Source: Candidatus Aminicenantes bacterium (GTDB lineage Bacteria; Acidobacteriota; Aminicenantia; Aminicenantales; Saccharicenantaceae). Taken from it: DNA of 64,000 nt. The stretch is from assembly GCA_017999365.1 (NCBI GenBank), contig JAGNLW010000001.1, positions 130,239 through 194,238 on the forward strand, in the 5' to 3' direction. The position numbers were made by a program, and so were the translations under genes. Positions 1 to 64,000 of this stretch are shown here, one piece after another. Positions within the stretch are counted from its first letter, which is position 1. Each line of letters starts with the position of its first letter. The notes under the pieces were generated by a model. That model made no database searches and had not been told where the DNA came from. It saw only the letters and a list, made by a program, of their open reading frames with translations.

Positions 1-325
1 CGGCCAGGACGAGCCCGTCCGCTTCCTTGCGCACAAAAGAATATTTGCCGCTGAAGCCGTCGTCGTTCCCCCCGCTGCGGTCGTAGCTCGAGACCATCCC
101 GGTCCGGACGCCGTCGCGGAAGCGCGGCAGAAGGTCGGGCCGCGACAACGCGTCGAGGACGGCCAGGGCCCCGGCCGGCGCTCCCGCCCCGACCGCGACG
201 CCCCCCGCGGCCCCGCCCGCGCCCGCGGCCCCGGCCCCGGTCTCGCTCACCCGCCCGCAGCCCCAGCCCGACACCGCGAGCCAACCGCCCAACGCCGTCG
301 CCGCGAGCCGTGTTCCGATGCCCAT
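1..325 (-). CDS. N-terminal part of a putative lipoprotein with SSYDRxGGNDD motif (DUF2961/GH172-like); 3' end lies beyond the window start
   Basis: Minus-strand ATG at 325 gives [24 protein letters not shown] (signal plus Cys) followed by Gly/Ala linker and [24 protein letters not shown]. The ORF runs off the window edge, and it is not in the supplied track. Confidence 0.4.
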
Positions 326-559
326 GTCCGCCTCCTCGACCGGGGCGCCGCCGCGCCCGGCCGATCGACTGGCGCCCGCGCGTCGCCCCACTATGGACCA
401 GCCCCGCCCCGCCCGTCAAGCGGCGGGAGGACGGCGCAGGACATTGACGGAATCTTCACAACCCTTTGACAATTCTTCCCCCGCCCCGGCCGATGATGGG
501 ACCGTGATGAACGACCGATCGACCGAACGACCTGCAGAAAACCACGACAGGGGGATCTC

Positions 560-1733
560 ATGAACGCCTGGACCGTCAGCGCTCCCGCCCTTGCCATCAG
601 CCTCGCCCTCAACTTCTGCCTTCCCGCCCCAGCCCCGTCTCCGGCACTTCCCGTGTCCGGCGTCTCCGCGCCCGCCAATCCCGCCCCCGCTTCGCCTGCC
701 CCGGAGGCCTCACCCGCCCCTCCGCCCGCCGCCCTCCAGTTCCACCCCAAGCCGCTCCTGGCCGCCGGCGAGGTCGCCGGCCTCAACTTCGGCGTCTGGG
801 CCTTCCTCCATTACGTCGGCAACGCCTACTATTCCTATATCAGCTGGGAAACCATCCGCGACAACATCCGCGACGGCTGGGAGTGGGACCGCAGCATGTA
901 TTTCGTCAACTTCTACCACCATCCCTACCACGGCTACCTCTATTACAGCGCCGGCCGGGCCAACGGCCTCGGCTTCTGGGGGTCGTCCCTGTGCGCCATC
1001 GGCGGCAGCCTGATGTGGGAGGTCATGATGGAGAAGTACCGGCCTTCCATCAACGACCTCATCACGACCTCGTCGGGCGGCATCGCCATCGGCGAGATCG
1101 GCTACCGCTTCTCGGCCCTGGTCCGCAAGAAGGGCGCCCGCGGGCTCGGCCGCATCTGGCGCGAGGCCGCCGGGACGGTCCTCGATCCCGTCGGCGGCGT
1201 CAACCGCCTGCTCAACGGCCACAAGGACGAAGAGCCGTGGCTGCCCGGCAGTCCCGATCTCGGCCGCATCCTCGACGGGGAGCTCGTCCTGACCGGTCCC
1301 GTCATCGCCCGCAGCGCCGGCCTGACGGGCACCCGGATCGCGCCCGTCCTGGGCTTCACGCTGCGCTACGGCGATCCGGCCGGCGCGGGCTGGACGGGGC
1401 GGCCTTACGACGTCTTCACCGTCGCCGGCCGTCTCCGCTGGGGCCCCGACAAGCCCCACCTGTCGCTGGCCATCCGGGGCGCGCTCGTCGGCAAACGCTG
1501 GGATGGCCCGCGCGGCTCATCGCACTTCGCCGGCCTCTATCAGCACTACGAATACTACGGCATCGACACCATGCGGGTCTGCGGCTCCTCGTTCACGGCC
1601 GGCTGGACCTCGACCTTCAGGCCGGGCCCCGAGGCGCGCATTACGGCTTCGGCCCGCTTGGGCTGGCTCGGCCGACGAACCGGGCTCCCGCCATCTCCTC
1701 GAGGCCCGGGTGTTCGCGACCTGGCAGTTCTAG
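560..1733 (+). pseudogene. Secreted/outer-membrane protein (DUF3943-like, uncertain) with an apparent frameshift near 1640-1690. The natural C-terminus ...EARVFATWQF is in another frame.
   Basis: ORF 560..1834 has a signal-like N-terminus and a Pro/Ala-rich linker, then a conserved-looking core (MWEVMMEKYRPSINDLITTSSGGIAIGEIGYRF). Its last ~50 codons read as junk and overlap the next gene. Frame 3 (ORF 1503..1733) over the same DNA ends in a classic OMP C-terminal strand with terminal Phe. Confidence 0.45.
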
Positions 1734-1746
1734 CGCGGAGGGGAAC

Positions 1747-2460
1747 ATGGTCCCGACAAGGAACAGACACAGGTTCGGAAGAGGGAGCACGGCGCTCGCG
1801 GATGTCCTCACGGCGGCCGCATTCGCGGCTTTAACCGCCCTGGCGGTCCTGGTTTGGCCGGCCTCGGCCGTCGCGGGCCCCGGCGACGGGCTTTCGGCCC
1901 GTCGGTCGGTCGGGGCGGTCGTGGACTTCGGCCTGGCCACATACGGCGCCGGAGACTTCGGGCGCGGCCCGCGCTACGGCGCCGGCCTGTGCTTCCGGAC
2001 CGGCCGGCACGCCGCGGTCGAGATCCTCGTCGAGCGCTTCACCGTGCCCGTCGCCGAGGGCGCGGCGGCGACCGAAGACCGGCCCGGGCTGTCGACGGGC
2101 TGACTCGCGAAGACCACGGTCCTCGTCGATCACCACTGGTATCCGTTCTGCCGAGGCCGCGTCCTCCCCTACGCCCTGATCGGGGTGGGATTCGCGATCT
2201 TCGGCTACGCTCCCGACGACGAGGCTTTGGCCGGGCGCCGGGACTTCGTCGATCGCCTGGCCCTCCAGCTCGGCGGCGGTCTCGAGTACCGGCTGACCCC
2301 GCGCCTGGCGGCCTGCGTCAAGGCCCGCTACGATCTCGTCAAGACGTGGCTCGAGGACCTGCCGCGGACCGCCCCCATCCGCGACACCGACCCCTTGGCC
2401 CAGAATATGCTGAACCTCTACGCCCTGGAGCTATCGCTGGGGATCAAGCTCGCTTTTTAG
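1747..2460 (+). pseudogene. Outer-membrane beta-barrel (OmpW/porin-family-like) gene interrupted by an in-frame TGA at 2101-2103
   Basis: Frame-1 ATG 1747 gives a signal peptide and beta-strand-like sequence up to ...GLSTG, then TGA. The same frame continues as LAKTTVLVDHHWYPF...MGFAIFGYAP... and ends in LSLGIKLAF (OMP C-terminal signature). The two pieces, 1747..2103 and 2185..2460, are collinear in one frame. Confidence 0.4.
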
Positions 2461-4635
2461 CTCCGGGCGGTGGTCGAGGACGCGCAGCACGGCCTCGGCC
2501 GCGGCGCCGTTGCCCCAGTCGTAGATCGTGAACACGCCCATGCCTTCGCCCTCGGGGCTGGTCCGGCCGCCGTGCCCGTAGTTCTCCATGGTGAATCCGT
2601 AGTCGGCCGGGCCGAACCACGGGTAGACGCGCTCCCACATGGCCTTGACCTTCGGGTTCTCCGGGCAGTACATCATGACGAAGCCGGCCTCGAGCGCGGC
2701 CAGCCCGCGTTCCCGGAAGGCCGTCTCCCCCGTCGCGTCGGCATAGTCGAGGAAGAGCTCGGCGAACAGGCTCTGGCGCGAGTCGTTCCACTCGCCGTCG
2801 GCGTTCATGACCCCGAAGCCGCCGAGGGCCGGGACGTGGATGAACGGCGGCTGCCAGACCTGCTGGGCCATCGACAGCTCGTCAAGCGTCCGCCGCCCCC
2901 AGTCGAGGTAGAGGGCGCGGCCGGTCGCGCGCCAGGCCGCGAGCAGGGCCTCGGCGGTCCAGAACATCGACAGCGTGTTCTGTTTGTAGAGGGCGTTGCG
3001 CTCGACCGGGCGGTCGAGGTAGCGGTCCTTGCCCCAGGCGCTGCACGACCAGAAGGTCTCGAAATCGAGCCAGCGGCCGCGCGGCACGATGTCCGCGACG
3101 ACTGCGTCGACGGCCCGCAGGGCGGCCGCCCGGAAGCGGGGCTCGCCCGTCATGTCGGCGAGCTTCAACAGGAACGTCGCGCTCAGGCTCGATTCGGGCG
3201 TCCGGTTCATGACCGGACCGGAGGCGTGGGTCTCGGGATGGAGCCAGCCGGGGAAATAGCCGGCCTCGTCCTGGAGGCGCAAGAGGCGCTCGCCGTAGGC
3301 CCGGGCGTAGTCGAGCAGGCGGGCGTCCTTCTCGAGCTCGTCGTGCCAGCGCAGCATGGCGAGGGCGGTCACGCTCATGTCGAGGACGTGGTACCAATCC
3401 GCCGTGATGCCGTGTTCGACGGGCGTGCGGTCGGAGTTCGTCCAGCGGGCCTCGCTCCAGGGCCGGGGCCGGGGCAGCATGCGGCCGTCGACCGGGACCT
3501 CCTCGTTCGGCGTCGCGATGACGGACGGGAACAGGCCGTCGGCGACGGGCGCGGCCAGGGCCAGCTCTTTCGTCATGCGGGCCTTGGCCAGGAGCCCCTC
3601 GTCGAGGGCCGCCCGGGCGTAACGGAACAGGCCCGAGGCGCTCCGCAGGGACGAGAACCAGGCCTGGTTCCAGATCGACAGGGACTCGCGCTGGAACCAC
3701 GGCTCGGGGGAGTTGGGCGACTGGGAGACGTTGACGATGAACTGGGGCGCGCCGACGCGCCGGCCGCCGAGGTCGAACTCCTGCCAGACGAACGGGGCCC
3801 AGCCGCGGAAGGCCCAGTCGTAGGTCCGGCGGACGTAGCTTCGGAGCGGCCCGGGGATGGGCTCGCCCTTCGCGTAGAGCGGGCGGCCCCATCGCGACCA
3901 CAGGAAGGACGCCGCGCCGGCCCAGGGGTCCTTGACGGGCTCGGGGTCGACGGCGGCGGAGATGAAGAAGCCCAATTCGACGCGGCCCGGCCGGAAGACC
4001 TGCCCGGGGACCTTTCTGAAAAGGACGTGCTCCGGGACATCGGTCTTGGACAGGCCGAGGGCCATGGCCCGCTTCGGCGCGTCGAGGTCGAGGAACCAGG
4101 GGTTCTCGGGCCGGGCGCCGACGAGGTCGAGATCGGGGACGACGGTCAGCACGCGCGGGCCGGCCGCGGCGATGAGGGCCGGCGAGCGGAACACGTGTTG
4201 GGCGGCGACGGTACCTTCCTCGGGCGCGAGGTGGGGGGCCCACCACAGCTCGGGCTCGAAGAGGAGGTCGAAGCGGACGGCGAGCTCGTCCTGGGCGGCC
4301 GGGGCTTCGAGGTCCCAGACGAGGCGGACGCGGCGCCAGCCCTTCTCCGGTCCGTCCAGGTCGGCGACGTCGACGCGCGGCGCCCCGGCCGGGCCGAGCG
4401 CGGGCACGGTGAAGGAAACGACGGGCTCGCCGTCGAGGCGCAGCGTGTAGCGGGCTCCGTCGCGGTCGAGGCGCGTCGCGCCGGTCTCGACGGCTCGGCA
4501 GGCCCAGAAGCCGGGAACGGCCGAGAGAAGGACGGCGAGAAGGATAGAAACACAGACGGCACGCGCGGGGTGGGCGTCCACGGAGATGGGTCGGCGGGCG
4601 CGGCGGGCACGGCGTGCGAACCGGGATCCGTTCAT
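2431..4635 (-). CDS. Large secreted hypothetical protein (possible alpha/alpha-toroid glycosidase-like fold; function unknown)
   Basis: ORF 2431..4770, trimmed to the ATG at 4635 that has a GGAGG RBS. The N-terminus MNGSRFARRARRARRP... plus a hydrophobic stretch is signal/TM-like. The protein is 734 aa, non-repetitive and Trp-rich. Confidence 0.6.
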   Translation of the reverse strand: MNGSRFARRARRARRPISVDAHPARAVCVSILLAVLLSAVPGFWACRAVETGATRLDRDGARYTLRLDGEPVVSFTVPALGPAGAPRVDVADLDGPEKGWRRVRLVWDLEAPAAQDELAVRFDLLFEPELWWAPHLAPEEGTVAAQHVFRSPALIAAAGPRVLTVVPDLDLVGARPENPWFLDLDAPKRAMALGLSKTDVPEHVLFRKVPGQVFRPGRVELGFFISAAVDPEPVKDPWAGAASFLWSRWGRPLYAKGEPIPGPLRSYVRRTYDWAFRGWAPFVWQEFDLGGRRVGAPQFIVNVSQSPNSPEPWFQRESLSIWNQAWFSSLRSASGLFRYARAALDEGLLAKARMTKELALAAPVADGLFPSVIATPNEEVPVDGRMLPRPRPWSEARWTNSDRTPVEHGITADWYHVLDMSVTALAMLRWHDELEKDARLLDYARAYGERLLRLQDEAGYFPGWLHPETHASGPVMNRTPESSLSATFLLKLADMTGEPRFRAAALRAVDAVVADIVPRGRWLDFETFWSCSAWGKDRYLDRPVERNALYKQNTLSMFWTAEALLAAWRATGRALYLDWGRRTLDELSMAQQVWQPPFIHVPALGGFGVMNADGEWNDSRQSLFAELFLDYADATGETAFRERGLAALEAGFVMMYCPENPKVKAMWERVYPWFGPADYGFTMENYGHGGRTSPEGEGMGVFTIYDWGNGAAAEAVLRVLDHRPELKSELDPQR

Positions 4636-4754
4636 GGCGGCCTCCTGGCCGAGGAGATAACACAAAAAGGGCGGCAGGGAAATAGGGGGATGGGTCTTGT
4701 GTCCTTCATTTGACGGGACTATAATCCGGCCAACCGGAGTCAGAGGAGGGAGCC

Positions 4755-5390
4755 ATGAGCGCCTGTCCATCCTGTCAGACCCAGAACCCGCCCGGCAGCA
4801 AGTTCTGCGCGGGTTGCGGAGGAGCTCTTCCCAAGATACCCGTTCCCCTGCGTTGCGCCTCCTGCGGAGCCGAGAGCCCGGAGGGCAGCCGCTTCTGCAA
4901 GGGCTGCGGCAAGCCGGTCGGAGCGGGCGCCGCCGGCGGCGGCGGCCAAGGGCGCACGGCCGCGCCCCCCGTCGCCCCCAAGCCCAAGGCCATGGGCGAG
5001 GGTGTCCAGCGCATCAAGACGCTCCTGCTCGCCGGAGCGGGCCTGTACGGCGTGGCCATCTTCCTCATGTATTCCGAACTGGCCCGGATGAAGGCCGCCT
5101 TCGGCCCGTACGCGGGGCAGCTTCCGGGAGCCGACACCCAGTGGTTCCTCATCATCCTCGACGCCTGCCTGGCCGCGGGGAACATCTACGCCTCGACGCT
5201 GGTCGTCAAAGGCGATCTCAAGTACGCCAAGTGGCTGTTCGCGGCGATGGCCGTCCTGGGGCTCATCTTCTTCGTCCGCGGCCTCAAGGGTTCCATCGTC
5301 TTCATCCTGCTCAACGGGGCCGTCATGGCCGCCGGTGCCTACGGCTACCGGCTGGTCGGGCAGGAGCATCGGAAGACCACCCCGGTTTGA
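4755..5390 (+). CDS. Double zinc-ribbon domain membrane protein
   Basis: N-terminus has two CPxC-x8-12-FCxGCG ribbons (CPSCQTQNPPGSKFCAGCG; CASCGAESPEGSRFCKGCG). The C-terminal half has about 4 predicted TM helices. GGAGGGAG RBS is present. Confidence 0.7.
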   Translation: MSACPSCQTQNPPGSKFCAGCGGALPKIPVPLRCASCGAESPEGSRFCKGCGKPVGAGAAGGGGQGRTAAPPVAPKPKAMGEGVQRIKTLLLAGAGLYGVAIFLMYSELARMKAAFGPYAGQLPGADTQWFLIILDACLAAGNIYASTLVVKGDLKYAKWLFAAMAVLGLIFFVRGLKGSIVFILLNGAVMAAGAYGYRLVGQEHRKTTPV

Positions 5391-5403
5391 CCAAGGAGAC
5401 GCC

Positions 5404-6162
5404 ATGATCGCATGCCCGTCCTGCGCCTTCGAGAATCCCGACGACGGCAAGTTCTGCACCGGCTGCGGGGCCAAACTGACGCCCCCGCCTCCCCCGCCCG
5501 CGGCTCCGGAAGCGGCCGCCGGGCCCGGCGGACCGTCGCGATTTTGCAACGAGTGCGGGGCCAGGGTCCCGGCGGATTCCAGGTTCTGCACGGCCTGCGG
5601 ACGGACGACCGAGCCCACCTCCCCGGGGGCCGGCCAGGAGGCCGGCGCGGGCGGGCGGGCCGGCGGCGCCGCTTCGGCCTCCGCCGCGGCCTATCTCGCC
5701 GCGCTCGACGAACGCCTGGCCACCGCCGGCTATGAGAAGATCGACGCGCCGGCGGTGCTCGGCCTCGACCGATTCCTCCGCCGCAAGAAGTTCGAGCTGA
5801 TGCAGATCGGTATGGTCACGGCGGTCTGCGGCGTCAAGGTCCTCGACGGGCCGGCGACGCCGTCCTACGTCAAGGATTACAGCAAGGCCGTCTTCGACGC
5901 CGCCGTCGGCAAGAAGGGCTTTCTGGCGCGCAACGCCGTCCAGCAGCTCCTCGTCTATCCCGTCCTGGTCGTCCCTTCGGCCGAGGCGGGCGTGGCCGAG
6001 TTCCTGAGCTCCCATTGGCCGAAGCACTGGATGGCCTTCGAGTTCCCTGTCGTCGCGGCGATCGGGACCGGGGAGCTCCTGCTCCACCGGGGCACGCCGG
6101 TCTGGCAGGCGCTGTCCCACGGGGGGTTCCGCAAGCAGGCCGAGAGCCTGTTCGCGGTCTAG
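5404..6162 (+). CDS. Double zinc-ribbon domain protein (paralogous N-terminus to the upstream gene)
   Basis: Start at ATG 5404 (AAGGAGAC RBS), inside track ORF 5335..6162. Ribbons are CPSCAFENPDDGKFCTGCG and CNECGARVPADSRFCTACG, followed by a Pro-rich linker and a ~170-aa C-terminal domain. Confidence 0.7.
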   Translation: MIACPSCAFENPDDGKFCTGCGAKLTPPPPPPAAPEAAAGPGGPSRFCNECGARVPADSRFCTACGRTTEPTSPGAGQEAGAGGRAGGAASASAAAYLAALDERLATAGYEKIDAPAVLGLDRFLRRKKFELMQIGMVTAVCGVKVLDGPATPSYVKDYSKAVFDAAVGKKGFLARNAVQQLLVYPVLVVPSAEAGVAEFLSSHWPKHWMAFEFPVVAAIGTGELLLHRGTPVWQALSHGGFRKQAESLFAV

Positions 6163-6163
6163 G

Positions 6164-6763
6164 TCAGCTGTCTGAGTCGCCCGAGGACGACGAGCCGGTG
6201 TCGTCGCTCCCCGAACCGGAAGGCTCGTCCGCGTCGGAGGACGAGGAAGAGGACGAGCCGCCCGCGTCATAGTCAGCGCCGGACGAAAGCCCGTCATCGT
6301 CGTCGGACAGCTCCGCGTCGTCGTCCGCCGCGCCGTGGTCGACGAGATGGCCGTCGGCGGGATCGACGACCTGGTCTGCGCCGACCGTGTCGGCCGACGA
6401 TCCGCGTCCCGTGGTGTCGACCGTGTCGATGCGGCCGTCGCCGTCGATGTCGTTGGCGACGCTCTCCGAATAGCCGTCTTGGTCGATGTCGCCGTAATAG
6501 GTGCCGGTGCTCGTCTTGCCGAGCTGGACCTCGACGTCGCCGAGCCCGTCCCCGTCCCGGTCGACCTTGGTCCACAGGCTGGAGCCGTCGCCGCCGCCGC
6601 GGTCCTCGATCTCGACGATGCGGGGCACGACCTCGGGCGGTCCCTCGCCGGCGCCGTCGGCGCTGTCGTCCGCGTCCGTCTCCTCCTCGACCTCCGTCAC
6701 CTTGAGATCGTCCACGGCCGGCGGCTCCTCACGGTCGCGGCCGGTGTCGTCGGGTTCGGCCAT
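6164..6763 (-). CDS. Highly acidic Asp/Ser-rich protein with DxDxDG calcium-binding-like (thrombospondin type-3-like) repeats
   Basis: 199-aa ORF directly downstream of, and co-oriented with, the M48 protease gene. It has repeated DRDGDGLGD / DIDGDGRID motifs and a poly-Ser C-terminus. It has no signal peptide, and the only RBS-like sequence (GAGGAG) abuts the ATG, which is sub-optimal, hence moderate confidence. Confidence 0.4.
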   Translation of the reverse strand: MAEPDDTGRDREEPPAVDDLKVTEVEEETDADDSADGAGEGPPEVVPRIVEIEDRGGGDGSSLWTKVDRDGDGLGDVEVQLGKTSTGTYYGDIDQDGYSESVANDIDGDGRIDTVDTTGRGSSADTVGADQVVDPADGHLVDHGAADDDAELSDDDDGLSSGADYDAGGSSSSSSSDADEPSGSGSDDTGSSSSGDSDS

Positions 6764-6786
6764 GTCGCCCTCCTCGGGGAAAGCCC

Positions 6787-7980
6787 CTACGACTTGGGAT
6801 CGATGCTATCGAGCCTGAGGCGGAACACGCCGCCGCAGGACTTGCAGGGGATGTCGAGCCAGGGTTCGGCGGGCCGGGCGACGAGACGGAACGTGAACGG
6901 GGCCCGGCAGGTCGGGCAGGTGCCCTCGAGGAGGCGGACCTTCGCCCCGGGCGGCGGTGCGGACGGGACGGGACCCGGCGCTTTTTTCGGGGGCCGGAGC
7001 TTCTTCAGGTAGCCCTTCTCGTCGAACAGGCCGTCGAGCGGGGCGCCGCTTCCGGACTCCACCTTCTGCCGGAGGGCCTCGTACGGCGGCGAGGCGGCGA
7101 AGTCGCGCAGCTCGACGAGGCGGCTGCCGAGGTAGGGCGTGGCCGAGGTCATCATCTGGCTGACCTTGGTCATGGTCGGATCCTGGGTCTCGGCCTGGCG
7201 GATCCAGTCGTCGATGTCCATCTCGGCCAGCTCGCGGCGCGAGCGGAGATGGAGCAGGAAGACGGCCCGCTTGGCGACGTCGAAGCCTCCGACGGCCAGC
7301 AGGGCGGCCCGGTCGGCGGTCATGTCGGCCACGCGCATCCAATTGGAGACGGCCGACTCGACGCCGCCTTCGATGACCTTGAGGGGATTGGAGAGGAGTC
7401 CGACGACGCCCTCGGCCATGAGGTTGGACCGCTGTTGACCGACCAGGAACATGCTGGCCGTCGTCCACAGGGCGTGCTGGCTGACGAGGTGGCCGATCTC
7501 GTGGCCGAGGACGAACAGGAGCTCCTCGTCGTTGAGGAAGCGGGGCAGGAAGGCGCCGATGTTGACGAAGGCGTCGTCGTCCGTGCCGTAGGTCGCGGAC
7601 TGGTAGCCGCGGTCGAGCTCGACGTAGAAGGCGGGCAGACGGGGGGCGCCGAGGCGCCGGGCGGCCAGGCGGCCGAGCTCGAGGACGCGGGGATACTGCC
7701 TGTCCGTGGCCAGGATGCTGTTGAAGGTCGATTCGTACCAGGGCTTGCCGATCTTGCGCGACAGGCTCTCGGCCGATTTGCGCAGGACGAGCGAGCCGCG
7801 GAGCATCTGGTTCATCCGCTGCATCGAGGGGTGCTCGAAGTCGCGGGGGTCGAGGGAGAAGGGCGCGGCGGACGGGCCGGGCGGTGGGGCGGCGCCCGCG
7901 GCCGAGGCGAGAGGGGCGCCGCACTGGCCGCAGAAGCGGCCGTGGTCGGGAACGGGAGAGCCGCAGGCGTTGCAGAACAT
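6787..7980 (-). CDS. M48-family zinc metalloprotease (HExxH) flanked by N- and C-terminal zinc-ribbon motifs
   Basis: The active-site motif is LGHEIGHLVSQH. The N-terminus has MFCNACGSPVPDHGRFCGQCG and the C-terminus has CPTCRAPF...CKSCGG, both zinc-ribbon-like. Confidence 0.75.
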   Translation of the reverse strand: MFCNACGSPVPDHGRFCGQCGAPLASAAGAAPPPGPSAAPFSLDPRDFEHPSMQRMNQMLRGSLVLRKSAESLSRKIGKPWYESTFNSILATDRQYPRVLELGRLAARRLGAPRLPAFYVELDRGYQSATYGTDDDAFVNIGAFLPRFLNDEELLFVLGHEIGHLVSQHALWTTASMFLVGQQRSNLMAEGVVGLLSNPLKVIEGGVESAVSNWMRVADMTADRAALLAVGGFDVAKRAVFLLHLRSRRELAEMDIDDWIRQAETQDPTMTKVSQMMTSATPYLGSRLVELRDFAASPPYEALRQKVESGSGAPLDGLFDEKGYLKKLRPPKKAPGPVPSAPPPGAKVRLLEGTCPTCRAPFTFRLVARPAEPWLDIPCKSCGGVFRLRLDSIDPKS

Positions 7981-8148
7981 GTGACCCCGGTGTTACCCGC
8001 TGAATTAGCACACGCGGCAAGGGCAAGTCAAGGCGGGAAGCCGGGAGACGAGGGCGGCACGTTCGGAAAAATGGGCGATCGGGTCTTGTGTCCCCGTTTT
8101 GGCGGGGATAGAATAGCCGGGAACGAACGTTCCGATCGGAGGCTCTCC

Positions 8149-10185
8149 ATGTCCAGGACAAAGACCAACCCGTTCCGTTCCGGGGCGCTCCTCGCTCTTG
8201 TCGTCGCGACGGCGGCGGTGACTGCCTGTAGCCAAGGCGCCGGCGGCAAGGCCCAGGCGCTGTCAGTCGCGTCGCCCGACGGCAGCCTCGCGCTGACGCT
8301 GGCGACGGCCGCCAAACCGAGGCCCTACGCCGAGGGCGAGCGGCTCTATTACCGCGTGACCTACAAGGGCGCGCCGGTCCTCGTCGATTCGCCGCTCGGC
8401 CTCGATCTGCTCGGGGCCCCGGCCCTCGAGCGCGATTTCGAGGTCGTGGGGACGGAAGCGCGGTCGAACGACACGACCTGGGAGAACGCCTTCGGGGCCC
8501 TGCGGACGGTCCCGGACAGGTACAACGAGCTCGTCGTGTCGCTGCGCGAAAAGAACGCGCCGGGGCGGCGGCTCGACGTCGTGCTGCGGGCCTACGACGA
8601 GGGCGTCGCGTTCCGCTACGTCCTGCCGAAGCAGGAGGCCGTCGGCGAGTACGCCCTGGCGGCGGAGTCGACCGGATTCTACTTCGCCGGCGAGACGCGG
8701 GCCCTGGCGCTCGACCTGGGACGCTGGGACACGAGCAACGAGGGGCCGTACGCGTGGACGCCGCTCGCGGCGCTCAAGCCGGCGTCGCTCGTCCACACGC
8801 CGCTTCTCGTCGAGATGCCGGGCGCCGGGTTATGGGCGGCCCTGCTCGAGGCCGACCTGACCGATTACGCGGGGCTCTATGTGGCGGGCGCGGCGGGCGT
8901 GCCCAACGGGCTCGCGGCCCGGCTGGCCGTGCCGCCGCGACGGGCGCTCGACCGGGCGGTCGTGGGGACCGCGCCGCTGCGGACGCCGTGGCGCGTCCTG
9001 ATGGTCGGGACGGACCCGGCCCGGTTCATCGAGCGGAACTACCTCGTGCTCAACCTGAGCGAGCCCTGCGCCGTCGGCGACACATCGTGGATCAAGCCGG
9101 GCAGGGCGGCCTGGGATTGGTGGTCCGGGAGCACCGCGACGGGCGTGAGCTTCAAGCCGGGCATGAACACGGCGACGATGAAGCACTACATCGACTTCGC
9201 GGCCAGGCACGGCCTCGAGTACATGCTCGTCGACGCCGGTTGGGCCCCGATGTCGGAGGACGGCCGGATCGAGGACATCCTGAAGTACCGGCCCGAAGTC
9301 GACATCCCGGCGATCATCGCTTACGGGAAGGCCAAGGGCGTCGAGACCCTGCTTTGGGTCGAGTGGCGGGCCCTCGACCGGGCCATGGACGAGGCCATGG
9401 CGCTCTTCGAGAGGTGGGGCGCGGCGGGCATCAAGGTCGACTACATGAACCGCGACGATCAGGAGATGGTCGCCTATTACGAGAAGGTCTGCCGCAAGGC
9501 CGCCGAGCACCGGCTGACGGTCGATTTCCACGGCGCCTACAAGCCGACGGGGCTGCGGCGGACCTATCCGAACCTGCTGACGCGCGAGGGCGTCATGGGC
9601 CTGGAGTACAGCAAGTGGAGCGAATCCATCACCCCGGAGCACGACGTCAACATCGCCTTCACGCGCATGCTGGCCGGGCCGATGGATTTCACGCCGGGCG
9701 GTTTCCGCAACGCGGCCCGGGGGAAGTTCGAGGCCCGGGACATCGCGCCGATGACGCAGGGGACGCGGGCCCATCAACTGGCCATGTACGTCGTCTACGA
9801 GAGCCCGCTGGTCATGGTCTCCGACTACCCGGAGGCGTACGAAGGGCAGCCGGGGATGGCCTTCATCGAACGCGTCCCGACGGTCTGGGACGAAACGCGC
9901 GTGCTGGCCGGCAAGCCGGGCGAGTTCGTGGTCGTCGCCAGACGTAAGGGCGCCGAGTGGTACGTCGGCGGCCTGACGAACTGGGACGCGCGGGAGGTCG
10001 AGATCGGGTTGGGGTTCCTGGGTGCGGGCGCTTTCGAGGCCGAGATCTTCGCCGACGGTCCCGATGCGGCGACGGAGGGGACAAGTCTGGCGGTCTCGAA
10101 GAAAGCGGTCGCCGCCGCCGACAAGCTGACCCTGCGGCTCGCCCCCGGCGGCGGATTCGCCCTCGGGGTCAGACCCCAGCTTTGA
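8149..10185 (+). CDS. Glycoside hydrolase family 97 (alpha-glucosidase/alpha-galactosidase, SusB-like) lipoprotein
   Basis: Start ATG 8149 after GGAGG. Lipoprotein signal ...AAVTAC. Conserved GH97 core (e.g. ...AGIKVDYMNRDDQEMVAYYEKV..., ...HGAYKPTGLRRTYPN...). About 680 aa, typical size. Confidence 0.85.
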   Translation: MSRTKTNPFRSGALLALVVATAAVTACSQGAGGKAQALSVASPDGSLALTLATAAKPRPYAEGERLYYRVTYKGAPVLVDSPLGLDLLGAPALERDFEVVGTEARSNDTTWENAFGALRTVPDRYNELVVSLREKNAPGRRLDVVLRAYDEGVAFRYVLPKQEAVGEYALAAESTGFYFAGETRALALDLGRWDTSNEGPYAWTPLAALKPASLVHTPLLVEMPGAGLWAALLEADLTDYAGLYVAGAAGVPNGLAARLAVPPRRALDRAVVGTAPLRTPWRVLMVGTDPARFIERNYLVLNLSEPCAVGDTSWIKPGRAAWDWWSGSTATGVSFKPGMNTATMKHYIDFAARHGLEYMLVDAGWAPMSEDGRIEDILKYRPEVDIPAIIAYGKAKGVETLLWVEWRALDRAMDEAMALFERWGAAGIKVDYMNRDDQEMVAYYEKVCRKAAEHRLTVDFHGAYKPTGLRRTYPNLLTREGVMGLEYSKWSESITPEHDVNIAFTRMLAGPMDFTPGGFRNAARGKFEARDIAPMTQGTRAHQLAMYVVYESPLVMVSDYPEAYEGQPGMAFIERVPTVWDETRVLAGKPGEFVVVARRKGAEWYVGGLTNWDAREVEIGLGFLGAGAFEAEIFADGPDAATEGTSLAVSKKAVAAADKLTLRLAPGGGFALGVRPQL

Positions 10186-10408
10186 GAATATAATCAACAG
10201 GTTAAGTCAGAAAAGAGACCTTCTCATCAGCTTGAAACGCATGTTTTTTGGGTTAAAAACATCGAATTTTATCTCAGAGGACCATTTGGCCGGTCAAGAG
10301 GTGAAACGATCCGTTTTTCGGCCCCAAAAAGGTTGTAATTATTGATTGGAGGGTCCTCCATTTTGGGCCCAAGTGTAAGAAAACATTCGAGAAGCTGGGG
10401 TCTGACCC
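10165..10408 (+). mobile_element. MITE-like element copy 1: AT-rich ~244 bp flanked by 18-bp terminal inverted repeats GGGGTCAGACCCCAGCTT / AAGCTGGGGTCTGACCCC
   Basis: Perfect inverted repeats at 10165-10182 and 10391-10408. The interior is much lower in GC than its surroundings and contains internal hairpins (ATGTTTTTTGGGTTAAAAACAT). The left repeat supplies the last codons and stop of the GH97 gene. Confidence 0.6.
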
Positions 10409-10433
10409 CAAGGAGGCCAAGGAGGAGGAGAAG

Positions 10434-12161
10434 ATGACAAAACATGCGATCGCGGTCGGGGGCATCGCCCTCGCTCTGATCATCGTTTCCGTCCCGTCCC
10501 CAGCCGCCGCCACAGACGCCGACATCAAGGCCGCCATCGCGCCGGCCGCGACCGCCAAGCTCGACAGCTGCACGGTCATCGGGGCCGGCCGCCTGGCCAC
10601 CGTCGACGGCTCGGTCATCACCTCGCACTCGGATTGCTGCAGCGAGTGCCGCATCCAGGTCGTCCCCGGCCGGACCTTTCCCAAAGGCGCCATGGCCGAC
10701 GTCCACTGGGGCATGGTCTACTTCGGGGCCGAGGACGACCGCCGCGCCCTGCCCCTCGGCGACTTCGGCAAGGTCATCGGCCGCATCCCCCAGGCCGAGC
10801 GGACCTTCGCCTACTTCCACACCGGCTACTCGCAGATGAACGAGCGCCAGCTGGCCATCGGCGAGAGCACCTGCTCCCAGCGCGCCGAGCTCGACGTCCC
10901 CTACGTCGAGGGCCTGACCCGCCAGATCATGACCGTCGAGCAGGCTCAGGTCTTCGCCCTGCAGCGCTGCTCAACGGCCCGCGAGGCCGTCAAGCTCATC
11001 GGCTCGCTCGTCGAGACCTACGGCTTCCTCCCCTCCTGCGGCGGCTCCGAGGCTCTCTGCGTCGCCGACCCGCGCGAGCTCTGGACGATGGAGATCTGCA
11101 GCGTCGGGCCCGAATGGGCGCCCGGGAGCGGCAAGCCCGGCGCCATCTGGGTGGCCCGCCGCGTCCCCGACGACCACGTCGTCGTCATCGCCAACTATTT
11201 CCGCATCCGGGAGATCGACCTCAAGAGCCCCGACACCCTGGCCTCGCCGAACGTCGTCCGGGAAGCCGTCGACCGCGGCTGGTACGATCCCAAGAGTGGC
11301 CGGCCGTTCGTCTGGCAGGAGGCCTACGCCCCGCCCGTCCGCGAGGGCAACCTCAGCCGGATGTGGCTCGTCACCAGCACCCTGGCCCCGAACCTCAAAG
11401 CCTGGCCGAAGCGGGCCCTCAAGGACGCCGCCGGGCCAGGGACGATCTACGCCCAGCCGTTCGAAGGCGCCGCGTTCTACCCCTGGTCGTTCAAGCCGGA
11501 GCGCAAGATCGGCGTCCGGGACGTCATCGCCTTCCAGCGCTCGGCCTTCGAGGAGACGGTCTACGACATGACCTGGGACCCGGCCTGGATGGTCCCGGCC
11601 GGGGGCGGGCGCATGGAGAAAAGCCCGATGGCCTCGCCCTTCATCTCGGCCGAGATGGAGAAGGTCCTGCGCGTCCGGCACCACCGGACGATCGCCACCC
11701 AGGGCTACGGGATGGTCGCCCAGTTGCGGTCCTGGCTCCCGGACGCGGTCGGCGGCATCTACTGGTTCTACGTCGACAACCCTTCCGTCAGCCCCTATGT
11801 CCCGGTCTACGCCGGCGTGACCGACGTCTCCCCGTTCTACAAGACGTACGACTTCCGCGAGTTCAGCGAGGATTCGGCGCGCTGGGCCGTGGACTTCGTC
11901 GAGAAGCTTATGCTGCTGCGCTGGCAGCCGGCCATGCGCGACGTCCGGGCCGCCCGCGACCCCGTCGAGGCCGCGTTCTTCGACGAGCAGGCCGCCGTGG
12001 ATGCCAAGGTCGCGGCGCTCCTGGAGGGGGGCGCCGGCGGGCGCGCCGCCGCCGCGGACTACCTGACCAGCCTGACGGTCGAGCGGATGGAGAAGCTCGT
12101 GGCCCTCTACCGCTCGCTCCGCAAGACCTTGCTCGCGAAGTACTCCGGCGACGGCGTCTGA
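10434..12161 (+). CDS. Peptidase family C69 dipeptidase (secreted)
   Basis: Signal peptide, then the DSCTVIGAG motif where the Cys is the nucleophile after signal cleavage. Size and family-wide motifs fit C69. A strong AAGGAGGAGGAG RBS precedes the start. Confidence 0.85.
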   Translation: MTKHAIAVGGIALALIIVSVPSPAAATDADIKAAIAPAATAKLDSCTVIGAGRLATVDGSVITSHSDCCSECRIQVVPGRTFPKGAMADVHWGMVYFGAEDDRRALPLGDFGKVIGRIPQAERTFAYFHTGYSQMNERQLAIGESTCSQRAELDVPYVEGLTRQIMTVEQAQVFALQRCSTAREAVKLIGSLVETYGFLPSCGGSEALCVADPRELWTMEICSVGPEWAPGSGKPGAIWVARRVPDDHVVVIANYFRIREIDLKSPDTLASPNVVREAVDRGWYDPKSGRPFVWQEAYAPPVREGNLSRMWLVTSTLAPNLKAWPKRALKDAAGPGTIYAQPFEGAAFYPWSFKPERKIGVRDVIAFQRSAFEETVYDMTWDPAWMVPAGGGRMEKSPMASPFISAEMEKVLRVRHHRTIATQGYGMVAQLRSWLPDAVGGIYWFYVDNPSVSPYVPVYAGVTDVSPFYKTYDFREFSEDSARWAVDFVEKLMLLRWQPAMRDVRAARDPVEAAFFDEQAAVDAKVAALLEGGAGGRAAAADYLTSLTVERMEKLVALYRSLRKTLLAKYSGDGV

Positions 12162-12209
12162 GCCGGCGACAGGGCCGATCCGCCGGGAGCGGTCCCGGCC
12201 GTCCGGGGC

Positions 12210-12992
12210 TTAGCGCCCGAAGCCTTTGACCTTCTTGTAGCCGGCCGGCAGGTCGTAGTGGCCCGCGGGGGCGGCCTTCTCCGTGCATTCGAGGAGCTCG
12301 GTCGTGGACTTCATCTCCTGGCCCATGACCTTGGCCACGGTCGTCTGGTAGACGACGACGCCCTTGATCTTCTTCATCTCGGCCAGGATCTTGTCGAAAC
12401 CGGGCATCGAGGCCATCATGCCGTTGGCCATGGCGAAGGCCATGGTGTAGTCGACCTTGATGTCCTCGGTGGCCCAGGCGTCGCCGCTGGTCTTGCCCAT
12501 GCCGCCCATGTCGATCTCGAGGGTGTAGCGGCGGGCGTTCCAGCTGCCGATCTTCTTGGTCTCGCCGGTGTCGGTGACCTTGGCCGACATCCCGCCCATG
12601 AGGCCCTTCATCATCCCGGCCATGGCCTTGGCCTGGGCCTTGTCCTCCTCGTCCCCGCCGGCCTCGTCGGCCGCCGCGTCGAACATCTTGCCGAAATCGA
12701 GGGGCATCTCGGAGTACGACTTCTTGTTGTGGTCGATCATGTAGAGCATCTTCTTGTCGGCTTGGAAGATCATCGAGGTGTTGGCCCCCTCCTGGTCCGT
12801 GCGGGCCTTGTTGTCGCCCATCCAGAAGACCATGATCTCGTCCTTGGCCGGCTGGGACTGGCCCATCATCGTGAAGGCGTCGGTGTGGGTCTTGTTCTTC
12901 ATGTAGACGTCGGCCCGGGCCTGCGCCGTCGAGAGGACGAGACAGGCAAGGACGGCGAGAAAGGCGATGCGGATCAGGCGGGATGATCTCAT
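12210..12992 (-). CDS. Secreted Met/Lys-rich protein of unknown function (DUF4412-like, uncertain)
   Basis: Clear signal peptide (MRSSRLIRIAFLAVLACLVLSTAQA). Native-looking composition (K/M/D-rich, unlike the R-rich antisense junk). Met-rich segment AMAGMMKGLMGGM. Confidence 0.6.
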   Translation of the reverse strand: MRSSRLIRIAFLAVLACLVLSTAQARADVYMKNKTHTDAFTMMGQSQPAKDEIMVFWMGDNKARTDQEGANTSMIFQADKKMLYMIDHNKKSYSEMPLDFGKMFDAAADEAGGDEEDKAQAKAMAGMMKGLMGGMSAKVTDTGETKKIGSWNARRYTLEIDMGGMGKTSGDAWATEDIKVDYTMAFAMANGMMASMPGFDKILAEMKKIKGVVVYQTTVAKVMGQEMKSTTELLECTEKAAPAGHYDLPAGYKKVKGFGR

Positions 12993-13091
12993 ATTGACCT
13001 CGCTTGGGGTGTGGGTTTCCGGCGCCCCGGCGCCGTGATTCCTTTATAATGCGCCCTCCCGGCATCTGTCAAGCAACCGGGAAGCAACCGG

Positions 13092-13314
13092 GGGGTCAGA
13101 CCCCAGCTTTTCAAAAAGAATCAACAGGATAACCCCATTTCGGACAGGTCCCATCAGTTTGAAGCTCACTTTTTTGGGCCCAAAAACATCATGCGCCTTC
13201 CCAACGAAATAAGGCTATGTTTTGGGGCACAAAAACGTGAGATCAAAGCTGAAGGCGGATCCCCAAAATGGGGGTATGTTACTGATTAAATTGGAGAAGC
13301 TGGGGTCTGACCCC
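13092..13314 (+). mobile_element. MITE-like element copy 2, same orientation and the same terminal inverted repeats as copy 1
   Basis: GGGGTCAGACCCCAGCTT at 13092-13109 and AAGCTGGGGTCTGACCCC at 13297-13314. Shared internal blocks with copy 1 (AATCAACAGG, TTTTTTGGG..AAAAACATC, TTGGAGAAGCTGG). The palindrome TTTTTGGGCCCAAAAA is internal. The element abuts the nitroreductase stop. Confidence 0.6.
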
Positions 13315-13317
13315 CGA

Positions 13318-13908
13318 CTAGTAACTGTTCCAATGGAGGACGGCCGACAGGGGGCGCTTGGGGACATGAAGGCGGCCGGCTTCGTCCTTCCAGTAGCGGC
13401 AGCTGTCGGCCATGACCTCGGCCGCCGGCTCCTCGGCCGGATACCCCAGCGCCAGGACGCTGTCGATGCGGTACCCGTCGGGCACGCCAAGCACGCCCTT
13501 GAGCTTCTCGCGGTCGATCGACAGCAGCCAGCAGGCCCCGACCCCCTCGGCCAGCGCCGTCAGGATCATATTCTCCATGGCCGCGCCGACGTCGTACTCG
13601 AACATCTTTTCGCGCAGCATCGAGTCGACGAGCGTCACGACGTAGGCCGCCGGTTCCTCCCCCGTCTTCGGGTCCCCCGCCGGCGCGATGTAGGCCGCCC
13701 ACTTGAGGCACGGGAAGACCTCGGCCGCCCGCGCCGGATCGTCCACCACGACGAAGGAGAGCGGCTGGACGTTGGCCGCCGAAGGCGCCAGCCGGGCCGT
13801 CTCGACCAGCCGCGTCAGCAGCTCCCGCGGCACCGGCCCCGGCCGGAACCGGCGGATGGTCCGCCGCGCCACCGCGAGATCGTAAACGTTCTGTCCGTTC
13901 TGACCCAT
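13318..13908 (-). CDS. Nitroreductase-family protein
   Basis: The nitroreductase fold signature is present (...VARRTIRRFRP...LAPSAANVQPLSFVVV...). Start trimmed to ATG 13908, which has an AAGGAG RBS (track ORF extends to 13962). Confidence 0.8.
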   Translation of the reverse strand: MGQNGQNVYDLAVARRTIRRFRPGPVPRELLTRLVETARLAPSAANVQPLSFVVVDDPARAAEVFPCLKWAAYIAPAGDPKTGEEPAAYVVTLVDSMLREKMFEYDVGAAMENMILTALAEGVGACWLLSIDREKLKGVLGVPDGYRIDSVLALGYPAEEPAAEVMADSCRYWKDEAGRLHVPKRPLSAVLHWNSY

Positions 13909-14050
13909 TGCGCGACTCCTTTCCCGCCGAAGCGACCGGGTTTCCTCATTATTATAAGCCATTCCGCCGTCGCCATCGCCATGGCCTTCGCCGGATCCGT
14001 CCCCGCCCGGCCGCGGCGCCGAGCCCCTCGTCGCCCGCGGCCCTCGGGTC

Positions 14051-15268
14051 TCAACGCCCTCCCGAGGCCATCCCCGCCCTCGCCCGCCCCTCCGTCACCG
14101 GGGCCTTGGCCATGAACACGGCCGTCGCGCCCAGCAACAGCAGCGCGGCGAACCGGTACATCCAGCGGTATCCCGCCGCGTCCGAGATCCACCCGAACAC
14201 CGGCGAGCCCAATCCCATACCGACGTCGAAGAGCGAGTTGTACAGGCTGATGGCCAGTCCTTTGTTCTCCCGTCCCAGGAAATCGATGATATAGGTGCTC
14301 AGGGCCGGGAAGATGAGCCCCTGCCCGATGCCGCCGACGAACCCCGTGACCACCAGGAGCGGCAGGCTGCGGACCTGGGCCAGGACGAACAGGTTCCCGG
14401 CGATGATGAGGGCCGCCGGCCAGATGACCGTCTTCCTCCCGCGCCTGTCCGACAGGTCGGACAGGCGGACGCGCGTCAATATGGCCGCCAGCGAGAAGAC
14501 CAGGAAGAACGTCCCCACCCTGGCGATGCCGATCGAATGCCCGAACACGGCCACGAAGTAGATCATGGCCCCGCGGATGGCGCCGTGGAAGACGGGCATG
14601 CCGGCGATGATGGCCGCCAGCGCCCAGGGCACGGCCCGCAGCGCCGGCAGCCCGGCCGGCCGCCGCCCGCCCTCCCCGCCCCCCCCGTCCTCAGGCCGGC
14701 ACGATCCTTCGCGCGCCAGCAACAGGCAGACCAGCGCCGCCGCCAGGAACGCCGCGCTGACGTTGTACAGCCGTCCCGGCCCTCCTGCCCCGCGCAACAA
14801 CTCCTCGGCCACGAGCGGCCCGACGGCGTTGGCCACCAGCCCGGCGACACCGATGACGCCCATGGTCTTGGCCAACCGATCGGCCGGGGCCAGGTCCGAG
14901 CACAGGGCGATCGTCGCCGTCATGCTCACTCCCCAGCCGACTCCCGCCACTGCCCGCAGCGCCAGCGGCAGCCACCCGGCGTCCCTCACGAGATGGAAGA
15001 GCGGCGTCGTCACGAGCAGCAGCGCCGCCCCGGCGACGGCGAGCCGCTTCCCTCCCCGCAGGTCGATCATCCGCCCGAACAGCGGCCGGATGGCGATGGC
15101 CACGACGCTGTAGACGCCCATGATCAGGCCGATGCGGCCCGGGCTCGAACCGAACGCCTCGAGGACGACCGGGAAGAGGAAGAAGAGCGAGACGGCCATG
15201 AACAGGAAGAAGAAGCCGGCCAGTGCCAGCAGGAAGTCCCGGCTGGTGAACGACCGCGGTGCGCTCAT
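14051..15268 (-). CDS. MFS transporter (12 TM), probable sugar-acid/hexuronate-related permease
   Basis: The real gene is the 405-aa C-terminal portion of the 1332-aa artefactual ORF 14051..18049. Start MSAPRSFTSRDFLLALAGFFF... Typical MFS loop motif G(R/K)xxD(R)xGR(K/R) appears twice. Confidence 0.8.
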   Translation of the reverse strand: MSAPRSFTSRDFLLALAGFFFLFMAVSLFFLFPVVLEAFGSSPGRIGLIMGVYSVVAIAIRPLFGRMIDLRGGKRLAVAGAALLLVTTPLFHLVRDAGWLPLALRAVAGVGWGVSMTATIALCSDLAPADRLAKTMGVIGVAGLVANAVGPLVAEELLRGAGGPGRLYNVSAAFLAAALVCLLLAREGSCRPEDGGGGEGGRRPAGLPALRAVPWALAAIIAGMPVFHGAIRGAMIYFVAVFGHSIGIARVGTFFLVFSLAAILTRVRLSDLSDRRGRKTVIWPAALIIAGNLFVLAQVRSLPLLVVTGFVGGIGQGLIFPALSTYIIDFLGRENKGLAISLYNSLFDVGMGLGSPVFGWISDAAGYRWMYRFAALLLLGATAVFMAKAPVTEGRARAGMASGGR

Positions 15269-15300
15269 GAGACCGATCCGATCCGCCGCTCTCCGCCCCG

Positions 15301-15942
15301 CTAGGCCGGTCCGCCGAGCGACTCGACCAGCCGCCGGGCCCGCGCCTCGATCGCCGCCCAGTCCCCCGCCTCGACGGCCTTGGCGTCGACGAGGGCCGCG
15401 CCCAACCCGACGCACGCCGCGCCCGCCGCCAGGAAGTCGCGGGCGTTCTCGACCGTCACCCCGCCGGTCGGCATGAGCCGGACCTCCGGCAGCGGCCCGC
15501 GCATGTCGCGCACGAACTGCGGACCGAGCGAGGTCGCCGGGAAGACCTTGACGAGGTCCGCCCCGGCCCGCCAGGCCGCGACGATCTCGGTCGGCGTGAA
15601 GGCCCCCGGCGCGACGACCACGCCCGCCTCCCGGCAGGCGGCCACCGTGTCGCGGTCGAAGACGGGCGAGACGACAAAGTCGGCCCCGGCCGCGATGACC
15701 TCCGCGGCCGTCGCCGCGTCGAGCACGGTACCGGCCCCGACGAGCGCGCCCTCCGCCTTCGCCCGGGCCTGCTCGCGGATGATGCCGACCGCGCCCGGCA
15801 CGGTCATGGTCACCTCGACGGCCTTCACGCCGCCCCGGCCGAGCGCCGCCGCCACCGCGGCCAGCCGGTCCGCGTCCTTCATCCGGATGACGGCCACGGC
15901 CCGCCCGGCCAGGAGCCGCCCGAGGACCTCGTCTTTGGTCAT
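15301..15942 (-). CDS. eda: 2-dehydro-3-deoxy-phosphogluconate (KDPG) / 4-hydroxy-2-oxoglutarate aldolase
   Basis: 213 aa with the KDPG aldolase family pattern (...GGVKAVEVTMTVPGA...GAGTVL...FVVSP...EIVAAWRAGADLVKVFPA...). Confidence 0.85.
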   Translation of the reverse strand: MTKDEVLGRLLAGRAVAVIRMKDADRLAAVAAALGRGGVKAVEVTMTVPGAVGIIREQARAKAEGALVGAGTVLDAATAAEVIAAGADFVVSPVFDRDTVAACREAGVVVAPGAFTPTEIVAAWRAGADLVKVFPATSLGPQFVRDMRGPLPEVRLMPTGGVTVENARDFLAAGAACVGLGAALVDAKAVEAGDWAAIEARARRLVESLGGPA

Positions 15943-15957
15943 GTTCGCCCTCTCGCC

Positions 15958-16992
15958 CTACCTCAGGACCCGCCCGGACCGGTCGCCCTTGACCAGCGCC
16001 GCGATGTCCCTCTCCGTCGACAGGTTGAAGTCGCCGGGGATACCATGCTTGAGGGCCGCCGCGGCCACGGCGAATTCCAGGGCCTCGGCGTCCGTCCCGC
16101 CTCCCGGCCGCGTCAGCCCGTGGATGAGCCCGGCGGCGAAAGCGTCGCCCGTCCCGATGCGGTCGACGACCCGGCGGATCTCGTGGATGGGCCCGGTCAG
16201 GAACTCCGTCCGGTTCCGCAACACGGCCGTCCAGCGGTTCCAGTCGGCGCTGTAGCTCTCGCGCAGCGTCAGCGCGATCCGCGCCACGTTGGGGAACGCG
16301 GCCATGACCTCGGCCGTCAGGTCGGCATAGAGCCGGGAATCGAGGCGCCCTCCCGAGACCTCGGGGGCCGGCCCGATACCGAGCGAACGCTGGCAGTCCT
16401 CCTCGTTGCCCGTGACCAGGTCGGCCAGGGCGGCCAGCTCGCGCATGACCTCGGGCGCCGGACGGCCGTACGTCCAGAGCTTGGACCGGTAGTTGAGGTC
16501 GAGCGAGACCGTCATCTTCCGCGCCCGCGCCGCCCGGGCCGCCTCCGTCGTCAGGGCCGCGGCCGCGGCGCTGATCGCCGGCGTGATGCCGGTCAGGTGG
16601 AGCCAATCCATGCCGGCCAGGGCCGCCTCCCAATCGACCGCCCCCGGCCCGGCCTCGGCCACGCCCGAGCCCTCGCGGTCGTAGAAGACCTGGGACGGCC
16701 GGGCCCCGGAGCCCGTCTCGGAATAATAGATCCCCAGGCGCCGTCCGCCCCGGACGACGGCCCGGGTGTCGACGCCGTATCGCCGCAGCTCCCGCAGGGC
16801 CGCCTCTCCCGCCGGGTTCGCCGGCACCACCGAGATCCAGCGAGACCTGTGGCCGAGCAGGGCCAACGACACGGCCACGTTGGCCTCGCCGCCGCCGAAG
16901 CCGGCCCGCAGGACGGGCGACTGGAAGAGGAGCTCCCCGTCCGGCGGCGAAAGCCGGAGCATGATCTCGCCGAAGGTCGCGATGTTGGCCAT
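15958..16992 (-). CDS. kdgK: 2-dehydro-3-deoxygluconokinase (PfkB family)
   Basis: 344 aa. N-terminal FGEIMLRLSP and C-terminal IDRIGTGDAFAAGLIHGL (PfkB anion-hole/GD motif). Sits immediately upstream of eda in the same orientation. Confidence 0.85.
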   Translation of the reverse strand: MANIATFGEIMLRLSPPDGELLFQSPVLRAGFGGGEANVAVSLALLGHRSRWISVVPANPAGEAALRELRRYGVDTRAVVRGGRRLGIYYSETGSGARPSQVFYDREGSGVAEAGPGAVDWEAALAGMDWLHLTGITPAISAAAAALTTEAARAARARKMTVSLDLNYRSKLWTYGRPAPEVMRELAALADLVTGNEEDCQRSLGIGPAPEVSGGRLDSRLYADLTAEVMAAFPNVARIALTLRESYSADWNRWTAVLRNRTEFLTGPIHEIRRVVDRIGTGDAFAAGLIHGLTRPGGGTDAEALEFAVAAAALKHGIPGDFNLSTERDIAALVKGDRSGRVLR

Positions 16993-17143
16993 GCCGCACT
17001 CTCCTACGGCCTAAGATAGCACAGGCGGCGCCCGCCCCCAAAACCGGAAAATGGGGACTTTGACGTCCCCGTTTCGCACTCCCTTGAAAAGGGCCGGGAA
17101 CGGAGTACAATACGCCCGAAATTCCCGCGGAGAACATGGCCCC

Positions 17144-18004
17144 ATGGACAAGCTCAAGGACCGCATCAAGAACGCCCTTTTCATCCTCGTCGGCTGCGCC
17201 GTCATGGGACTGGCCTACGCCATGTTCCTCATCCCCCACCACTTCGTGCCCGGCGGCGTCTCGGGCGTGGCCATGATCGCGAATTACTTCTCCAAGCTGC
17301 CCGTCGGCCTGCTCATCATGGTCCTCAACGTGCCCATCTTCCTGCTCGGCCTCAAGACCATGGGCAAGAAGTACGTCGTCAACAGCCTGGCCGGCATGGT
17401 CGTCTCCTCGGTCTTCATCGACCTCTTCTACGAGGTCGTCAAAGTCCCCTCGGCCACCGACAACGCCGTCCTGGCCTCGATCTACGGCGGCGTCATGCTC
17501 GGCGTCGGGCTGGGCATCGTCTTCCGCGGCCGGGCCTCGACCGGCGGCTCGGACATCATCGGCATGGTCCTCAGCAAGTACACCGGCATGTCGCTCGGCT
17601 ACGGCATCATGGTCACGGACTTCCTGGTCATCTCGGCCTCCGGCTTCGCCCTGCGCTCCCTCGAGGCCCCGCTCTACGGCTACATCGTCCTGTTCCTGTC
17701 GACCAAGGTCATCGACATGGTCCTCGAGGGCTGGAACTACTCCAAGCTCGTCCTCATCACCTCGACCCGGACCCAGGAGATCGCGGATTACATCCTCCAC
17801 GGCCTCGACCGCAGCGGCACGGCCCTGCGCTCCCGCTCGCTCTACCTCAACCGCGAGGGCGAGATCATCATGACCGTCATCCACCGCAAGCAGCTGGCCG
17901 ACCTGCGGACCCACGTCCGCCGCATCGACCCCGAGGCCTTCGTCGTCATCAACGACACCTACGACGTCCTCGGCAAGGGCTTCAAGTCCCACCTCATCAC
18001 CTGA
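17144..18004 (+). CDS. YitT-family membrane protein (DUF161 + DUF2179)
   Basis: The multi-TM N-terminal domain has the GGxSG motif of the YitT/UPF0750 family (FVPGGVSGVAMIANY), followed by a C-terminal DUF2179-like soluble domain. Start taken at ATG 17144. Confidence 0.75.
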   Translation: MDKLKDRIKNALFILVGCAVMGLAYAMFLIPHHFVPGGVSGVAMIANYFSKLPVGLLIMVLNVPIFLLGLKTMGKKYVVNSLAGMVVSSVFIDLFYEVVKVPSATDNAVLASIYGGVMLGVGLGIVFRGRASTGGSDIIGMVLSKYTGMSLGYGIMVTDFLVISASGFALRSLEAPLYGYIVLFLSTKVIDMVLEGWNYSKLVLITSTRTQEIADYILHGLDRSGTALRSRSLYLNREGEIIMTVIHRKQLADLRTHVRRIDPEAFVVINDTYDVLGKGFKSHLIT

Positions 18005-18072
18005 AGCGCCCTTTGGCCCCGGAAATGGAGTAAAATGGGTCCCGGACACCGCCCCGGAAAGGAGCCCCGACC

Positions 18073-19293
18073 ATGCCTCTGAGAACGAGCGCCCTGAGAC
18101 GGTCCGCCGTCCTCCCGCTCCTGGCCGCCGCCGCGCTGACCGCCCTAACCGTCCTGTCCGCGACGGCCGCCGCCCAGACCGGCGGGCCCGAGAGCCTGGG
18201 CTTCAAGAAGCGGTTCTTCGTCGACCTCGTCAATCCCTCGCCCTTCGCCCTCGAGAACCAGGCCCTGGTCCTCGACGTCGCGGCCATCCGGGCCTCGGTC
18301 GCCCCCGACTTCAACACTTACTTCTACGCCCTGTTCGAGGCCAAGGGTGCCGAGCTGGCCCTGGTCGTGACCCAGGCCGACGACCTCGACAAGGACCGCT
18401 ACCACGACGAGATCGTCGTCGTCCGGACCCTGCCCGCCAACTCGACGACCCGCCTGGCCTGCTGGTACACGCCAGAGCGCAGCTTCCAGCTCTTCCCGGC
18501 CGACAAGGCCTTCGCCCGCGGCCCCTGGACTGGCAGCGACGCCGCGGCCGGCTGGGAATCGAACCTGTCCGCCTTCAAGCTCACGCGCGGCCGCGTCGGC
18601 CTCTACGGCAAGCTCCAGCCGGACCTCATATTGAAGAAGTTCCCCACGCTCGAGGCCAAGCCCGGTGACTGGGGCCAGGACCTCCTCGGCGCCGGCGACG
18701 GCCCCGGCCTCGGCGGACTGTCGCTCTGGGACGGCGAAAAGCGCCTGCCGCTCTACGGCCCCGCCGCCCCCGCGCCCAAGCTGACCGTCCTGGCCACGGG
18801 CCGCGTCCGGGCCCTGGTCAAGGCCGAGTACCCGCCCCTGGCCACGTCCCAAGGCGAGGTCGGACTGACCATCCTCTACTCGACCTTCGCCGACGCCCCG
18901 TACTCTCGGCAGGACGTCCTCCTGACGTCCAAGGGGACCGGCGCCATCGCCGTCGGCCCGGCCCTCGAGAACCTGCCCAACGCCGTCTGGACGGTCGACA
19001 AGGCCAAGGGCTACGCCACCGTCTGGGGCCGCGGCGCGGGCAAGGCCGGCGAGATCGGCCTGGCCGCCATCGCCCCGGCGGACTCGATCGCCGCCGTCGC
19101 CGAGACCGCGACCGACCGGGCCCTCCGGCTCGACGGCCGGGCCGGCCGCCGGCTGACCTATTGGGTCGCCGGGGCCTGGGAGCGCGGCACCGTCACCCCG
19201 CCGACGCCCGGGGCCAAGGGCTGGGCCGCCCGCGCCGGAGAGCTGGCCGCGCGCCTGCTCACCCCGGTCAAAGTGGAGTTCAAAACCAAATGA
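18073..19293 (+). CDS. Secreted protein, DUF4861-like (often found in uronate/pectin/GAG utilisation loci)
   Basis: RR-containing signal peptide. About 400 aa. Positioned between KDG genes and amino-sugar genes. The family assignment is from memory of family features and is uncertain. Confidence 0.55.
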   Translation: MPLRTSALRRSAVLPLLAAAALTALTVLSATAAAQTGGPESLGFKKRFFVDLVNPSPFALENQALVLDVAAIRASVAPDFNTYFYALFEAKGAELALVVTQADDLDKDRYHDEIVVVRTLPANSTTRLACWYTPERSFQLFPADKAFARGPWTGSDAAAGWESNLSAFKLTRGRVGLYGKLQPDLILKKFPTLEAKPGDWGQDLLGAGDGPGLGGLSLWDGEKRLPLYGPAAPAPKLTVLATGRVRALVKAEYPPLATSQGEVGLTILYSTFADAPYSRQDVLLTSKGTGAIAVGPALENLPNAVWTVDKAKGYATVWGRGAGKAGEIGLAAIAPADSIAAVAETATDRALRLDGRAGRRLTYWVAGAWERGTVTPPTPGAKGWAARAGELAARLLTPVKVEFKTK

Positions 19294-20681
19294 CGAACCG
19301 CCGCCGCGGCCCGGTGCCGCCCTGCGACCCGGCCTTCGAACCCATCGTCCTCGCCTGGCGCGACTACCTCGCCAAGGCCCGGTCCTCCAGGGCCCGGGCC
19401 CTCCGGCTGGCCGTCGAACGCGAGGACGGACTGGTCTCGGTCTTCGACGCCCCGGCCCCGCCTCCCGACGCCGATCCGGCCACCGCCTTCCGCCTCGTCG
19501 AGCGCGCAGCCAAGTTCCTGCTCTGGTCGCGCGGCGGCTGGCGCATCCATTATCTCGGGCCCGACGCCCTCGGACGGCGGCTCAAGGCCGAATACGCGCC
19601 CGACGGCCCGCGCGCCTTCGACGCCCGGGTCATGGGCGGCGTCTACGGCCGGCCGTTCGAAGTCGTCCTCCACAGCCCGGCGACCTTCCCGGAGCCCCGC
19701 GAGGCCCTGCACTTCCCCGGGGGCCACGTCCGCGGCTTCCGCATCGGCTTCGACCTCGGCGCCAGCGACTACAAGGTCGCCGCGGTCGTCGACGGCGAGC
19801 CGGTCTGGAGCGAGGAGATCCCCTGGTCGCCCTCGACCGAGCCCGATCCCGATTATCACTACCGCATGATCGACGAGGGCCTCCGCAGGGCCGCCGCCCA
19901 CCTCCCCCGCGTCGACGCCATCGGCGGCTCGTCGGCCGGCGTCATCATCGGCAACCAGGTCCGCATCGCCTCCCTGTTCCGGGCCGTGCCGGCGGACCTG
20001 TTCGAATCCAAGGTCCGCAACATCTTCGACCGCCTGGCCGCGGCCTGGGGCGTGCCCTTCGAGGTCATCAACGACGGCGAGGTCACGGCCCTGGCCGGGA
20101 TGCTGTCGATCGGCGAGCCCGGCGTCCTCGGCGTGGCCATGGGCTCGAGCGAGGCCGCCGGTTACCTCGACGCCGAGGGCCACATCCCGGGCTGGCTCGA
20201 CGAGCTGGCCTTCGCCCCCGTCGACCTCAGCCCGTCGGCCGTCGCCGACGAGTGGTCGGGCGACCGCGGCGTCGGGGCCAACTACTTCTCCCAGCAGGCC
20301 GTGAACAAGCTGGCCCTGGCGGCCGGCCTGTCCTTCCCCGCCGACATGAAGCTGCCTGAGCGGCTCAAGGAGGTCCAGGGGCTGGCCGAGCGCGGCAACA
20401 TCCCGGCCACGCGGGTCTTCGAGTCCATCGGCGTCTACCTCGGTTACACCGTCCCCTGGTACGAGGTCTTCTACGGTTTCCGCCACCTGCTCGTCCTGGG
20501 CCGGGTCCTGTCCGGGCCGGGCGGCGCCCTGATCGTCGAGCGGGCCGAAGAGGTCCTGCGGACCGAGTTCCCGGAGACGGCCGCCCGCGTCCGCCTCCAC
20601 CTGCTCGACGAGAAGAGCCGGCGCGTGGGCCAGGCCGTGGCCGCGGCCAGCCTGCCGGAGATCCAAGGAGCGAAACGATGA
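19290..20681 (+). CDS. ROK-family sugar kinase-like protein with ~150-aa N-terminal extension
   Basis: Start ATG 19290 overlaps the upstream stop (ATGA). It has GFDLGASDYKVAAV (ROK/ASKHA phosphate-1 motif) and FEVINDGEVTALAGM (ROK ENDANAAALGE-like motif). Confidence 0.6.
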   Translation: MTNRRRGPVPPCDPAFEPIVLAWRDYLAKARSSRARALRLAVEREDGLVSVFDAPAPPPDADPATAFRLVERAAKFLLWSRGGWRIHYLGPDALGRRLKAEYAPDGPRAFDARVMGGVYGRPFEVVLHSPATFPEPREALHFPGGHVRGFRIGFDLGASDYKVAAVVDGEPVWSEEIPWSPSTEPDPDYHYRMIDEGLRRAAAHLPRVDAIGGSSAGVIIGNQVRIASLFRAVPADLFESKVRNIFDRLAAAWGVPFEVINDGEVTALAGMLSIGEPGVLGVAMGSSEAAGYLDAEGHIPGWLDELAFAPVDLSPSAVADEWSGDRGVGANYFSQQAVNKLALAAGLSFPADMKLPERLKEVQGLAERGNIPATRVFESIGVYLGYTVPWYEVFYGFRHLLVLGRVLSGPGGALIVERAEEVLRTEFPETAARVRLHLLDEKSRRVGQAVAAASLPEIQGAKR

Positions 20682-21538
20682 AATTCACCAAGCCCGACGC
20701 CTCGGTCTTCGTCCCCGACGGCGCGGACCCCGAGACCGCTTTCCGCCGGGTCACCCACCTCGGCATCGGCGCCCACCAGGACGATCTCGAGATCATGGCC
20801 TTCCACGGCATCCAGAAGTGCTTCACCAGCCGCGAGCTCTGGTTCGGCGCCGTCACCTGCACGAACGGGGCCGGCTCGCCGCGGGCCGGTGAGTACGCCG
20901 ACTTCAGCGACGAGGACATGGCCGCGCTGCGGCGCCGCGAGCAGGAGAAGGCCGCCGTCCTCGGCAACTACGGCGTCCTCGTCCAGCTCAACCACACCAG
21001 CGCCGAGGTCAAGGACGTCGGCACGGGCCGCCTCCGGGCCGACCTCGTCAAGGCCCTGCGGCTGGCCCGCCCGGAGGTCGTCTACACCCACAACCCCGCC
21101 GACAAGCACGACACCCACCTGGCCGTCGTCTTCACGGCCATCGCGGCCCTGCGCGAGCTGGCCCCCGAGGAGCGCCCGACGACCGTCTACGGCTGCGAGG
21201 TCTGGCGCGGCCTCGACTGGATGGACGACGAGGACAAGGTCCCGCTCGACGTCGGCCGCCGCGAGGCCCTGTCGACGGGCCTCATCGGCGTCTACGACTC
21301 CCAGGTCGAGGGCGGCAAGCGGTACGACCTGGCCACGCCGGGCCGCCGGCGGGCCAACGCCAGCTACTTCCAGTCCCACCAGACCGACGCGGCCGAGCAG
21401 CTCTGGTTCGCCATGGACCTGACCCCGCTCGTCCGGGACGACACCCTCGACGTCGGCCGCTTCGTCCTGGGCCACGTCGACAAGTTCCGGGCCGGCGTCG
21501 AGAGCAAGATCAAGAAATTCGGAGTCCGGAAGCGCTGA
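20678..21538 (+). CDS. PIG-L/LmbE-family N-acetylglucosaminyl deacetylase
   Basis: GAHQDDLEIM matches the (A/P)HxDDE zinc-binding motif of PIG-L/LmbE. Start overlaps the upstream stop (ATGA). Confidence 0.8.
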   Translation: MKFTKPDASVFVPDGADPETAFRRVTHLGIGAHQDDLEIMAFHGIQKCFTSRELWFGAVTCTNGAGSPRAGEYADFSDEDMAALRRREQEKAAVLGNYGVLVQLNHTSAEVKDVGTGRLRADLVKALRLARPEVVYTHNPADKHDTHLAVVFTAIAALRELAPEERPTTVYGCEVWRGLDWMDDEDKVPLDVGRREALSTGLIGVYDSQVEGGKRYDLATPGRRRANASYFQSHQTDAAEQLWFAMDLTPLVRDDTLDVGRFVLGHVDKFRAGVESKIKKFGVRKR

Positions 21539-21567
21539 CCGCGCCCGGCCGCGAGGAGGAACCCCCC

Positions 21568-22350
21568 ATGGAGATCATCATCCAGCCCGACAGCCAGCAG
21601 GCCAGCCTGGTCGCGGCCCGCGTCGTCGCCCGGACCGTCCGGGAGAAGCCCCACGCCGTGCTCGGCCTGGCCACCGGCAACACCCCGCTCCAGCTCTACC
21701 GCAACCTCGTCCTCATGCACCACGAGTCGGGCCTCGACTTCAGCGGCGTGACCAGCTTCAACCTCGACGAATACGTCGGCGTCCCGCCGACCCATCCCTC
21801 GTCGTTCCACAGCTACATGTGGGCCCACCTGTTCAGCCACATCAACATGCCCAAGGAGCGCATCAACATCCCCGACGGGCTGACGGCCGACATCCCGGCC
21901 GCCTGCCGGAAATACGAGCAGGCCATCCGCTCGGCCGGCGGCATCGACATCCAGGTCCTGGGCATCGGGACCAACGGCCACATCGGCTTCAACGAGCCGT
22001 CCTCGTCGCTGTCGTCGCGGACGCGCATCAAGACCCTGACCGAGGAGACGCGCCTCGACGCCGCCTCGGCCTTCGGGGGCGAGGAAGGGGTGCCGACCCA
22101 CGTCCTGACCATGGGCCTGGGCACGATCATGGACGCCAAGATGTGCCTGCTCCTGGCCTTCGGCAAGAAGAAGGCCCGGGCCGTGGCCCGCACGGTCGAG
22201 GGCCCGGTCACGGCCATGGTGCCGGGCTCGGTCCTGCAGATGCACCCGCGGGCCGTCCTGGTCCTCGACAAGGAGGCCGCCTCCGAGCTGGAGATGGCCG
22301 ACTACTACCTCTGGGTCCAGGAGCATAAACCCGATTGGCAGAAGCACTGA
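21568..22350 (+). CDS. nagB: Glucosamine-6-phosphate deaminase
   Basis: 260 aa. Conserved NagB blocks (GLATGNTPL..., ...FNLDEYVG..., ...GIGTNGHIGFNEP..., ...THVLTMG...). Confidence 0.9.
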   Translation: MEIIIQPDSQQASLVAARVVARTVREKPHAVLGLATGNTPLQLYRNLVLMHHESGLDFSGVTSFNLDEYVGVPPTHPSSFHSYMWAHLFSHINMPKERINIPDGLTADIPAACRKYEQAIRSAGGIDIQVLGIGTNGHIGFNEPSSSLSSRTRIKTLTEETRLDAASAFGGEEGVPTHVLTMGLGTIMDAKMCLLLAFGKKKARAVARTVEGPVTAMVPGSVLQMHPRAVLVLDKEAASELEMADYYLWVQEHKPDWQKH

Positions 22351-22386
22351 GTTTGATATAGACTGAGGCCGGAAGGAGCCACACCC

Positions 22387-23253
22387 ATGACCCACCCCAT
22401 CAAGAACGTGCTCTGGGCCACGGACTTTTCCGCCGAGTCGAAGGAAGCCCTGGCCTACGCGAGCTTTTTCGCCAAGACCTTCAAGGCCAAGCTGACGGCC
22501 CTGCACGTCGTGCCCGATTTCGCGCCGGCCCTCTACGAGGCCTGGCCGGAGGCGCAGGCCGAGCTGGCCGGCAAGATCGAGGCCAGCAAGGTCAGCGCCA
22601 AGGCCCAGCTCGAGCACATGTGTGCGGCCCAGGGCGTCTGCGCCGACAAGATCGTGGTCACCGAGGGCTCGGCGGCCAAGGTCATCCTCAAGACCGCGCA
22701 GAAGGAAGGCGCCGGGCTCATCGTCGTCGGCCGCAAGGGCGTCTCGGGGCACGAGCAGAACCTCATCGGCAGCGTCACCCACCGCATCCTGCGCGGCGCC
22801 CGCGTGCCGGTCCTGGTGACCAAGGGCACGGACGGCAAGCTCGGCGACCTGACCAAGATCCTCGTGCCGACCGACTTCTCGAACGACGAGGACGTCGAGC
22901 GCGACCACGCCTGGAAGCTGGCCAAGGCCCTGGGCGCGAGCCTGACCTTCCTCTATGTCATGGAGCTCTTCGGCCACGACTTCCGGCTGACCGACGAGAT
23001 GTTCTCCTCGGTCCTGAAGAAGCTCCAGGCCCGCAAGAAACGCGAGCACAAGGCCGTCGAGATGCGCGAGGACGTCGTCAAGGCCGTGCACGGCTACGAG
23101 GGCATCATCGAGTACGCCGACAGCAAGGGCTTCGGGCTCGTGGTCATGTCGACGACGGTGCGCAAGCTGTCGCGGCTCTTCCTCGGCAGCACGACCGAGA
23201 AGGTCATCGCCCACAGCCGCGTGCCCGTCTTCGCCATCCCGCGCGAGAAGTGA
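22387..23253 (+). CDS. Universal stress protein (tandem UspA domains)
   Basis: Two UspA-like halves, each ending in the ATP-binding-type G-x2-G-x9-G(S/T) segment (...VVGRKGVSGHEQNLIGSVTHRIL...; ...VMSTTVRKLSRLFLGSTTEKVI...). Confidence 0.8.
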   Translation: MTHPIKNVLWATDFSAESKEALAYASFFAKTFKAKLTALHVVPDFAPALYEAWPEAQAELAGKIEASKVSAKAQLEHMCAAQGVCADKIVVTEGSAAKVILKTAQKEGAGLIVVGRKGVSGHEQNLIGSVTHRILRGARVPVLVTKGTDGKLGDLTKILVPTDFSNDEDVERDHAWKLAKALGASLTFLYVMELFGHDFRLTDEMFSSVLKKLQARKKREHKAVEMREDVVKAVHGYEGIIEYADSKGFGLVVMSTTVRKLSRLFLGSTTEKVIAHSRVPVFAIPREK

Positions 23254-23283
23254 AGTAGGGCCCTGAAGAAAGAATACCGGCCC

Positions 23284-23430
23284 ATGGCCCTGGGTTTCTG
23301 GGGCGTGGGCCTGCCGCTCATCCTGTTCGGGCTCCTGTTCTGCCGGACCGCCGCCCAGCGGGTCGCGGTCCTCGGGGCGGGGGCGCTCTTCCTCGCGGCC
23401 GGAGCGCTCATCGCCCGGGCCAGGGGATAG
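23284..23430 (+). CDS. Small (48-aa) two-helix hydrophobic protein immediately upstream of the SSS transporter (not in the ORF track)
   Basis: ATG 23284 ... TAG 23428-23430 gives MALGFWGVGLPLILFGLLFCRTAAQRVAVLGAGALFLAAGALIARARG. Small membrane proteins commonly precede solute:sodium symporters. The RBS is weak. Confidence 0.35.
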   Translation: MALGFWGVGLPLILFGLLFCRTAAQRVAVLGAGALFLAAGALIARARG

Positions 23431-23433
23431 CCG

Positions 23434-25218
23434 ATGACGCTCGCCGCGGTCGATTGGCTGTTCATCGGCTGGTACCTGGCCCTGTCGATCGGCATCGGGC
23501 TCTATTACTCCAAGCGGGCCGGCCGGAGCATCTCCGAGTATTTCCTGAGCGGCCGGACCCTGCCCTGGTGGCTGCTGGGGACGTCCATGGTGGCGACGTC
23601 CTTCTCCTCCGACACCCCGCTCGCCGTGACCGGCATCGTCGTCAAGGACGGCGTCGCCGGCAACTGGCTGTGGTGGAACTTCATGCTCGGCGGCGCCCTG
23701 ACCGTGCTCTTCTTCGCCCACCTGTGGCGGCGGGCCGAGGTCGTCACCGAGGTCGAGTTCATCGACCTGCGCTATTCGGGCCGGCCGGCCCGGTTCCTGC
23801 GCGGCTTCAAGGCCCTCTACCTCGGCCTGCCGGTCTCGGCCATCACCTTCGGCTGGGTCACGCTGGCCATGGTCAAGATCATCCAGGCCGTCTTCGGCAC
23901 GAGCGGCGTCACGGCCCTGGCCGTCTGCCTGGGGCTGACGGTCCTCTACACGACGATCAGCGGCCTGTGGGGCGTCGTGGCCACGGACATGCTGCTCTTC
24001 GGCGTGGCCATGGCCGGGTCGGTCATCCTGGCCGTGGTCTCGGTCGAGCAGGCCGGCGGCATCGGGGCCCTGGTCGAAGCGGTCCGGTCGATGGGCGCGG
24101 CGAACGGCAGGGACTACCTGTCGGTCTTCCCGCCGCTCGGGCGGGCCCTGCCGCTGGCCTTCTTCGTCGCTATCTTCGTCCAGTGGTGGTCTGTCTATTA
24201 CCCCGGGGCCGAGCCGGGCGGCGGCGGCTGGAGCGCCCAGCGCATGCTGGCGGCCAAGGACCCGCGCCACGCCGTCCAGGGCACGCTCTGGTTCACGGTG
24301 GCCAACTACGTCCTGCGGCCGTGGCCCTGGATCCTGACGGCCCTGGCGGCCATGGTCGTCTTCCCGGGGCTCACGGGCGCGGCGCCGGGCGAGATGGAGG
24401 CGGCCTACCCGCGGATGATCGGCTTCGTGCCGAAGGGCGTCGCGGGCATCATCGTCGCCTCGCTCTTCGCGGCCTTCATGTCGACGATCGAGTCCATCGT
24501 CAACCTGGCCGGCTCCTACCTTCTCAACGACTTCTACCGGCCGTTCGTCCGCCGGGGCGCGAGCGAGAGGCACTACGTCGCGGCCTCGCGGGTCATCGTC
24601 CTGGTCGTCTCGCTCCTCGGGGCCGGATTCGCCGTCGTCCTCGGCAGCGTCAAGATGGGCTGGCAGCTGGTCATGGAGCTGTCGGCGGGCATCGGCCTGG
24701 TCCTGCTCCTGCGCTGGTACTGGTGGCGGATCAGCGCCTGGTCGGAGATCGCGGCCCTGGGGGCCTCGGCGGCCACGGCCGTGTATCTGAAGATCGCGCC
24801 GGGCAATCCGCTCGTGCGCGGGGCCGGTCGGCTCCTCGAGGGCTGGGGATTCGCGCCCGACGCCTGGGGCGCCGGCATCCTGGTCATCGTGGCCGTGACG
24901 ACCGCGGCCTGGATCGCGGCCACGTTCCTGGCCCGGCCGGACGACGAGGCCAAGCTCCTGGCCTTCTACCGCAAGGTCCGGCCCGGCGGGGCCTGGGGAC
25001 CGATCGCCAGACTCGACGGGCGCCGCTACCGGCTGGGCGCGGCCCCGTTCGCGGGCTGGGCCCTGGCCGTGGCCATGACCCTGTGCCTGCTTCTCGGCGT
25101 CGGCCGGCTGGTCTTCGGGGACTGGGGACCGGGCGCGGCCTATCTCGGAGCGGGCGGCCTGGCGGCGTGGGCGCTGGCCAGGATCGTCGCCCGCATCGAT
25201 TGGGAGGGACAGCGATGA
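23434..25218 (+). CDS. Sodium:solute symporter (SSS) family transporter
   Basis: 594 aa, about 13-14 TM helices, with SSS family blocks (...GRTLPWWLLGTSMVATSFSSDTPLAVTG...). Confidence 0.85.
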   Translation: MTLAAVDWLFIGWYLALSIGIGLYYSKRAGRSISEYFLSGRTLPWWLLGTSMVATSFSSDTPLAVTGIVVKDGVAGNWLWWNFMLGGALTVLFFAHLWRRAEVVTEVEFIDLRYSGRPARFLRGFKALYLGLPVSAITFGWVTLAMVKIIQAVFGTSGVTALAVCLGLTVLYTTISGLWGVVATDMLLFGVAMAGSVILAVVSVEQAGGIGALVEAVRSMGAANGRDYLSVFPPLGRALPLAFFVAIFVQWWSVYYPGAEPGGGGWSAQRMLAAKDPRHAVQGTLWFTVANYVLRPWPWILTALAAMVVFPGLTGAAPGEMEAAYPRMIGFVPKGVAGIIVASLFAAFMSTIESIVNLAGSYLLNDFYRPFVRRGASERHYVAASRVIVLVVSLLGAGFAVVLGSVKMGWQLVMELSAGIGLVLLLRWYWWRISAWSEIAALGASAATAVYLKIAPGNPLVRGAGRLLEGWGFAPDAWGAGILVIVAVTTAAWIAATFLARPDDEAKLLAFYRKVRPGGAWGPIARLDGRRYRLGAAPFAGWALAVAMTLCLLLGVGRLVFGDWGPGAAYLGAGGLAAWALARIVARIDWEGQR

Positions 25219-27083
25219 GGAAAATGGGGACGTTTCTATTTATTTCTGTCATCTTTCTCCTGTTCCCCGGCTGCGGCCGGACGCCGGATGGGGCGAAGGC
25301 CGGCGCGGGCCGGAAGGCGGGCCAGACCGCAGGCGAGCGGGCGGGCGCGTCGAGCCCCGCCCTGTCCCCCGGCGTCGCGGCGTTCGGTTACCCGGTCGGC
25401 GGCGAGCCCTGGTATTTCGTCAGGGGCGGGCTCGCGCTCGCCGAGCTCCCGGAGGGGGCCGGCGCGGACGCGGCCTGGAGCGTCGACAGGGTCGTCGTCG
25501 ACGGCGAGCGGACGCGGGACTTCCTCGTCTACCAGGACGGCCGCGAGATCGACAAGCACGCGGTCAAAGCCGCGCGCGGGCGCGTCGCGTTCGAGGTCAA
25601 GGCCCGGCGCGTCTGGGCGCCGGGGGCCGAGTCGGAGATGACCGTCGACCTCGTCGAGCCCGTCTCGGGAGACATCCGCGTCGTCACGGCCAAGGGCACG
25701 GCGCCGGCCGGGCGCGGCTATTGGGACCCGGCCTGGAAGAACTACCTGGCCCTCGTCGTCTCGGAGGACCACGGCTTCGACCGCGCGGCCTATCCCGTCC
25801 ACGCCACGCTCGGCATCCTGGCCGATTACATCCGTTCGGCCGACGAAGTCCGGGTGGTGCGGGCGGAACGCCGCGAGGGCGGGGACATCGTCTACACCGA
25901 GGTCCCGAGCCAGGTCACCGATCTCGTCACCTGGAACGACCCGGCGGTCCTGGGGATCGAGGAGAAGGACGCCGCGACCGGAGCCAAGGTCGTCCGCTAC
26001 CATCCGACGACCTCGTTCGATGTGGCCTTCCTGGCCGACGTCGCGGCCCGCTCCAAGGTGACCTATCTCGTGTTCTACAACAATCCGGGCGCGGCCGCGC
26101 CCGCCTATCCGGCCGGACTGAGCGTGGCCAAGGGGAAAGGATTGGCACGGACGGTCGAGAACCCGTTCTACCGCATCACCCTGCATGAGGCCAGCGGCCA
26201 CATCTACGAGATCTTCGAGAAGGCGACCGGGACGACGCTCGAGCACAAGCTCGAGACGAACGGGGCCGTCCACTGGAACCCCGACGTCTACGCGCCGCCC
26301 CATGCCTGGTACCACAGCTCGGATTGGACGGCGCCCGAGGCGGTCGAGACGGCCGCCGGGCCGGTCTTCTACGCCGTCAACATCAAGGGCCAGCTGCCCC
26401 AGCCGGAAGGCATCGACATCGGCATCCGCTATCGCTTCTACGCCGGATCGCCCGCTGTGACCGTCGAGTCCGTGCTGACCGTAGGCAAGGACGCCTTCGT
26501 CATGGCCCTGCGCAACGCCGAGGTCGTCTTCAACAAGGCCGTCTTCACCAAGGCCGCGTTCAAGCGGGACGGCGAGACGGAGGTCCTCGACTTCGCCGTC
26601 TCCAAGCGGCACCCGGACCACGCCGTCGTCCTGCGGCCCGACACGCCCTGGGTCAGCTTCTACGACGAGGCCAAGGGCGTCGGCTTCGCCTCGCTCTACC
26701 TCGACATGGCCACGCCGAACCTCAACGGCGGCCAGGCCTCGCTCGAGCAGCCCTTCCTCTACATCCAGCACGGGCCGTGGTACTACGTGTCACGCGGCTT
26801 CGTCTATTCCTTCGCCACCAACAACCAGACCCGGATGCTGCCGGTCAAGGCGGGCAGCGTATATTACGACCGGAGCGCCTGGATCGCCTTCCCTTACCCG
26901 AAGGCGGAGGGCATCGGCCCGTTCCTCGACGCCCGATACAACGCCCTGAAGTTCCCGCTGGCCGTGAGCGAGGACATCGAGACCTTCAGGGAGAGCCCCG
27001 AGGGCTGGGTCGTGCCCATCCTGACCGAGCCCTTCGAGGAGGGCGTCAAGGGCGCCACCGGCGGCGCCGACCGCCGCAAATAG
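25215..27083 (+). CDS. Hypothetical lipoprotein (623 aa), translationally coupled to the SSS transporter
   Basis: Start ATG 25215 overlaps the SSS stop (ATGA), with a GGGAGGGA RBS. Lipoprotein signal MRKMGTFLFISVIFLLFPGCG. The track fuses it into artefactual ORF 23454..27083. Confidence 0.65.
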   Translation: MRKMGTFLFISVIFLLFPGCGRTPDGAKAGAGRKAGQTAGERAGASSPALSPGVAAFGYPVGGEPWYFVRGGLALAELPEGAGADAAWSVDRVVVDGERTRDFLVYQDGREIDKHAVKAARGRVAFEVKARRVWAPGAESEMTVDLVEPVSGDIRVVTAKGTAPAGRGYWDPAWKNYLALVVSEDHGFDRAAYPVHATLGILADYIRSADEVRVVRAERREGGDIVYTEVPSQVTDLVTWNDPAVLGIEEKDAATGAKVVRYHPTTSFDVAFLADVAARSKVTYLVFYNNPGAAAPAYPAGLSVAKGKGLARTVENPFYRITLHEASGHIYEIFEKATGTTLEHKLETNGAVHWNPDVYAPPHAWYHSSDWTAPEAVETAAGPVFYAVNIKGQLPQPEGIDIGIRYRFYAGSPAVTVESVLTVGKDAFVMALRNAEVVFNKAVFTKAAFKRDGETEVLDFAVSKRHPDHAVVLRPDTPWVSFYDEAKGVGFASLYLDMATPNLNGGQASLEQPFLYIQHGPWYYVSRGFVYSFATNNQTRMLPVKAGSVYYDRSAWIAFPYPKAEGIGPFLDARYNALKFPLAVSEDIETFRESPEGWVVPILTEPFEEGVKGATGGADRRK

Positions 27084-27158
27084 CCTCTCAGACGGTACCT
27101 GGCATTCACAAACGCCGGTTTCCCCCTGGTGATGTGAAGGCCTGGCACCAGACCGACA

Positions 27159-27187
27159 TTGACAAAAGGCGGGGGAATCGCTCTAAT
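27159..27187 (+). promoter_or_regulatory. Sigma-70-like promoter (TTGACA-17-TCTAAT) in front of the DsbD-alpha-like/selA/selD/selB operon
   Basis: TTGACA at 27159-27164, a 17-nt spacer, TCTAAT at 27182-27187. The first start codon is 6-9 nt downstream, implying a leaderless or very short leader mRNA. Confidence 0.4.
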
Positions 27188-27192
27188 GGCCG

Positions 27193-27765
27193 GTGATGCG
27201 CAACACCGCCGTTATCACCATCATCGCCCTCGCCGCCGCCCTCGGTCTCACGGCCGGCCCGGCCCTCGCCGCCCAGGAGGAGGGGCACGTCGTCGAGGTC
27301 AAGAGCCTCGTCTCCCGCGAAGCCGTCCGCCCCGGCGAGACCTTCCAGGCCGCCGTCCTCGTCACGGTCCAGGCGGGCTACCACATCAACGACAACGCCC
27401 CCGTCGACGAGTTCATGATCCCGACCGTCCTGACGGTCCTGGAGGCCCCGGACTTCGAGGTCCTCGAGACCTACTATCCCGTCGGCCGCCGGGCCCGTTT
27501 CTCCTACTCCGAGGTCGAACTCGTCGTCTACGAAGGGGAGACGGCCCTCGGCCTCCTGCTCAAGGCCAAGGACGGCATCGCGCCCGGCCCCCGGACCGTC
27601 AAGGTCTCCCTCGGCTACCAGGCCTGCGACGCCATGTCGTGCCTGCCGCCCAAGGAGCTGGCCTTCGAGATCGCCGTCCCCGTCGCGGCCGACGGCGCCG
27701 CGCCCGCCGCCGACGTCAAGCCCGAGGTCTTCAAAAAGCTCCGCTTCAAGTCCCTGAAAAAATGA
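27193..27765 (+). CDS. DsbD N-terminal (alpha) domain-like periplasmic thiol-disulfide protein
   Basis: Signal peptide. YHINDNAP and LGYQACDAMSCLPPKE closely resemble the E. coli DsbD-alpha cysteine pair region (..YQGCADAGFCYPPE..). Start at GTG 27193 or ATG 27196. Confidence 0.65.
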   Translation: MMRNTAVITIIALAAALGLTAGPALAAQEEGHVVEVKSLVSREAVRPGETFQAAVLVTVQAGYHINDNAPVDEFMIPTVLTVLEAPDFEVLETYYPVGRRARFSYSEVELVVYEGETALGLLLKAKDGIAPGPRTVKVSLGYQACDAMSCLPPKELAFEIAVPVAADGAAPAADVKPEVFKKLRFKSLKK

Positions 27766-29180
27766 CGGACGAATCGAGACAAGCCCTCTTCCGCGCCATC
27801 CCGTCCCTCGACGCCCTGCTGTCCTCCGAGGCCGCCGCCCCGCTCCTGGCCGCCCACGGCCGCGAGGCCGTCGTCGCCGCCGGACGGGCCGTCCTCGACG
27901 ACCTGCGCGCCGGGATCGCCGCGAATGCCGCGCCCGACGACCTGTCGCTCCCCGCCCTGGCCGCCCGCGTCGCCGGCCGCCTGGCCTCCCGCCTGGCCCC
28001 CTCCCTCGCCCCCGCCATCAACGCCACCGGCGTCATCATGCACTCCGGCCTCGGCCGGGCCGTGCTCCCGCCCGCCGCGTGCGGAGCCCTCGGCGCCGTC
28101 GCCGCCGGCTACTCGACCCTGGCCCTCGACCTCGACTCCGGCAAGCGCGTCCCCCGCGACCGCCACGTCGAGGGCCTCCTCCGCGATCTCACCGGAGCCG
28201 AAGCAGTCACCGTCGCCAACAACAACGCCGCCGCGACCGTCCTCATCCTCGACACCATGGCCCGCGGCAAAGAGGTCGTCGTCTCGCGCGGCCAGCTCGT
28301 CGAGATCGGCGGCTCCTTCCGCATGCCCGACGTCATGGCCTCAAGCGGCGCCGTCCTGCGCGAGGTCGGCACGACCAACAAGACCCACCTCCGCGACTAC
28401 GAGGCCGCCCTGTCCCCCGCCACCGGGGCCATCCTCCGCGTCCACCACAGCAACTACCGCATCCTCGGCTTCGCCGAGGAGCCCCCCATCGAGGACCTCG
28501 TCGCCCTCGGCCGCTCCCGCGGCGTCCCGGTCATCGACGACCTCGGCAGCGGAGCCCTGGTCGACCTCGCGCGCTACGGCCTGGCCGGCGAGCCCCTGGT
28601 CCGGGCCAGCTTGGCCGCCGGCGCCGACGTCGCCTGCTTCAGCGGCGACAAGCTCATCGGCGGTCCCCAGTGCGGCATCATCGCCGGCCGCACCGAGTGG
28701 ATCCAGCGTATCCGTAAGAATCCTCTGGCCCGGGCCTTCCGCTGCGGCAAGCTGACCCTGGCCGCCCTCGAAGCGACCCTCAAGCTCTTCCTGGACCCCG
28801 ACCGGCTGGCCGAACGCCATCCCATCTACCGCATGTTCGCCCTCACGCCCGGCGAACTCGCCCGCCGGGCCGAAGCCATGGCCGCCTCCCTCCGCGAAGT
28901 CCTGCCGGCCGCCGTCGCGGTCGCCGTCGTCGACGCCGAGTCCCAAGTGGGCAGCGGCGCCGTCCCCGTCGAGACCATGCCCTCGAAGGCCCTGTCCATC
29001 CGCGCCGCCCGCCTCCCCGCCGAGGACCTGGCCCGCCGCCTGCGCCGCGGCGCGCCGCCCGTCTTCGCCCGCGTCCACCGCGACGCCGTTCTCTTCGACC
29101 TGCGCACGGTCCAGCCCGGCCAGGAGGCCGCCCTCCGGGCCGCGCTCGCCGCGATCCTCCAAGATGAAAAAAACAAATAG
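27762..29180 (+). CDS. selA: L-seryl-tRNA(Sec) selenium transferase (selenocysteine synthase)
   Basis: PLP-lysine motif FSGDKLIGGPQCG (SelA FSGDKLLGGPQAG). 472 aa. Start overlaps the upstream stop (ATGA). Confidence 0.9.
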   Translation: MTDESRQALFRAIPSLDALLSSEAAAPLLAAHGREAVVAAGRAVLDDLRAGIAANAAPDDLSLPALAARVAGRLASRLAPSLAPAINATGVIMHSGLGRAVLPPAACGALGAVAAGYSTLALDLDSGKRVPRDRHVEGLLRDLTGAEAVTVANNNAAATVLILDTMARGKEVVVSRGQLVEIGGSFRMPDVMASSGAVLREVGTTNKTHLRDYEAALSPATGAILRVHHSNYRILGFAEEPPIEDLVALGRSRGVPVIDDLGSGALVDLARYGLAGEPLVRASLAAGADVACFSGDKLIGGPQCGIIAGRTEWIQRIRKNPLARAFRCGKLTLAALEATLKLFLDPDRLAERHPIYRMFALTPGELARRAEAMAASLREVLPAAVAVAVVDAESQVGSGAVPVETMPSKALSIRAARLPAEDLARRLRRGAPPVFARVHRDAVLFDLRTVQPGQEAALRAALAAILQDEKNK

Positions 29181-30405
29181 GAACGGCCCCGTTTCTCGGG
29201 CCTTCTTCGAGAGGCGCAAGCGCGTCATGGGGCGGTCCATCGCCCTCGGCCATTGCATCTGCAACCCCAAGGACCCCTGCCCCTGCGACCTCTTCAAACA
29301 GAAGAACGTCTGTCTCTGCGCCGGCGAGCGCGAGGCCGACGCCCCCGACGACGTCGCCCTGACCACTCTCGTCGAGAACGCCGGCTGCGCCTCAAAGATC
29401 GGCCAGGAGGACCTCAAGCGGGCCCTCGCCGGCCTGCCGCGCACCTTCGACCGCCGCGTCCTCGTCTCCTCGGACACCTGCGACGACGCCGGCGTCTACG
29501 CCCTGACCCCGCGCACGGCCCTCGTCCAGTCGGTCGACGTCTTCACCCCCGTCGTCGACGACGCCTACGCCTTCGGCGAGATCGCCGCCGCCAACTCCCT
29601 CAGCGACATCTACGCCATGGGCGGCCGCCCCCTGACGGCCCTGTCCATCGTCGCCTTCCCCATCGAGCGCCTCAGCCCGCGCCTCATGAACCGCATGCTC
29701 CAGGGCGGCGTCGACAAGCTCCGCGAAGCGGGCGTGGCCCTCCTCGGCGGCCACAGCATCAAGGACCGCGAGATCAAGTTCGGTTTCGCCGTGACCGGCG
29801 TCGTCGACCCCCGCCGCATGACCGTGAACAACCGCGCCAAGCCCGGCGACGTTCTCGTCCTGACCAAGCCCCTCGGCACGGGCACGCTGAGCTTCGCCCG
29901 CCAGATCGGCCGGGCCCCGGCCGACGGCCTGGCCGCCGCCGAGCTCTCCATGCGCGCCCTCAACAAGGCCGCCGCCGCCCTCTTACCGGCCTTCCGCGTC
30001 ACCACGGCCACCGACATCACCGGCTTCGGCCTGGCCGGCCACCTCGGCGAGATCGCCGCCCAGAGCCGAGTCGACATCGAGGTCTTCGGCGCCTCCCTCC
30101 CCGTCTTCCCCGGCGTCCTCGAGCTCATCCGCGCCGGGGTCGTCTCGGGCGCCGTCGAGCGCAATCGCGAATACGCCTCGTCCTTCGTCCGGCGCGCCGA
30201 TCTGACCGTCCCCGAGGAGCTCGAGACGCTCCTCTACGACCCCCAGACCTCGGGCGGCCTGCTCGTCGCCGTCCGCCCCTCGCGGGCCGCGGCTTTCCTC
30301 TCCGCCCTCGGCCGCGCCGGCGTCCCGGCCGCCGCCATCGTCGGACGCGTCACCCGCAAGTCCGCCAAGCCCCGCATCGTCCTCCGCGCCGCCGCCCCGC
30401 GCTGA
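29164..30405 (+). CDS. selD: Selenide, water dikinase (selenophosphate synthetase), Cys-type, with Cys-rich N-terminal extension
   Basis: Core ...LTTLVENAGCASKIG... aligns to E. coli SelD ...LTQYSHGAGCGCKI... (Cys rather than Sec at the active-site position). The AIR-synthase-like fold blocks are present. A ~50-aa N-terminal extension with HCICNPKDPCPCDLFKQKNVCLCAGE precedes the core. Alternative start ATG 29227. Confidence 0.9.
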   Translation: MKKTNRNGPVSRAFFERRKRVMGRSIALGHCICNPKDPCPCDLFKQKNVCLCAGEREADAPDDVALTTLVENAGCASKIGQEDLKRALAGLPRTFDRRVLVSSDTCDDAGVYALTPRTALVQSVDVFTPVVDDAYAFGEIAAANSLSDIYAMGGRPLTALSIVAFPIERLSPRLMNRMLQGGVDKLREAGVALLGGHSIKDREIKFGFAVTGVVDPRRMTVNNRAKPGDVLVLTKPLGTGTLSFARQIGRAPADGLAAAELSMRALNKAAAALLPAFRVTTATDITGFGLAGHLGEIAAQSRVDIEVFGASLPVFPGVLELIRAGVVSGAVERNREYASSFVRRADLTVPEELETLLYDPQTSGGLLVAVRPSRAAAFLSALGRAGVPAAAIVGRVTRKSAKPRIVLRAAAPR

Positions 30406-30410
30406 CCGCC

Positions 30411-32342
30411 ATGGCCGAGCTCGACCACGTCATCGTCGGCACGGCCGGGCACATCGACCACGGCAAGAGCGCCCTCGTCCGGGCCCTGACCGGCACCGAC
30501 CCCGACACGCTGCCCGAGGAAAAGGCCCGCGGCATGACCATCGAGCTGGGCTTCGTCTTCCTCGACGACCCGGGCTACCCGAAGCAGATCGTCTTCATCG
30601 ACGTCCCCGGCCACGAGCGCTTCGTCAAGACCATGGCCGCCGGAGCCAGCCACGTCGACGCCGCCCTCCTGGTCGTCGCCGCCGACGAGGGCCTGGCCGT
30701 CCAGACCCGCGAGCATTTCGACATCCTGACCCTCCTCGGCATCGAGCACGGGCTCATCGCCCTGACCAAGAGCGACCTCGTCGACGGGGACCGCGTTGCC
30801 GAGCTCACGGCGTCCGTCCGCGCCTTCGTCCGCGGCTCGTTCCTGGAGAGCGCGCCCATCCTCGCCGTCTCCGCCCTCACCGGCGCCGGCCTCCCGGAGC
30901 TCAAAGCCGCGCTCCAGGCCATCGGCCGCCGCGTCCGCCCCCGGCCCGACAGCGGCGTCTTCCGCATGCCCGTCGACCGCGTCTTCACCATGCACGGCTT
31001 CGGCACGGTCGTCGCCGGCACCGTCCTCTCGGGCACGGTCCGGGCCGGCGACCGCGTCGAGATCTTTCCCGAAGGCCTGAAAAGCCGCGTTCGCGGCGTC
31101 CAAGTCCACGGCTCCAAGGCCGACGTCTCGGGGGTCGGGCGCCGCACGGCCCTCAACCTCCAGGACCTGGCCAAGGAGGATCTCCGCCGCGGCCAGGTCG
31201 CCGCCGCCGAAGGCTCGCTCGTCCCGACGGCGCGCCTCGACGCCCGCCTCGACGTCCTGGCCGACGCCCCCCGCGAGGTCAAGCACCGCGACCGGGTCCG
31301 GCTCCACATCGGGACCGACGAGGTCATGGCCCGGCTCGCCGTCATCGGCGGGCCGTCCGTCGCCCCCGGCGCCTCCTCCCCCGTCCAGCTCGTCCTCGAA
31401 CGGCCGGCCGTGGCCCTGCCCGGCGACCGCTTCGTCATCCGTTCCTTCTCGCCCGTCCTGACCGTCGGCGGAGGCCTCGTCCTCGACGCCGCGCCCGAGA
31501 AACACAAGCGCTTCAGCGGCCGGGTCCTCGAGGGGCTGGGCAAGCTCGGCGGGCCGGCCCGCGAGGCCGTCGACCAGATGTTCGCCCAGGCCGGCGGCAT
31601 CCCCCGGACCGCCTCCGACATCGCCCTCAAGCTCGGCCGGGCCGAAGCCGACGTCGCCGAGGCCGTCGCCGCGCTCGCCGCCGAGGGCGCGCTCGTCGCC
31701 GTCGGCGAGGGCCAGCCCGAGCGCTACCTCCACCGGTCCGTCCGCGACGAGCTGGCCGCCGGGCTCGTCGACGGCCTCAAGGCCTATTTCGCCGCGAATC
31801 CCTACAAGCCGGCCATGCCCTACTCCGATCTCCGCGCCGCTTTTCTCGGCAAAAGCGACGCCGCCGGCCTCAAGCACGTCCTCGACTCCCTCCTCGCCTC
31901 GGGCGCGCTCTTCCGCAAGGACGCCGGCGTCGGCCTCACCGGCCGCGAGGTCGCGGCCGACCCCGTCGAGGCCGAGCGCCGCGCCCGCGTCGCCGGGGCC
32001 TATGCCTCGGCCCGGTTCTCCGCCCCGCTCGAGGACGACGTCCGCCTCTCCCTCAAGCTCAATCCCTCGGCGTTCGAGCCCGTCCTCAACGCCCTGCTCC
32101 GCGACGGCACGCTCGTCCGGCTGGCGCCCAAGGTCGTCTATCACCGCGACACGGTCGAGGCCGCCCGCTTGGCCGTGGCCGGCCTCATCGAGCGGCGCGG
32201 CTCGGTCTCCATCGCCGAGCTCCGCGACCGCCTGGCGCTCTCCCGCAAGTACGCCCAGGCCATCCTGGAATATTTCGACAAGACCGGCTTCACCAAGCGC
32301 GTCGGCGACCGTCACGTCGCGGGCGCGCGCCCCGCCCGCTGA
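30411..32342 (+). CDS. selB: Selenocysteine-specific translation elongation factor
   Basis: GTPase motifs GHIDHGKS, DVPGHERF and TKSD. EF-Tu-like domains II/III are followed by a long C-terminal winged-helix extension (mRNA/SECIS binding). 643 aa. Confidence 0.9.
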   Translation: MAELDHVIVGTAGHIDHGKSALVRALTGTDPDTLPEEKARGMTIELGFVFLDDPGYPKQIVFIDVPGHERFVKTMAAGASHVDAALLVVAADEGLAVQTREHFDILTLLGIEHGLIALTKSDLVDGDRVAELTASVRAFVRGSFLESAPILAVSALTGAGLPELKAALQAIGRRVRPRPDSGVFRMPVDRVFTMHGFGTVVAGTVLSGTVRAGDRVEIFPEGLKSRVRGVQVHGSKADVSGVGRRTALNLQDLAKEDLRRGQVAAAEGSLVPTARLDARLDVLADAPREVKHRDRVRLHIGTDEVMARLAVIGGPSVAPGASSPVQLVLERPAVALPGDRFVIRSFSPVLTVGGGLVLDAAPEKHKRFSGRVLEGLGKLGGPAREAVDQMFAQAGGIPRTASDIALKLGRAEADVAEAVAALAAEGALVAVGEGQPERYLHRSVRDELAAGLVDGLKAYFAANPYKPAMPYSDLRAAFLGKSDAAGLKHVLDSLLASGALFRKDAGVGLTGREVAADPVEAERRARVAGAYASARFSAPLEDDVRLSLKLNPSAFEPVLNALLRDGTLVRLAPKVVYHRDTVEAARLAVAGLIERRGSVSIAELRDRLALSRKYAQAILEYFDKTGFTKRVGDRHVAGARPAR

Positions 32343-32411
32343 TCCCGCCCGGCGGGCCGTCCCGACAACGCGCGGGAACCGGCCTGACCGGACCGGCGTT
32401 ATACGAGTATA

Positions 32412-33557
32412 ATGGGCCCAGCCATGACCGCCCGCCGCGCCCTGTTCCTGTTCCATCTCCGGGTCGGCGCCCGTCTGGCCCTGCGCGTCCTGGCCCCCGT
32501 GCTGGCGGCGGCGCTTTTCCTTTATTACGTTCTCCGGCCGGAGTTCTCGCTCGAGCTGGCCCGCATCCTTTTCATCGAGGGCGGCTTCGTCGAATCCGGC
32601 CTGGCCGGCACGCTGCTCCTGCTCGGTCTGGCCCGCGTGGTCGCACCCCGGATCGCGGCCGGAAGCGCCGGCTGGACGCGCTCGCTCCCGGTCGCCCCGG
32701 CCGCCCAGCGGTTCTCCGCGCTCCTCTCGCTGCTCGTCGCCGAGATCCCCGTCCTCACGGTGCTCGGGGCGTTCGTCTGGGTCATCACGGACCCGGGACC
32801 GATGCCCGGGGCCGCGCTCGCCGCGCGCCTCGCGGAACATGCCCTCCGCTTCCTCCCCCATGTCCTGGGCCTGATCGCGGGCGCCGCCGCGGCCGGCCGC
32901 GTCGCCAGGCGGGACGCGCCCTCCGGGGCCTTCTTCCAAACGCTCTCCCTCCGGGCCGTCGGATGGCGGTTCGCCCTCGCCGGCCTCGCGGCCTGCGCCG
33001 TCCTCGGCGGCGCCCGGCTCCTGTTGGCCAATAACGACCTCGCCCCGCGCGCGGCCTTCGTTCTCTCGCTCTTCGGCATCGTCCTCGGCCTGACCGCGTT
33101 CGTCGGACCGGCCGCCGACATCCTGGCCGCCCGCCGGCCCGCTTGGCCCTGGCTCAGGTCCCTGCCGAGGTCGGCCGCGGCCCGCGTGCGGGACGATGCG
33201 CTCCTCCTGGCCCTGCTCGCCCTCCCGCTCGCGGCCCTCGGCATGATCCTGCTCCGGAGCCCGGCCCGGCGGGCCGCCTACCTCCCGGGACCATTGGCCT
33301 GGCTCGCGGTACGGGGCGCGGAAGCCCTTCGCGAGGCCGGCGACCGGCCGTTCGGGGCTCTCGGGCACATCGCCGTCGAAGGGGCCTTCCTCTCCCTCGT
33401 CCTGGCCCTTTTGCCTTGGACCTCGTTCCTGCTCGCGGCGGCGTCTCCCGTCGCCTTTATCCTCGCCCGCGACGCGGAGCGCCGTCTCAAGCCGACCCGC
33501 TGGGCCGAGCGGCGCCACGCGGCCGCCGGCGACCCCCTCTCCTGGAGCGCTTCATGA
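32412..33557 (+). CDS. Polytopic membrane protein (ABC-2-type permease-like), coupled to the downstream ABC ATPase
   Basis: About 380 aa and highly hydrophobic with multiple TM segments. Its stop overlaps the ATPase start (ATGA). The start may be ATG 32412 or 32424. Confidence 0.55.
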   Translation: MGPAMTARRALFLFHLRVGARLALRVLAPVLAAALFLYYVLRPEFSLELARILFIEGGFVESGLAGTLLLLGLARVVAPRIAAGSAGWTRSLPVAPAAQRFSALLSLLVAEIPVLTVLGAFVWVITDPGPMPGAALAARLAEHALRFLPHVLGLIAGAAAAGRVARRDAPSGAFFQTLSLRAVGWRFALAGLAACAVLGGARLLLANNDLAPRAAFVLSLFGIVLGLTAFVGPAADILAARRPAWPWLRSLPRSAAARVRDDALLLALLALPLAALGMILLRSPARRAAYLPGPLAWLAVRGAEALREAGDRPFGALGHIAVEGAFLSLVLALLPWTSFLLAAASPVAFILARDAERRLKPTRWAERRHAAAGDPLSWSAS

Positions 33558-34285
33558 TGGTCTTCGAGAAGGTCTCCTTCGGCTACGAGCCCGGCCGGCC
33601 GGTCGTCCGGGACGCGACATTCGCCCTGGGCCCCGGGTTGACGCTCCTCGTCGGCCCGAACGGCTGCGGCAAGAGCACCTTGCACAAGCTCGCCGCCGGC
33701 GTCGAGCGCCCCGACGGCGGACGCGTCCTCGTCGACGGCCTGGATCTCTGGGAACGGGAAGCCGAGGCCTGCCGCGGCCTGGCCTATCTGCCGGAATTCC
33801 CGGACATCACGCCCTACGCCTCCCTCCGGGACGTCCTCCGTCTGGTCTGCCGCCTGCGCGGCGAGCCGGGAGCCGCCGGCGAGCGGGCCCTCGAGCTCTT
33901 CGGCCTCGGCGACGAATCCCGGCGCTCGGTCCGCGAGCTGTCCTCGGGACAGCGCAAGCGGGCGCTCTTCGCGGCCGCGTTCGTCGGCCGCCCCGGCCAT
34001 ATCCTGCTCGACGAGCCCCTCGACGCCCTCGACCGCCAGATCGCCGATGAGGTCGTGCGCTGGATCGGCGAGCGGGCGGCGGCCGGGGCTTCGGTCGTCG
34101 TCGTCTCCCACGCCATCGAACCCCTGGCAGGGCTCACCACCCGGGCCGTGACGGCCCGGGCCGGCTCGATCGAGGTCCGCGAGGATATCCCCGCGTCCCA
34201 AGAGGAGCGGCTTCGGCTTCTCGACGCGCTCGCCCGCGGCCAGGACCCGCGCTTTCCCGGGGGAGGTTCCCCAGATGCCGCCTGA
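33554..34285 (+). CDS. ABC transporter ATP-binding protein
   Basis: Walker A GPNGCGKST, signature LSSGQRKR, Walker B ILLDEPLDALD, and an H-loop. Start ATG 33554 inside artefactual ORF 33143..34285. Confidence 0.8.
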   Translation: MMVFEKVSFGYEPGRPVVRDATFALGPGLTLLVGPNGCGKSTLHKLAAGVERPDGGRVLVDGLDLWEREAEACRGLAYLPEFPDITPYASLRDVLRLVCRLRGEPGAAGERALELFGLGDESRRSVRELSSGQRKRALFAAAFVGRPGHILLDEPLDALDRQIADEVVRWIGERAAAGASVVVVSHAIEPLAGLTTRAVTARAGSIEVREDIPASQEERLRLLDALARGQDPRFPGGGSPDAA

Positions 34286-34787
34286 GCGCGTACTCGTCGT
34301 GGACGGCTACAACGTCATCCACCGCGTCCCGGAGCTCGAGGCGAGCCTGGACGGGGGCCTGGCGAACGCCCGCAACCGCCTGGCCGTCCGGGTCTCGGCC
34401 TGGGCCCGGGAGCATCCGGGCGTGGAGTGCGTCATCGTCTTCGACGGGGATTTCGAGCATTCCGGCGGCCGCGACGAGCGCCTGGCCGGTATCCGCTGCC
34501 TGTTCTCTCTGAGCGCCCACGGGGGCGACGACGAGATCATCCGCTTCGTCCGCGAGCGCCGGGGCCGCAAAGCGGACGTCACCGTCGTCTCCGACGACAA
34601 CAAGGTCGGTAACAACTGCCGGGCCCACGGCGCCGCGGTCCGGCCTTCGAGCTTCCTCATGGAGCGCAAGACCCGCCCCGCTTCCCCCGCCCCGAACCGT
34701 CGCAAAGACCCGGCGGAAGGCCGGGGCCTCGACCGCAAGGCGGCCGCCGCCATAGAGGACGAGCTCAAGAAGAAATTCGGCCTCTGA
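34275..34787 (+). CDS. NYN-domain (YacP-like) predicted ribonuclease
   Basis: LVVDGYNVIH ... CVIVFDG ... DDEI pattern of the YacP/NYN family. 170 aa. Confidence 0.7.
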   Translation: MPPERVLVVDGYNVIHRVPELEASLDGGLANARNRLAVRVSAWAREHPGVECVIVFDGDFEHSGGRDERLAGIRCLFSLSAHGGDDEIIRFVRERRGRKADVTVVSDDNKVGNNCRAHGAAVRPSSFLMERKTRPASPAPNRRKDPAEGRGLDRKAAAAIEDELKKKFGL

Positions 34788-34919
34788 AACCGTTCCGGAC
34801 CCTGTCCCCATCGCCGATAGGGGGGATTTTCGCCCGGCGTGCTTGACACCCGCCCCTCCCGGCATTATCGTTGACTTTGAGGATTGGGGCTAATTTATTG
34901 TTTTGGAGTAGGTTACGCC

Positions 34920-36095
34920 ATGAGGAATCCCCTGTCTAAGCTCAAGGTCCTGGCCGCGTTGGCCGTCCTAACGGCGGGTATCGGCGCCTGCGGCCTCGGC
35001 GGCGACACCGGTCGGCTCTCCCTGAGCCTGACCGACGCCGCGACCGACCAGTATAACGCCGTCTACGTCACCATCCGCGAGGTCGCCGTCCACGCCGAGG
35101 GCGATATGGAGGATGGCTGGACGGTCGTCTCCAGCCCGAACAAGACCGTCAATCTCCTGGACCTCGTCAACGGCGTCCGCGAGCAGCTGGCCCTGGCCGA
35201 CCTCACGGCCGGGCATTACACCCAGCTCCGGCTCATGATCGGCGAGACGGCCGACGGCGGCGTCAACATCCGCAGCCAGGCCCATCCCTTCGCCAACTAC
35301 GTCATCGACGACCGCGACGATTATCACGAGCTGAAGATCCCGAGCGGCCTGCAGACGGGCGTCAAGATCGTCCAGGGCTTCGATATCAACGAGAACCGGA
35401 CGACCGAGCTCATCCTCGACTTCGACGCCTCCCGGTCCGTCGTCGCGGCCGGCCGCAGCGGCCGGTATCTCCTGAAGCCGACCATCCAGGTGCTCGGCAC
35501 CGAATTGGCCGCTATCGTGAGCGGCTCCGTCACCACGCCCGACGCCAACCTGAACCCCGTGGCCGTCCCCGGGGCCCTCGTCAGCGCCCAGGTCTACGAC
35601 GCCACGGCGGCCGATCCCAAGGACCGGGTCCTCGTGCGCACCGCCACCATGAGCGACGACGCCGGCGCCTACAAGCTCTTCATCGGAGCCGGGTCCTACA
35701 ACTTCGTCGCCGGCCGCCTGGGCGAGGTCGAACCCGTCTTCGCCCCGGTCGCCCTCCCTCTCACCGTCGAGGCCGACACGACGCCGACCCAGGACTTCTC
35801 CGTCGAGGACGTCGCCGCAGCCGACCTCGGCACGCTCGACGGCACGGTGACGATCGCCAGCCCGGCCACGGACGCCTACGTGACCATCTCGGTCCGCACG
35901 ACCGTCACGCTGACGACCGGGGACGCCGTCGTCGAGGTCTGGACGGCCAACGTCCAGGACGGCGGGACCTACTCCATCAAGCTGCCGGCCGGGACCTACA
36001 GCCTCGTCGCCTGGACGAGCGGCCGGCCGACCTTCGAAGCGACCGGCGTCGCCCTGACGGCGAACACGACCACTTCGGTTCCCGTCTCCTTCTGA
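34920..36095 (+). CDS. DUF4382-like lipoprotein
   Basis: Start ATG 34920 (track ORF begins at 34884). Lipoprotein signal ...LTAGIGACG. LSLSLTDAATDQYNAVYVTIREVAVH matches the N-terminal signature of the DUF4382 family as I recall it. Confidence 0.65.
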   Translation: MRNPLSKLKVLAALAVLTAGIGACGLGGDTGRLSLSLTDAATDQYNAVYVTIREVAVHAEGDMEDGWTVVSSPNKTVNLLDLVNGVREQLALADLTAGHYTQLRLMIGETADGGVNIRSQAHPFANYVIDDRDDYHELKIPSGLQTGVKIVQGFDINENRTTELILDFDASRSVVAAGRSGRYLLKPTIQVLGTELAAIVSGSVTTPDANLNPVAVPGALVSAQVYDATAADPKDRVLVRTATMSDDAGAYKLFIGAGSYNFVAGRLGEVEPVFAPVALPLTVEADTTPTQDFSVEDVAAADLGTLDGTVTIASPATDAYVTISVRTTVTLTTGDAVVEVWTANVQDGGTYSIKLPAGTYSLVAWTSGRPTFEATGVALTANTTTSVPVSF

Positions 36096-36107
36096 TCCGC
36101 ACGCTCT

Positions 36108-36150
36108 GAAAGGGCCTTCCGGGGCGAGACCCGGCAGGCCCTTCGTTTAT
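36108..36150 (+). terminator. Putative rho-independent terminator after the DUF4382 gene
   Basis: GAAAGGGCC ... GGCCCTTC stem (with a nested CCGGG/CCCGG hairpin) followed by GTTTAT. Confidence 0.35.
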
Positions 36151-36311
36151 CGTCCCCTTCGTTGACCCGGCCGCCGGATTCTCTTATAATCCGTCCGGGT
36201 GCACGGGGCAATGAGGCCCCGCGCAGGTTATCGCCTCACGGGTGGTCGGGCCGCCATCCTTATCGTCCCGGAACGCCTCCCCGGCGTTCGGGGCGCCGAT
36301 AGGGAGTCGCC

Positions 36312-37991
36312 ATGGCTCAGGGTATGACCACCAACGGTTGGATTTTCTTCGCGCTCGGCTGGGGCACGATCATCGCCCTGGCCCTGTACTGCTTCCGCCG
36401 CGTCTTGTTCGGCAAAAAACCCGAGATCGTCGTCGAGGCCGGCGGCCGCGAGCAATGGGGCTCGCGGGTCGGGCTCATCCTGGCCGTGGCCGGCAACGCC
36501 ATCGGCCTGGGCAACTTCCTGCGTTTCCCGGTCAAGGCGGCCGCCAACGGCGGCGGCGCCTTCATGATCCCCTACTTCGTGGCCTTCCTGCTGCTCGGCA
36601 TCCCCATGATGTGGGTCGAGTGGACGATCGGCCGTATGGGCGGGGCCCACGGCCACGGCACGACGCCGGGCATGCTCAACCTGCTCTGGAAGAAAGCGCC
36701 TTCGAAGTACCTCGGCGCGCTGGGCATCGTCATCCCCTTCGTCATCGTCATCTACTACAATTTCATCGAGTCGTGGTGCCTGGGCTTCTCCTGGTTCTCG
36801 ATCACCGGCAAGTATTTCGGCCACGCCAACCGCGAGGCCATGGGACAGTTCCTACGCGGCTTCCAGGGAGTCGAGTCGAACGAATTCTTCAGCTCCATGG
36901 CCCCCATCCTCATCTTCTGGGGCATCACCATCGCCATGAACTTCTTCTTTCTCTACAAGGGCATCTCCCGAGGCATCGAGGTCCTGGCCAAGTACGGCAT
37001 GCCCTTGCTCTTCGTCTTCGGCATCGTTCTCGTCGTCCGCGTCCTGACCCTGGGCACGCCCGATCCGTCGACGCCGGAGCTCAACATCGGGGCCGGACTG
37101 GGCTATATCTGGAACCCCGACTTCAGCCGCCTGGGGTCGGCCACGGTCTGGCTGGTCGCGGCCGGGCAGATCTTCTTCACCCTGAGCCTGGGCCAGGGCA
37201 TCATCAACACCTACGCGTCCTACGTCCGCGAGAAGCAGGACATCACCCTCAACGGCATCACGACCGCCTCGACCAACGAGTTCGCGGAGGTCGTGCTCGG
37301 CGGCACCATCGCCATCCCGGCCGCCATCGTCTTCTTCGGCCTGGCCGAGACCCAGGCCATCGCCCAGGGCGGCGCCTTCAACCTGGGCTTCCAGGCCCTG
37401 CCGGTCATCTTCCAGAAGATCCCGCTCGGCCAGATCTTCGGCGGCATGTTCTTCTTCCTTCTCTTCATCGCCGGCATCACCTCGTCCGTGGCCATGACCC
37501 AGCCGGCCATCGCCTTCCTCCAGGACGAGTTCAAATGGAAGCGCGAGAAGGCCGTCGTGGTCGTGTTCTCCGTGCTGGTCACGATGACGGCCATGGTCAT
37601 CGCCTTCTTCCGGTTCGGCTTCCTCGACGAGCTCGACTTCTGGGCCGGCACCTTCGGCCTGGTCGTCTTCGCGGCCATCGAGATCGTCCTGTTCTCCTGG
37701 GTCTTCGGTCTCAAGAAGGGCTGGGCCGAGATGCACAAGGGAGCCGACCTCAAAGTGCCGCGCGTCTTCCGCTTCATCCTGACCTACATCACGCCCATCT
37801 ACCTGCTGGTCATGCTGGCCATCTGGACCTACCAGGACGCGGTCAAAGCCTTCCTGATGAAGGACAAGCCAGAGGCCGACAAACCCTACCTGTGGGGCGC
37901 CCGGGTCATGATCGCCGCCCTGCTCCTGGCCATGTGCTTGCTCATCCGCAAGGCCTGGAACCGGAAAAAAGCCGAGCCGCAGGCGTCATGA
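36312..37991 (+). CDS. Neurotransmitter:sodium symporter (NSS/SNF) family transporter
   Basis: GNAIGLGNFLRFP is the NSS signature (GNxVGLGNxWRFP). 559 aa, 12 TM. Confidence 0.9.
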   Translation: MAQGMTTNGWIFFALGWGTIIALALYCFRRVLFGKKPEIVVEAGGREQWGSRVGLILAVAGNAIGLGNFLRFPVKAAANGGGAFMIPYFVAFLLLGIPMMWVEWTIGRMGGAHGHGTTPGMLNLLWKKAPSKYLGALGIVIPFVIVIYYNFIESWCLGFSWFSITGKYFGHANREAMGQFLRGFQGVESNEFFSSMAPILIFWGITIAMNFFFLYKGISRGIEVLAKYGMPLLFVFGIVLVVRVLTLGTPDPSTPELNIGAGLGYIWNPDFSRLGSATVWLVAAGQIFFTLSLGQGIINTYASYVREKQDITLNGITTASTNEFAEVVLGGTIAIPAAIVFFGLAETQAIAQGGAFNLGFQALPVIFQKIPLGQIFGGMFFFLLFIAGITSSVAMTQPAIAFLQDEFKWKREKAVVVVFSVLVTMTAMVIAFFRFGFLDELDFWAGTFGLVVFAAIEIVLFSWVFGLKKGWAEMHKGADLKVPRVFRFILTYITPIYLLVMLAIWTYQDAVKAFLMKDKPEADKPYLWGARVMIAALLLAMCLLIRKAWNRKKAEPQAS

Positions 37992-38326
37992 AGAAGGCCG
38001 ACGCGTTCACCTGCCCCGCGCCGGCCAAGCGGAAGAAGGGGGGCGGCCACCCGTTCATGCGCGCCCTGCTCTTCGGCGCGGGCGTGCCCAGCCTTCTTCT
38101 CTGGGCCTGGTTCGTCGCCACGGACCTGGCCCCGGGACTGGCCGACTTCCTATTCGGCCTGACAGCCCTGTGGATGCTGTTCGTCCGCCTGTTCGAGGCC
38201 AGCGGCATCACCGACGGGTCCGCCCCGCCCGGGAAGGCCGAGCGCCGGCGTGTCGTGGTGTTCACGGCCGCGCTGACGGCGGGCGCGGCCGGGCTCTACG
38301 CCCTGGCCAAGTTCGTCGGCCTGTGA
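37988..38326 (+). CDS. Small membrane protein translationally coupled to the NSS transporter
   Basis: ATG 37988 overlaps the NSS stop (ATGA). 112 aa with 3 predicted TM helices. It is the tail of artefactual ORF 36242..38326. Confidence 0.5.
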   Translation: MKKADAFTCPAPAKRKKGGGHPFMRALLFGAGVPSLLLWAWFVATDLAPGLADFLFGLTALWMLFVRLFEASGITDGSAPPGKAERRRVVVFTAALTAGAAGLYALAKFVGL

Positions 38327-38350
38327 ACTCGTCAGCCCGCCGGTCGCGGC

Positions 38351-39276
38351 TCAGCGCTTCTTCGGCCGGAAGACGATGCCCATCGGCTTGAGGTAGTCCT
38401 CGAGCGGCGGCAGACCGAGCTCCTTGCGCCATTCGTCCACGCGGGCCTCGTCCTCGAGGGGGTAGAGCTCTTCCTTCTTGGTCAGCTCGTTGTACCTCGT
38501 GTGCGTGCCGTATCTCTGCGGCTGGTTGTCGTTATACAGGCCCCGGTCGCAGACGGCGGCGTATCGCTCCCAGGGGAGTTCCCCCGCCTCGCAGACCGTC
38601 TTGATATCGGCCAGATACGTCTTCTGGGCCCCGTCGCTCGAGTGCATCACGACCAGGAAAGCGGCCATGGTTGCCTCGCGCCCCACCGCCGCCACCCGGG
38701 GCCAGCCCTTCTCGGCGATCAGTTCCTCGAGCTCGGCCTGGCTCCGCTGCTGGACCATGAACTTGAACGGCCACAAGGCCTCGACGACCGAGGACCGCAT
38801 GCCGATCCTGCGGCCGGCGATGCCGACCTCCTCGAAGAAGGCCTGATCCCAGGCCCGGAGCCTCCACAGGGCTTTGGCGTACTCGACGTCCCCGAAGGTT
38901 TTGCCGGACTTGGCGGCGAGCGCGGCCAAGAGCCCATCCTCGAACGCGCCCCAGCGCCGGTCTCCCCGGGCCGTCACGAGATCGCCGTCGGTCAGGATCT
39001 CCAGCGAAGGCGCCAGCTCCGCGGCCTGAGCGAGGTATTTGAAGCATTCGTCCATCCTCTTGTTGATGGACAGGGCCCGGGCCAGGCCGAGAATGGCACC
39101 CGCGTCCTTGGGATCCTGGAGCAGGTCCTTCCGGTATTCCTCGATGGCCCCCGGGATATCGCCTTCGGCAGCCGCTCGCCGGGGCTGCCCCCTGCCTGCG
39201 GAAGGGGCGGTTGCGCCAGGGCCCCGCCGAGGATCGCCAGGAAGACCACTATGGACAAACCGCCGCGCATGATCAT
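38351..39276 (-). pseudogene. Secreted TPR-like protein. The signal peptide (39276 downward) and the body (ORF 38351..39055, extended upstream) are in different frames, so there is an apparent 1-nt indel near 39150-39175.
   Basis: Minus-strand ATG 39276 gives MIMRGGLSIVVFLAILGGALAQPPLPQAGGSPGERLPKA. The frame of MDECFKYL... extended upstream reads EGDIPGAIEEYRKDLLQDPKDAGAILGLARALSINKR (TPR-like). The two frames meet near ccgaaggcgatatc. Confidence 0.5.
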
Positions 39277-39396
39277 ATCGGCTCCTCTCCTAGTGATTTC
39301 GCCGCAGGAGCGGTCCGCGTTTATCGTCACATGGGGAATGGCGATATGGCGGCGTTCTTTGCACGGACGGGGATGGCCGGCCCCGCCGCCGGACAG

Positions 39397-41049
39397 TTAA
39401 CGAGGCGTGACGGGTCGACGAGTGGCGTTGGTCCCGCAATGGACCTCGCCGCCGTACCGATGGTAGGGGGAGAAGTCGTCGATGACCGCGATCCTGCAGC
39501 CGAGCGGCTCCAACCGGTCCTTGACGGCCCGCAGCAGCACGTCCGTTCCCCCGACGAGCGGCCCGTGGGGATCGGGGACGATCAGGGTCTTGCCGACCTG
39601 GAGAGAATTGACCATGTTGGCCGTCAAGGCGCCGTAACGGCCCTCGAAGCGGCCGGGCCAGGTCTCGAACAGGACGGGGATCTCGACGATATCCGCGTCG
39701 TCGATGCCGAGCTCGGCCTGGAGCGTCCGGCGCACCGCATCGATCTTCTTCTGGACGAAGGCCTGGTCGGCCCGGACCTTCGGGTCCTTCAGGACCGTCG
39801 CGACCGGCGCATCGAGGTATTCCCCTTTCTCGCTGTCCGGGCGCCGGGTCCCCCGGTTCAGGATGCCGCCCGGAGCCGCCCGCTCCGCGTCGCGGAGAAG
39901 CTCCAGGGCCAGGCGGGGCGAAGGCAAGAGCATCCGAAAGGGGCGCCCGACGTCGGACGGGACCCACGACACGGTTTCGTCGACGTGGCCGATGACGAGC
40001 CACGACGTATCGAGCCACAGCACGGGAGCCTGCGCCCCCTGGGCCTCGAGGAAAGCGATGACCTCGGGATGCATGGACCGGGCCCCTTGGGTTCCCGCGT
40101 AGACGCGGCCGAAAGGAAAAGCGCGATCCCCGACCGTGACCGGAGGGCTGACCTCGAGATTGCCGTACCAATCGATCCATTCCGCCGACCGGCCCCGATC
40201 GCTCCCCGGATGGATGACCGCGGAATCGGGGCCGAGAAAGGACTCGGCGAATAACCCGTCCAGCTCATGTCCCCGATTCCCGTGGAGAGCGACAGGGATC
40301 GCCCTCCGTCCATCGCCCGCCCAACCGATCTCCGTGGCGTCCTGGATCCAGATGTCGTGCTCGGGCAGGTCCGGCCGTTCGAAGGCCAGGAGCCGCGCCC
40401 CGGCCGCTTCGACGAGCGGCTTCAGCTCTTCGACGAAGCGTTCGGTCAGCTTCGTCCGCACGACATGAACGGCGTCCGCCGGATCGAGGCAACTGGACAT
40501 CAGGAACGGCGCCAGGGCGACCGCCACAACCCGATGCGCGATCGGCCGTCCTTCCCGGGTCTCGAAACGGAAGCCGACCTCGAACTCGCGGGGACGATCC
40601 CGTCCGGCGAAATCCCCCGCTTCGATGGCGATCTCGACGCTCCCTTCCCGGCATTCTTCGGCCTTGAGCTGAAGGGCGTCCGCGACGGGCCGAAAGCAAC
40701 CGCCCTTCGGATCGAGATGCAGGACCCTGAGGGAGCGCACCCAGGAGGACGGCACTTCGGGCTTAAGGACCGATCCTTCAGGGAGAGACCGACCGGAGAC
40801 GATCCGTGTTCTCACGAGTTCGTTCTCGATAGCCGCATCGAGGGAATCCGCCCGGCAGTCGGGACGTCCGTCCCCGTCGTCGTCGTCGACGTTCGGGATG
40901 ATGGCCCGGGTCTCCCTGAGCCTCTCATTCTGGCCAGACCCGCCGGTCCTGGCCCCGGAAACGATCGTCCCCCTCAGGATGAACGCGGCCAAGAGCACCG
41001 TTCCGAGACATAAGGCCGTCAACCGGGGCAAGTCATGCCTGTCGCTCAT
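39397..41049 (-). CDS. Protein-arginine deiminase (PAD, eukaryote-type catalytic domain) homolog, secreted or membrane-anchored
   Basis: C-terminal ...YGGEVHCGTNATRRP matches the PAD catalytic-Cys region (human PAD4 ...GEVHCGTNVRRKP...). The N-terminus has a signal/TM anchor. 550 aa. Confidence 0.65.
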   Translation of the reverse strand: MSDRHDLPRLTALCLGTVLLAAFILRGTIVSGARTGGSGQNERLRETRAIIPNVDDDDGDGRPDCRADSLDAAIENELVRTRIVSGRSLPEGSVLKPEVPSSWVRSLRVLHLDPKGGCFRPVADALQLKAEECREGSVEIAIEAGDFAGRDRPREFEVGFRFETREGRPIAHRVVAVALAPFLMSSCLDPADAVHVVRTKLTERFVEELKPLVEAAGARLLAFERPDLPEHDIWIQDATEIGWAGDGRRAIPVALHGNRGHELDGLFAESFLGPDSAVIHPGSDRGRSAEWIDWYGNLEVSPPVTVGDRAFPFGRVYAGTQGARSMHPEVIAFLEAQGAQAPVLWLDTSWLVIGHVDETVSWVPSDVGRPFRMLLPSPRLALELLRDAERAAPGGILNRGTRRPDSEKGEYLDAPVATVLKDPKVRADQAFVQKKIDAVRRTLQAELGIDDADIVEIPVLFETWPGRFEGRYGALTANMVNSLQVGKTLIVPDPHGPLVGGTDVLLRAVKDRLEPLGCRIAVIDDFSPYHRYGGEVHCGTNATRRPVTPR

Positions 41050-41170
41050 GGAGGCACGTTAACATAGCCCACCTGTGGAATCAACGCGGCCGGCGGCCGC
41101 ACGGGAAGTTCCCCATGACCCGGATCGCCTTGACACATGTTCCCCGAGAGACTACCATCACTCCGCCCTC

Positions 41171-41265
41171 GGGAGGGTGAAGGATCCGGTGATCCTTCCG
41201 GACTTCAAATCCGGTATGGGGCTATAAACGTCCCGGATGGGTTCGACTCCCATACCTTCCCGCCA
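41171..41265 (+). tRNA. selC: tRNA-Sec (anticodon UCA)
   Basis: 95 nt. 8-bp acceptor stem GGGAGGGU/ACCUUCCC (one G-U), 6-bp D-stem AGGAUC/GAUCCU with 4-nt loop, anticodon stem CCGGA/UCCGG with loop CUUCAAA (UCA), long variable arm GGGGC-UAUAAAC-GUCCC, 5-bp T-stem AUGGG/CCCAU with loop UUCGACU, discriminator G and an encoded CCA. This is the bacterial 8/5 tRNA-Sec architecture. Confidence 0.85.
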
Positions 41266-41338
41266 CTCCCCTTCCCGCCGAGCCCTTGACAACCCCGGCC
41301 ATCGGATTATCCTTATCTGCGGGGATCGGTAAGAAACC

Positions 41339-42997
41339 ATGGCGCGGAGCCGAACTGCGTTCCTCCTGCTCGCATTGACGGCGGTCCTCGGATCGTGCGG
41401 AGCCGAGGCCCCCGCCGAGATCACCGTATCCGTCATCCCGGATGCGGCCGTGGTCTATCCTTTCTACTCGAGACAGTTTCGGGCCTACGTCCGTAATTCG
41501 ACGGACAACAACGTCACCTGGAGCGTGTCCGGAACGGGCCGCTGCGGCACGATCAACGAGACCGGCCGTTACACCGCTCCTCCGAGCGTCCCCAATCCGG
41601 CCCGGGTGATGGTCACGGCGACTTCCGTCGAGGACCCGACCAAGTCGGCCTCCGCCGCGGTCGAACTTGTCTACGGCCCCGACGATCCCAACCAATGGAC
41701 ATGGGTCAACGGCAGCGACCAGGTCGACGAGCGCGGCGACTATGGGACGAAAGGTGTTTCCGCCGCTGCCAACGCGCCGGGAGCCCGACAGTCCGCCCTC
41801 TCTTGGAGCGGCCCGTCCGGCACGCTTTGGCTGTTCGGAGGCTTCGGCTATTCCCACGACGTCGGCATCCTCAACGACCTGTGGAATTACGATCCCGCGA
41901 TCGACCAATGGACCTGGATCTCGGGCGGCGATCATCCCGACCAGGTCGGCGTGTATGGGACGAAAGGGACCCCGAACGCCGCGAACGTCCCCGGGAGCCG
42001 GGAGTGGTCCGCCTCCTGGATCGACGCCGTCGGCCGGCTCTGGCTCTTCGGCGGCGAAGCCTACGATGCGGACGGGAACCTCGGCACGATCAACGATCTG
42101 TGGCGGTTCGATCCGAGCGCCGGCGCGTGGACCTGGATCTCCGGCAGCGACCGATGCTGGGAGTCCGGGATCTACGGCGCCAAAGGCGTGGCGGACCCCG
42201 CGAACATGCCGGGAGGTCGACGGGGGCATGTCTCCTGGATCGACCCGGAGGGCGCGCTCTGGCTCTTCGGCGGTAAGGGCTTCGATACTACCCCCGAACA
42301 GCTCTTCGGCTCTTTCAACGATCTTTGGAAATTCGACCCGAGCACCCTTCTTTGGACTTGGATGTCGGGGACGGACGACATCGAACGGCCTGGGACCTAC
42401 GGCGTCAAGAGGGTCCCCGATCCGGCGAACGTCCCGGGAGGACGGGAGGGGGCCTCGAGCTGGACCGATGCGGAGGGGAACCTTTGGCTCTTCGGCGGGT
42501 CCGGCTGCGATGCGACCGGAGGCGTCGAGGCGCTCAACGATCTCTGGAAGTTCGACCGCGTCCTGGGACAGTGGACATGGATGTCGGGGAGCGACCTCGG
42601 CGATTCGTACGGCACCTATGGCGCCCTCGGCGCGCCGGCGCCAACGAACGTCCCCGGGGCCCGCACCGGGGCCGTGGCCTGGACCGACCGCCTGGGAAGG
42701 CTCTGGCTCTTCGGCGGTTACGGATTCGCCGCGGCCGGCTACGGCCGCGAGCTCAACGATCTCTGGCGGTTCGATCCTTCGACCCTCGAATGGACCTGGA
42801 TCTCGGGCAGCGACCAGCCCGAACCGCGCGGCATCTACACCGAGCGCCATATCGTCGAGTACATCGACGCTCCCGGGGGCCGCTATCATGCCGTCTCCTG
42901 GCTCGGCCCCCGCGGAGACCTCTGGCTCTTCGGCGGCCGGGGCTACGACGCCGACCGCGGCGGCCATCTCAACGACCTCTGGCGATTTCAATTCTGA
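41339..42997 (+). CDS. Kelch-repeat (galactose-oxidase-type) beta-propeller lipoprotein with N-terminal Ig-like domain
   Basis: Lipoprotein signal ...VLGSCGA. Eight repeats of the pattern YGTKG-x5-ANVPG-R-x5-W-x-D-x2-G-x-LWLFGG-x-G-x-D...LNDLW-x-FDP. Confidence 0.85.
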   Translation: MARSRTAFLLLALTAVLGSCGAEAPAEITVSVIPDAAVVYPFYSRQFRAYVRNSTDNNVTWSVSGTGRCGTINETGRYTAPPSVPNPARVMVTATSVEDPTKSASAAVELVYGPDDPNQWTWVNGSDQVDERGDYGTKGVSAAANAPGARQSALSWSGPSGTLWLFGGFGYSHDVGILNDLWNYDPAIDQWTWISGGDHPDQVGVYGTKGTPNAANVPGSREWSASWIDAVGRLWLFGGEAYDADGNLGTINDLWRFDPSAGAWTWISGSDRCWESGIYGAKGVADPANMPGGRRGHVSWIDPEGALWLFGGKGFDTTPEQLFGSFNDLWKFDPSTLLWTWMSGTDDIERPGTYGVKRVPDPANVPGGREGASSWTDAEGNLWLFGGSGCDATGGVEALNDLWKFDRVLGQWTWMSGSDLGDSYGTYGALGAPAPTNVPGARTGAVAWTDRLGRLWLFGGYGFAAAGYGRELNDLWRFDPSTLEWTWISGSDQPEPRGIYTERHIVEYIDAPGGRYHAVSWLGPRGDLWLFGGRGYDADRGGHLNDLWRFQF

Positions 42998-43257
42998 TCC
43001 GGTGACCGTAGAGCCACGATGCACCCGACTTGACAACCTGTCCGTTCGGGATATGCTTGAACCCGGGGTTTCGGATAGGGATGCAAGTTCCTCGTTTGAT
43101 CCGGTTCATTCTTCTATCGACCGCCCAGGTCCTTTCGTCCGACATGTACTTCACCGTCGAGACCGAGGTCGCGTACTGAGCGGTCCGGTCGGTTGACTTC
43201 CCGGCGCATATCTGCGCATCATAGAAGCAGACGAGGAACGACACGGAGTGAGATGAC

Positions 43258-43848
43258 ATGACGCCCGCAACGAGGTCCGTCCGCGCCGCGCTCGCCGCGG
43301 CCTTCGCCCTGGCCGTCCTTCTCGCGCCCGCCGCGTCGGCCGAGGTCTTCAAGGCCCGCATGCTGACCGGCATGGCCCCCGTCGAACCGCCCATGGTCAA
43401 CGTCCAGATGGAGGTCACCGGCTGGACGACGCTCGAGGAGATCCGCCAGTTCCAGGACATCCTCGGCTCGGCCGGCATCGACGCCTTCCTGGCCGCCTTC
43501 AACCAGGCCGACAAGGGCACCGTCCGGTTCATGACCACGCGCGGCTGGAACCTGCCCATTCACGCGGCCGTGGTCGTGCCTGACGACAAAGGCGGCAAGG
43601 TTGTGCGGCTGTTCTTCAACCGCCAAAGCTGGAACCCGGGCTCCTACAAGCCGGTCGGGCGGCACTATTTCATGGCCATCGAGCTCAAGCTCAACGAGAA
43701 GGGCAAGGGCGAGGGCCGGTTCTACGAGGATGCCCAGCTCAAGCTGAACTCCCTCGCGGCGACCGTCGAGATCGAGACCTACGAGTCGGCCCCCAAGCTC
43801 TTCCCGCAGGTCCAGGAAGTGGTCAAGAAGGCCGACGCGAAGAAGTAG
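43258..43848 (+). CDS. Secreted hypothetical protein (196 aa)
   Basis: Signal peptide (...APAASAEV). Lys-rich native-like composition. It is the only long ORF in a lower-GC stretch. Confidence 0.6.
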   Translation: MTPATRSVRAALAAAFALAVLLAPAASAEVFKARMLTGMAPVEPPMVNVQMEVTGWTTLEEIRQFQDILGSAGIDAFLAAFNQADKGTVRFMTTRGWNLPIHAAVVVPDDKGGKVVRLFFNRQSWNPGSYKPVGRHYFMAIELKLNEKGKGEGRFYEDAQLKLNSLAATVEIETYESAPKLFPQVQEVVKKADAKK

Positions 43849-45427
43849 CGTAGAGATCGCCGCCCTTCCCGTCGTAGATGACGAAGGCGGGCAGGTCGCG
43901 GACGACGATCCTCCGGACGGCTTCCATCCCCAGGTCGGCGAAGTCGATCGTCTCGCTCGAGACGATGTGCTCCTTGGCGATGAGCGCGGCCGCGCCGCCG
44001 ATCGTGCCCAGGAACACCCCTCCCCCGGCCTTCAGCGCCTCGACGGCGGGAGCGGTCCGGTTGCCCTTGCCGATGGAGACGAGCGAGGCCCCGGCCTTCA
44101 GGAAGTCGGCCATATAGCCGTCCATACGCTGGGCCGTGGTCGGGCCGAAGCTGCCCGAGGGCATCCCCTTGGGCGTCTTGGCCGGGCCGGCGTAATAGAC
44201 GGGATGGTGCTTGAGGTAATCCGGCAGGTCGCCCGTCTCGCGGAGGATCTTCGCCAGCCGGGCGTGGGCGATGTCGCGGGCCACGACGAGCGGCCCCGAG
44301 AGGCGGACCATCGTGCCTACGGCCAGGCCCTTGAGCTTGGCCAGGATCACGGGCATGGGTTGGCCGAGATCGACGGTCACGGCCGCCGCCGGCCCGGCCG
44401 TCCGGGCACCCTCTAGGAACCGGCCCGGCCGCCGCTCAACCTCTTCCAGGAAGACGCCGTCGGCCGTGATCTTGCCGCGCAGGCCGCGGTCGGCGTTGCA
44501 GGAGACGCCCAGTCCGATCGGGCACGATCCGGCGTGGCGGGGCAGGCGGACGAAGCGCACTTCGTGGGCGAGATAGCGCCCGCCGAATTGCGCACCGAGC
44601 TCCGTCTCCCGAGCCAGGCGCATGACGCGCTCCTCCCAATCGAGGTCGCGGAAGGCGTCGCCGCGCCGGCCGCCTATCTTCGGCAGGCCGTCGAGGAAGC
44701 CGGCCGAGGCCAGCTTGACGGCTTTCAGGGTCGCCTCGGGCGACAGGCCGCCGACGACGACGGCGACGCGGTAGGGCGGGCAGGCGGCCACGCCGAGGGC
44801 ACGGATCTTCTCGGCCAAAAAGGCTTCGAGGGCCCCGTCCTCGAGCCGGGCCTTGGACTCCTGGAACAGGGCGATCTTGTTGGACGAGCCGCCGCCTTTG
44901 GCCAGGAAGAAGAACCGGTATTCGTCGCCGGGGACGGCCTGGAGCTCGATCTGGGCCGGCAGGTTCGTCCCGGTGTTGACCTCGTCCATGACCGTGAGCG
45001 GAGCCATGACGGAATAGCGCAGGTTGCGCGTCCGGTAGACGCGGGACGCGGCCGCCGCCAGGACGTCCTCGTCCCGGCCGTCGGTGACGACGCGGAAGCC
45101 CCGGCCGCCGAAAACCTGGATGGAGCCGGTGTCCTGGCAGAGCGGCAGGACGCCCTCGGCGGCGATGACGGCGTTACGCAGGACCGCCTCGGCCACGAAG
45201 CGGTCGTTGCCGGAGGCGTCAGGGGCGTCGAGGACGCGGCGCATGGCCGCCAGGAAGTCCGGCCGTAGGAAGAAGGCCAGGTCGGCGAAGGCCTCGCCGG
45301 CCAGGGCTTCGAGGGCGCCGTCGGCCACGCGCAGGGCCGGCCGGCCGCCGCAGGCGGCCTTGCGGACGCCCCGCGCCGCGAGCTTCCGGTACTTGACGCG
45401 ATCGCGTCCCAGGGCGAAGGCGTTCAT
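43823..45427 (-). CDS. Class I (Fe-S) fumarate hydratase-family hydro-lyase, fused alpha+beta. Probably acts as mesaconase/fumarase given its location.
   Basis: CQDTGS, one of the Fe-S cluster cysteine motifs of class I fumarases/tartrate dehydratases. 534 aa single-chain form. It sits at the end of the methylaspartate cluster. Confidence 0.85.
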   Translation of the reverse strand: MNAFALGRDRVKYRKLAARGVRKAACGGRPALRVADGALEALAGEAFADLAFFLRPDFLAAMRRVLDAPDASGNDRFVAEAVLRNAVIAAEGVLPLCQDTGSIQVFGGRGFRVVTDGRDEDVLAAAASRVYRTRNLRYSVMAPLTVMDEVNTGTNLPAQIELQAVPGDEYRFFFLAKGGGSSNKIALFQESKARLEDGALEAFLAEKIRALGVAACPPYRVAVVVGGLSPEATLKAVKLASAGFLDGLPKIGGRRGDAFRDLDWEERVMRLARETELGAQFGGRYLAHEVRFVRLPRHAGSCPIGLGVSCNADRGLRGKITADGVFLEEVERRPGRFLEGARTAGPAAAVTVDLGQPMPVILAKLKGLAVGTMVRLSGPLVVARDIAHARLAKILRETGDLPDYLKHHPVYYAGPAKTPKGMPSGSFGPTTAQRMDGYMADFLKAGASLVSIGKGNRTAPAVEALKAGGGVFLGTIGGAAALIAKEHIVSSETIDFADLGMEAVRRIVVRDLPAFVIYDGKGGDLYATSSRRPS

Positions 45428-46371
45428 TCGTAGATCCCCTCGACGTCGATGAGGTCCTCGAAGGCGTCCTCCCCTTTCTTGCCGACGAGGCCGATGACGT
45501 AATATTCCTTGCTCATGTGGTCGTAGCGGTATTCCTTGATGAGGCGGAAGTTCTCGATCTTGCCGCTCGAGGAGACGTGGGTCCGCGTCCCCGTGCAGGG
45601 CATGGTGCTCTCGCCGATGCCCAGGGTGTTTTCGCCGCAGACGGACAGCGGCACGTCCTTGGCGATGATGGCCAGGACCTTCTTCTCGAGCTCGTGGAGG
45701 TCGACGTCGGGCCGCTCCTTGAAGTTCAGGACGAAGCCCTGGCGGACGTCGGAGTGCAGGGGCGGGAAGGGGATGCGGTAGTCCTTCTCCAGGACCATGC
45801 AGGTGATGTCCTCGGCCGAGTGGGCCATCAGCCGGTACCTGATGGTCTTGTCGACGACCTCCTTGATGGCCCGGGGGAAGGGCCCGAAGACCGTCGGCCG
45901 GGCGACGATGATCTCCTCGCCGATGCCGATGAGGACCTGGGCGTTGTGGCCCAAGGACTCGTAGACGAGGTCGAAGTGCTCGACGACGACCCGGCGGTGG
46001 TGGGAGACGGCCTTGAGGATGGCCTCCGCGAGCTCGTACTTCTGGTGGAAGGCCAGCTCGTAGCGGGCGTCGATGTGGAAGGTGTGGCCCGAGAAGGGGT
46101 CGGCGGGGTCGAAATCGTAGAGCGGCGTCGGCCGGACGTTGATGCCCTCGTCGTCGTTGGTCAGCTCGAGCCCGGGGAAGAGCCCCTTGATGAGGGTCGA
46201 CTTGCCCGAGCCCTCAGCGCCGAGGATACCGATGAGCAGGTCGGTCGGCGTCAGGTACTTCTGGGCCAGCTCGGCCGCGACCATGTACAGCCGGTTGCTG
46301 CCGCGGGGGGCGTAGTAGGTGGCGTAGAGGAGCGTCTCGCGGTGGACCGTGCCTTGGCCGAGCTTCATCAT
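45424..46371 (-). CDS. P-loop NTPase of unknown function
   Basis: Walker A GILGAEGSGKST. 315 aa. Overlapping start/stop with its neighbours (ATGA) on both sides implies an operon with the fumarase-like gene and the DUF1446/DUF4387 pair. Confidence 0.55.
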   Translation of the reverse strand: MMKLGQGTVHRETLLYATYYAPRGSNRLYMVAAELAQKYLTPTDLLIGILGAEGSGKSTLIKGLFPGLELTNDDEGINVRPTPLYDFDPADPFSGHTFHIDARYELAFHQKYELAEAILKAVSHHRRVVVEHFDLVYESLGHNAQVLIGIGEEIIVARPTVFGPFPRAIKEVVDKTIRYRLMAHSAEDITCMVLEKDYRIPFPPLHSDVRQGFVLNFKERPDVDLHELEKKVLAIIAKDVPLSVCGENTLGIGESTMPCTGTRTHVSSSGKIENFRLIKEYRYDHMSKEYYVIGLVGKKGEDAFEDLIDVEGIYE

Positions 46372-46391
46372 GGAGCGGCCTCCTCTCTCCC

Positions 46392-46703
46392 CTAGTAGGT
46401 CAGGCTCAGGAGCGGGGCGTGCTGCTGCGCGCCGTAGATGTCGGTCTCGCCCGCGTCGCCCGACGGGATGGGCCGGCGCATGGTGATCTTGAGGGCGTTG
46501 CTGGGCTCGAAGTAGACGATCTTGAGGATGTCGGCGACGGGCCGCTTGTAGAGCGCGGCGACCTTCCTCTTGGTGACGATGTTCCGGCGGCGGAAGAGCT
46601 CGAAGTGCTCGCGGTCCTTGAACAGGATGTCGAGCGTCAGCTCGTAGGGCCCGGAGTTCTTGGACCGGATGACCTTGGCGGCGCCGAGGATGCTGCGCTT
46701 CAT
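46392..46703 (-). CDS. Small protein (103 aa), DUF4387-like
   Basis: Start ATG 46703 with an AGGAG RBS. It is the in-frame tail of artefactual ORF 46392..47795. It sits directly downstream of the DUF1446-like gene, a pairing I recall as conserved. Confidence 0.5.
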   Translation of the reverse strand: MKRSILGAAKVIRSKNSGPYELTLDILFKDREHFELFRRRNIVTKRKVAALYKRPVADILKIVYFEPSNALKITMRRPIPSGDAGETDIYGAQQHAPLLSLTY

Positions 46704-48097
46704 GATATCTCCTTTCCGCCCCGGAAGACGACCGTCCGGGCTGGGAAATCGTCCGGACGGGCGACCGGCATCAGGTGATAGACCGAGAACTCGAAGACCT
46801 CGCCCATTTTGGCATCGGAGGGCGAGAAAGGCAAGGCCAGGTTGCCGGCCGTCGAGATGCGGCCGGGATAGCCGTAGTGGAGCAGGGTCGAGCGGGTCAG
46901 GCCGCAGACCGAGTCGGCCGCGGCCTGGGTCGGACCGACGGCCTCGATGACGAGGCCCAGCTCGTGCGAGCGGACCGTCTTCTCGGGCTCCAGGGCGCCC
47001 ATGACCCCGTCCTTGCCGTAGACGTGGAAGAAGACCCGGCCCTCGACCTTCTCGGCCGCCAGGATGTCCTTGACCTGGGACTCGACGCCGGCCAGGATGC
47101 CGTCGATCTCGCGGATCATGATGGGGTCGCGGGTGCCGGCCACGGCGATGGTCCGGTAGCCGACCCGGCGGACGCCCTCGAGCTTGACGAAATACCGCTC
47201 GGTCTCGACGTGGCGGCTGCCGCGGACCTCGACCCGGCCGCCGGGAAGCTCGGTGAACGAGCAGGCGGTCAGGTCGAGCTCGCCGCCGGGGCCCGGCAGG
47301 TGATAGGGATCGGTCTTCTCGTAGAGGGTGTGGGCGGCCGTCGAGACCTTGGTGAAGCGGCGCTTGGGATTGAGGGACTCGAGGACGAAGGAGTCCTCGG
47401 TGAGGGTGGCGAAGGCGCAGTCGGCCCCGGAGCCCGGCGTCGCGGCGATGGCCGCGCACTCCAGGATCTTGCCCATGTGGATGGCCAGGCCCGGGCCGAA
47501 GCCGCGGGCGATGGGCAGGGCGGCGAAGACGGCCGGGTCGTAGCAGCGGCCGGCCAGGACGACCTGGCAGCCGTCCGCCAGGGCCTTCTGGATGGGCTCG
47601 ACGCCCATCTGGCAGACGACGTTGACCGACTCGTCGAGGACGGCCTCGGTGAGCGGCGGGACATAGGTCAGCGGCACGATCTCGCCCTTGCGCAGGTGCC
47701 TGCGGACGACGGCCTTGGGGACGTCGGAGTAGATGATGCCCAGCGTGAAGCTCAGCTTCTCCTCGGCCGCGATCTCGCGGACGATCTCCTCGCACCAGTC
47801 GACGTGGGGCCGGGCCCCGCTGCCGCCGGCCGTGCCGACGACGACGGGGATGCCGCGCTCGACGCCGGCCTTCAGCATGAAGCGCAAGTCGCGCTTGACG
47901 GCCGAGCGGTCGGTGAAGGACTTGCCCGCCCCGAGGTAGTAGGGGCCGGGGTCGGTCGAGCCGGCGTCGGCCCCGATGAGGTCTGGCTCCTTGGCCAGGC
48001 CGGCCATGAAGGAGGCCTCCGGGAAGCCGTAGCCGAGGATGGCCGTCGTCGACAGGACGCGGAACTCTTTCTTGGCTTTTTTCGGCCGGGCGGCCAT
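46700..48097 (-). CDS. DUF1446 (AtuA-like) family protein, function unknown
   Basis: 465 aa. AGGAGG RBS. Its stop overlaps the start of the small downstream gene. The family assignment is from recollection of the conserved DUF1446+DUF4387 gene pair and is uncertain. Confidence 0.55.
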   Translation of the reverse strand: MAARPKKAKKEFRVLSTTAILGYGFPEASFMAGLAKEPDLIGADAGSTDPGPYYLGAGKSFTDRSAVKRDLRFMLKAGVERGIPVVVGTAGGSGARPHVDWCEEIVREIAAEEKLSFTLGIIYSDVPKAVVRRHLRKGEIVPLTYVPPLTEAVLDESVNVVCQMGVEPIQKALADGCQVVLAGRCYDPAVFAALPIARGFGPGLAIHMGKILECAAIAATPGSGADCAFATLTEDSFVLESLNPKRRFTKVSTAAHTLYEKTDPYHLPGPGGELDLTACSFTELPGGRVEVRGSRHVETERYFVKLEGVRRVGYRTIAVAGTRDPIMIREIDGILAGVESQVKDILAAEKVEGRVFFHVYGKDGVMGALEPEKTVRSHELGLVIEAVGPTQAAADSVCGLTRSTLLHYGYPGRISTAGNLALPFSPSDAKMGEVFEFSVYHLMPVARPDDFPARTVVFRGGKEIS

Positions 48098-48098
48098 G

Positions 48099-49352
48099 TC
48101 AGGCCTCCTTCCCCGTCCGCGAGCGGAGCACGGCCAGGACCCGCTCCATCTCGTTGCGGACGATCATGTAGCCCTCGTCGAAGCCCATGCCCGGCTTGGC
48201 CAGCAGGCGCTCGGCCCGGGCGGCCACGGCGGCGTGGACGCAGGCCTTGGCCGAGACCTCGGTCTCGTTGCAGGTGCCGCCCTGGTAGGCCTCCATGCCG
48301 TGGGCCCGGCAGTGGAGGACGGCCTCGATGGTGTTCTGGATGCCGCCGAGGTCGGGCGTCTTGATCTGGACCATGTCGCAGGACTGGGCGGCCGTGAAGT
48401 CGACGACGTCCTCGTAGGTGTTGCACCACTCGTCGGCGACGATCTTGACCCGGGAGCCCTTGGCCCGCAGCTCGCGGCGGATGGCGGCCAGGAGCTCGAT
48501 CTGTCGGGGCTTCTCGCCGGCGTCGACGGGCCCCTCGATGTAGAGCGGGAACTCGCCGGCCACGGGCTCGAGCGAGGCCAGGTAGTCGGCCACGCGGGCC
48601 GGCTTGAGGGCGCAGATGACGCCGATCGTGCCGTAGACGTCGATGTGGAGGGTCGGGACGTAGGCGGGGTCGGTCCGGACCTTGCGGATGCGGTCGACGA
48701 GCCAGCCGACGTACTCGCGGAGGAGCTCGCCCTCGTGGCCGAGCTTGGTCTTGACGTTGTTGATGAGGGCGTGGGGCAGGACGTCGACCCGCTTCATGAT
48801 CATCTTGTCGGCGTTGATGTAGCGGTCGTCGCCGCTCTGCCCGAAGATGGGCACGCGCTCGGCGACGACGGGCAGGCCGTACTCCTCGCAGACGACCTCG
48901 GCCATGATCCGGCCCGTGGCCAGGGCCCGGGCGTGGAGCAGGGCCTGGGACAGGCCGTAGCGGATGGCCGTGTGCAGGCGCCGCCCCCCGAACTCGAGGG
49001 CCTCGAACCGGGCGGCCAGGTCGCGGAAGCGGCCGACCTCGGCGCCCTCGAGAAGGGGCCGTATCTCGCGCTCGAGGAGGGGCAGGTAATCGGCGGCGAG
49101 GAACAGGGGGTCGCGGCCGCCGGCCCCGGAGTACTGGACGGCGGCGCAGTCACCCAGGGCCCAGCTGCCGTTCTCGAGCTGGAGCAGGACGGACAGGGCC
49201 TCGCCGGCGACCCGGACGGCCTTGAAGCCGGGGGTCTCGGGCTTGCCTCCGTAGACGGCGCCGTCGTGCGGCGCGCCGGATTTGATGGCCTGCTGGTCGT
49301 CGAAATAGAAGGCCGACGACCCGGGCACGAACAGGGCTTTGACGATCTTCAT
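48099..49352 (-). CDS. Methylaspartate ammonia-lyase (beta-methylaspartase)
   Basis: Start MKIVKALFVPGSSAFYFDDQQAIK (MAL N-terminal signature). 417 aa enolase-superfamily protein. It is the tail of artefactual ORF 48099..50237. Confidence 0.9.
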   Translation of the reverse strand: MKIVKALFVPGSSAFYFDDQQAIKSGAPHDGAVYGGKPETPGFKAVRVAGEALSVLLQLENGSWALGDCAAVQYSGAGGRDPLFLAADYLPLLEREIRPLLEGAEVGRFRDLAARFEALEFGGRRLHTAIRYGLSQALLHARALATGRIMAEVVCEEYGLPVVAERVPIFGQSGDDRYINADKMIMKRVDVLPHALINNVKTKLGHEGELLREYVGWLVDRIRKVRTDPAYVPTLHIDVYGTIGVICALKPARVADYLASLEPVAGEFPLYIEGPVDAGEKPRQIELLAAIRRELRAKGSRVKIVADEWCNTYEDVVDFTAAQSCDMVQIKTPDLGGIQNTIEAVLHCRAHGMEAYQGGTCNETEVSAKACVHAAVAARAERLLAKPGMGFDEGYMIVRNEMERVLAVLRSRTGKEA

Positions 49353-50800
49353 TTGGGCCTCCCGATGAGCTTGCCTTTGCTGATGGCATAGATGTCGTCG
49401 GTCACCATCTGGAAGGTGACCGGGCGCCCCTCGGTCCGGGACCGCTCCTGCAGGCGCTCCTTGTGGAAGTTCATGATGTCGTCGCCGAGGGGCAGGGCGC
49501 CCTTGGCGAAGAGGCGGATGTAGCCCTCGTTGTCGCGGATGGGCAGGACCTTGCCCTTGTTGTAGACCGACGGGGCGAAGGGCACGTCGAGGATGCCGGA
49601 GGCGAAGGCCCGGACGACGCCCTGGACGAGGTCGTCGCCGGCGGCCGACAGGACGGCCCGCATGAGGGCGTCGACCTCGCGGCGGATGAGGTCCTTCTCG
49701 CGGTCGACGACGGCGTTGTCGGTGCAGATCCTCTGGTCCTGCATCATGCTCAGGACCTGGCGGGTGGCCTTGAGCCCGGCCGCGTTGGCCTCCTTGGTCG
49801 GGATGCCCATGGCCTCGTGGGGGGACTTGACGATGGTCTTCTCGACCTTGCCGGCGGCGGCGACGAAGGCGCCCGTGCTGATGACCGAGAAGGCCTTGGC
49901 CTCGTCCTCGGGGAAGCCGCCCATCCACTGGTGGAAGACCAGGGTCAGGTCGTAGTCGGAGAAGCCGGCGGCGCGGAAGTACTCGTCGGCGAGCTCCCGG
50001 AGGGAGGCCAGGGCGGCCAGGTCCTGCAGGACGTTGCCGCCCTGCCCGTAGCCGAGGGTCAAAGATTTGACGCCCTGCTCGAGGGCCAGCAGGCCCTCGA
50101 GGATGGCCACGGTGTGGGAGATGAAGGGCGGCACGAGGGTCCCCGTCAGCGGGCCGAAGGGCTCGCGGTTGACGCTGATGCCGTTCTCCTCGTAGTAGCC
50201 GGTCAGCCGGTCGACGTACTGCCAGTGGCGCAGGCACTCCCCGACCTCGACCTTCTTGGCGTAGGGGATGTTGTAGGAGATGCCGCCGCCCTCGTAGGAC
50301 GTGAAGCCGCCGGCCAGGGAGATCTCGGCCAGCAGCCGGGCGTCCGGGGTGCCGTGGCGGACCTGGGTCGGCCGGGAGACGGCCTCGGTGACCTTGCGGC
50401 AGCCGTCGCGGCCGTGATTGACGGCCGGGAAGCCGTTGAGGAGCGAGGTGCCGGCGGCCCGCGACTTCTCGATGCCGCGGGCGGCCTCTTCGTAGCGGTT
50501 CTGCCGCGTGTAGGCGTCGATCGTCGTCGGCAGGAGGTCGGCCGTGCCCTCGGTCTCGAGGAAGCGGAGCAGGCGGATGTGGTCGTCGATGAGGGCCACG
50601 CCGGCCCGCGGTTGGATGAGGGTGCGGCCCTCGGCCTTGGCCTTGGCCATGGCTTTGGCGAAGTTCTTTTCCGCGGGCAGGGCGCGCTGGTAGCGCAGGC
50701 CGTCCTCGATGTCGGCGACGTCCCGGCCGGTCGGCCAGGAGTCGAGCACGGCCTGGCGCTGGGCCAGAAAGTCCTTCCAGGGCATGCGGTGGTGTGTCAT
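49349..50800 (-). CDS. glmE: Glutamate mutase epsilon (E, catalytic) subunit / methylaspartate mutase E chain
   Basis: 483 aa, the typical GlmE/MutE size. Conserved along its whole length. Start overlaps the MAL start region (ATGA). Confidence 0.9.
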   Translation of the reverse strand: MTHHRMPWKDFLAQRQAVLDSWPTGRDVADIEDGLRYQRALPAEKNFAKAMAKAKAEGRTLIQPRAGVALIDDHIRLLRFLETEGTADLLPTTIDAYTRQNRYEEAARGIEKSRAAGTSLLNGFPAVNHGRDGCRKVTEAVSRPTQVRHGTPDARLLAEISLAGGFTSYEGGGISYNIPYAKKVEVGECLRHWQYVDRLTGYYEENGISVNREPFGPLTGTLVPPFISHTVAILEGLLALEQGVKSLTLGYGQGGNVLQDLAALASLRELADEYFRAAGFSDYDLTLVFHQWMGGFPEDEAKAFSVISTGAFVAAAGKVEKTIVKSPHEAMGIPTKEANAAGLKATRQVLSMMQDQRICTDNAVVDREKDLIRREVDALMRAVLSAAGDDLVQGVVRAFASGILDVPFAPSVYNKGKVLPIRDNEGYIRLFAKGALPLGDDIMNFHKERLQERSRTEGRPVTFQMVTDDIYAISKGKLIGRPK

Positions 50801-50811
50801 GGGTGTCCTCG

Positions 50812-52230
50812 TTATGCCTTTCGATCGGAGAGGGGCGTCAGGAGCTTGAGCCCGGCGACGGCGGCGCGGGCGGCCGCGTCGGGGAATTCCGCCGCCAGGT
50901 TCCCCAACAAGGGGAAGAGGTATTGGGCGTCCGCGTAGCAGGCCGGGTCCTCGGGGACCAGGTGCCGCGTGTCGGGGTCGGTCGAGCCGGGGGCGCGGAC
51001 CTCGAGCAGCAGGGACGGGTCATCGTGGCCGGCCAGGAAGCCGCCCGAGCCGACGAGGCGCGAGACCCGGCGGAGGTCCTTGCCGCGTTGGACATCGAAG
51101 CCGCCCTGGGGCGTGAAGACCCGTTGGACGACGCCGGCGTGCCGCAGGGCCGAGGCCCGGACGCAGGCGGCGGCCAGGAGGCGGTCGAAGCGCCGGCCGC
51201 GGTCGTCGGCGGGCAGGCGGTCGGTGGCCCGGCTGACCTCCTCGACATAGGCCTTGAGCGCGGCCGGCGTCTCGCCGAGGGCGGCCAGGCGCGACTCGAG
51301 GAAGGCGGCCTCGGACCGGTACAGGGCTTCGGCCGAGACCCGCAGGCCCAGGTCCCCCTCGACGGTCCGCTTGAGCCGGGGCTCGCGCAGGCCGCGCAGG
51401 AGGACCGTGTCGCCGCCGTGGAACGATTCCGTGTGCGAATAGAAGTCGGTCGTGGCCCCGCCCATGTCGATGAGGGCGAAGTCCTGCCAGCCGGGGACGC
51501 GCTCGCCGATCGTGCGGACGAGCTCGAAGACGGCCAGCGGGGTCGGCAGGGGCTCGCGGCCGGCCGCGGCCGCGACGCCGGACAGGCCCTTGCCGTCGAC
51601 GATGCGCTCGAGGAAGGCCCGACGGATGACCTCGCGGGCCGGCTCGATGTCCAGGACGCCGACCTCGGGCATGACGTTGGCGGCCGTGACCAGATCGAGC
51701 CCGGCCAGGAGGCGGGCCACGTCGTCGCGGACCTTGCGGTTGCCGGCGTAGAGGTGGACGGCCGGCAGGGCCGCTTCGGCCAGGCGGGCGGCGTTGTGGA
51801 GGACGATCCGGGCATTGCCGCCGTCGGTGCCGCCGGTGAGGAGGACGATGTCGGGGGCGGCCGCGGCCAGCTCGGCCAGGTCGTCGGAGGCCAGCTCGTA
51901 GGAGAAGGCCCGGACGACCTTGCCGCCGGCCGAGGTCGCGGCCATGCGGGCGACGGAGAGCGTCAGGTCGGGGGTCAACCCGACGGCGGCGATCTTGAGC
52001 CCGCCGCGGGCCGACGAAGACCAGTGGACGGGGACGGCCGAGGCGTCGGCCGCGGGCAGGCCGGCGCAGACGGCTTCGCGGACGGCGGAGAAACCGCGGC
52101 CGAGGTCGTCGACGGTGGTCGGCCGGACGGCCCGGGCGACCGGGCGGAGCTCCTCCCCGGCCAGGGAGAACAGGCCTCCCTTGGTGTAGGTCGACCCGAT
52201 GTCGACGGATAGGAGGAGCCGGGCGTCCAT
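50812..52230 (-). CDS. glmL: Glutamate mutase component L (GlmL/MutL, ASKHA-fold reactivase/chaperone)
   Basis: Start MDARLLLSVDIGSTYTKGG (MutL-type DxGST motif) with an AGGAGGAG RBS. 472 aa. It is the tail of artefactual ORF 50812..52443. Confidence 0.8.
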   Translation of the reverse strand: MDARLLLSVDIGSTYTKGGLFSLAGEELRPVARAVRPTTVDDLGRGFSAVREAVCAGLPAADASAVPVHWSSSARGGLKIAAVGLTPDLTLSVARMAATSAGGKVVRAFSYELASDDLAELAAAAPDIVLLTGGTDGGNARIVLHNAARLAEAALPAVHLYAGNRKVRDDVARLLAGLDLVTAANVMPEVGVLDIEPAREVIRRAFLERIVDGKGLSGVAAAAGREPLPTPLAVFELVRTIGERVPGWQDFALIDMGGATTDFYSHTESFHGGDTVLLRGLREPRLKRTVEGDLGLRVSAEALYRSEAAFLESRLAALGETPAALKAYVEEVSRATDRLPADDRGRRFDRLLAAACVRASALRHAGVVQRVFTPQGGFDVQRGKDLRRVSRLVGSGGFLAGHDDPSLLLEVRAPGSTDPDTRHLVPEDPACYADAQYLFPLLGNLAAEFPDAAARAAVAGLKLLTPLSDRKA

Positions 52231-52232
52231 CG

Positions 52233-52652
52233 TCAGTTCTTCCGGGCCTCGATGTCCTGGCGGAGCAGGCGGACGGCCTCGGCCAAGTCGACCTGGGGCG
52301 GGAAGACCCGGTCGAAGCCCATGGCCTTGAACTTCCGCTCGACCTCCTCGAAGGGGGTCTTGCCGACGACGAGGTTGCCGCCGGCGTAGAGCAGGACCGA
52401 CTCCAGGCCGCGCTCGACGGCCTTCTGGCGCAGGCCCTCGCAATCGATGAGGCCGTGGCCGTAGAGCGAAGAGACCAGGATGGCCTTGGCGTCCGACTCG
52501 ACGGCGGCGTCCAGGAACTCGTCCTGGCTGACCATGACGCCGAGGTTGACGACGTGGAAGCCGGCCTCCGTGAAGTAGGCGTCGAGGATCTTGTTGCCGA
52601 CCGAGTGGCAGTCGGCCCCGATGACGCCCAGGACGATGCGCGGGGCGTCCAT
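52233..52652 (-). CDS. glmS: Glutamate mutase sigma (S, B12-binding) subunit
   Basis: 139 aa. RIVLGVIGADCHSVGNKIL is the cobalamin-binding DxHxxG region of MutS/GlmS. Confidence 0.9.
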   Translation of the reverse strand: MDAPRIVLGVIGADCHSVGNKILDAYFTEAGFHVVNLGVMVSQDEFLDAAVESDAKAILVSSLYGHGLIDCEGLRQKAVERGLESVLLYAGGNLVVGKTPFEEVERKFKAMGFDRVFPPQVDLAEAVRLLRQDIEARKN

Positions 52653-53656
52653 CACAGGCTCCGGGGGCCTTCGTCGAGGAGCGTCCTCAGGCGCTCCTCC
52701 ACGTTGAGCAGGGACCCCCGCTCGATCTGGTAGTCGAACGGGATGATGGTCCCGCCTCGCTCGGTGAACTCCTGGAGGGCGGCCAGGTGCTCGCGGTCGC
52801 GCTGCAGGGAATAGCCGGCCGGGATGATGACGGCGTCGAGCCCGGCGATGAAGGCGCCGAGGCGGTCGAGCTCGGACCAGAACAGCGGGGCCACGGCGGA
52901 GCCGGGCACGTCGAAGGCCTTGAGGTGGTCGAGGACGATCTCCAGGAAGCGCCGGGACTCGCAGACGACGCCGATCTTCTGGGACGGCGTCAGGCGGGCC
53001 AGGGCGATGATGGAGTTGCGGGTCGGGGCCATGGCCACCTGGACGAGCTTGGCCTTGAGGCCGGGGAAGCGCTCCAGGACCTCGCCGAAATGGGTCGTCG
53101 TCGTCAGGACCAGGTCGAAGTTCTGCAGGCGCTCGGCGCCCTGGGGATCCTCGAGCAGGTCGTCGACCAGGAACTTGGCCATGTTGACCCGGGGGATGAT
53201 CTGGAACTGGCGCTCGATGATGGACAGGGTCTCGGGGTTGCAGTCGACGGCGGCCACGTTGAGGTTCTGGAGGTCGTCCTCGCGCCCGAGCAGGCGGAGG
53301 TCGAAGAAGATGCGGATGTCGTGGGCGCTGAACTTGAGGCGGGCCAGCTCGTCGATGAGCTCGTCGATGAGGCGGAGGGCCTTGTCCTTGCGGCTCTCGG
53401 CCGGCGAGGTGCGCTCGGGGGCGACGAAGCTGCCCCGGCCGGGTGCGGCCTCGATGAGGCGGCGCCGGACGAGCTCCTCGTAGGCCTTCTTGACCGTGCC
53501 CCGGGCGGTGTGGAGGTCCCCGGCCAGGTCGCGCTCGGCGGGCAGTTTCTGGCCCGGCTTCATGCGGCCGGACTTGATCTGCTTCTCGAAGAACTCCATG
53601 ATCTGCTGATAGGCCGGCTTGGCCCCAGGAAATTTCTCGAGCTTGAAACCGTCCAT
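52652..53656 (-). CDS. GntR-family transcriptional regulator with C-terminal ligand-binding domain
   Basis: N-terminal winged HTH (...GQKLPAERDLAGDLHTARGTVKKAYEEL...). 334 aa. Sits at the head of the glutamate mutase operon. Confidence 0.8.
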   Translation of the reverse strand: MDGFKLEKFPGAKPAYQQIMEFFEKQIKSGRMKPGQKLPAERDLAGDLHTARGTVKKAYEELVRRRLIEAAPGRGSFVAPERTSPAESRKDKALRLIDELIDELARLKFSAHDIRIFFDLRLLGREDDLQNLNVAAVDCNPETLSIIERQFQIIPRVNMAKFLVDDLLEDPQGAERLQNFDLVLTTTTHFGEVLERFPGLKAKLVQVAMAPTRNSIIALARLTPSQKIGVVCESRRFLEIVLDHLKAFDVPGSAVAPLFWSELDRLGAFIAGLDAVIIPAGYSLQRDREHLAALQEFTERGGTIIPFDYQIERGSLLNVEERLRTLLDEGPRSL

Positions 53657-53668
53657 GCTTACTCCTTA

Positions 53669-53798
53669 TGGTATGTACCAATAATAATTGGACTATACCT
53701 TTTATATACCGCCTGATAATGTTTGTCAAGTGAAAATTATGTCAAAGGTATGGACCAATAAGAAACCACTTGCCATCGCGGTCCACCATATATATAAT
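53669..53798 (+). promoter_or_regulatory. Divergent control region: direct repeats GGTATGTACCAATAA (53670-53684) and GGTATGGACCAATAA (53747-53761), plus TTGCCA-17-TATAAT promoter (53770-53798)
   Basis: AT-rich 160-bp intergenic region between the GntR gene and the giant ANL-GNAT gene. Repeat 1 contains the perfect palindrome GGTA-TG-TACC (GntR-type operator). A third degenerate copy (GGTATAGTCC, reverse) lies at 53690-53699. Confidence 0.45.
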
Positions 53799-53815
53799 GA
53801 GGGGGAGGGAATGTC

Positions 53816-56800
53816 ATGAAAGCGGAGCCTTCCCGTTACGCCCGGGACCTCCAGCGCCTGCTCGAGGCCTGGGCGGGACCGAAGGGAAAACGGCGGCCGG
53901 GGCCCGGGACGACCGGGAACAGCGCCCTGGAGCTCCTGGAGCGGGTGGAGCGGGACCTCTCCGGGGGGCGGGGTCCATCTCGCGAGGCTGGCCGGGAGTT
54001 CCTGCGGATCACCTCCGATCCGCGCTTCCTCCGCGAGCTCGGCCGCACCGACCTCCAGACACGTTGGGCCGAGGCTTGCTTCGCCCTCATCCAAGCCACG
54101 GGATACGGCATCGGCGATCTCTTCGAGGACCGGGTCCGGGAGACGCCCGGCCGGGTCTTCCTCCAGGACATGGCGGTCTCCCCTCCCCGTCTCTGGACCT
54201 ACGAGGCGGCGGCCCGCCACGTCCGCGAGACCGCGGGGGCCCTCTACGCCCTGGCCGACGCGGAGGGGATCGAGCCGCGTCTGGCCATCTACGCCGAGAA
54301 CCACGCCGAGGGCGCCGTCGCCGACCTGGCCTGTCTTTGCACCGACATCCTCGACACCCCCGTCAATCCCCATTTCAGCCTGGAGAACGTCGTCGGCGTC
54401 TGCGACGCACTGGCCATCAACATGGTCCTGGCCAACGACCGGGAGCGGATCGGTCTTCTCCGCGAGGCCCGCCGGCGCGCGGCCCGGCCGTTCCGCATCC
54501 TGGTCACCGATCCGGGCCTGAACGACGGCGGAGAGGACATCGTCTTCCTGACCGAGTACGCCAAGCAGCTCGGCGCCCGCGACGTCGAGGCCCGCCTGGC
54601 CCGGCGCCGGCGCTTCCGTCTGGACGAAGTGGCCACGGTCATGTTCACCTCGGGTTCGACGGGCCGGCCCAAAGGCGTCTCGTTCTCCATCTACAACCTG
54701 ATCAGCAAGCGCTTCGCCCGGGCCGCCGCCCTGCCGCTGGTCGGCCCCGAAGAGGTCTTCCTGAGCTTCCTGCCGCTCTACCACACCTTCGGCCGGTACC
54801 TCGAGCTCCTGGGCACGATCTATTGGCGAGGAACCTACGTCTTCGCCGGCAATCCCTCGGCCGAGACCCTGTTCAGGCTCATGCCCAAGGTCCGGCCGAC
54901 CGGCTTCATCAGCGTCCCGGTTCGCTGGGCCCAGCTCCACGAGCGCTGCCTCGAGCGCCTCGACGCGGCGCCGGCCGGGGCCGACGCCGGGGCCATCGTC
55001 CGCGAGGTCGTCGGGACGCGCCTGGCCTGGGGGTTGTCGGCCGCCGGCTACCTGGATCCCCGGGTCTTCCGCTTCTTCCAGGCCCACGGCGTCGAGCTCA
55101 TGAGCGGCTTCGGCATGACCGAGGGCACCGGCGGCATGACCATGACCCCGCCCGGCGGCTACGTCGACAACTCCCACGGCCTGCCCCTCCCGGGCCTCAC
55201 GGCCCGGCTCGGGGAGAACGGCGAGCTCCAGGTCTCGGGCCATTACGTCGCCCGCTACCTCGAGGACAAGGGCCCCGGCGACACCGTCCCCGTCCCGACG
55301 GGCGACCCTGAGCGCGACCACTGGTTCGCGACCGGCGACGTCTTCGAGCGCCAGGCCAACGGCTACTACCAGATCGTCGACCGCATCAAGGACATCTACA
55401 AGAACAACCGCGGCCAGACCGTGGCCCCGCGCAAGGTCGAGGACAAGTTCGTCGGCGTGCCGGGCATCAAGCGGACCTTCCTCGTCGGCGACGGCCGGCC
55501 CTACAACGTCCTGTTCATCGTCCCGGACGCGGCCGACCGGGTCCTGGCCGGCGGGCTGGCCCGGGAGAGCGACCGGGAGAACCTCCGCGAGTATTTCCGG
55601 CGCATCGTCACGGCCGCCAACGAGGGCCTGGCCCCGTACGAGAGGGTCGTCAACTTCGAGGTCCTCGGGCGGGACTTCGATCCCGAGGCCGGCGAGGTGA
55701 CGGCCAAGGGCTCCTACAACCGCAAGCGCATCGAGGCCGCCTTCGCCGGGGCCATCGACGACCTCTACCGACGCCGCGCCGTCGACCTTCGCGGCCAGGG
55801 CCTGACCGTCCGTCTGCCGCTCTGGTTCTTCCGCGACCTGGGCATCCTCGAGGACGAGATCGTCCGCGACCGCGACGGCCTGCGGGACCTCAACAGGGGC
55901 CTGCGCCTGCCCCTGCGGCGCGGCTCGGACGGGCGGACCTGGCTCGTCGGCGACCTCGAGTACGAGATCGAGGGCGGCCTCCTCGACCTCGGGCTGTTCG
56001 CTCGCCAGCCCGTCCTCTGGGTCGGCAACCCCTCGCTGGCCGCCTTCGCTCCCTGCAAGGAGGGCTGGGACCTGCCCCTCGAGCCGGCCACCGGCTGGGT
56101 GTCCCTGCCGCGGCGCCGGGCCCGGACCTACACGGAGGCCGAGACGCCGCCTCCGGCCAAGCTCGGCGACGCCCGCCTCGGCCGCCTCCACGTCCTGCTG
56201 GCCAAGCTCCTGTTCTCGCCCGAGGACGTCCCGGACGCCGTCCTGGCCGAGGTCGAGCGCGTCTTCTACGAATCGCCCCTGCGGACCGAGGAGCTCGTCC
56301 GGGCCCGCCTGCGGGCCATGGCCTGGCACCCGAGCCCGCGGCTGCGCTGCTGGGCCTACCGCATCCTTCTCATCCACGACCCGGACATCGACTACGGCCA
56401 GGTCATGCCGGCCTTCGTCAGTTCGGGCCTGCCCTTTCTCGACCGGGAGAGCATCGACGAGATCGCCTCGGCCCGTCTCGGACGAGGCCGGCTGGACGCC
56501 TTCCGGGTCCGCCTGCGGGCCTACCGCGAGACCATGCCCTGGCCGGTCACCGCGCCCTACCGGCGCCAGTTCGAGCGCATCTTCCGCCTGCTCGTCGACC
56601 TGGCCGGGCGCGAGCCCTCCTTCTTCAGTTCCGTGCGGGCCGAGCTGGCCAGCTGGGTCCTGCACCGGGCCGACCCCGAACTGGCCCGGACGGCCGAGCG
56701 CCACCTCGACCGCATGGTGGCCCGGTTCGGCCGGAACGCCGCCGCCGGCACGCGCGCCGCGTCCGAACGCAGGCCGCCGCGCCCGATCTGCGACGACAGC

Positions 56801-58474
56801 CTGACGGCCGCCGAGGCCCGCCGGGTCCGGGCCGTCCTGGCCCTGCCCTCGTTCCTGCGCGACTCGGTCCGGCTGGCCTCCGGCGTCGAGGACTTCGAGG
56901 CCGGCCAGATCGCCGCCGACGGCCTGTGGGTCTCGCGCATCTACAGCGCGCCGCGCCGTTCGACCTATCGGGTCAGCGTCAACACCGCCGCCGGGCGCCA
57001 CTACGACCTCAAGCTCGTCCTGCCCGAGGGGCCGCGCGACGGGGCCGAGCGCGAGACCCGGCTGTGGTCGGCCGTGCTCTCGGACCAGCCCGGCGGGCCG
57101 CGCGTCCTGCCGCCGCTCGGGGCGACCGACGAGCGGACGGGCGCCGTGACCTGGCGCCACCTCGGCGACCTGACCGTCTGGGAGAAGATCCGCGAGTTCG
57201 CCGGACGGCGGGCCGTGGACGGGCCGCTGCCCGCGCCTTCGGTCTGGCGCAAGCTCTACGTCGAAGCCATGTCGGCCCTCTTCGGGGCCTGGCAGACGAG
57301 CGGCCGGCGCATCCTGCCGGGCCGTATCTCGCCGGTCAACGTCGTCGTGCCCGACCTCGAGTTCCGGGACGACACCTTCCTGGCCTCGATCGACGGCTGG
57401 CGTCCCTCTTCGGGCCCGCTGTCGCTCGTCCGCCCCATGGTCGACGGCTTCTACCGCCGGCCGGCGGCCAACTACCCCTGGCTCAAGGACCACCTCGACC
57501 TCGACTGGATCTTCGACGCCGCCTACGACGCCCTGGGCCGGGAGCGGGCCGCGGCCTTCTTCGACGCCCTCCAGCCCGAACTCGACCGCCGGCCGCTGCC
57601 CTCGCTGGCGGGGCAGGACCTGGCCGTCCGCCTGCGCCGGTACCGGGCCGAGTTCGCCCGGACCTACGTCTTCCCCATGCCGCCGTTGAGCGCGGTCGAG
57701 GCCTACCGCGAATGGCGGCAGGGCAACCCGCTGGCCCCGTCGCGGGACCGGGAGCGCAAGGTCCTCGACCTCTACCGGCGCTACTCCCTGGAGCGTTTCC
57801 CGGAGATCGTCCGCTACTACCTCTACCGTCACACCTATTTCGCCGGGCGGAGCGAGCGCATCGAAGCCCTCTTCGACCGCCTCTTGGCGCGGCTGGGCAC
57901 ATCCCTGGACGAGCCGGCCGTGCAGCGGACGGAGCTTTCGGACCTGCAGTCGGCCCTGCGCGACGAGCTCGACCGCCTCGTCTTCAGCCGTATGGTCTTC
58001 CCGCGCCTCGACCCGGACAGCCGTTTGGACGTCAGGACCAAGGGCGAAGAAGGCGAACGGCGGGTCGTCGTGCGGTCCTTCCTGCTCGACCGGGCCGGGC
58101 GGACCTACACCTTCAACGAGACCCTCGACCCGGCCGAGATCGGCCAGGCCTACCGGCTGTTCTTCAAGGAGAACTACCCCAAGATCGTCTCCCAACAGGA
58201 CCGACACTTCGTCCTCAAGGACGGGCAGGAGCGCATCGTCGGGGGGCTGTGCTACCGGATGTTGTCGAACCGGGTGGCCTGGATCGACGTCATCGCCGTG
58301 ACCTCGAACCTCAAGTCATCGGGACTGGGCGGGGCGGCCCTGGACGACTTCTGCGCCCGCATGGCCAGCCAGGGCGTGCCCCTGGTCATGACCCACCTCT
58401 ATCTGCCGGGGTTCTTCCTGAGGCACGGCTTCCGCCTGGACAAGCGCTGGGGCGCGCTGGTCAAGACGCTTTGA
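53816..58474 (+). CDS. Giant multidomain protein: N-terminal AMP-binding (ANL) adenylating domain, ~900-aa central region, C-terminal GNAT acetyltransferase domain
   Basis: GGGGGAGGGA RBS. AMP-binding motif MFTSGSTGRPKGV and later ANL blocks (GFGMTEGTG..., ...WFATGD...). The C-terminus has the GNAT beta-alpha-beta pattern ...VGGLCYRM...WIDVIAVTSNLKSSGLGGAALDDFC. 1552 aa. Confidence 0.75.
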   Translation: MKAEPSRYARDLQRLLEAWAGPKGKRRPGPGTTGNSALELLERVERDLSGGRGPSREAGREFLRITSDPRFLRELGRTDLQTRWAEACFALIQATGYGIGDLFEDRVRETPGRVFLQDMAVSPPRLWTYEAAARHVRETAGALYALADAEGIEPRLAIYAENHAEGAVADLACLCTDILDTPVNPHFSLENVVGVCDALAINMVLANDRERIGLLREARRRAARPFRILVTDPGLNDGGEDIVFLTEYAKQLGARDVEARLARRRRFRLDEVATVMFTSGSTGRPKGVSFSIYNLISKRFARAAALPLVGPEEVFLSFLPLYHTFGRYLELLGTIYWRGTYVFAGNPSAETLFRLMPKVRPTGFISVPVRWAQLHERCLERLDAAPAGADAGAIVREVVGTRLAWGLSAAGYLDPRVFRFFQAHGVELMSGFGMTEGTGGMTMTPPGGYVDNSHGLPLPGLTARLGENGELQVSGHYVARYLEDKGPGDTVPVPTGDPERDHWFATGDVFERQANGYYQIVDRIKDIYKNNRGQTVAPRKVEDKFVGVPGIKRTFLVGDGRPYNVLFIVPDAADRVLAGGLARESDRENLREYFRRIVTAANEGLAPYERVVNFEVLGRDFDPEAGEVTAKGSYNRKRIEAAFAGAIDDLYRRRAVDLRGQGLTVRLPLWFFRDLGILEDEIVRDRDGLRDLNRGLRLPLRRGSDGRTWLVGDLEYEIEGGLLDLGLFARQPVLWVGNPSLAAFAPCKEGWDLPLEPATGWVSLPRRRARTYTEAETPPPAKLGDARLGRLHVLLAKLLFSPEDVPDAVLAEVERVFYESPLRTEELVRARLRAMAWHPSPRLRCWAYRILLIHDPDIDYGQVMPAFVSSGLPFLDRESIDEIASARLGRGRLDAFRVRLRAYRETMPWPVTAPYRRQFERIFRLLVDLAGREPSFFSSVRAELASWVLHRADPELARTAERHLDRMVARFGRNAAAGTRAASERRPPRPICDDSLTAAEARRVRAVLALPSFLRDSVRLASGVEDFEAGQIAADGLWVSRIYSAPRRSTYRVSVNTAAGRHYDLKLVLPEGPRDGAERETRLWSAVLSDQPGGPRVLPPLGATDERTGAVTWRHLGDLTVWEKIREFAGRRAVDGPLPAPSVWRKLYVEAMSALFGAWQTSGRRILPGRISPVNVVVPDLEFRDDTFLASIDGWRPSSGPLSLVRPMVDGFYRRPAANYPWLKDHLDLDWIFDAAYDALGRERAAAFFDALQPELDRRPLPSLAGQDLAVRLRRYRAEFARTYVFPMPPLSAVEAYREWRQGNPLAPSRDRERKVLDLYRRYSLERFPEIVRYYLYRHTYFAGRSERIEALFDRLLARLGTSLDEPAVQRTELSDLQSALRDELDRLVFSRMVFPRLDPDSRLDVRTKGEEGERRVVVRSFLLDRAGRTYTFNETLDPAEIGQAYRLFFKENYPKIVSQQDRHFVLKDGQERIVGGLCYRMLSNRVAWIDVIAVTSNLKSSGLGGAALDDFCARMASQGVPLVMTHLYLPGFFLRHGFRLDKRWGALVKTL

Positions 58475-59405
58475 CGCGCAAATCGACGGAGACTTCCTTC
58501 TTGCCCAGGAACTCGTAGCCGACCGCGCCGAACTTGCACGACGAGACGCACTTCAGGCAGCGGACGCAATCGGGAGAGTTGGCCGATTCGTAGATGCTGA
58601 TCCCGACGGGGCACTCCTTGGTGCACTTGTCGCACAGGGTGCACTTGTCGGGGTCGACGGCCATGCGGAAAAGGCTGGCCTTGTTGAACAGGCCCCAGAA
58701 GGCGCCGAGCGGGCAGACCGTGCGGCAGAAGGGGCGGCGGCTGAGGACGAACCAGCCCAGGAACAGGACGAGCAGGGCCAGCTTCCAGTAATACATGAAG
58801 CCGATGAGGGGGCGCAGGTCGGCCTTGATGAGCATGAGCGGGATGCCGGCCTCGAGCGTCCCGGCCGGGCAGACCCATTTGCAGAACCAGGTCTGGCCGT
58901 AGCCGAACTGATCGACGACGAGCAGCGGCAGGGCCACGACCGTGGTGGCCAGGACGACGTAGCGGAAGTAGGTCAGGAAGCGCGGCACCTTGAGCTTGGG
59001 CGAAGGGATCTTGTGGACGAGCTCCTGGAAGAAGCCGAACGGGCAGACCCAGCCGCAGGGCATGCGGCCCACGGCGCTGCCGACGGCGGCCAGGAATCCG
59101 GCGACATAGAGGCCGAACTTCTTCTGGGCGATCGACAGGTTGAAACGCAGGCCGGCGAAGAAGGTCTGCATGGCGCCGACGGGACAGGCCCCCATGGCCG
59201 AGGGGCAGGAGTAGCAGTTGAGGCCGGGGACGCAGACACCCTTGACCGCGCCCTGGAAGATGCGGCCCTGGAACCACGACGGGATCCAGGCGTTGAGGCC
59301 GAGGGCGAAGAAGGCCTGGTACCAGGGGCGGCGGTCCCGGGGCTTGCGGGCCGCGGGCTTACGGGCCGGGACGGTCTTCCGGACGGCGCCCATGGTCGTC
59401 CTCAC
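58461..59405 (-). CDS. Membrane polyferredoxin (NapH/MauN/CcoG-like 4Fe-4S binding protein)
   Basis: Three transmembrane-type CxxCP motifs (PCGWVCPFG, FCKWVCPAG, FCRTVCPLG) plus two ferredoxin CxxCxxC motifs (CTLCDKCTKECP, CVRCLKCVSSC). Confidence 0.75.
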   Translation of the reverse strand: MRTTMGAVRKTVPARKPAARKPRDRRPWYQAFFALGLNAWIPSWFQGRIFQGAVKGVCVPGLNCYSCPSAMGACPVGAMQTFFAGLRFNLSIAQKKFGLYVAGFLAAVGSAVGRMPCGWVCPFGFFQELVHKIPSPKLKVPRFLTYFRYVVLATTVVALPLLVVDQFGYGQTWFCKWVCPAGTLEAGIPLMLIKADLRPLIGFMYYWKLALLVLFLGWFVLSRRPFCRTVCPLGAFWGLFNKASLFRMAVDPDKCTLCDKCTKECPVGISIYESANSPDCVRCLKCVSSCKFGAVGYEFLGKKEVSVDLRVKAS

Positions 59406-59536
59406 CCGATCCCGATGCAGTCGAGGCAGACCGTGACGGCCTTCTCGAGGACGGTCCGGTACTCGCCGAGCAGGAGACCGGCGGTCATGACGGCCAGGGA
59501 CAGGACCAGGAGGACCCAGGGCAGCCGGCGCTTCAT
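59402..59536 (-). CDS. Small (44-aa) membrane protein ending in a CLDC motif
   Basis: MKRRLPWVLLVLSLAVMTAGLLLGEYRTVLEKAVTVCLDCIGIG. Located between the thioredoxin and polyferredoxin genes, with overlapping or abutting stops and starts. Coordinates are taken from the ORF-track frame. Confidence 0.45.
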   Translation of the reverse strand: MKRRLPWVLLVLSLAVMTAGLLLGEYRTVLEKAVTVCLDCIGIG

Positions 59537-60171
59537 TTCACTCCCCCGCCGACGAGAGCGGCGACGGCCTTGTCGAGCGCGGCCTCCAGCTCGTCGGTGG
59601 CCCCGACGTGGGCATGGGTGACGGTGCCCGTCGCATTGAAGACATAGACGACCGGGATCTCCTGGACGCCGTAGGCCTTCTTCATATCCTTGGCCGTCGC
59701 GGCCACGCCCGCGGCGGCGGGAGCCGTGGGCGCGTCGGCCAGCATGGGATAGGTGATCTTGAGCTTGTTGTAGAAGGGCTTGACGACCTTGCCTCCGGCC
59801 TCGTCGAGGGCGATGCCCAGGACGACCAGGCCGCCCTCGGTCCGGTCCGCGGCCGGCCCATAGGTCTCGCTGAGCTTCTGCATGTGGGGCATGGCCTTGC
59901 GGCAGGGCACGCACCAGGTGGCCCAGAAATCGACCAGCACGGCCGCCGGGTGGGTCTTGACGGTCTTGGTCTCGCCGGCCACGGTCTCGGTCACGGTGAG
60001 GGTCAGCCGGCCGTCTTCCACGGCGACGGCATAGTCCTTGCCGTCGACGTTCTTGAGCGAGAACGGCACGAGCTTGGCCCCCGGCTTGAGCACGGCGAAG
60101 GCCGGCAGGACGAGGAGCAGGGCCAGGAGCAGGATCGGGACCGTCAGGGCGAAACCGCGGCGCGTCTTCAT
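59533..60171 (-). CDS. Periplasmic thioredoxin-fold protein (TlpA/ResA-like), WCxxC
   Basis: Start ATG 60171 (signal MKTRRGFALTVPILLLALLLVLPAFA). VLVDFWATWCVPCRKAMP is the thioredoxin active site. Confidence 0.8.
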   Translation of the reverse strand: MKTRRGFALTVPILLLALLLVLPAFAVLKPGAKLVPFSLKNVDGKDYAVAVEDGRLTLTVTETVAGETKTVKTHPAAVLVDFWATWCVPCRKAMPHMQKLSETYGPAADRTEGGLVVLGIALDEAGGKVVKPFYNKLKITYPMLADAPTAPAAAGVAATAKDMKKAYGVQEIPVVYVFNATGTVTHAHVGATDELEAALDKAVAALVGGGVK

Positions 60172-60224
60172 GCTCCCCAGTTTAGCGGAATAAAGGGGAC
60201 GATTCCAGGGGAACATCCCCATTT

Positions 60225-60791
60225 CTAGAATCTGACGACGAAGCCGAGGCCGGCCGAGAGGCCGCCGATCTTGGCCTCGAGGGGGTCCTCGGCGTCGCCG
60301 GCGGTCAGGGTGCAGGCCCGGTAGCCGGCGTGGACGTCCAGGCCGAACGACCGGCCCATCAAGAGGACGAGCCCCGCCTGGCCCAGCGCGCCGAGGCCGC
60401 TTTCGCTGGCCGCGCCGAGCGCGTTCCTTTCCTTGAACAGGAAGTAGGCGGCCGCGGCGCCGAGATAGGGACGGACGCCCTTGCGGCCGAATTGGAGGCG
60501 CAGGCCGGCGAAGAGCGGCGTGATCGTGACCTTGGTCGTCTCCTCGGATTCCGTCGTCAGGCCCCGCTTGGAGAACAGCTCGACGCCGGCCCAGGCCCGC
60601 AGCGGCCCGGCCACCGGCACCGCGAGGTCGAGGCCGAAAGCCGGCCCGCCGCCGTAGACGTCGCGGAAGACGGCGTCGGACGGGGTGAAGTAACCGCCCT
60701 TGATCGTGAGCGCGGTCTCGGCCGCTCGGGCCCCGGCCGCTGTCAGGGCCAGGGCCAAAAGCGCGGCCGCCGCCTTCGTCGCGTGTCTCAT
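60225..60791 (-). CDS. Outer-membrane beta-barrel protein (OmpW/porin-family-like)
   Basis: Signal peptide. Alternating hydrophobic strands. Ends ...GLGFVVRF with a terminal Phe. Confidence 0.75.
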   Translation of the reverse strand: MRHATKAAAALLALALTAAGARAAETALTIKGGYFTPSDAVFRDVYGGGPAFGLDLAVPVAGPLRAWAGVELFSKRGLTTESEETTKVTITPLFAGLRLQFGRKGVRPYLGAAAAYFLFKERNALGAASESGLGALGQAGLVLLMGRSFGLDVHAGYRACTLTAGDAEDPLEAKIGGLSAGLGFVVRF

Positions 60792-60810
60792 CGCGAGCTC
60801 CTTCTATTCC

Positions 60811-63747
60811 CTAGTTGACGACGAGCGTGACGGAGTCCCTGACCTCGAGGCTGCCCGAGGTGGCCTCGACGGTGATCTCGTAAGTGCCGGCCGGCGTGCC
60901 GGTATCGCCGCCGCCCCCCCCGCCGCCCGCGCTGCAGCCCGCGGCGGCGACGATGAGGACGGCCAGAAGCCCGGCCGCGGCCAGGCGCGCGGCGAGGCGC
61001 GGGAACCCCGGCCTCGTCGCGGTCCGGACGGCCAGGAGGGCCAGGAGCGCGGCCAGGGCCAGCGGCGGGAGGAGCCCTCCCGGCGGCGGTAAGGCGGCCG
61101 GTCGTGCCGCGGTCCCCGCCCCCGAGCTCTTGCGGGCCGTCGTGGCGACGGTCATCGTGGCCGTGGCCCCGCCACTGCCGGGCGTCACGCTCGCCGGCGA
61201 GAAAGAGGCCGAAGCGCCCCGCGGCAGGCCGACGGCGCGCAGGGCGACCGAGGCGTCGAACGATCCGTAGCGAGGCGCCAGTTGGACCGTGAAGGTCCCG
61301 CTCGAGCCCGCGCTGAGGGTGGTCGAGGCGGGCGTCGCCTCGACCGTGAAATCGGTCACGGTGAACGCCGCCGGGGCCGTCAGGCCGCCGGCCGGGGCCG
61401 GGTTGACGACCACGATCTCGAATTCGCCGCCCGCGGCGATGTCCGCGGCCGGGATGGCCGCCCGCAGCTCCGTCGCGCCGACGAAGGTCGTCGGCCGATC
61501 CAAGCCGTTCCACCGGACGGAGGAGTTCGAGACGAAGCCCGTCCCCAGGACGGTCAGGGTGAAGTCGGCGCCGCCCCCGTTGGCCCGCGTCGGCGAAATC
61601 GAGGCCAACGTGGGCGCGGGATTCTCGACCGCGAACGTGAGGCCGTTAGACACGCCGCCGCCCGGCCCGCGGACGACGACGCTGACGAGCCCGCCCAGGG
61701 CCAAGTCGGAGGCGGGGATGGCCGCCTCGAGCCGGCCGGCGTCGACGAAGGCCGTCGGCCGGTCGTTCCCGTTCCAGGTCACCACGGCGCCCGGGACGAA
61801 GCCCGAGCCGATGACGGCCAGAGTGAAGGGCCCGCCGTTGACGGACGCGTTCGAGGGCGAGAGGGAGGCCGCCGTGAAGGCGTAGACCATGGGCCCGCTC
61901 AGCACCCCGGCCAGCGGGGCCCGGGCCGAGCCGCCCTGGCCGTCCTCGAATTGGAAGAAGTAACTGTGCTCGCCGGCGGCCAGCGCAGAGGTCGACCAGC
62001 GGTAGCGCCCGTCGGAGGCCGAGTAGGTCGTCGCGTGGGGGGTCCCGTCGACATAGACGTTCCGCACGGCCGGGGCGTCGCCGTCCTCGTCCGTGAACTG
62101 GACGGAGAACATGTAGGTGTCGGAGGGCGTGCCGCTCGACGGCGAGACCCGGGCGTAGAGGAGCTCCGGCGGGTGGTTGTAGTCCGGCCCGGCATAGGTG
62201 TAGTCGACCCAGGCGTAGACCTGTTCGCCGCCGTCGGCCGTCTTGGGCACCTGGGCCGAGGCGACCTCTGTGGCCGGGTCGGTGGTCAGGTCGACGATCT
62301 TGAAGGCCTTCAGGGTGGCCGGATCGCCGGCCGTGCCGTCGCGCATACCCAGATGATAGCGCCGGGCGCCGGCCCCCGCCGTCAGGATGTCGGTGAAGTC
62401 GAGGACGAACGTGCCGTCGACGGCCGTCGCCGAGCCGTCGAAGGCGAAGGCCCCGCCCTGGCCCCAGAGGGCGGTCGGAGGCCAGGTCGTCGAGGGAGTG
62501 GTGGCCGAGGTCGTCGATGTGCCCAGGGACAGCCGCATCTGGTCCCGCTTGGCGTGCTTGACCGTGAACTCGCCGGTCATCAGGGGCGTGTAGGAGTCCC
62601 GGACGGTCAGCAGGAAGACCATGTCGTTGAAGAAGGCCGGTTCGCGCGGCGTCGTCGGGGCGCCGGCGACGAGAGGGACCAGGCGCAGGGCGTCGTAGGC
62701 CAGCCAGGTGAAGCCGCCGTCGCGCCAGGAGCCGCCCCAGGAGTTGGCGATGCGCAGGGCGCCCTTCTCGCCGGTGTCGATGGCCCCGTTGCCGTTGATG
62801 TCGGTCCAGATCGCGTCGTTGTAGCCGACGACGGTCATGCCGTGCGAGCCTTCGGCGCCGTTGACCCAATAGCCGACGGCCTCGCCCACCGCGCCGTCGT
62901 CGGCGGCGGTCGAGGGATCGTCGAGGGCGGCCTTGAGCTGCCAGGACGAGACGTAGGTCCCGAAGACCATGACGTAACCGTTCGTCAGGAGCTGCTTGAG
63001 GAGGTCGAGCCCCGCGTCTTCGCTGACGTCCCGCAGGTACTGGACCGGGTCGATCCGGACGGCGAGGGCCCGCCGCCAGGCGGCCGGGTCCAGGCACCAG
63101 GCCTTGAAGTTCGTGTCGTAGGGGAAGTCGGCCCAAGTCACCGCCCCGTGGCGTTCGAGGAGGTCGTAGTTCTCGCCGAAGTACGTCCCCTCGTCCTTGC
63201 CGTCGTTGAGCATGTTGTAGGACCACTTCGGCGAGTACTTGTTCGTGTTGTCGGCCGGATCGCGGATGTCCATGTCGCGCTGGAACGCGGCCATGTAGGA
63301 GAGCTGGTAATAGGTGCTCGAGAACGAGGCGCACGAGCCGAGCGGGTTCTGGCTGCGGATAGGCGGGAAGAATTTGAGCAGGCTGTTGTCGACGGAGACC
63401 GGCAGGTCGCCGGCCGCGACGAGGGACGAGGCGGAGGCCAGGACGGCGGCCTCCCCCGGCCGGGCGGAGACGAGCTCGCCGCCGACCCGGTCGACGGCCC
63501 GGACCTCGAGAGGCGGCCGTCCCTGGGCGGAACGGGCGTCGTTGATCCGCTCGAGCCCCAGCCAGTTGACCCGGACCCCGGCGACGCGCGGGTGGGTCTC
63601 GACGAATTCCCGCAGGCGGGCCTCGTCCTCCCGGAGCAGGCCGGTCCGATGGCCCTCGTCCGGCGCGATATCCTGGGCGGGAGAGACCGCCAGGAGGAGG
63701 GCGCCGAGGAGCGCCGCGAGCAGAACCTTCCGGGAAGTCAGGGGCAT
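60811..63747 (-). CDS. Large secreted papain-like (C1 family) cysteine peptidase with Ig-like/IPT repeats and C-terminal hydrophobic sorting-like segments
   Basis: Signal peptide. NPLGSCASFSSTYYQ (Cys nucleophile region) and NSWGGSWRDGGFTWLAY (C1 Asn/Trp region). Repeated SPSxAS/NGG Ig-like modules. The C-terminus has ...GGLLPPLALAALLALLAVRTATR... then ...AAGLLAVLIVAAAGCS.... Confidence 0.7.
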   Translation of the reverse strand: MPLTSRKVLLAALLGALLLAVSPAQDIAPDEGHRTGLLREDEARLREFVETHPRVAGVRVNWLGLERINDARSAQGRPPLEVRAVDRVGGELVSARPGEAAVLASASSLVAAGDLPVSVDNSLLKFFPPIRSQNPLGSCASFSSTYYQLSYMAAFQRDMDIRDPADNTNKYSPKWSYNMLNDGKDEGTYFGENYDLLERHGAVTWADFPYDTNFKAWCLDPAAWRRALAVRIDPVQYLRDVSEDAGLDLLKQLLTNGYVMVFGTYVSSWQLKAALDDPSTAADDGAVGEAVGYWVNGAEGSHGMTVVGYNDAIWTDINGNGAIDTGEKGALRIANSWGGSWRDGGFTWLAYDALRLVPLVAGAPTTPREPAFFNDMVFLLTVRDSYTPLMTGEFTVKHAKRDQMRLSLGTSTTSATTPSTTWPPTALWGQGGAFAFDGSATAVDGTFVLDFTDILTAGAGARRYHLGMRDGTAGDPATLKAFKIVDLTTDPATEVASAQVPKTADGGEQVYAWVDYTYAGPDYNHPPELLYARVSPSSGTPSDTYMFSVQFTDEDGDAPAVRNVYVDGTPHATTYSASDGRYRWSTSALAAGEHSYFFQFEDGQGGSARAPLAGVLSGPMVYAFTAASLSPSNASVNGGPFTLAVIGSGFVPGAVVTWNGNDRPTAFVDAGRLEAAIPASDLALGGLVSVVVRGPGGGVSNGLTFAVENPAPTLASISPTRANGGGADFTLTVLGTGFVSNSSVRWNGLDRPTTFVGATELRAAIPAADIAAGGEFEIVVVNPAPAGGLTAPAAFTVTDFTVEATPASTTLSAGSSGTFTVQLAPRYGSFDASVALRAVGLPRGASASFSPASVTPGSGGATATMTVATTARKSSGAGTAARPAALPPPGGLLPPLALAALLALLAVRTATRPGFPRLAARLAAAGLLAVLIVAAAGCSAGGGGGGGDTGTPAGTYEITVEATSGSLEVRDSVTLVVN

Positions 63748-63825
63748 GGCTCGGCGTCCTTTCTCAGATTTAGTCTATTAAGACGGACGCCCGTTGAAAA
63801 GTCAAATAGGGACGGCCCGCCCCGT

Positions 63826-63855
63826 TTGACAGGAGGGCGCGGGCTCCCATAGAAT
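63826..63855 (+). promoter_or_regulatory. Sigma-70-like promoter TTGACA-18-TAGAAT upstream of the FGGY kinase gene
   Basis: TTGACA at 63826-63831 and TAGAAT at 63850-63855. The ATG at 63877 is preceded by GAGGA. Confidence 0.35.
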
Positions 63856-63876
63856 CCGGGGCGAGCGAGGACGAAC

Positions 63877-64000
63877 ATGCCCACCTACGCCGTCGGCGTC
63901 GATTCCGGCACCCAGGGAACGAAGGCCCTCGTCGTCGACGCGGCCACCGGCCGCGTCCTCGGCCGGGGAAGGGCACCCCACGTCCTGGTCCCGGGCCTCG
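63877..64000 (+). CDS. FGGY-family carbohydrate kinase, N-terminal fragment (continues beyond window)
   Basis: MPTYAVGVDSGTQGTKALVVDAATGRVLG matches the FGGY N-terminal phosphate-binding motif (GIDxGTxSxK). Confidence 0.6.
   Translation, partial: MPTYAVGVDSGTQGTKALVVDAATGRVLGRGRAPHVLVPGL

Follow-up and report, generated by a model that had tools for sequence, protein, structure and literature searches.

A four-gene accessory cassette encoding zinc-ribbon proteins, an M48 metalloprotease, and an acidic DxDxDG protein in uncultured bacteria

Background

Several described systems resemble parts of the locus analyzed here. YqgP (GluP) of Bacillus subtilis is a rhomboid protease with a cation-sensing N-terminal domain that acts with FtsH on MgtE (PMC7231995). 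In GltJ of Myxococcus and ZitP of Caulobacter, a zinc ribbon and a linker constitute a protein-docking switch on a membrane protein (PMC11135422). According to PMC7159879, EAD7 domains recruit effectors in conflict systems. Other points of comparison are the M48 metalloproteases HtpX, Ste24, Oma1, BepA, and LoiP, the RseP (M50) protease with zinc-binding anti-sigma factors, and the EF-hand-like DxDxDG calcium-loop proteins, which have diverse folds. Here, we compare these systems with a cassette of four genes, named A to D, found in a 64-kb stretch of DNA, hereafter the window. A sequence-only reading of this DNA had likened the genes to a module for membrane signalling or site-2-protease-like regulation, in which a protease works with zinc-ribbon partners, and could not assign the module to a described system.

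Organization of the locus

The four open reading frames were confirmed at their exact coordinates in the window. The features of the locus are the following:

4680..4725, plus strand: left copy of the border repeat, 46 nt, 30 nt upstream of A; TTGTGTCC-N15-TATAAT
4755..5390, plus strand: gene A, 211 aa, double zinc ribbon, linker, four transmembrane (TM) segments
5404..6162, plus strand: gene B, 252 aa, double zinc ribbon, disordered linker, soluble domain
6164..6763, minus strand: gene C, 199 aa, pI 4.05, DxDxDG loops, short form
6787..7980, minus strand: gene D, 397 aa, M48 metalloprotease with a zinc ribbon at each end
7489..7503, minus strand: predicted zinc-binding and catalytic motif HEIGH of D, residues 160-164 (motif scan)
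8069..8114, plus strand: right copy of the border repeat, 46 nt, 35 nt upstream of the GH97 gene; TTGTGTCC-N15-TAGAAT
8149-10185: GH97 gene, identified by Pfam

The gaps within the two gene pairs are small (13 nt between A and B, 23 nt between D and C) and Shine-Dalgarno sequences are found upstream of A (GGAGG), B, and C (GAGGAGG, 6 nt before the ATG). We propose that the cassette comprises two small transcription units, one reading from A to B and the other from D to C. The border copies revealed by the repeat search form an imperfect direct repeat with 72% identity and an exact core of 13 nt. Their promoter-like motif has 2 matches in the 64 kb for 0.1 expected, and was also found upstream of A in two related loci (L001 and L012), which is consistent with a role as promoter. 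The cassette showed no compositional anomaly.

The zinc-ribbon proteins A and B

Proteins A, B, and D each begin with a zinc ribbon (DZR/Zn_Ribbon_1) placed on a flexible linker rich in Pro, Ala, and Gly. As read from the sequences, these are rubredoxin-type CxxC...CxxC "prefix" ribbons, whose copy number varies from 1 to 4 among orthologues. In NCBIfam, this type of ribbon is matched by a Ser/Thr-phosphatase model, in its N-terminal region, and by a "4-Cys prefix" kinase domain model.

The double ribbons previously read in A and B were recovered with scores of 42.5 and 44.2 bits for Pfam DZR (cut-off 27.3), and the motif scan found four CxxC pairs in each protein (residues 4, 18, 34, and 48 in A; 4, 18, 48, and 62 in B). 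It also agreed with the reading of A as having a 4-TM C-terminal domain and of B as soluble, with four hydrophobic segments within residues 86-198 of A and none in B. The two proteins had been called tandem paralogues. This is accurate for the zinc-ribbon heads, which are 42% identical over 67 residues (E 4e-12), while the C-terminal parts are unrelated. In A, the double ribbon (residues 1-53) is followed by a Gly/Ala/Pro linker and then by the 4-TM domain. DUF4870, the profile suggested for this domain, failed to match it, as did all other Pfam and NCBIfam families. The alignment of the domain across 17 orthologues has a near-invariant Asp inside TM2. In our best explanation, A is a small 4-TM inner-membrane protein. 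Its layout resembles that of GltJ and ZitP (PMC11135422): a 4-Cys ribbon at the N-terminus, then a flexible linker, then a C-terminal part embedded in the membrane. However, the ribbons of A and B are doubled and of the DZR/Zn_Ribbon_1 type, a GYF domain is lacking, the four TM helices of A belong to an unnamed family, and no motility or polarity genes are linked to the cassette.

The zinc-ribbon head of B (residues 1-67) precedes a soluble domain at residues ~92-252 (5677-6159). The model of B (pLDDT 71.9, of moderate quality; four other models were near 60) predicts a restriction-endonuclease-like fold with an alpha-beta-beta-beta-alpha-beta core. Among solved structures, the nearest is the N-terminal domain with which YqgP senses cations, a structural similarity at the level of the fold only: when the profile of 52 family members was compared with residues 1-176 of YqgP using hhalign, we found no sequence homology (probability 0.2%, E 0.3). 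The fold is also common to the NucC, Cap4, Can2, HamA, and CdiA-CT nucleases. The catalytic positions of the nuclease motif PD...(D/E)xK vary across the 52 members: D122 and K145 of B are conserved in the cassette subfamily only, and G143 replaces the acidic residue of (D/E)xK. The motifs conserved instead across the family are PKHWxAxEFPV and TPxWG. In our best explanation, B is a cytoplasmic protein, and its domain, lacking the nuclease catalytic residues, most likely serves to bind a ligand, a metal, or a partner and not to cut DNA. The family of this domain is unnamed and comprises about 293 clusters. Elsewhere, some of its members are fused to TIR or TIR_2 (P0334 and P0376), EAD7, Xre-type HTH, and RDD domains.

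The protease D and the acidic protein C

The description of D as an HExxH protease of the M48 family with a ribbon at each end was borne out. Residues 130-293 match Peptidase_M48 (PF01435) with 38.9 bits (gathering cut-off 20.3), and the relative in L008 scores 43.6 bits. The columns invariant across 21 homologues include H160, E161, H164, A222, D223, R224, and the four C-terminal Cys. The predicted third zinc ligand, D218, lies in R215-V-A-D218-M-T-A-D222, which we take to be the M48 motif "RxxExxAD"; its position is occupied by E in some relatives, including that of L008. The CxxC pairs are at residues 3 and 17 in the N-terminal ribbon, which scores just below the Zn_Ribbon_1 cut-off (22.5 bits for 25), and at 355 and 379 in the C-terminal one. 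The latter is MJ0042-like (CPTC...CKSC), with a weak match (E 0.31) to 7zok, the ribbon sequence of GltJ; relatives match MJ0042-type Pfam models, among them Zn_ribbon_4/5. The sequence scan revealed no convincing TM segment and no signal peptide in D. We conclude that D is predicted to be a catalytically competent, soluble, and cytoplasmic M48 zinc metalloprotease.

The HExxH motif and a downstream RxxD/ExxAD motif are common to D and to HtpX, Ste24, Oma1, BepA, and LoiP. Yet, D lacks the TM helices of the first three and the signal peptide or TPR domain of BepA and LoiP, whereas it is set apart from its M48 relatives by its two terminal ribbons and by a GKPWYES region that is conserved in its own family. 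Its scores for the HtpX and LoiP equivalogs of NCBIfam are 11.8-13 bits for cut-offs of 275-369, and it has no sequence match in the PDB. The differences with YqgP are also clear: YqgP is a rhomboid serine intramembrane protease with the sensor fused to the protease and without an acidic partner, whereas the cassette encodes a soluble M48 metalloprotease, a separate sensor-like protein with zinc ribbons (B), and the acidic protein C.

The acidic protein of 199 aa with DxDxDG loops reported before is indeed of pI 4.05, with 58 D+E residues and three loops found by motif scan (DRDGDG at 68, DIDQDG at 92, and DIDGDG at 105). Across 34 homologues, the Asp and Gly columns of the loops are either invariant or conserved to at least 90%. 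Like DxDxDG calcium-loop proteins, C has conserved D-x-D/N-x-D-G loops (three per domain), which are putative sites for Ca2+ or another divalent cation. However, C differs from such proteins in having no export signal and no Pfam or NCBIfam family. Modelling of a full-length relative suggests a beta-rich domain with a tail rich in Asp, Ser, and Gly. The C of the window is a lineage-specific short form (P0287-P0293 in the family alignment) of a family of 330-430 aa and lacks the N-terminal domain of most relatives, whose full-length forms have six loops. Because this lineage lost half of C, that half seems dispensable.

Distribution, gain, and loss of the cassette

Anchoring the search on D, we found all four genes in 16 of the 17 informative independent loci, in four gene orders and with unrelated flanks; in the remaining locus (L018), A is absent from the vicinity. 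The pairs D-C and A-B are nearly always adjacent, with gaps of 12-50 nt, and C is always encoded immediately after D. This clustering is far beyond chance. The carriers are all uncultured sediment bacteria, represented by metagenome-assembled genomes (MAGs) of Aminicenantes, Syntrophaceae, Geobacteraceae, and Thiobacillus. Hits are few (16 in 185,579 species genomes) and patchily distributed across phyla.

We also anchored the search on a flanking gene. Among 80 such loci, the cassette is complete in 2 and wholly absent in the other 78, and clean empty sites occur. One pair of loci differs in the cassette even if their flanks are 94-95% identical, and the tree of the flanking gene reveals repeated gain and loss. 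The co-conservation on which the claim of a linked module depended is thus observed, both as co-occurrence and as inheritance in block. The same hotspot gains and loses the housekeeping gene NadE. The four genes have diverged at about the same slow pace as the metabolic genes on their flanks. In uncultured anaerobes of several phyla, the cassette behaves strictly as all or none and is under purifying selection, and in our best explanation A to D are one functional unit, an accessory cassette gained and lost as a block.

The neighbors of the cassette in about 8 distinct neighborhoods are housekeeping genes, among which we recognized no defence genes, whether restriction, toxin-antitoxin, CRISPR, or other. 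The four proteins and two full-length relatives of C had no match in the families of PADLOC-DB v2 (E <= 1), and neither phage records nor viral contigs contained the cassette. We found no metal riboswitch upstream of it, and no sigma factor gene adjoins it, either in the window or in the roughly 20 related loci compared. As anticipated from the sequence, we found no characterized orthologues in Pfam, NCBIfam, PADLOC, PDB sequences, or the literature searched. The cassette matches no described system, and its combination of genes is absent from the literature searched. Three of the four proteins involve families without a Pfam or NCBIfam name: the 4-TM domain of A, the restriction-endonuclease-like domain of B, and C.

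Possible functions of the cassette

The analysis shows the gene linkage, the domain identities, the protease motifs, and the all-or-none inheritance, together with the modelled fold of B. Our preferred reading, which we hold with low confidence, is that the four genes are one functional unit acting as a zinc-ribbon-assembled, membrane-proximal proteolytic switch, for which we infer every protein-protein contact, the metal binding, the substrate, and the physiological output. The ribbons of A, B, and D would be docking modules that bring the protease and the sensor together on the membrane anchor, on its cytoplasmic side. For C, binding of Ca2+ or of some other divalent cation is probable, as is a role as regulator or substrate of D. 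As output, proteins close to the membrane would be cleaved in response to a signal, either a divalent cation or an envelope cue. In favor of this reading are the linkage, the protease motifs of D, the ribbons common to A, B, and D with the docking precedent of GltJ and ZitP, the variable nuclease positions of B, the conserved loops of C, the slow divergence, and neighborhoods free of recognizable defence genes. Some observations argue against such a switch: loops of the Ca2+ type are unusual in a protein without an export signal, the likeness of B to the YqgP domain is at the fold level only, the lineage of the window lacks half of C, and L018 lacks A nearby. Moreover, a conflict system would account equally well or better for the gain and loss between close relatives, the patchy distribution across phyla, and the TIR, EAD7, and HTH fusions.

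The serious rival to this reading is a system for anti-phage or inter-genomic conflict, which we regard as possible though rather unlikely. The zinc ribbons or B would sense the invader, the M48 protease would be activated or C removed as a decoy or inhibitor, and the 4-TM protein or the restriction-endonuclease-like domain of B would then be the effector of abortive infection. This is in line with a block present or absent between relatives with nearly identical flanks, with its patchiness across MAGs of Acidobacteriota, Desulfobacterota-type bacteria, and Betaproteobacteria, with the fusions of the B family to TIR, EAD7, and Xre-type HTH domains, and with the nucleases sharing the fold of B. 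In addition, distant soluble M48 genes adjoin HNH and HEPN genes on Thermus plasmids, and in L008, L024, and L026 the region immediately upstream of the cassette contains tRNA genes. The EAD/TIR conflict systems (PMC7159879) are the closest of this kind, as the family of the B domain is fused to TIR_2 and EAD7 in other proteins. However, the core components of these systems (TIR, EAD, NTPase, vWA, or others) are missing from the cassette itself. The lack of PADLOC matches, phage or viral copies, defence genes nearby, conserved nuclease residues, and compositional anomaly all speak against a conflict system, as do the housekeeping neighbors, a sequence conservation equal to that of the adjacent metabolic genes, and a hotspot that also exchanges NadE. 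A module for the buffering or homeostasis of Ca2+, Mn2+, or Zn2+ seems improbable to us. It would have C as a high-capacity cytoplasmic buffer, A as a cation-conducting protein, B as a metal sensor, and D resetting the system by degrading C or A. The conserved loops and polyacidic tail of C, the proven Mn2+/Zn2+ sensor domain closest in fold to B, and the Asp inside TM2 of A agree with this, as does the occurrence of some ion- or metal-related genes nearby in individual loci (CorA in L010, FUR in L003, Rrf2 and hemerythrin in L007, and TrkH in L009). Yet, none of these metal-related neighbors is conserved between loci, the upstream region lacks a metal riboswitch, and the TM domain of A is poorly conserved for a channel. 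Besides, this explanation is largely a more specific version of the proteolytic switch.

The two remaining alternatives fare worse. Handling of nucleic acids, for example repair of DNA-protein crosslinks in the manner of SprT/Wss1, is very improbable: the ribbons would bind DNA, as zinc ribbons can bind nucleic acids, D would strip protein adducts, B would be a nuclease, as its fold allows, and C, extremely acidic like known DNA mimics, would be one of them. But a dedicated 4-TM protein belongs to the unit, the catalytic residues of B are not conserved, D is of the M48 and not the SprT/WLM type, and the loops of C are ordered and of the Ca type, with no charge pattern resembling that of DNA. 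The initial analogy with site-2-protease-like regulated intramembrane proteolysis involving zinc-ribbon anti-sigma factors is contradicted by our tests and hardly credible. The RseP system likewise groups genes for a metalloprotease, a membrane protein, and zinc-binding proteins, but D is from another protease family and has another topology (M48 without TM helix, not M50), A and B lack the HxxxCxxC ZAS motif, and no sigma factor gene adjoins the module in the flanks of the window's cassette or in the related loci compared.

Finally, there is an appreciable, if small, chance that the cassette is a system of an unrecognized kind. It could be a new type of anti-phage or abortive-infection system in which a soluble M48 protease is combined with a membrane effector bearing zinc ribbons, a sensor with an inactivated restriction-endonuclease fold, and an acidic decoy or inhibitor. 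Or it could be a cytoplasmic proteolytic signalling system triggered by Ca2+ or another divalent cation. In both cases, the common zinc ribbons would be a dedicated assembly code among three proteins.

Implications

The family of the B domain, with its TIR, EAD7, HTH, and RDD fusions, merits its own family definition, and may place the orphan sensor domain of YqgP within a far larger group. Should the cassette be a defence system, it would add a new protease-based type. If the zinc ribbons are the code by which a protease, a sensor, and a membrane anchor assemble, this would give a function to the "zinc-ribbon prefix" signalling architecture that is very common in Bacteria.

Four genes in two facing pairs

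The four reading frames proposed between 4755 and 7980 by the sequence-only reading are genuine genes, as shown by ORF, Pfam and motif evidence. Because the window has a G+C content of ~70%, spurious overlapping ORFs are plentiful. The cassette genes and their neighbours are as follows.

560-1834, DUF3943 gene
2431-4635, minus strand, 734-aa gene without a Pfam family, hereafter the anchor gene
4755-5390, plus strand, A: 211 aa, zinc ribbons and four transmembrane (TM) helices; Pfam DZR, 42.5 bits (cut-off 27.3)
5404-6162, plus strand, B: 252 aa (counted from an ATG preceded by AAGGAG), zinc ribbons and a soluble domain; Pfam DZR, 44.2 bits (cut-off 27.3)
6164-6763, minus strand, C: 199 aa, acidic protein; no Pfam or NCBIfam match
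6787-7980, minus strand, D: 397 aa, M48 protease; Peptidase_M48, 38.9 bits (cut-off 20.3)
8149-10185, GH97 gene
10434-12161, peptidase C69 gene
12210-12992, DUF4412 gene
13318-13962, nitroreductase gene
14051-18049, ORF containing an MFS transporter

Shine-Dalgarno sequences lie upstream of A, B and C, and the genes are tightly packed, with gaps of 13 nt between A and B and 23 nt between D and C. B and C converge, with stop codons 1 nt apart (6160-6166), and we found no terminator-like hairpin anywhere within the cassette, so that the predicted A-B and D-C transcription units must read into one another. Rfam revealed no riboswitch in 4300-8400 or in ten related loci, where tRNAs were the only matches.

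The proteins of the cassette

The motif scan found four CxxC pairs in each of A and B, with four hydrophobic segments in A and none in B. Their description as tandem paralogues holds over the N-terminal ~67 residues (42% identity, E 4e-12) and not beyond. In A the ribbons are followed by a linker and the four TM helices. For the latter, neither DUF4870, one of the HMM searches suggested by the sequence-only reading, nor any other Pfam or NCBIfam family gives a match. Few residues are conserved in this part: TM2 has an Asp that is almost invariant, and there is a KG loop.

The predicted model of B (pLDDT 71.9) has an alpha-beta-beta-beta-alpha-beta-alpha-beta-beta-beta-alpha domain. Its fold resembles that of the N-terminal domain of the rhomboid protease YqgP, described as a REase-like, divalent-cation-binding domain that mediates cleavage of MgtE dependent on Mn2+/Zn2+ (PMC7231995), but hhalign gave no sequence relationship of the B-domain family to YqgP (probability 0.2%). 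In a full-library profile search, residues 92-252 of B (5677-6159) fell within an unnamed family of ~293 clusters (50% identity) at E <= 1e-3, which no Pfam or NCBIfam model covers. Its members (proteins P0301-P0448) are mostly stand-alone proteins of ~165 aa, and others are fused to zinc ribbons, TIR_2, EAD7, Xre-type HTH (HTH_3), RDD, GYF_2 or SHOCT. Conserved in the family are the motifs PKHWxAxEFPV and TPxWG..YY.GFR, not the PD...(D/E)xK positions. Together with the lack of sequence signal to YqgP, this marks the domain as an REase-fold module of a non-canonical and probably non-nuclease kind. The gene neighbourhoods of one stand-alone homologue, of the TIR-fused one and of one fused to a zinc ribbon offered no functional clue.

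C has a pI of 4.05, 29% Asp+Glu, the loops DRDGDG, DIDQDG and DIDGDG, and no export signal. In its relatives, which are 330-430 aa long, three DxDGDG loops lie in an N-terminal domain and three more loops in a C-terminal one; a variable acidic linker joins the two domains, and a variable tail of Asp, Ser and Gly closes the protein. The loop residues hardly vary, if at all, in the alignment of homologues. The short form, consisting of the C-terminal domain and tail only, occurs in the lineage of the window and also in locus L011 and clusters P0287-P0293, so it characterises a clade and does not stem from an artefact. Two beta-rich domains are modelled with confidence in a full-length relative, and no significant solved-structure relative was found for them.

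D carries HEIGH at residue 160 and CxxC pairs at both ends (C3/C17 and C355/C379), and Zn_Ribbon_1 scores slightly under the Pfam threshold at its N-terminus. Neither a TM helix nor a signal peptide was found, its only hydrophobic stretch being weak and amphipathic, so D is predicted to be a soluble, cytoplasmic M48 enzyme. Across 21 homologues, the HExxH, the downstream ADR, the C-terminal Cys residues and a family-specific GKPWYES stretch are invariant. We take RVAD(218)MTAD to be the M48 third-ligand motif; position 218 is E in some relatives. Ribbon number varies among relatives, with one to four at the N-terminus and one or two, MJ0042-type, at the C-terminus. The nearest NCBIfam equivalogs (HtpX, LoiP) score far under their cut-offs, and among PDB sequences neither D itself nor the B and D profiles retrieved anything but generic zinc ribbons.

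Searches for D-type M48 proteases in phages gave no match, and those in plasmids gave only distant M48 genes (24-30% identity) in unrelated contexts. On a Thermus thermophilus plasmid (NZ_AP025611.1) such a soluble M48 gene adjoins an HNH endonuclease and a Swt1-family HEPN gene, and on a Tsukamurella plasmid another lies downstream of an Hsp70-family gene; both proteins are 24-29% identical to D, in alignments that start at D residue 42. Soluble M48 proteases may be recurrent in conflict-type islands.

The four families are inherited together

Homologues of D form 130 clusters (41-89% identity), whose source MAGs carry the labels Aminicenantes, Geobacter and Thiobacillus. The scan of 185,579 species genomes returned just 16 loci, all in MAGs, of Aminicenantes/Acidobacteriota, Syntrophaceae, Geobacteraceae, Deltaproteobacteria and Thiobacillus. 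We built HMMs for the TM domain of A, the C-terminal domain of B, the two domains of C, and D, and ran them on all fetched loci. Conservation of the gene neighbourhood, named as a check in the sequence-only reading, was borne out: all four families occur together in 16 of the 17 distinct loci with sufficient flanking DNA. The exception, L018, has D, C and B without A nearby; in this locus B has a single zinc ribbon, and a 660-aa secreted FG-GAP-repeat protein (2653-4635) lies between C and B.

The pairs D-C and A-B are adjacent in nearly every locus, in several arrangements. The convergent order D>C> <B<A is found in the window and nine other loci, the divergent order <B<A D>C> in L007 and L020 (L009 has this layout, with its contig ending within the B position), the tandem order D>C>A>B in L008, L010, L024 and L026, and <A D>C>B> in L025. 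The flanks are unrelated between lineages (TldD/PmbA and MetK; Rrf2, hemerythrin and NrdD; DnaE and TlyA; CorA and thiolase).

In L015 (7150-7330) the reading frames of D and C run together, which we rejected as Rosetta-stone evidence: an AAGGAGG Shine-Dalgarno and, out of frame, a TAG survive at the junction, and the apparent fusion is probably owed to a 1-nt indel, the MAG being built from long reads. Frameshifts within C, B, A or D in L016 and L023 (other MFD MAGs) look like assembly errors, not pseudogenes. In three proteobacterial-type loci, the cassette is preceded at a distance of 0.7-3 kb by tRNA genes (L008 6143-6226, L024 111-194, L026 3014-3268), a possible hint of island integration sites.

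Gain and loss as a block

From DUF3943 to the MFS ORF, the neighbours keep their synteny in the Aminicenantes loci L001 and L003. At its N-terminus the anchor protein is Arg-rich (MNGSRFARRARRARR), and a hydrophobic stretch comes next; its gene is widespread, with 208 metagenome relatives. A metagenome scan anchored on this gene, used as an all-or-none test, returned 80 loci (L035-L114). Just two carry the cassette, the two nearest (99% and 97% identity), one of them (L035) on a 2.27-Mb contig; in the remaining 78 none of the four genes adjoins the anchor. In the anchor-protein tree, cassette-positive loci (the window, L035, L036, L011, L001, L012, L003 and L016) are interleaved with cassette-negative ones (at least L037, L045, L052, L039, L042, L044 and L043). 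In nucleotide alignments the indels are clean: ~190 bp in L037 against 4.06 kb in L001 at the cassette site, and 490 bp in L045 against 6.2 kb (NadE and cassette) in L003. L016, with the cassette, and L044, with NadE in its place, have flanks 94-95% identical. No partial cassette was seen among the anchor-gene loci, which shows that the cassette is an accessory unit gained and lost as one block. The gap between anchor and GH97 is a variable hotspot, close relatives holding the cassette, NadE, both or neither.

Within the window the cassette has no compositional anomaly, and its genes diverge about as slowly as their neighbours (window against L001: D 78%, anchor 82%, GH97 66% identity). It is bracketed by an imperfect 46-nt direct repeat (4680-4725 and 8069-8114; 72% identity, 13-nt exact core GGGTCTTGTGTCC), one copy upstream of A and the other upstream of GH97. 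Both copies have an internal inverted repeat (CCCCG...CGGGG / GTCC...GGAC) and a promoter-like TTGTGTCC-N15-TAKAAT, which matches twice in 64 kb against 0.1 expected and is also found upstream of A in L001 and L012. Its -35 hexamer has only 3/6 matches, and a simple sigma-70 scan found no promoter. The repeat could be a duplicated promoter/operator or an insertion footprint.

What the cassette may do

We tentatively favour a proteolytic switch that zinc ribbons would assemble on the cytoplasmic side of the membrane, and we infer its contacts and output throughout. The shared "prefix" ribbons would dock D and B onto A, B would sense a ligand or metal, and C, co-translated with D, would be a cation-binding regulator or a substrate of D. 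In NCBIfam, the same ribbon type matches a phosphatase model, in its N-terminal region, and a kinase "prefix" domain model; GltJ and ZitP are precedents for ribbon and linker as a docking switch (PMC11135422). A narrower version, a cation-buffering module, is improbable.

The main rival, which we consider only somewhat less likely, is a conflict or defence system. Whole-block gain and loss among close relatives, the patchy phylogeny, the tRNAs beside some loci and the fusions of the B-domain family to TIR, EAD7 (which recruits effectors, PMC7159879) and HTH all point this way. However, PADLOC matched no component, defence genes are absent from ~8 different neighbourhoods, no phage or viral copy was found, and NadE also varies at the same hotspot. 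A DNA-repair module is very improbable and fails the defining tests, as does the analogy to a site-2-protease/anti-sigma module drawn from the sequence, which is scarcely credible; no sigma factor or regulator lies near the cassette among the window neighbours (560-18049).

Three of the four families are unnamed, and searches of the accessible literature (M48 with zinc ribbon; PF12773) found no such module described and no paper linking M48 to these ribbon partners. The cassette is a member of no described system, and it is unlikely to be something categorically new. Its hosts are all uncultured. It is a real and previously undescribed unit, with strict co-inheritance of its genes and an inferential function, and we would place it with the accessory regulated-proteolysis modules that have adaptor or sensor proteins.

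Follow-up and report, generated by a model that had tools for sequence, protein, structure and literature searches.

The window (the whole 64-kb stretch of DNA that was analysed) holds genes for a GH97 protein, a C69 dipeptidase, a DUF4412 secreted protein and a nitroreductase, all four identities being confirmed by Pfam. Two short elements of one family, copies 1 and 2, lie to either side of the C69 and DUF4412 genes, which are host genes outside the elements (Table 1). The first-pass annotation described a pair of MITE-like elements with perfect 18-bp terminal inverted repeats (TIRs) around a two-gene block, of which the C69 identity is confirmed and the second gene proves to encode DUF4412.

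Table 1. Coordinates of the two elements, their parts and the neighbouring genes in the window
Feature	Position	Strand	Remarks
GH97 ORF	7249-10185		stop 10183-10185
Copy 1, inverted doublet	10165..10409 (245 bp)	.	between GH97 gene end and C69 dipeptidase start
Copy 1 left unit, ~104 nt	10165..10268	+	nhmmer E=3.6e-16; exact 18-nt end 10165-10182 (+)
Copy 1 left-unit inner motif TTTTTTGGGTTAAAAA	10244..10259	.	T-run, G+C-rich spacer, A-run
Copy 1 right unit, ~102 nt	10308..10409	-	nhmmer E=1.4e-17; exact 18-nt end 10392-10409 (-)
Copy 1 right-unit counterpart of T-run/A-run inner motif	10314-10330		
Junction duplication, CCAAGGAGG x2	10408..10425	+	includes last two element bases and C69 gene RBS
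C69 dipeptidase gene	10434..12161	+	Pfam PF03577, E=2.6e-43; bracketed host gene
DUF4412 secreted protein gene	12210..12992	-	Pfam PF14371; bracketed host gene
Junction duplication, AAGCAACCGGG x2	13071..13092	+	second copy takes in first G of element
Copy 2, inverted doublet	13092..13314 (223 bp)	.	between DUF4412 gene start and nitroreductase stop
Copy 2 left unit	13092..13194	+	nhmmer E=4.8e-19; exact 18-nt end 13092-13109 (+)
Copy 2 left-unit T-run/A-run motif	13170-13186		
Copy 2 right unit	13211..13314	-	nhmmer E=5.8e-20; exact 18-nt end 13297-13314 (-)
Copy 2 right-unit T-run/A-run motif	13220-13235		
Nitroreductase stop	13318-13320	-	3 nt from copy 2 right end

The 18-nt sequence GGGGTCAGACCCCAGCTT has four exact matches in the window, one at each end of each element, so the TIRs are indeed perfect; none of 100 shuffles reached four matches, even at up to 3 mismatches. 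Because the exact match runs to 10409, copy 1 ends there and not at 10408 as first annotated, while its start and the span of copy 2 were correctly placed. The elements have a G+C content of 43-44% (copy 1, 43%) in a window of 70%, and their interiors are 61% identical, in agreement with the AT-rich and roughly 60% similar interiors first described. Both elements consist of two ~105-nt units placed head to head, and each forms a long imperfect palindrome, the 99-nt arms of copy 2 being 75% complementary. A profile search for the unit, with or without its 21-nt end, found exactly four units in the 64 kb and no degenerate extra ones.

Both elements sit at gene ends, as had been noted. The GH97 ORF finishes GGG GTC AGA CCC CAG CTT TGA and its stop immediately follows the left end of copy 1, which therefore supplies its last six codons; the Pfam GH97_C match ends at residue 972 of 978. 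Copy 2 comes within a few bases of the nitroreductase stop, and an RBS, AAGGAGG, stands directly 3' of copy 1, both also as annotated. The C69 gene has the same G+C (70%) as the rest of the window, and both bracketed genes match genome values in G+C and GC3.

A dispersed family of units and its orthologous sites

Dozens of singlets (~105-110 nt) and doublets (223-252 bp) of the unit occur in the window's genome (JGI contig Ga0302251_1000001) and its relatives. The exact 18-mer was found at 17 loci of the MAG CAZFZU01 among those fetched. A stricter 21-mer matched 31 metagenome loci, with at least 18 exact matches on a contig of 2.27 Mb that shares 99.8-100% identity with the window. The copies, a count of which the first-pass annotation proposed, extend well past the two window sites, and the view of a multi-copy, non-autonomous family with conserved inverted ends holds. 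The family statistics given below include orthologous copies from related genomes at loci found through exact end matches; the counts are therefore not fully independent.

The unit consists of GGGGTCAGACCCCAGCTTCTC, an AT-rich ATCA-N6-TA block, ~30 variable nucleotides and then ATTTCGATGTTTTT-N6-AAAAA; this inner motif, as ATTTCGATGTTTTT-N5-8-AAAAA, is present in 78 of 95 non-redundant units. The ATCA-N6-TA block is akin to the IHF consensus WATCAANNNNTTR, which it matches strictly, at one fixed position, in 8 of the 95 units (background, 1/13,680). Units are found in both orientations, also at convergent gene ends, and most family members other than the window pair are solitary. A gene stop lies 0-3 nt from the outer end in 31 of 88 cases and inside the element in 13 of 88. 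In the 5' flank, position -2 is T in 59% of units, and position -1 is C in 60% and A in a single unit of 95, giving a consensus of TC; no GTAG tag was seen at unit ends or flanks.

Target-site duplications, another check named at the outset, were absent from the 24 doublets at offset 0 for every k of 2-9, and at offsets 0-3 for k of 3 or more. The only matches were three at k=2, offset 1, where 1.8 were expected. Rfam gave no match to the elements even at E<=10, and neither an intrinsic terminator nor a sigma-70 promoter of canonical form lies within them.

The hairpin-rich interiors that had been remarked upon are real in that the two window elements fold strongly as single-stranded DNA (z-scores -6.3 and -10.4), but the pairing is not kept by compensatory change: the long hairpin shows 1 compensatory pair versus 17 breaks. 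Arm identity between elements is ~0.61 (maximum 0.835), and the arms of one doublet are no more alike than those of different elements. The terminal 13-nt palindrome makes a weak hairpin (-4.2 kcal/mol), its variants in sister lineages fold no better than shuffles, and its position 12 varies there without compensation. With so weak a palindrome and such uncompensated variation, recognition of a canonical REP hairpin is doubtful.

Relatives of 89%, 98% and 100% identity also carry copy 1 at this site, the 98% relative having lost 96 bp of it. All orthologous sites examined were occupied in relatives 89-98% identical, and relatives of 89-100% identity showed neither insertion polymorphism nor near-identical recent copies. 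Empty sites appear in more distant relatives: the GH97-C69 junction lacks the element in L092, and the DUF4412-nitroreductase junction lacks it in L090, L091 and L092. All three keep the gene order GH97-C69-...-DUF4412-nitroreductase; in L091 and L092, C69 and DUF4412 are separated by fur and catalase genes. Both window copies are therefore insertions, each of them independent of the other copy and of the bracketed genes; this was one of the options first offered. Their interiors are only ~60% alike, and the copies are old. They are fixed insertions that predate ~11% nucleotide divergence and the split from the ~89%-identical relative.

The transposase found between unit ends

No gene other than that of a Y1/HUH transposase has been found between these ends. 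The transposase gene is an ORF of 282-283 aa lying between inverted units at L015 (6194-7352; MAG) and at L083 (2350-3515; the window's own genome), and it has this position in the window's genome and four relatives (five lineages); one copy was seen in all DNA fetched. The protein matches NCBIfam REP_Tyr_transpos over the full model length (E=5.5e-18; score 65, below the curated cut-off of 80) and also Pfam Y1_Tnp. In a PDB profile search the top match was 4ER8 (E. coli TnpA-REP), which was also the top fold match of the AlphaFold model (pLDDT 81; TM 0.70), above the TnpA proteins of IS608 and ISDra2. Its motifs are NHVH, FWEDR and, at the tyrosine, YVDMNM; NHVH and Y-x3-N show no variation across 41 homologues. 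Pfam detects no HTH in it, and one of the 41 homologues matches HTH_23. Genomes share 93-94% identity over the catalytic core, with identities of 87/93/77% at the three codon positions.

The gene has tag, a glycosylase gene, as its neighbour in L015, L083, L087, L088 and L089 (54-100% identity), a synteny across five lineages that suggests vertical inheritance. Relatives with a 54-64% identical transposase again have the gene flanked by doublet-forming repeats, with the variant ends GGGGTCGGACCTC or GGGGTCGGACCAC, and GGGTCAGACCC(C)AGCTT stands on either side of a distant homologue in L026. Element ends thus change together with the transposase lineage, and the cognate enzyme is a RAYT-like Y1/HUH tyrosine transposase, not a DDE transposase.

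We conclude, with a probability of about 0.8, that the window elements are non-autonomous partners of this RAYT-like transposase, which is probably of the TIRYT type; they match the REPIN/TIRtron kind. RAYT/TIRYT-associated repeats have been described before, and are here found in an uncultured Aminicenantes-like bacterium. Homologues of SelA and C69 indicate a host in Aminicenantes/Acidobacteriota. Since a TIRtron is a gene between two inverted units, the doublet is structurally a TIRtron without the gene. Y1/HUH enzymes cut and rejoin single-stranded DNA. The transposase, encoded elsewhere on the same chromosome in the TIRtron arrangement, would act in trans on unit ends, and units would insert beside 5'-(T)C without target duplication. 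Copies would persist mainly in the few bases after genes or in their last codons, and at such gene ends the AT-rich interior would quickly provide a new stop codon.

Comparison with known systems

In the parts of the TIRYT literature drawn on here, TIRYT genes are flanked by TIRs with a common GGGGWSAS motif (Di Nocera et al. 2013, PMC3733652), the TIR families are moderately abundant and form dimers or clusters, and Acidobacteria have a distinct TIRYT group (PMC3733652; PMC6006769). TIRYTs correspond roughly to TnpA-Y1 subclass 2.1 of Quentin et al. 2018 (PMC6006769), whose signature is given there as NHVH, W[EQ], Y[IV]xLNP and a C-terminal HTH-like domain, the Y motif of class 2 being Y-x3-NP. 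By these accounts the present system is similar in its RAYT-like Y1/HUH gene between long inverted repeats without a GT[AG]G tag; in a repeat that starts GGGGTCAG and so fits GGGGWSAS (PMC3733652); in its moderate abundance as singles, dimers and clusters; in its Acidobacteria-lineage host; and in its long protein (282 aa), which has a C-terminal extension and carries the motifs NHVH and WE. It differs from the same accounts in having YVDMNM for Y[IV]xLNP, and a ~105-nt module with a second inner motif in place of a terminal repeat alone. The syntenic position of the gene next to tag and the co-variation of ends with enzyme are REPIN-RAYT-like and go unreported for TIRYTs in those passages, and Quentin et al. 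(PMC6006769) found that genes of subclass 2.1 have no surrounding REP-like repeats.

As in REPIN-RAYT systems (Bertels & Rainey 2011, PMC3116915; Bertels et al. 2017, PMC5581495), the inverted doublets can fold as a long hairpin, the same repeats stand on both sides of the transposase gene, inheritance of the transposase and of repeat positions seems to be vertical, and the elements occupy extragenic positions at the ends of genes. The family here is unlike those systems in that its terminal palindrome is short, lacks a GTAG foot and is not kept as a hairpin in sister lineages, its copies form no cloud of near-identical sequences, and its hairpins show no compensatory evolution. Pseudomonas REPINs are about 100 bp, so the doublets here are also longer.

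The REP/BIME repeats of E. coli with TnpA-REP (4ER8; PMC3479197) likewise lie downstream of coding regions, and their enzyme is the closest solved fold and profile match to the transposase here, although it shares 16% sequence identity, is 165 aa long and recognises a hairpin with a GTAG tag. The 5'-TC flank preference and the much longer unit set the present family further apart. Some BIMEs carry an IHF site beside the terminal palindrome, and the possible IHF-like site beside the palindrome here offers a lead only.

IS200/IS605 elements and their MITE-like derivatives share the Y1/HUH fold and the lack of target-site duplication. They insert beside a short specific sequence, whereas the present units show only the 5'-TC preference, and their ends are asymmetric subterminal hairpins without TIRs. 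The symmetric inverted units, the single gene copy seen and the absence of tnpB at the gene loci led us to reject an IS200/IS605 identity; Quentin et al. (PMC6006769) report IS200/IS605 elements to be multi-copy, near-identical within a genome and often accompanied by tnpB.

Other readings and the junction duplications

The MITE-like label stands in so far as these are small, AT-rich, multi-copy elements with perfect TIRs, and an IS630-family element does occur in the same genome. A classical MITE, an internally deleted derivative of a DDE-transposase IS moved as double-stranded DNA by cut-and-paste, is nevertheless very unlikely: the 24 doublets of ~105-nt units show no 2-9-nt target-site duplication, the gene between such ends is of Y1/HUH type in all five lineages, and the IS630 copy (L057) has merely inserted into a doublet and has unrelated ends of its own. 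No parent IS with these inverted repeats and a DDE transposase was found. The strong predicted folding, and the placement of elements upstream of gene starts, might instead recall a structured non-coding RNA gene or riboswitch-like leader within the element. We consider this highly improbable, as the fold merely reflects two inverted units and has no covariation support, the interiors are poorly conserved, units occur in either orientation and at convergent gene ends, and the Rfam search suggested in the first-pass annotation was negative. A composite transposon, in which the pair jointly moves the C69 and DUF4412 genes, was also proposed there from the presence of two same-family elements around two genes. 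It is hardly credible: each copy has a complete pair of ends, other family members are mostly solitary, the gene order is ancestral and exists in relatives without copy 2 (L090-L092) or without both copies (L092), fur and catalase genes lie within the 'block' in L091 and L092, and the bracketed genes have genome-typical composition.

A host-level role can coexist with transposase partnership. The units, notably their invariant 21-nt ends after stop codons, may be cis elements kept by host selection, possibly as RNA hairpins at 3' ends, as insulators or stabilisers of mRNA, or as sites of protein binding or DNA bending, with the transposase link historical or serving maintenance. Comparison of the window with the 89% relative shows identity at 71 of 72 end positions, as against 74-75% for the interiors and 85-87% for third codon positions. 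When one end is set aside as ascertained, no more than 1 change in the other 54 end positions has a probability of 3e-6 to 3e-3; the estimate is in part ascertained through the search. A stop codon coincides with, or lies within 3 nt of, half of the outer ends, sites are uniformly occupied in the closer relatives, the T-run/A-run motif is conserved and the IHF-like block has its fixed position. Against these, conserved ends are also expected if the transposase recognises intact ends only; the long hairpin is not maintained, the same junctions do without elements in other relatives, and the 98% relative does without part of copy 1. The regulatory or terminator function first suggested has no direct support, given the absence of a canonical promoter, terminator or Rfam family. 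With conserved ends at fixed sites, a host-level role may still exist, at odds that we put well below even.

Transposase partnership may also involve more than inert relics. We think it rather unlikely, but worth stating, that the ends are processed in place by the tyrosine transposase; the idea comes from ends that are near-invariant at fixed orthologous sites yet change with the transposase across lineages, and from junction duplications that differ between relatives. If so, the ends would undergo repeated nicking and repair, or re-copying, within a domesticated system working genome-wide at the 3' ends of genes, with the duplications as the sequence footprint of a so far unstudied TIRYT reaction. 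These one-sided short tandem duplications across the flank/end junction, which remain unexplained, were found at 12 of 95 ends versus 2 of 362 control windows, and they differ among the relatives 89%, 98% and 100% identical. The CCAAGGAGG duplication at copy 1 is missing in the 89% relative and is replaced in the 98% relative (L059) by a different one of 19 nt; at the AAGCAACCGGG site of copy 2, the 89% relative has a different junction duplication of 14 nt.

The repeated unit and its copies in the window

The 18-mer GGGGTCAGACCCCAGCTT occurs in the window exactly four times, as two inverted pairs (Table), a count reached by no shuffled sequence. The pairs bound two long imperfect palindromes, copy 1 (245 bp) and copy 2 (223 bp), each with a G+C content of 43-44% in a window of 70% and with interiors that are 61% identical. 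The left end of copy 1 supplies six codons and the stop that end the GH97 ORF, and the nitroreductase stop lies 3 nt from the end of copy 2; the neighbouring genes are identified by Pfam as GH97, C69 peptidase, DUF4412 and nitroreductase. Exact 18-mer matches, G+C content, ORFs and Pfam thus uphold what the first-pass annotation said of ends, composition and gene-end placement, and its estimate of interiors about 60% similar was close; its start of copy 1 at 10165 stands, while the end moves from 10408 to 10409. The window's only other AT-rich island, intergenic between divergent ORFs, lacks the end motif and was rejected as an unrelated sequence.

From copies collected in relatives, the repeated entity is a unit of ~105 nt, found singly or paired head-to-head in doublets that measure 223-252 bp. 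Its 21-nt end, GGGGTCAGACCCCAGCTTCTC, hardly varies; the other parts are an AT-rich block containing a conserved ATCA-N6-TA, ~30 variable nt, and an inner motif, ATTTCGATGTTTTT, followed by 5-8 G+C-rich nt and AAAAA. A unit-profile search of the window returned exactly four units, also when the 21-nt end was omitted from the profile. As an IHF site the ATCA-N6-TA block is a lead only, its consensus resembling WATCAANNNNTTR with a strict match in only 8 of 95 units; a conserved stem at the inner T-run/A-run motif was rejected, the flanking bases not being consistently complementary.

On the JGI contig Ga0302251_1000001 (2.27 Mb), parts of which match the window at 99.8-100% identity, the 21-nt end is matched exactly at least 18 times, and the stretches of it that were examined contain at least 30 units; the ~89%-identical MAG CAZFZU01 carries the 18-mer in 17 loci. 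Another 38 loci with the 18-mer, in other genomes, mostly hold a single core palindrome or a single adjacent pair, and most look like chance or unrelated repeats; the exceptions are a locus of another MAG (L026), where the palindrome stands on both sides of a RAYT homologue, and a small number of loci holding several core palindromes. Several GGGGTC[A/T]GACCCC palindromes per 5-8 kb were seen in L032, L038 and L048 (Marinobacter and a Pseudomonadota MAG), which may represent independent repeat families sharing the same core. Those homologues of the SelA and C69 proteins of the window that have a named source come, at 70-81% identity, from Candidatus Aminicenantes or Acidobacteriota; the community sampled is probably that of an anaerobic digester or bioreactor. 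In the CAZFZU01 and CAZFBC01 MAG records (L001-L054, L087), numerous N runs of 100 nt adjoin units, which suggests that the units break assemblies.

Coordinates of the repeat family and of other features (the window unless another locus is named)
Feature	Locus	Coordinates	Strand	Basis or remark
Copy 1 left unit	window	10165-10268	+	unit profile
Copy 1 right unit	window	10308-10409	-	unit profile
Copy 2 left unit	window	13092-13194	+	unit profile
Copy 2 right unit	window	13211-13314	-	unit profile
18-mer pair, copy 1	window	10165-10182/10392-10409		exact match
18-mer pair, copy 2	window	13092-13109/13297-13314		exact match
Junction duplication, copy 1	window	10408-10425
Junction duplication, copy 2	window	13071-13092
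Junction duplication	L059 (98% relative)	~1060-1100
Junction duplication	L001	~7410-7448
Junction duplication	L073
Junction duplication	L026 (another MAG)	7955-7990
Transposase ORF with both flanking units	L015 (CAZFZU01)	6194-7352
Transposase ORF with both flanking units	L083 (window's genome)	2350-3515
Transposase compared, loop and core	L015	6253-7104
Transposase compared, loop and core	L083	2608-3456
Shortened copy 1	L059	931-1079
Singlet at shared site	L031 (CAZFZU01)	7155-7263
Doublet at shared site	L062 (window's genome)	12255-12498
IS630-family insertion	L057 (window's genome)	397-1560
IS630-family ORF	L057	443-1558		371-aa DDE transposase
fur-like and catalase genes	L091 (distant relative)	5272-7315
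fur-like and catalase genes	L092 (distant relative)	5286-7323
Other AT-rich island	window	53660-53810
ORF beside island	window	52652-53656	-
ORF beside island	window	53816-58474	+	1552 aa
Selenocysteine gene set	window	27762-32342		putative
Middle ORF of set	window	29164-30405
nhaA-I RNA motif	window	36197-36259		RF03057
ORF after nhaA-I motif	window	36312-37991
tRNA-Sec gene	window	41171-41265		Rfam, ARAGORN
Repeat-containing ORF	window	41339-42997
Direct repeats	window	41691-42955

The cognate transposase and the unit ends

Two inverted units enclose an ORF of 282-283 aa both in CAZFZU01 and in the window's own genome. NCBIfam REP_Tyr_transpos matches it over the full model (E=5.5e-18, with a score under the curated cut-off), Pfam Y1_Tnp also matches it, and NHVH and Y-x3-N are invariant across its homologues. 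Searched as a single sequence against PDB it gave no match, whereas profile and fold searches did: 4ER8 (E. coli TnpA-REP) was the best PDB match by profile and also the top fold match (TM 0.70) of an AlphaFold model with pLDDT 81 and pTM 0.80, the IS608 and ISDra2 transposases ranking lower in the fold search. Between the two genomes, identity is 93-94% in the catalytic core, and codon-position identities of 87/93/77% indicate that the gene is under purifying selection. In the same pair of sequences, residues 69-105, a loop of low confidence that separates the HUH motif from the Tyr motif, are only 47% identical.

The transposase gene is adjoined by a tag glycosylase gene in five lineages, with proteins 54-100% identical. 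In the more distant tag-linked lineages the repeats that flank the gene or lie near it are still arranged as doublets, with variant ends, GGGGTCGGACCTC or GGGGTCGGACCAC, and the distant homologue in L026 has GGGTCAGACCC(C)AGCTT on its flanks; these variant ends around the gene indicate that transposase and ends are associated and diverge together. Between the window and its 89% relative the four ends are identical at 71 of 72 positions, against 74-75% for the interiors and 85-87% for third codon positions of the neighbouring genes. With one end treated as ascertained, the probability of at most one change in 54 positions is 3e-6 to 3e-3; the constraint lies on the ends and not on the interiors.

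Insertion sites and rival explanations

The 5′ flank of the units is biased: 60% have C at -1, where A was seen in only 1 of 95, and 59% have T at -2. A gene-like ORF stops 0-3 nt from 31 of 88 outer ends and inside the element at 13 of 88; flank and stop counts alike include orthologous copies from related genomes, so that the independent number is roughly half. Tandem duplications of 8-19 nt span the flank/end junction at 12 of 95 unit ends, versus 2 of 362 control windows (Fisher p=2e-7). They are one-sided, usually take in the first bases of the element, and at the same junction differ between relatives 89%, 98% and 100% identical; the transposase gene has comparable duplications on its flanks in L026 and in two relatives with a related transposase (L087, L088). 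Nicking and repair at the ends may account for them, or slippage at the palindrome.

Every orthologous site examined in close relatives is occupied. The 98% relative has copy 1 minus 96 bp of its right-half interior, with both 18-nt ends kept, and one chromosomal site holds a singlet in CAZFZU01 and a doublet in the window's genome, so half-elements can be gained or lost separately. Another doublet of the family in the window's genome has an IS630-family element in its centre, and its orthologue is intact in two relatives (L006, L060). Among more distant relatives (L090-L092), the DUF4412-nitroreductase junction is element-free in all three, and L092 has the GH97 stop, 16 nt, then the C69 start. 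L090 and L091 carry variant-end doublets at the GH97-C69 junction whose interiors are 0.54-0.58 identical to copy 1, which is the background level and is compatible with shared descent and with repeated insertion alike. L091 and L092 also have fur-like regulator and catalase genes between C69 and DUF4412, absent from the window.

The two elements are non-autonomous mobile repeats, inserted independently: the unit family is dispersed, the same ends flank a Y1 transposase gene, and L090-L092 offer empty sites. Both ideas had been raised in the first-pass annotation, together with a composite unit in which the pair would mobilise the genes enclosed. A composite transposon is contradicted on two counts: relatives show this gene order with the elements missing, and extra genes lie inside the supposed block. 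A DDE-type MITE is unlikely, since none of 24 doublets has a target-site duplication of 2-9 nt, a check proposed at the outset, and no DDE element was found with these ends.

The palindromic shape could have spoken for a structured RNA or a selected hairpin. Arm identity is about equal inside doublets (0.63) and between elements (0.61), and when copy 2 was compared with its 89% orthologue by mirror-pair analysis, 17 pairs proved broken and only 1 compensatory, so selection for a long hairpin was rejected; the palindromic look is two inverted units, nothing more. An RNA gene finds no support either, since pairing decays in this way and Rfam, likewise named as a check, gave no match in the elements (region at E<=10, whole window at gathering thresholds). 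The suggested regulatory or terminator function was not borne out, a scan finding no promoter-like site, nor any hairpin at the ends that resembles a terminator. The ends may still serve the host in some way, which would be compatible with independently inserted mobile repeats.

Known systems, significance and other features of the window

The elements are Y1-transposase-associated inverted-repeat doublets, a kind already known. In Di Nocera et al. (2013, PMC3733652), RAYT-like genes flanked by long inverted repeats, not GTAG REPs, are named TIRYTs and TIRtrons; the repeats share the motif GGGGWSAS and form moderately abundant families as dimers or clusters, and a distinct Acidobacteria group of TIRYTs is noted. 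Quentin et al. (2018, PMC6006769) equate most TIRYTs with TnpA-Y1 subclass 2.1. The end found here, GGGGTCAG, fits GGGGWSAS, and NHVH and WE in the transposase fit as well, but the Y motif, YVDMNM, deviates, in a comparison by motifs. In behaviour the family resembles REPIN-RAYT systems (PMC5581495): its gene is syntenic and probably passed on vertically, and its doublets occupy fixed positions. It differs in having no GTAG-tagged hairpin, a weak terminal palindrome that sister lineages have not preserved, and no cloud of near-identical copies.

In a full-text literature search the term TIRYT was confined to two bioinformatic surveys, the one in which these genes were described and the one in which they were re-classified; the search found no biochemistry on them and no papers joining Aminicenantes, transposases and repetitive elements. 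The locus is a clean, well-bounded, probably TIRYT-type example from an uncultured Aminicenantes-like lineage. It offers a unit defined at ~105 nt, a cognate gene whose place on the chromosome is conserved, end variants specific to each lineage, empty sites in relatives and a clear placement rule (a 5′-TC flank and a position on a stop codon or no more than 3 nt from one). It could serve as a model for how a Y1 transposase handles terminal inverted repeats versus REP hairpins, for whether REPIN-like long-term coexistence dynamics reach beyond Proteobacteria, and for repeats rewriting gene 3′ ends, the last GH97 codons being replaced here. For annotation, the unit family accounts for the AT-rich islands that recur in these high-G+C MAGs and for breaks in their assemblies.

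Elsewhere in the window, a putative selenocysteine gene set has a tRNA-Sec gene (Rfam 76.5 bits; anticodon TCA by ARAGORN) downstream of it; the first ORF of the set is SelA by homology, and the third looks SelB-like by its N-terminal GTPase motif only. An nhaA-I RNA motif (53.2 bits, over the gathering score) lies upstream of an ORF. At least five direct repeats of ~219 nt, 60-77% identical, lie within a further ORF, which their sequence suggests may encode a repeat-domain (propeller-like) secreted protein.

Follow-up and report, generated by a model that had tools for sequence, protein, structure and literature searches.

The sel operon and its promoter-proximal gene

We examined a gene cluster for selenocysteine (Sec) synthesis and decoding in Aminicenantes DNA; the window is the whole stretch that was analysed, 64 kb in length. 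The gene ahead of selA is called DsbD_N here after its Pfam family, and the features of the cluster are as follows.

27159..27187, + strand: promoter-like element read from the sequence, TTGACA (27159-27164), a 17-nt spacer and TCTAAT (27182-27187)
27193..27765, + strand: DsbD_N gene, encoding a free-standing DsbD-alpha-like secreted protein of 190 aa (Pfam PF11412)
27762..29180, + strand: selA, L-seryl-tRNA(Sec) selenium transferase (TIGR00474, 547 bits, cutoff 268; Pfam SelA and Se-cys_synth_N)
29164..30405, + strand: selD, selenide water dikinase of the Cys type, GCASK (TIGR00476, 350 bits, cutoff 125)
30411..32342, + strand: selB, Sec-specific elongation factor (TIGR00475, 331 bits, cutoff 242; Pfam SelB domains)
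41171..41265, + strand: tRNA-Sec, anticodon TCA (ARAGORN; Rfam RF01852, 76.5 bits)

The four protein-coding genes lie where an initial annotation of this DNA had placed them, and selA, selD and selB all exceed their NCBIfam equivalog cutoffs. The same annotation had put the tRNA-Sec gene (selC) about 9 kb away, and ARAGORN and Rfam locate it 8.8 kb downstream of the operon. The bacterial Sec-decoding set is complete, with selA, selB, selD and selC each matching an equivalog or RNA model (NCBIfam, Rfam). At its N-terminus, SelD is extended by about 60 residues that are conserved and rich in Cys (HCICNPKDPCPCDLFKQKNVCLC). A second ATG at 29227 is an alternative selD start, but the residues upstream of it are conserved, supporting the start at ATG 29164. 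The window had been thought to hold no selenoprotein gene, and two crude scans for in-frame TGA codons agree: their single candidate, at 2101, falls in an outer-membrane-protein-like ORF and is not followed by a SECIS-like fold (z 0.59).

The DsbD_N gene has two alternative start codons, GTG 27193 and ATG 27196, which lie 5 and 8 nt from the end of the -10 hexamer, so the transcript would be leaderless or have a very short leader. Of 35 core-clade loci, 29 have the same promoter element directly 5' of DsbD_N, while the intergenic sequence around it shows no conservation. The element is missing from the output of a consensus promoter scan because that scan demanded an A at position 2 of the -10 hexamer. 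Position 27159, given as the start in the initial annotation, is not where a gene begins but where the -35 hexamer does.

Overlaps had been described at every junction of the cluster, and this holds for two of the three. DsbD_N and selA share an ATGA overlap, and selA and selD overlap by 17 nt, given the selD start at ATG 29164, whereas selD ends with TGA at 30403-30405 and 5 nt separate it from the selB start, ATG 30411. In 35 loci the conserved SelA N-terminal motif IPSLD begins 25-66 nt after the DsbD_N stop. No terminator-like site was found inside the operon at any junction, and there is no space for a terminator plus a promoter between DsbD_N and selA. The conserved promoter and the short distance from DsbD_N to SelA together indicate that DsbD_N, selA, selD and selB most likely form one operon led by DsbD_N, and thus bear out the earlier view that the 190-aa gene heads the sel operon.

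The DsbD-alpha-like protein

The initial annotation had described a secreted protein with a Cys pair like that of the DsbD alpha domain. A DsbD_N HMM search of 27193..27765 is in line with this, giving 35.5 bits (PF11412, cutoff 25, E 1.2e-8) over profile positions 9-114 of 119; relatives reach 37.6 bits in locus L043 and 34.2 bits in locus L071. The protein is predicted to be exported to the periplasm by a Sec-type signal peptide (residues 1-26, MMRNTAVITIIALAAALGLTAGPALA, followed by AQ), and an n-region, a hydrophobic core and a cleavage site between ALA and AQ can be read in residues 1-27 and are kept in the alignment. It contains only two Cys residues, C145 (27625-27627) and C150 (27640-27642), both within YQACDAMSCLPP in the motif YQAC145DAMSC150LPP. 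The pair is invariant across 58/58 homologous DsbD_N loci, and His64 is invariant throughout the family alignment.

Searching the PDB with a broad family profile (A3) gave matches to nDsbD structures only, including all of the top eight. In 3pfu and 1jpe, C145 and C150 align to E. coli C103 and C109 (YQGCADAGFCYPP) with a one-residue gap, and an AF2 model of the 190-aa protein is all-beta. Alpha domain 1 of the full-length DsbD P0241 is 41% identical to the protein. Judged by its Pfam match, the aligned Cys pair and this identity, the 190-aa protein is a genuine DsbD-alpha-type domain at the sequence level. At E<=1e-3 its homologues comprise 4880 cluster representatives, free-standing as well as fused, and about three in four of the top 150 are free-standing. 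The combination of DsbD_N, DsbD_TM and thioredoxin domains is present in the distant homologues L046 and L050, and the full architecture also in P0241. Three-domain DsbD has its alpha domain fused to an eight-helix beta domain (DsbD_TM) and a gamma thioredoxin domain, whereas the 190-aa protein has the DsbD_N domain alone and no DsbD_TM or beta domain is encoded in the window.

Distribution of DsbD_N and its neighbours

Examination of relatives showed that the adjacency of DsbD_N and selA recurs, being present in 33 of 43 informative DsbD_N-anchored loci, all in Aminicenantes. Outside the Aminicenantes clade, DsbD_N lies beside selA in 0/47 informative selA loci, and in sister lineages selA is the first gene of the sel operon, preceded by a promoter-like region of its own and not by DsbD_N. 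The adjacency is maintained between distant relatives, with SelA identity falling to 55% and DsbD_N identity to 42%, and is shared by three upstream contexts: a GlcN/SSF block, a thioredoxin-Fer4_5 module (L043) and a divergent gene (L071). The initial annotation had known of no described role for DsbD-alpha in selenium metabolism. Likewise, we found no description of the pairing of DsbD_N with sel genes in the searchable literature, nor any relevant paper joining selenophosphate synthetase with DsbD; DsbD is nowhere mentioned by Lin et al. 2015 (PMC5322559).

DsbD_N is also kept without sel genes. In a locus-level test, it is intact in 10 informative loci that have no adjacent sel genes. In L025 the order is up620-promoter-DsbD_N-dn381, with selA-selD-selB cleanly absent and DsbD_N and its promoter intact, while in L013 the sel operon is decaying, with DsbD_N and selA kept, selD lost and selB truncated. 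The sel genes are also absent at L027 and L030 and in a clade comprising L032, L038 and L040; in L035 and L039, DsbD_N is seen without sel genes on contigs that end soon after it. The YQAC-x4-CLPP motif is preserved in the DsbD_N copies of all sel-less or decayed loci (L025, L013, L027, L030 and the L032-L040 clade). An accessory gene such as YedE or YedF would be expected in selenium-utilising genomes only and beside sel genes across distant phyla; at the locus level, DsbD_N shows neither pattern.

A second set of genes in the window, assigned by Pfam and NCBIfam matches, encodes a candidate partner module for DsbD_N.

58461..60791, - strand: putative partner module, made up of the four genes below
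60225-60791, - strand: small outer-membrane beta-barrel (OMP)
59533-60222, - strand: secreted TlpA/ResA-like thioredoxin, WCVPC
59402-59536, - strand: CD1871A-family CXXC membrane peptide, 44 aa
58461-59405, - strand: NapH-like Fer4_5 polyferredoxin

Orthologues of the module lie 0.1-4 kb from DsbD_N homologues in L032, L038, L040, L041, L043, L044 and L045, and in L042 the OMP gene alone is visible near DsbD_N before the contig ends, so that thioredoxin, CXXC-peptide, Fer4_5 and OMP genes adjoin DsbD_N in 7-8 loci. In L043 the module is directly upstream of DsbD_N and co-directional with it, forming a single cluster of redox module, DsbD_N and selA-selD-selB. DsbD_N is often lacking where the thioredoxin/Fer4_5 module occurs (L143, L145, L146), and in the window the two are 31 kb apart, so it is genomic neighbourhood that suggests the partnership. 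The module's recurrence beside DsbD_N in lineages lacking sel genes speaks for ordinary thiol redox chemistry in the envelope. The TlpA-like protein has Cys rather than Sec, both in the window and in L043.

A proposed dithiol carrier in a selenocysteine operon

We favour the view, to which we assign a probability slightly above one half, that DsbD_N encodes a generic envelope dithiol carrier that split from DsbD and came to be co-transcribed with sel genes in one lineage. The protein would be a free-standing, Sec-exported Ig-like beta-sandwich of the DsbD-alpha type with one putatively redox-active pair, C145/C150. It most likely originated by splitting of a three-domain DsbD, and most likely acts as a periplasmic dithiol/disulfide shuttle. 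In DsbD itself, electrons pass from thioredoxin through the beta and gamma domains to alpha, and from there to DsbC, DsbG or CcmG. The shuttle would receive its electrons from a thioredoxin-fold partner and donate them to substrates in the envelope. Of the possible donors, the secreted TlpA-like thioredoxin is the strongest candidate; the interval 58461-60222 encodes it together with the CXXC peptide and the NapH-like polyferredoxin. In one clade of Aminicenantes, a conserved sigma-70-type promoter is followed by DsbD_N and then by selA-selD-selB, so that DsbD_N opens the Sec-machinery operon as its first cistron and is translationally coupled to selA. The co-transcription of DsbD_N with the sel genes is real. 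The arrangement looks lineage-specific and co-regulation is possible, but we see no evidence of selenium handling by DsbD_N, which probably lacks a selenium function. Counting against a generic carrier, the persistence of the adjacency across deep divergence and three contexts exceeds what simple inertia predicts.

The initial annotation had instead proposed a selenium- or selenide-handling role. Such a protein could trap selenite on its Cys pair as a selenotrisulfide (Cys-S-Se-S-Cys) or relay reductant for the reduction of selenium species in the envelope, providing selenide to SelD, and the idea can be extended by taking the thioredoxin/CXXC-peptide/polyferredoxin module as the electron source. 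It gains from the position of DsbD_N as a first cistron coupled to selA behind a conserved promoter, from the adjacency kept down to 42% DsbD_N identity and in three upstream contexts, and from the co-directional L043 cluster. NapH-like Fer4_5 genes also adjoin sel genes in L086, L087/L088, L103 and L121, but their identity is only 34-38% and no CXXC peptide accompanies them, indicating that they belong to another subfamily. We nevertheless consider selenium supply unlikely, since DsbD_N stays intact where sel genes are absent or decaying, is missing from the sel operons of sister lineages and from all 47 informative selA loci outside the clade, and has redox-module genes as recurrent neighbours in sel-less lineages. 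Moreover, no YedE, YedF or DUF3343 was noticed among the annotated neighbours, and no biochemical precedent is known for selenium binding by DsbD-alpha. A dedicated selenium role is thus possible, but unproven and unsupported. We regard as quite unlikely a broader scheme in which DsbD_N is the periplasmic end of an unrecognised Fe-S-driven envelope reducing pathway wired to selenocysteine synthesis in Aminicenantes. There, the NapH-like polyferredoxin would replace DsbD beta, the CD1871A-type CXXC peptide and the TlpA-like thioredoxin would relay electrons, and the output would be selenium reduction or capture outside the cell for uptake, or exported selenoproteins kept reduced; L043, uniting thioredoxin, CXXC peptide, Fer4_5, DsbD_N, selA, selD and selB, would be the ancestral complete form.

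DsbD_N might also be a dedicated reductant of exported selenoproteins, such as a Sec-containing TlpA, Prx or DsbA-like oxidoreductase, its co-expression with the Sec machinery bringing substrate and reductant up together. Thioredoxin-fold thiol:disulfide oxidoreductases account for many of the selenoproteins predicted in bacteria (reviewed in PMC13188914) and are the usual clients of DsbD-alpha (PMC3322552 and established knowledge), and co-transcription with sel genes fits this role. However, the window has no selenoprotein gene, the TlpA-like protein carries Cys, and DsbD_N is retained at loci without sel genes, which leaves selenoprotein maintenance very unlikely. Least probable in our view is metal handling or another non-redox function, in which the protein would act like the periplasmic Ig-like domains of ScsB or CcoG in copper tolerance or reduction, or as a structural Ig-like protein, its cysteines serving as metal ligands. 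In its favour, the Fer4_5 family, to which the candidate membrane partner belongs, includes CcoG, and His64 is invariant. Against it, the sequence is homologous specifically to DsbD-alpha, alpha domains of bona fide DsbD fusions among them, and ScsB-alpha is two-lobed, about 250 aa long and stated to be non-homologous to DsbD-alpha (PMC3322552).

Selenium acquisition and reduction upstream of SelD are still poorly defined in bacteria, and a conserved thiol protein of the periplasm, if truly tied to a sel operon, would be a concrete candidate for that step. The evidence as it stands describes something more modest: a lineage-specific sel operon variant in one little-studied uncultured phylum, whose promoter-proximal gene appears to be a split-off DsbD alpha domain. 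Free-standing DsbD alpha domains deserve notice as a class, and the thioredoxin/CXXC-peptide/polyferredoxin module could replace DsbD-beta/CcdA in moving reductant across the membrane.

YedE, YedF, DUF3343 and LysR_Se were likewise proposed from selA/selB/selD neighbourhoods (Lin et al. 2015, PMC5322559). They recur beside sel genes in several phyla, and YedE and YedF are nearly confined to SelD-containing organisms (PMC5322559), whereas DsbD_N is linked to sel genes in Aminicenantes only and is also found at sel-less loci. Free-standing ScsB-alpha proteins, thought to act with separate beta and gamma components (Cho et al. 2012, PMC3322552), set a precedent for a separately encoded secreted alpha domain, and their electrons are proposed to come from a separate membrane component via a separate thioredoxin-like protein (PMC3322552). 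The 190-aa protein does not have the larger two-lobed N-terminal domain (COG4233) that marks ScsB alpha, and the partners differ: CcdA or ScsB-beta-gamma for ScsB-alpha (PMC3322552), while here the sole recurrent membrane neighbour is a NapH-like iron-sulfur protein. Canonical Sec operons (selAB, selD, selC) share the orthologous equivalogs selA, selD and selB and a nearby tRNA-Sec; here, a promoter-bearing DsbD_N cistron precedes selA, SelD has its conserved Cys-rich extension and selC lies apart from the operon. The closest likeness is to nDsbD of E. coli and Neisseria DsbD (PDB 1L6P, 1JPE, 3PFU, 2K0R), with which the 190-aa protein shares PF11412, a predicted periplasmic all-beta Ig-like domain, a single Cys pair in YQ(G/A)C...C(Y/L)PP and an aromatic-containing segment, RFSYSEV, that aligns with the cap loop EFYGKSE. 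It differs from nDsbD in being free-standing, in having four rather than five residues between the cysteines (five in E. coli), in its conserved basic C-terminal tail and in being encoded by the first gene of a sel operon.

Identity of the protein encoded ahead of selA

The initial annotation described a secreted, DsbD-alpha-like protein of 190 aa with a cysteine pair, encoded ahead of the selenocysteine (Sec) genes, and our searches bear this out. The ORF scores 35.5 bits against the Pfam model of the DsbD alpha domain (DsbD_N, PF11412; cutoff 25), and the protein has a Sec-type signal peptide and just two cysteines, both in YQACDAMSCLPP. A hypothetical protein from a Candidatus Aminicenantes MAG matches it at 100% identity, and its gene is on a contig of 2.27 Mb. 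A profile made from close homologues found no match in the PDB by sequence; with distant homologues added, the eight best PDB matches are all structures of the DsbD alpha domain (nDsbD), with E about 1e-3 for 3pfu, 1jpe and 1l6p. The alignment of this broadened profile places the cysteine pair on E. coli C103/C109 and RFSYSEV on the cap loop EFYGKSE. The invariant DEF(M/L)IPT was also considered as the cap loop (DEFYG in DsbD) and rejected, since the HMM alignment puts the loop at RFSYSEV. Foldseek of the full-length model against the PDB returned generic Ig-like matches only.

An exhaustive HMM search recovered 4880 cluster representatives at E<=1e-3. Among the best 150 of these, about three quarters are free-standing proteins of 150-300 aa, and the remainder are proteins of 550-870 aa. 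The top match, P0241, is a complete DsbD: it has two alpha domains, the membrane motifs LNLTPCVYP and AAPCIGP and a WCVAC thioredoxin domain, and the first of the alpha domains shares 41% identity with the window protein. Pfam assigns a DsbD_N, DsbD_TM and thioredoxin architecture to the proteins of two further homologous loci (L046 and L050). In the fusions, each alpha domain is followed by a segment (YPEIFDNLDLSL in P0241) similar to the conserved C-terminal tail HPEIFGKLRFKSL of the window protein, which fits gene fission, and we infer that the free-standing DsbD_N arose in this way. The protein is best read as a cell-envelope dithiol carrier of the DsbD-alpha type, encoded as a stand-alone domain.

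Probable operon structure and promoter-like element

The window has a G+C content of ~70%, and the genes around DsbD_N are arranged as follows.

Gene order around DsbD_N and the tRNA-Sec gene
23434-25218, +, SSF sodium:solute symporter
25215-27083, +, up620, a 622-aa lipoprotein of no family
109-nt spacer between up620 and DsbD_N
27193 or 27196 to 27765, +, DsbD_N gene
27762-29180, +, selA
29164 or 29227 to 30405, +, selD
30411-32342, +, selB, with ATG at 30411
81-nt spacer between selB and dn381, with its own promoter-like site
downstream of selB, +, dn381 (membrane protein), then an ABC ATPase, then an NYN-domain gene
41171-41265, tRNA-Sec

All three sel genes exceed their NCBIfam equivalog cutoffs, and the set of selA, selD, selB and tRNA-Sec is complete, as first described. 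The accompanying claim of overlaps at every junction was slightly overstated: the DsbD_N stop and the selA start share an ATGA and selA overlaps selD by 17 nt, given a selD start at 29164, but selD and selB are separated by a gap of 5 nt. We prefer the start at 29164 because relatives share the residues that precede the second ATG (…RRKRVM…).

A promoter-like element, TTGACA-17 nt-TCTAAT, lies at 27159-27187 upstream of DsbD_N. Of 35 core-clade loci, 29 have the same element immediately 5' of DsbD_N, within intergenic sequence that is not conserved. Where it is present, 6-17 nt separate the end of the -10 hexamer from the start codon, and the predicted mRNA would thus be leaderless or have a very short leader. 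Co-transcription of DsbD_N with the sel genes had been proposed, and we found no room for a terminator and a second promoter ahead of selA, as only 25-66 nt lie between the stop codon of DsbD_N and the conserved IPSLD motif of SelA (residue 13) across 35 loci. The conserved element and this short distance make a single DsbD_N-selA-selD-selB operon beginning at DsbD_N most likely. The best-supported reading is that, in one Aminicenantes clade, DsbD_N carries the promoter of the operon for the Sec machinery, to which it is translationally coupled.

A promoter-like CTGACC-18 nt-TATAAT at 32384-32413 (+) ends ~10 nt before the dn381 ATG at 32424, a leaderless-type arrangement as at the DsbD_N promoter; leaderless transcripts may be frequent in this lineage. 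A candidate sodium riboswitch, an nhaA-I RNA at 36197-36259 (+) (Rfam RF03057, 53.2 bits vs 37), precedes the gene for a sodium-dependent transporter of the SNF family (36324-37991).

In agreement with the initial annotation, two crude in-frame TGA scans of the window gave no credible selenoprotein gene. Apart from a TGA at 23251, rejected as the true Usp stop, and one at 50415, rejected as antisense, the sole candidate Sec codon was TGA 2101-2103, which was rejected for its outer-membrane-protein-like context and the lack of a SECIS-like fold downstream (z 0.59). It is the single in-frame TGA of a beta-barrel OMP-like ORF (1750-2460, +) that ends in ...LSLGIKLAF and has coding-type GC3 on both sides; we regard this ORF as a probable pseudogene or assembly error rather than a selenoprotein gene.

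Distribution of the DsbD_N-selA adjacency

Using a DsbD_N-anchored scan with one genome per species, we obtained 58 loci, 45 of them Aminicenantes-type. The adjacency in relatives to which the initial annotation had looked is present in 33 of these 45, with selA directly downstream of DsbD_N and selD and selB following where the contig permits, but 10 informative loci lack this arrangement (the other two end too early for a call). In a selA-anchored scan of 80 metagenome loci, DsbD_N lies 5' of selA in 4/4 informative loci whose SelA is at least 67% identical to that of the window. It is also upstream of selA in L071 (SelA 60% identical), and it is missing there in L068, L069, L072, L073, L074, L076 and L077 (56-65%) and in all 47 informative loci from outside the Aminicenantes clade. 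In the sister operons without DsbD_N, selA is preceded by an AT-rich promoter-like region of its own. In the SelA tree, the core clade is entirely DsbD_N-positive, the positive L071 falls within a mostly negative sister group, and the positive L043 stands beside the negative L074. Three upstream contexts are seen for the adjacency: behind a PIG-L/NagB/Usp/SSF/up620 block, as in the window; behind genes for a thioredoxin, a CXXC peptide and Fer4_5 (L043); and with a divergent gene next to polA (L071). Together, these patterns fit an old, lineage-restricted linkage that has been lost repeatedly.

DsbD_N is also kept without a full set of sel genes. L025, a close relative in which DsbD_N is 70% and dn381 80% identical to the window copies, has the order up620-promoter-DsbD_N-dn381 (7852-8796), with selA-selD-selB cleanly absent. 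L013 (10001-12523 on a 2.4-Mb scaffold) retains DsbD_N and selA, has lost selD, and has a selB reduced to its first 211 codons. These two variants suggest ongoing decay of the Sec trait in some Aminicenantes. L027 and L030 have no sel genes at the DsbD_N locus. In a sub-clade (L032, L035, L038-L040), DsbD_N follows the symporter gene after 1-58 nt without its own promoter, and no sel genes lie downstream, the contigs of L035 and L039 ending soon after the gene. Every one of these loci retains an intact ORF with its YQAC-x4-CLPP motif.

A conserved block lies 5' of DsbD_N in the window (20678-27083, +) and in L001-L040, comprising genes for a PIG-L deacetylase, a glucosamine-6-P deaminase-like protein, Usp, the SSF symporter and up620, the last two variably present. 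The sel genes are no more constant as neighbours of DsbD_N than this sugar-metabolism block. The spacing between DsbD_N and a preceding Usp or SSF gene is -4 to 6 nt in some loci, indicating that DsbD_N can also close the sugar operon as its last gene.

Redox neighbourhood and possible functions

Aminicenantes loci that are sel-less or more distant have a four-gene module at 0.1-4 kb from DsbD_N; in the window this module occupies 58461-60791 (-).

Genes of the four-gene module
small outer-membrane beta-barrel
secreted TlpA/ResA-like thioredoxin, FWATWCVPCR
44-aa CD1871A-family CXXC peptide ending CLDCIGIG (NF040920, 53.5 bits); in the window at 59402-59536, unannotated, with a 4-nt overlap with each neighbour
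NapH-like polyferredoxin (Fer4_5) with multiple CX3CP motifs

L043 has the thioredoxin, peptide and Fer4_5 genes directly upstream of, and co-directional with, DsbD_N-selA-selD-selB. This core is widespread without DsbD_N or sel genes (e.g. L143, L145, L146), so it is neighbourhood that suggests the module as a functional partner of DsbD_N. The core may form a transmembrane reductant route independent of CcdA or DsbD-beta.

NapH-like Fer4_5 genes also directly adjoin selA or selB in 4-5 of the 80 metagenome loci, all non-Aminicenantes (L086, 3154-4083; L087/L088, about 3437-4472, -; L103, 3-479; L121, about 9900-10692), which suggests an adjacency beyond chance for a gene at one to a few copies per genome. 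We rejected them as evidence for a selenium-linked module, because they are 34-38% identical to the window copy and have no CXXC peptide, and thus belong to a different subfamily. Genes for a 2-hydroxyglutaryl-CoA dehydratase D-component and a BcrAD/BadFG activase lie just downstream of selB in L043 (15441-17490), and in L121 selD is preceded by an activase gene (2613-4301); Lin et al. 2015 (PMC5322559) list both families among the STRING neighbours of Slackia sel genes.

The N-terminus of SelD has a conserved Cys-rich extension of ~60 aa with seven cysteines (window 29164-29360, +; consensus (K/R)RKR(I/V)MxRSxxLGHC(I/V)C(N/D)PxxxCPCDxFKxxxVCLCAGER), also present in L001-L037, L043, L063-L077, L087, L119, L121 and L122. 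It is restricted to Cys-type SelD (GCASK); in the same data set, SelDs without it have a Sec (TGA) or Cys active site. No Pfam or NCBIfam model matches the extension, even at E<=10. Its CPC-x8-CxC motif is reminiscent of the catalytic subunit of ferredoxin:thioredoxin reductase, which we treat as a lead only; a metal, iron-sulfur or selenium-delivery role is possible for the extension as a domain.

A selenium-specific function of DsbD_N, in selenium capture or reduction or in the reduction of exported selenoproteins, is possible, and the persistence of the DsbD_N-sel linkage is the main argument for it. Three points speak against an obligatory selenium role: the retention of DsbD_N without sel genes, its lack in the sel operons of sister and foreign lineages, and its redox-module neighbourhood. 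The initial observation is confirmed and its interpretation partly supported, the dithiol carrier at the head of the operon being the better-supported reading.

An account of selenium-linked neighbour genes makes no mention of DsbD or ferredoxins (Lin et al. 2015, PMC5322559), and literature searches returned nothing relevant pairing 'selenophosphate synthetase' with 'DsbD' and nothing related joining 'Aminicenantes' and 'selenocysteine'. As far as searchable, the DsbD_N-sel pairing is therefore undescribed. Free-standing ScsB-alpha, thought to work with separate beta and gamma components, is a precedent for a split system (PMC3322552). We take the arrangement to be a variant sel operon with a split-off DsbD alpha domain at its head.
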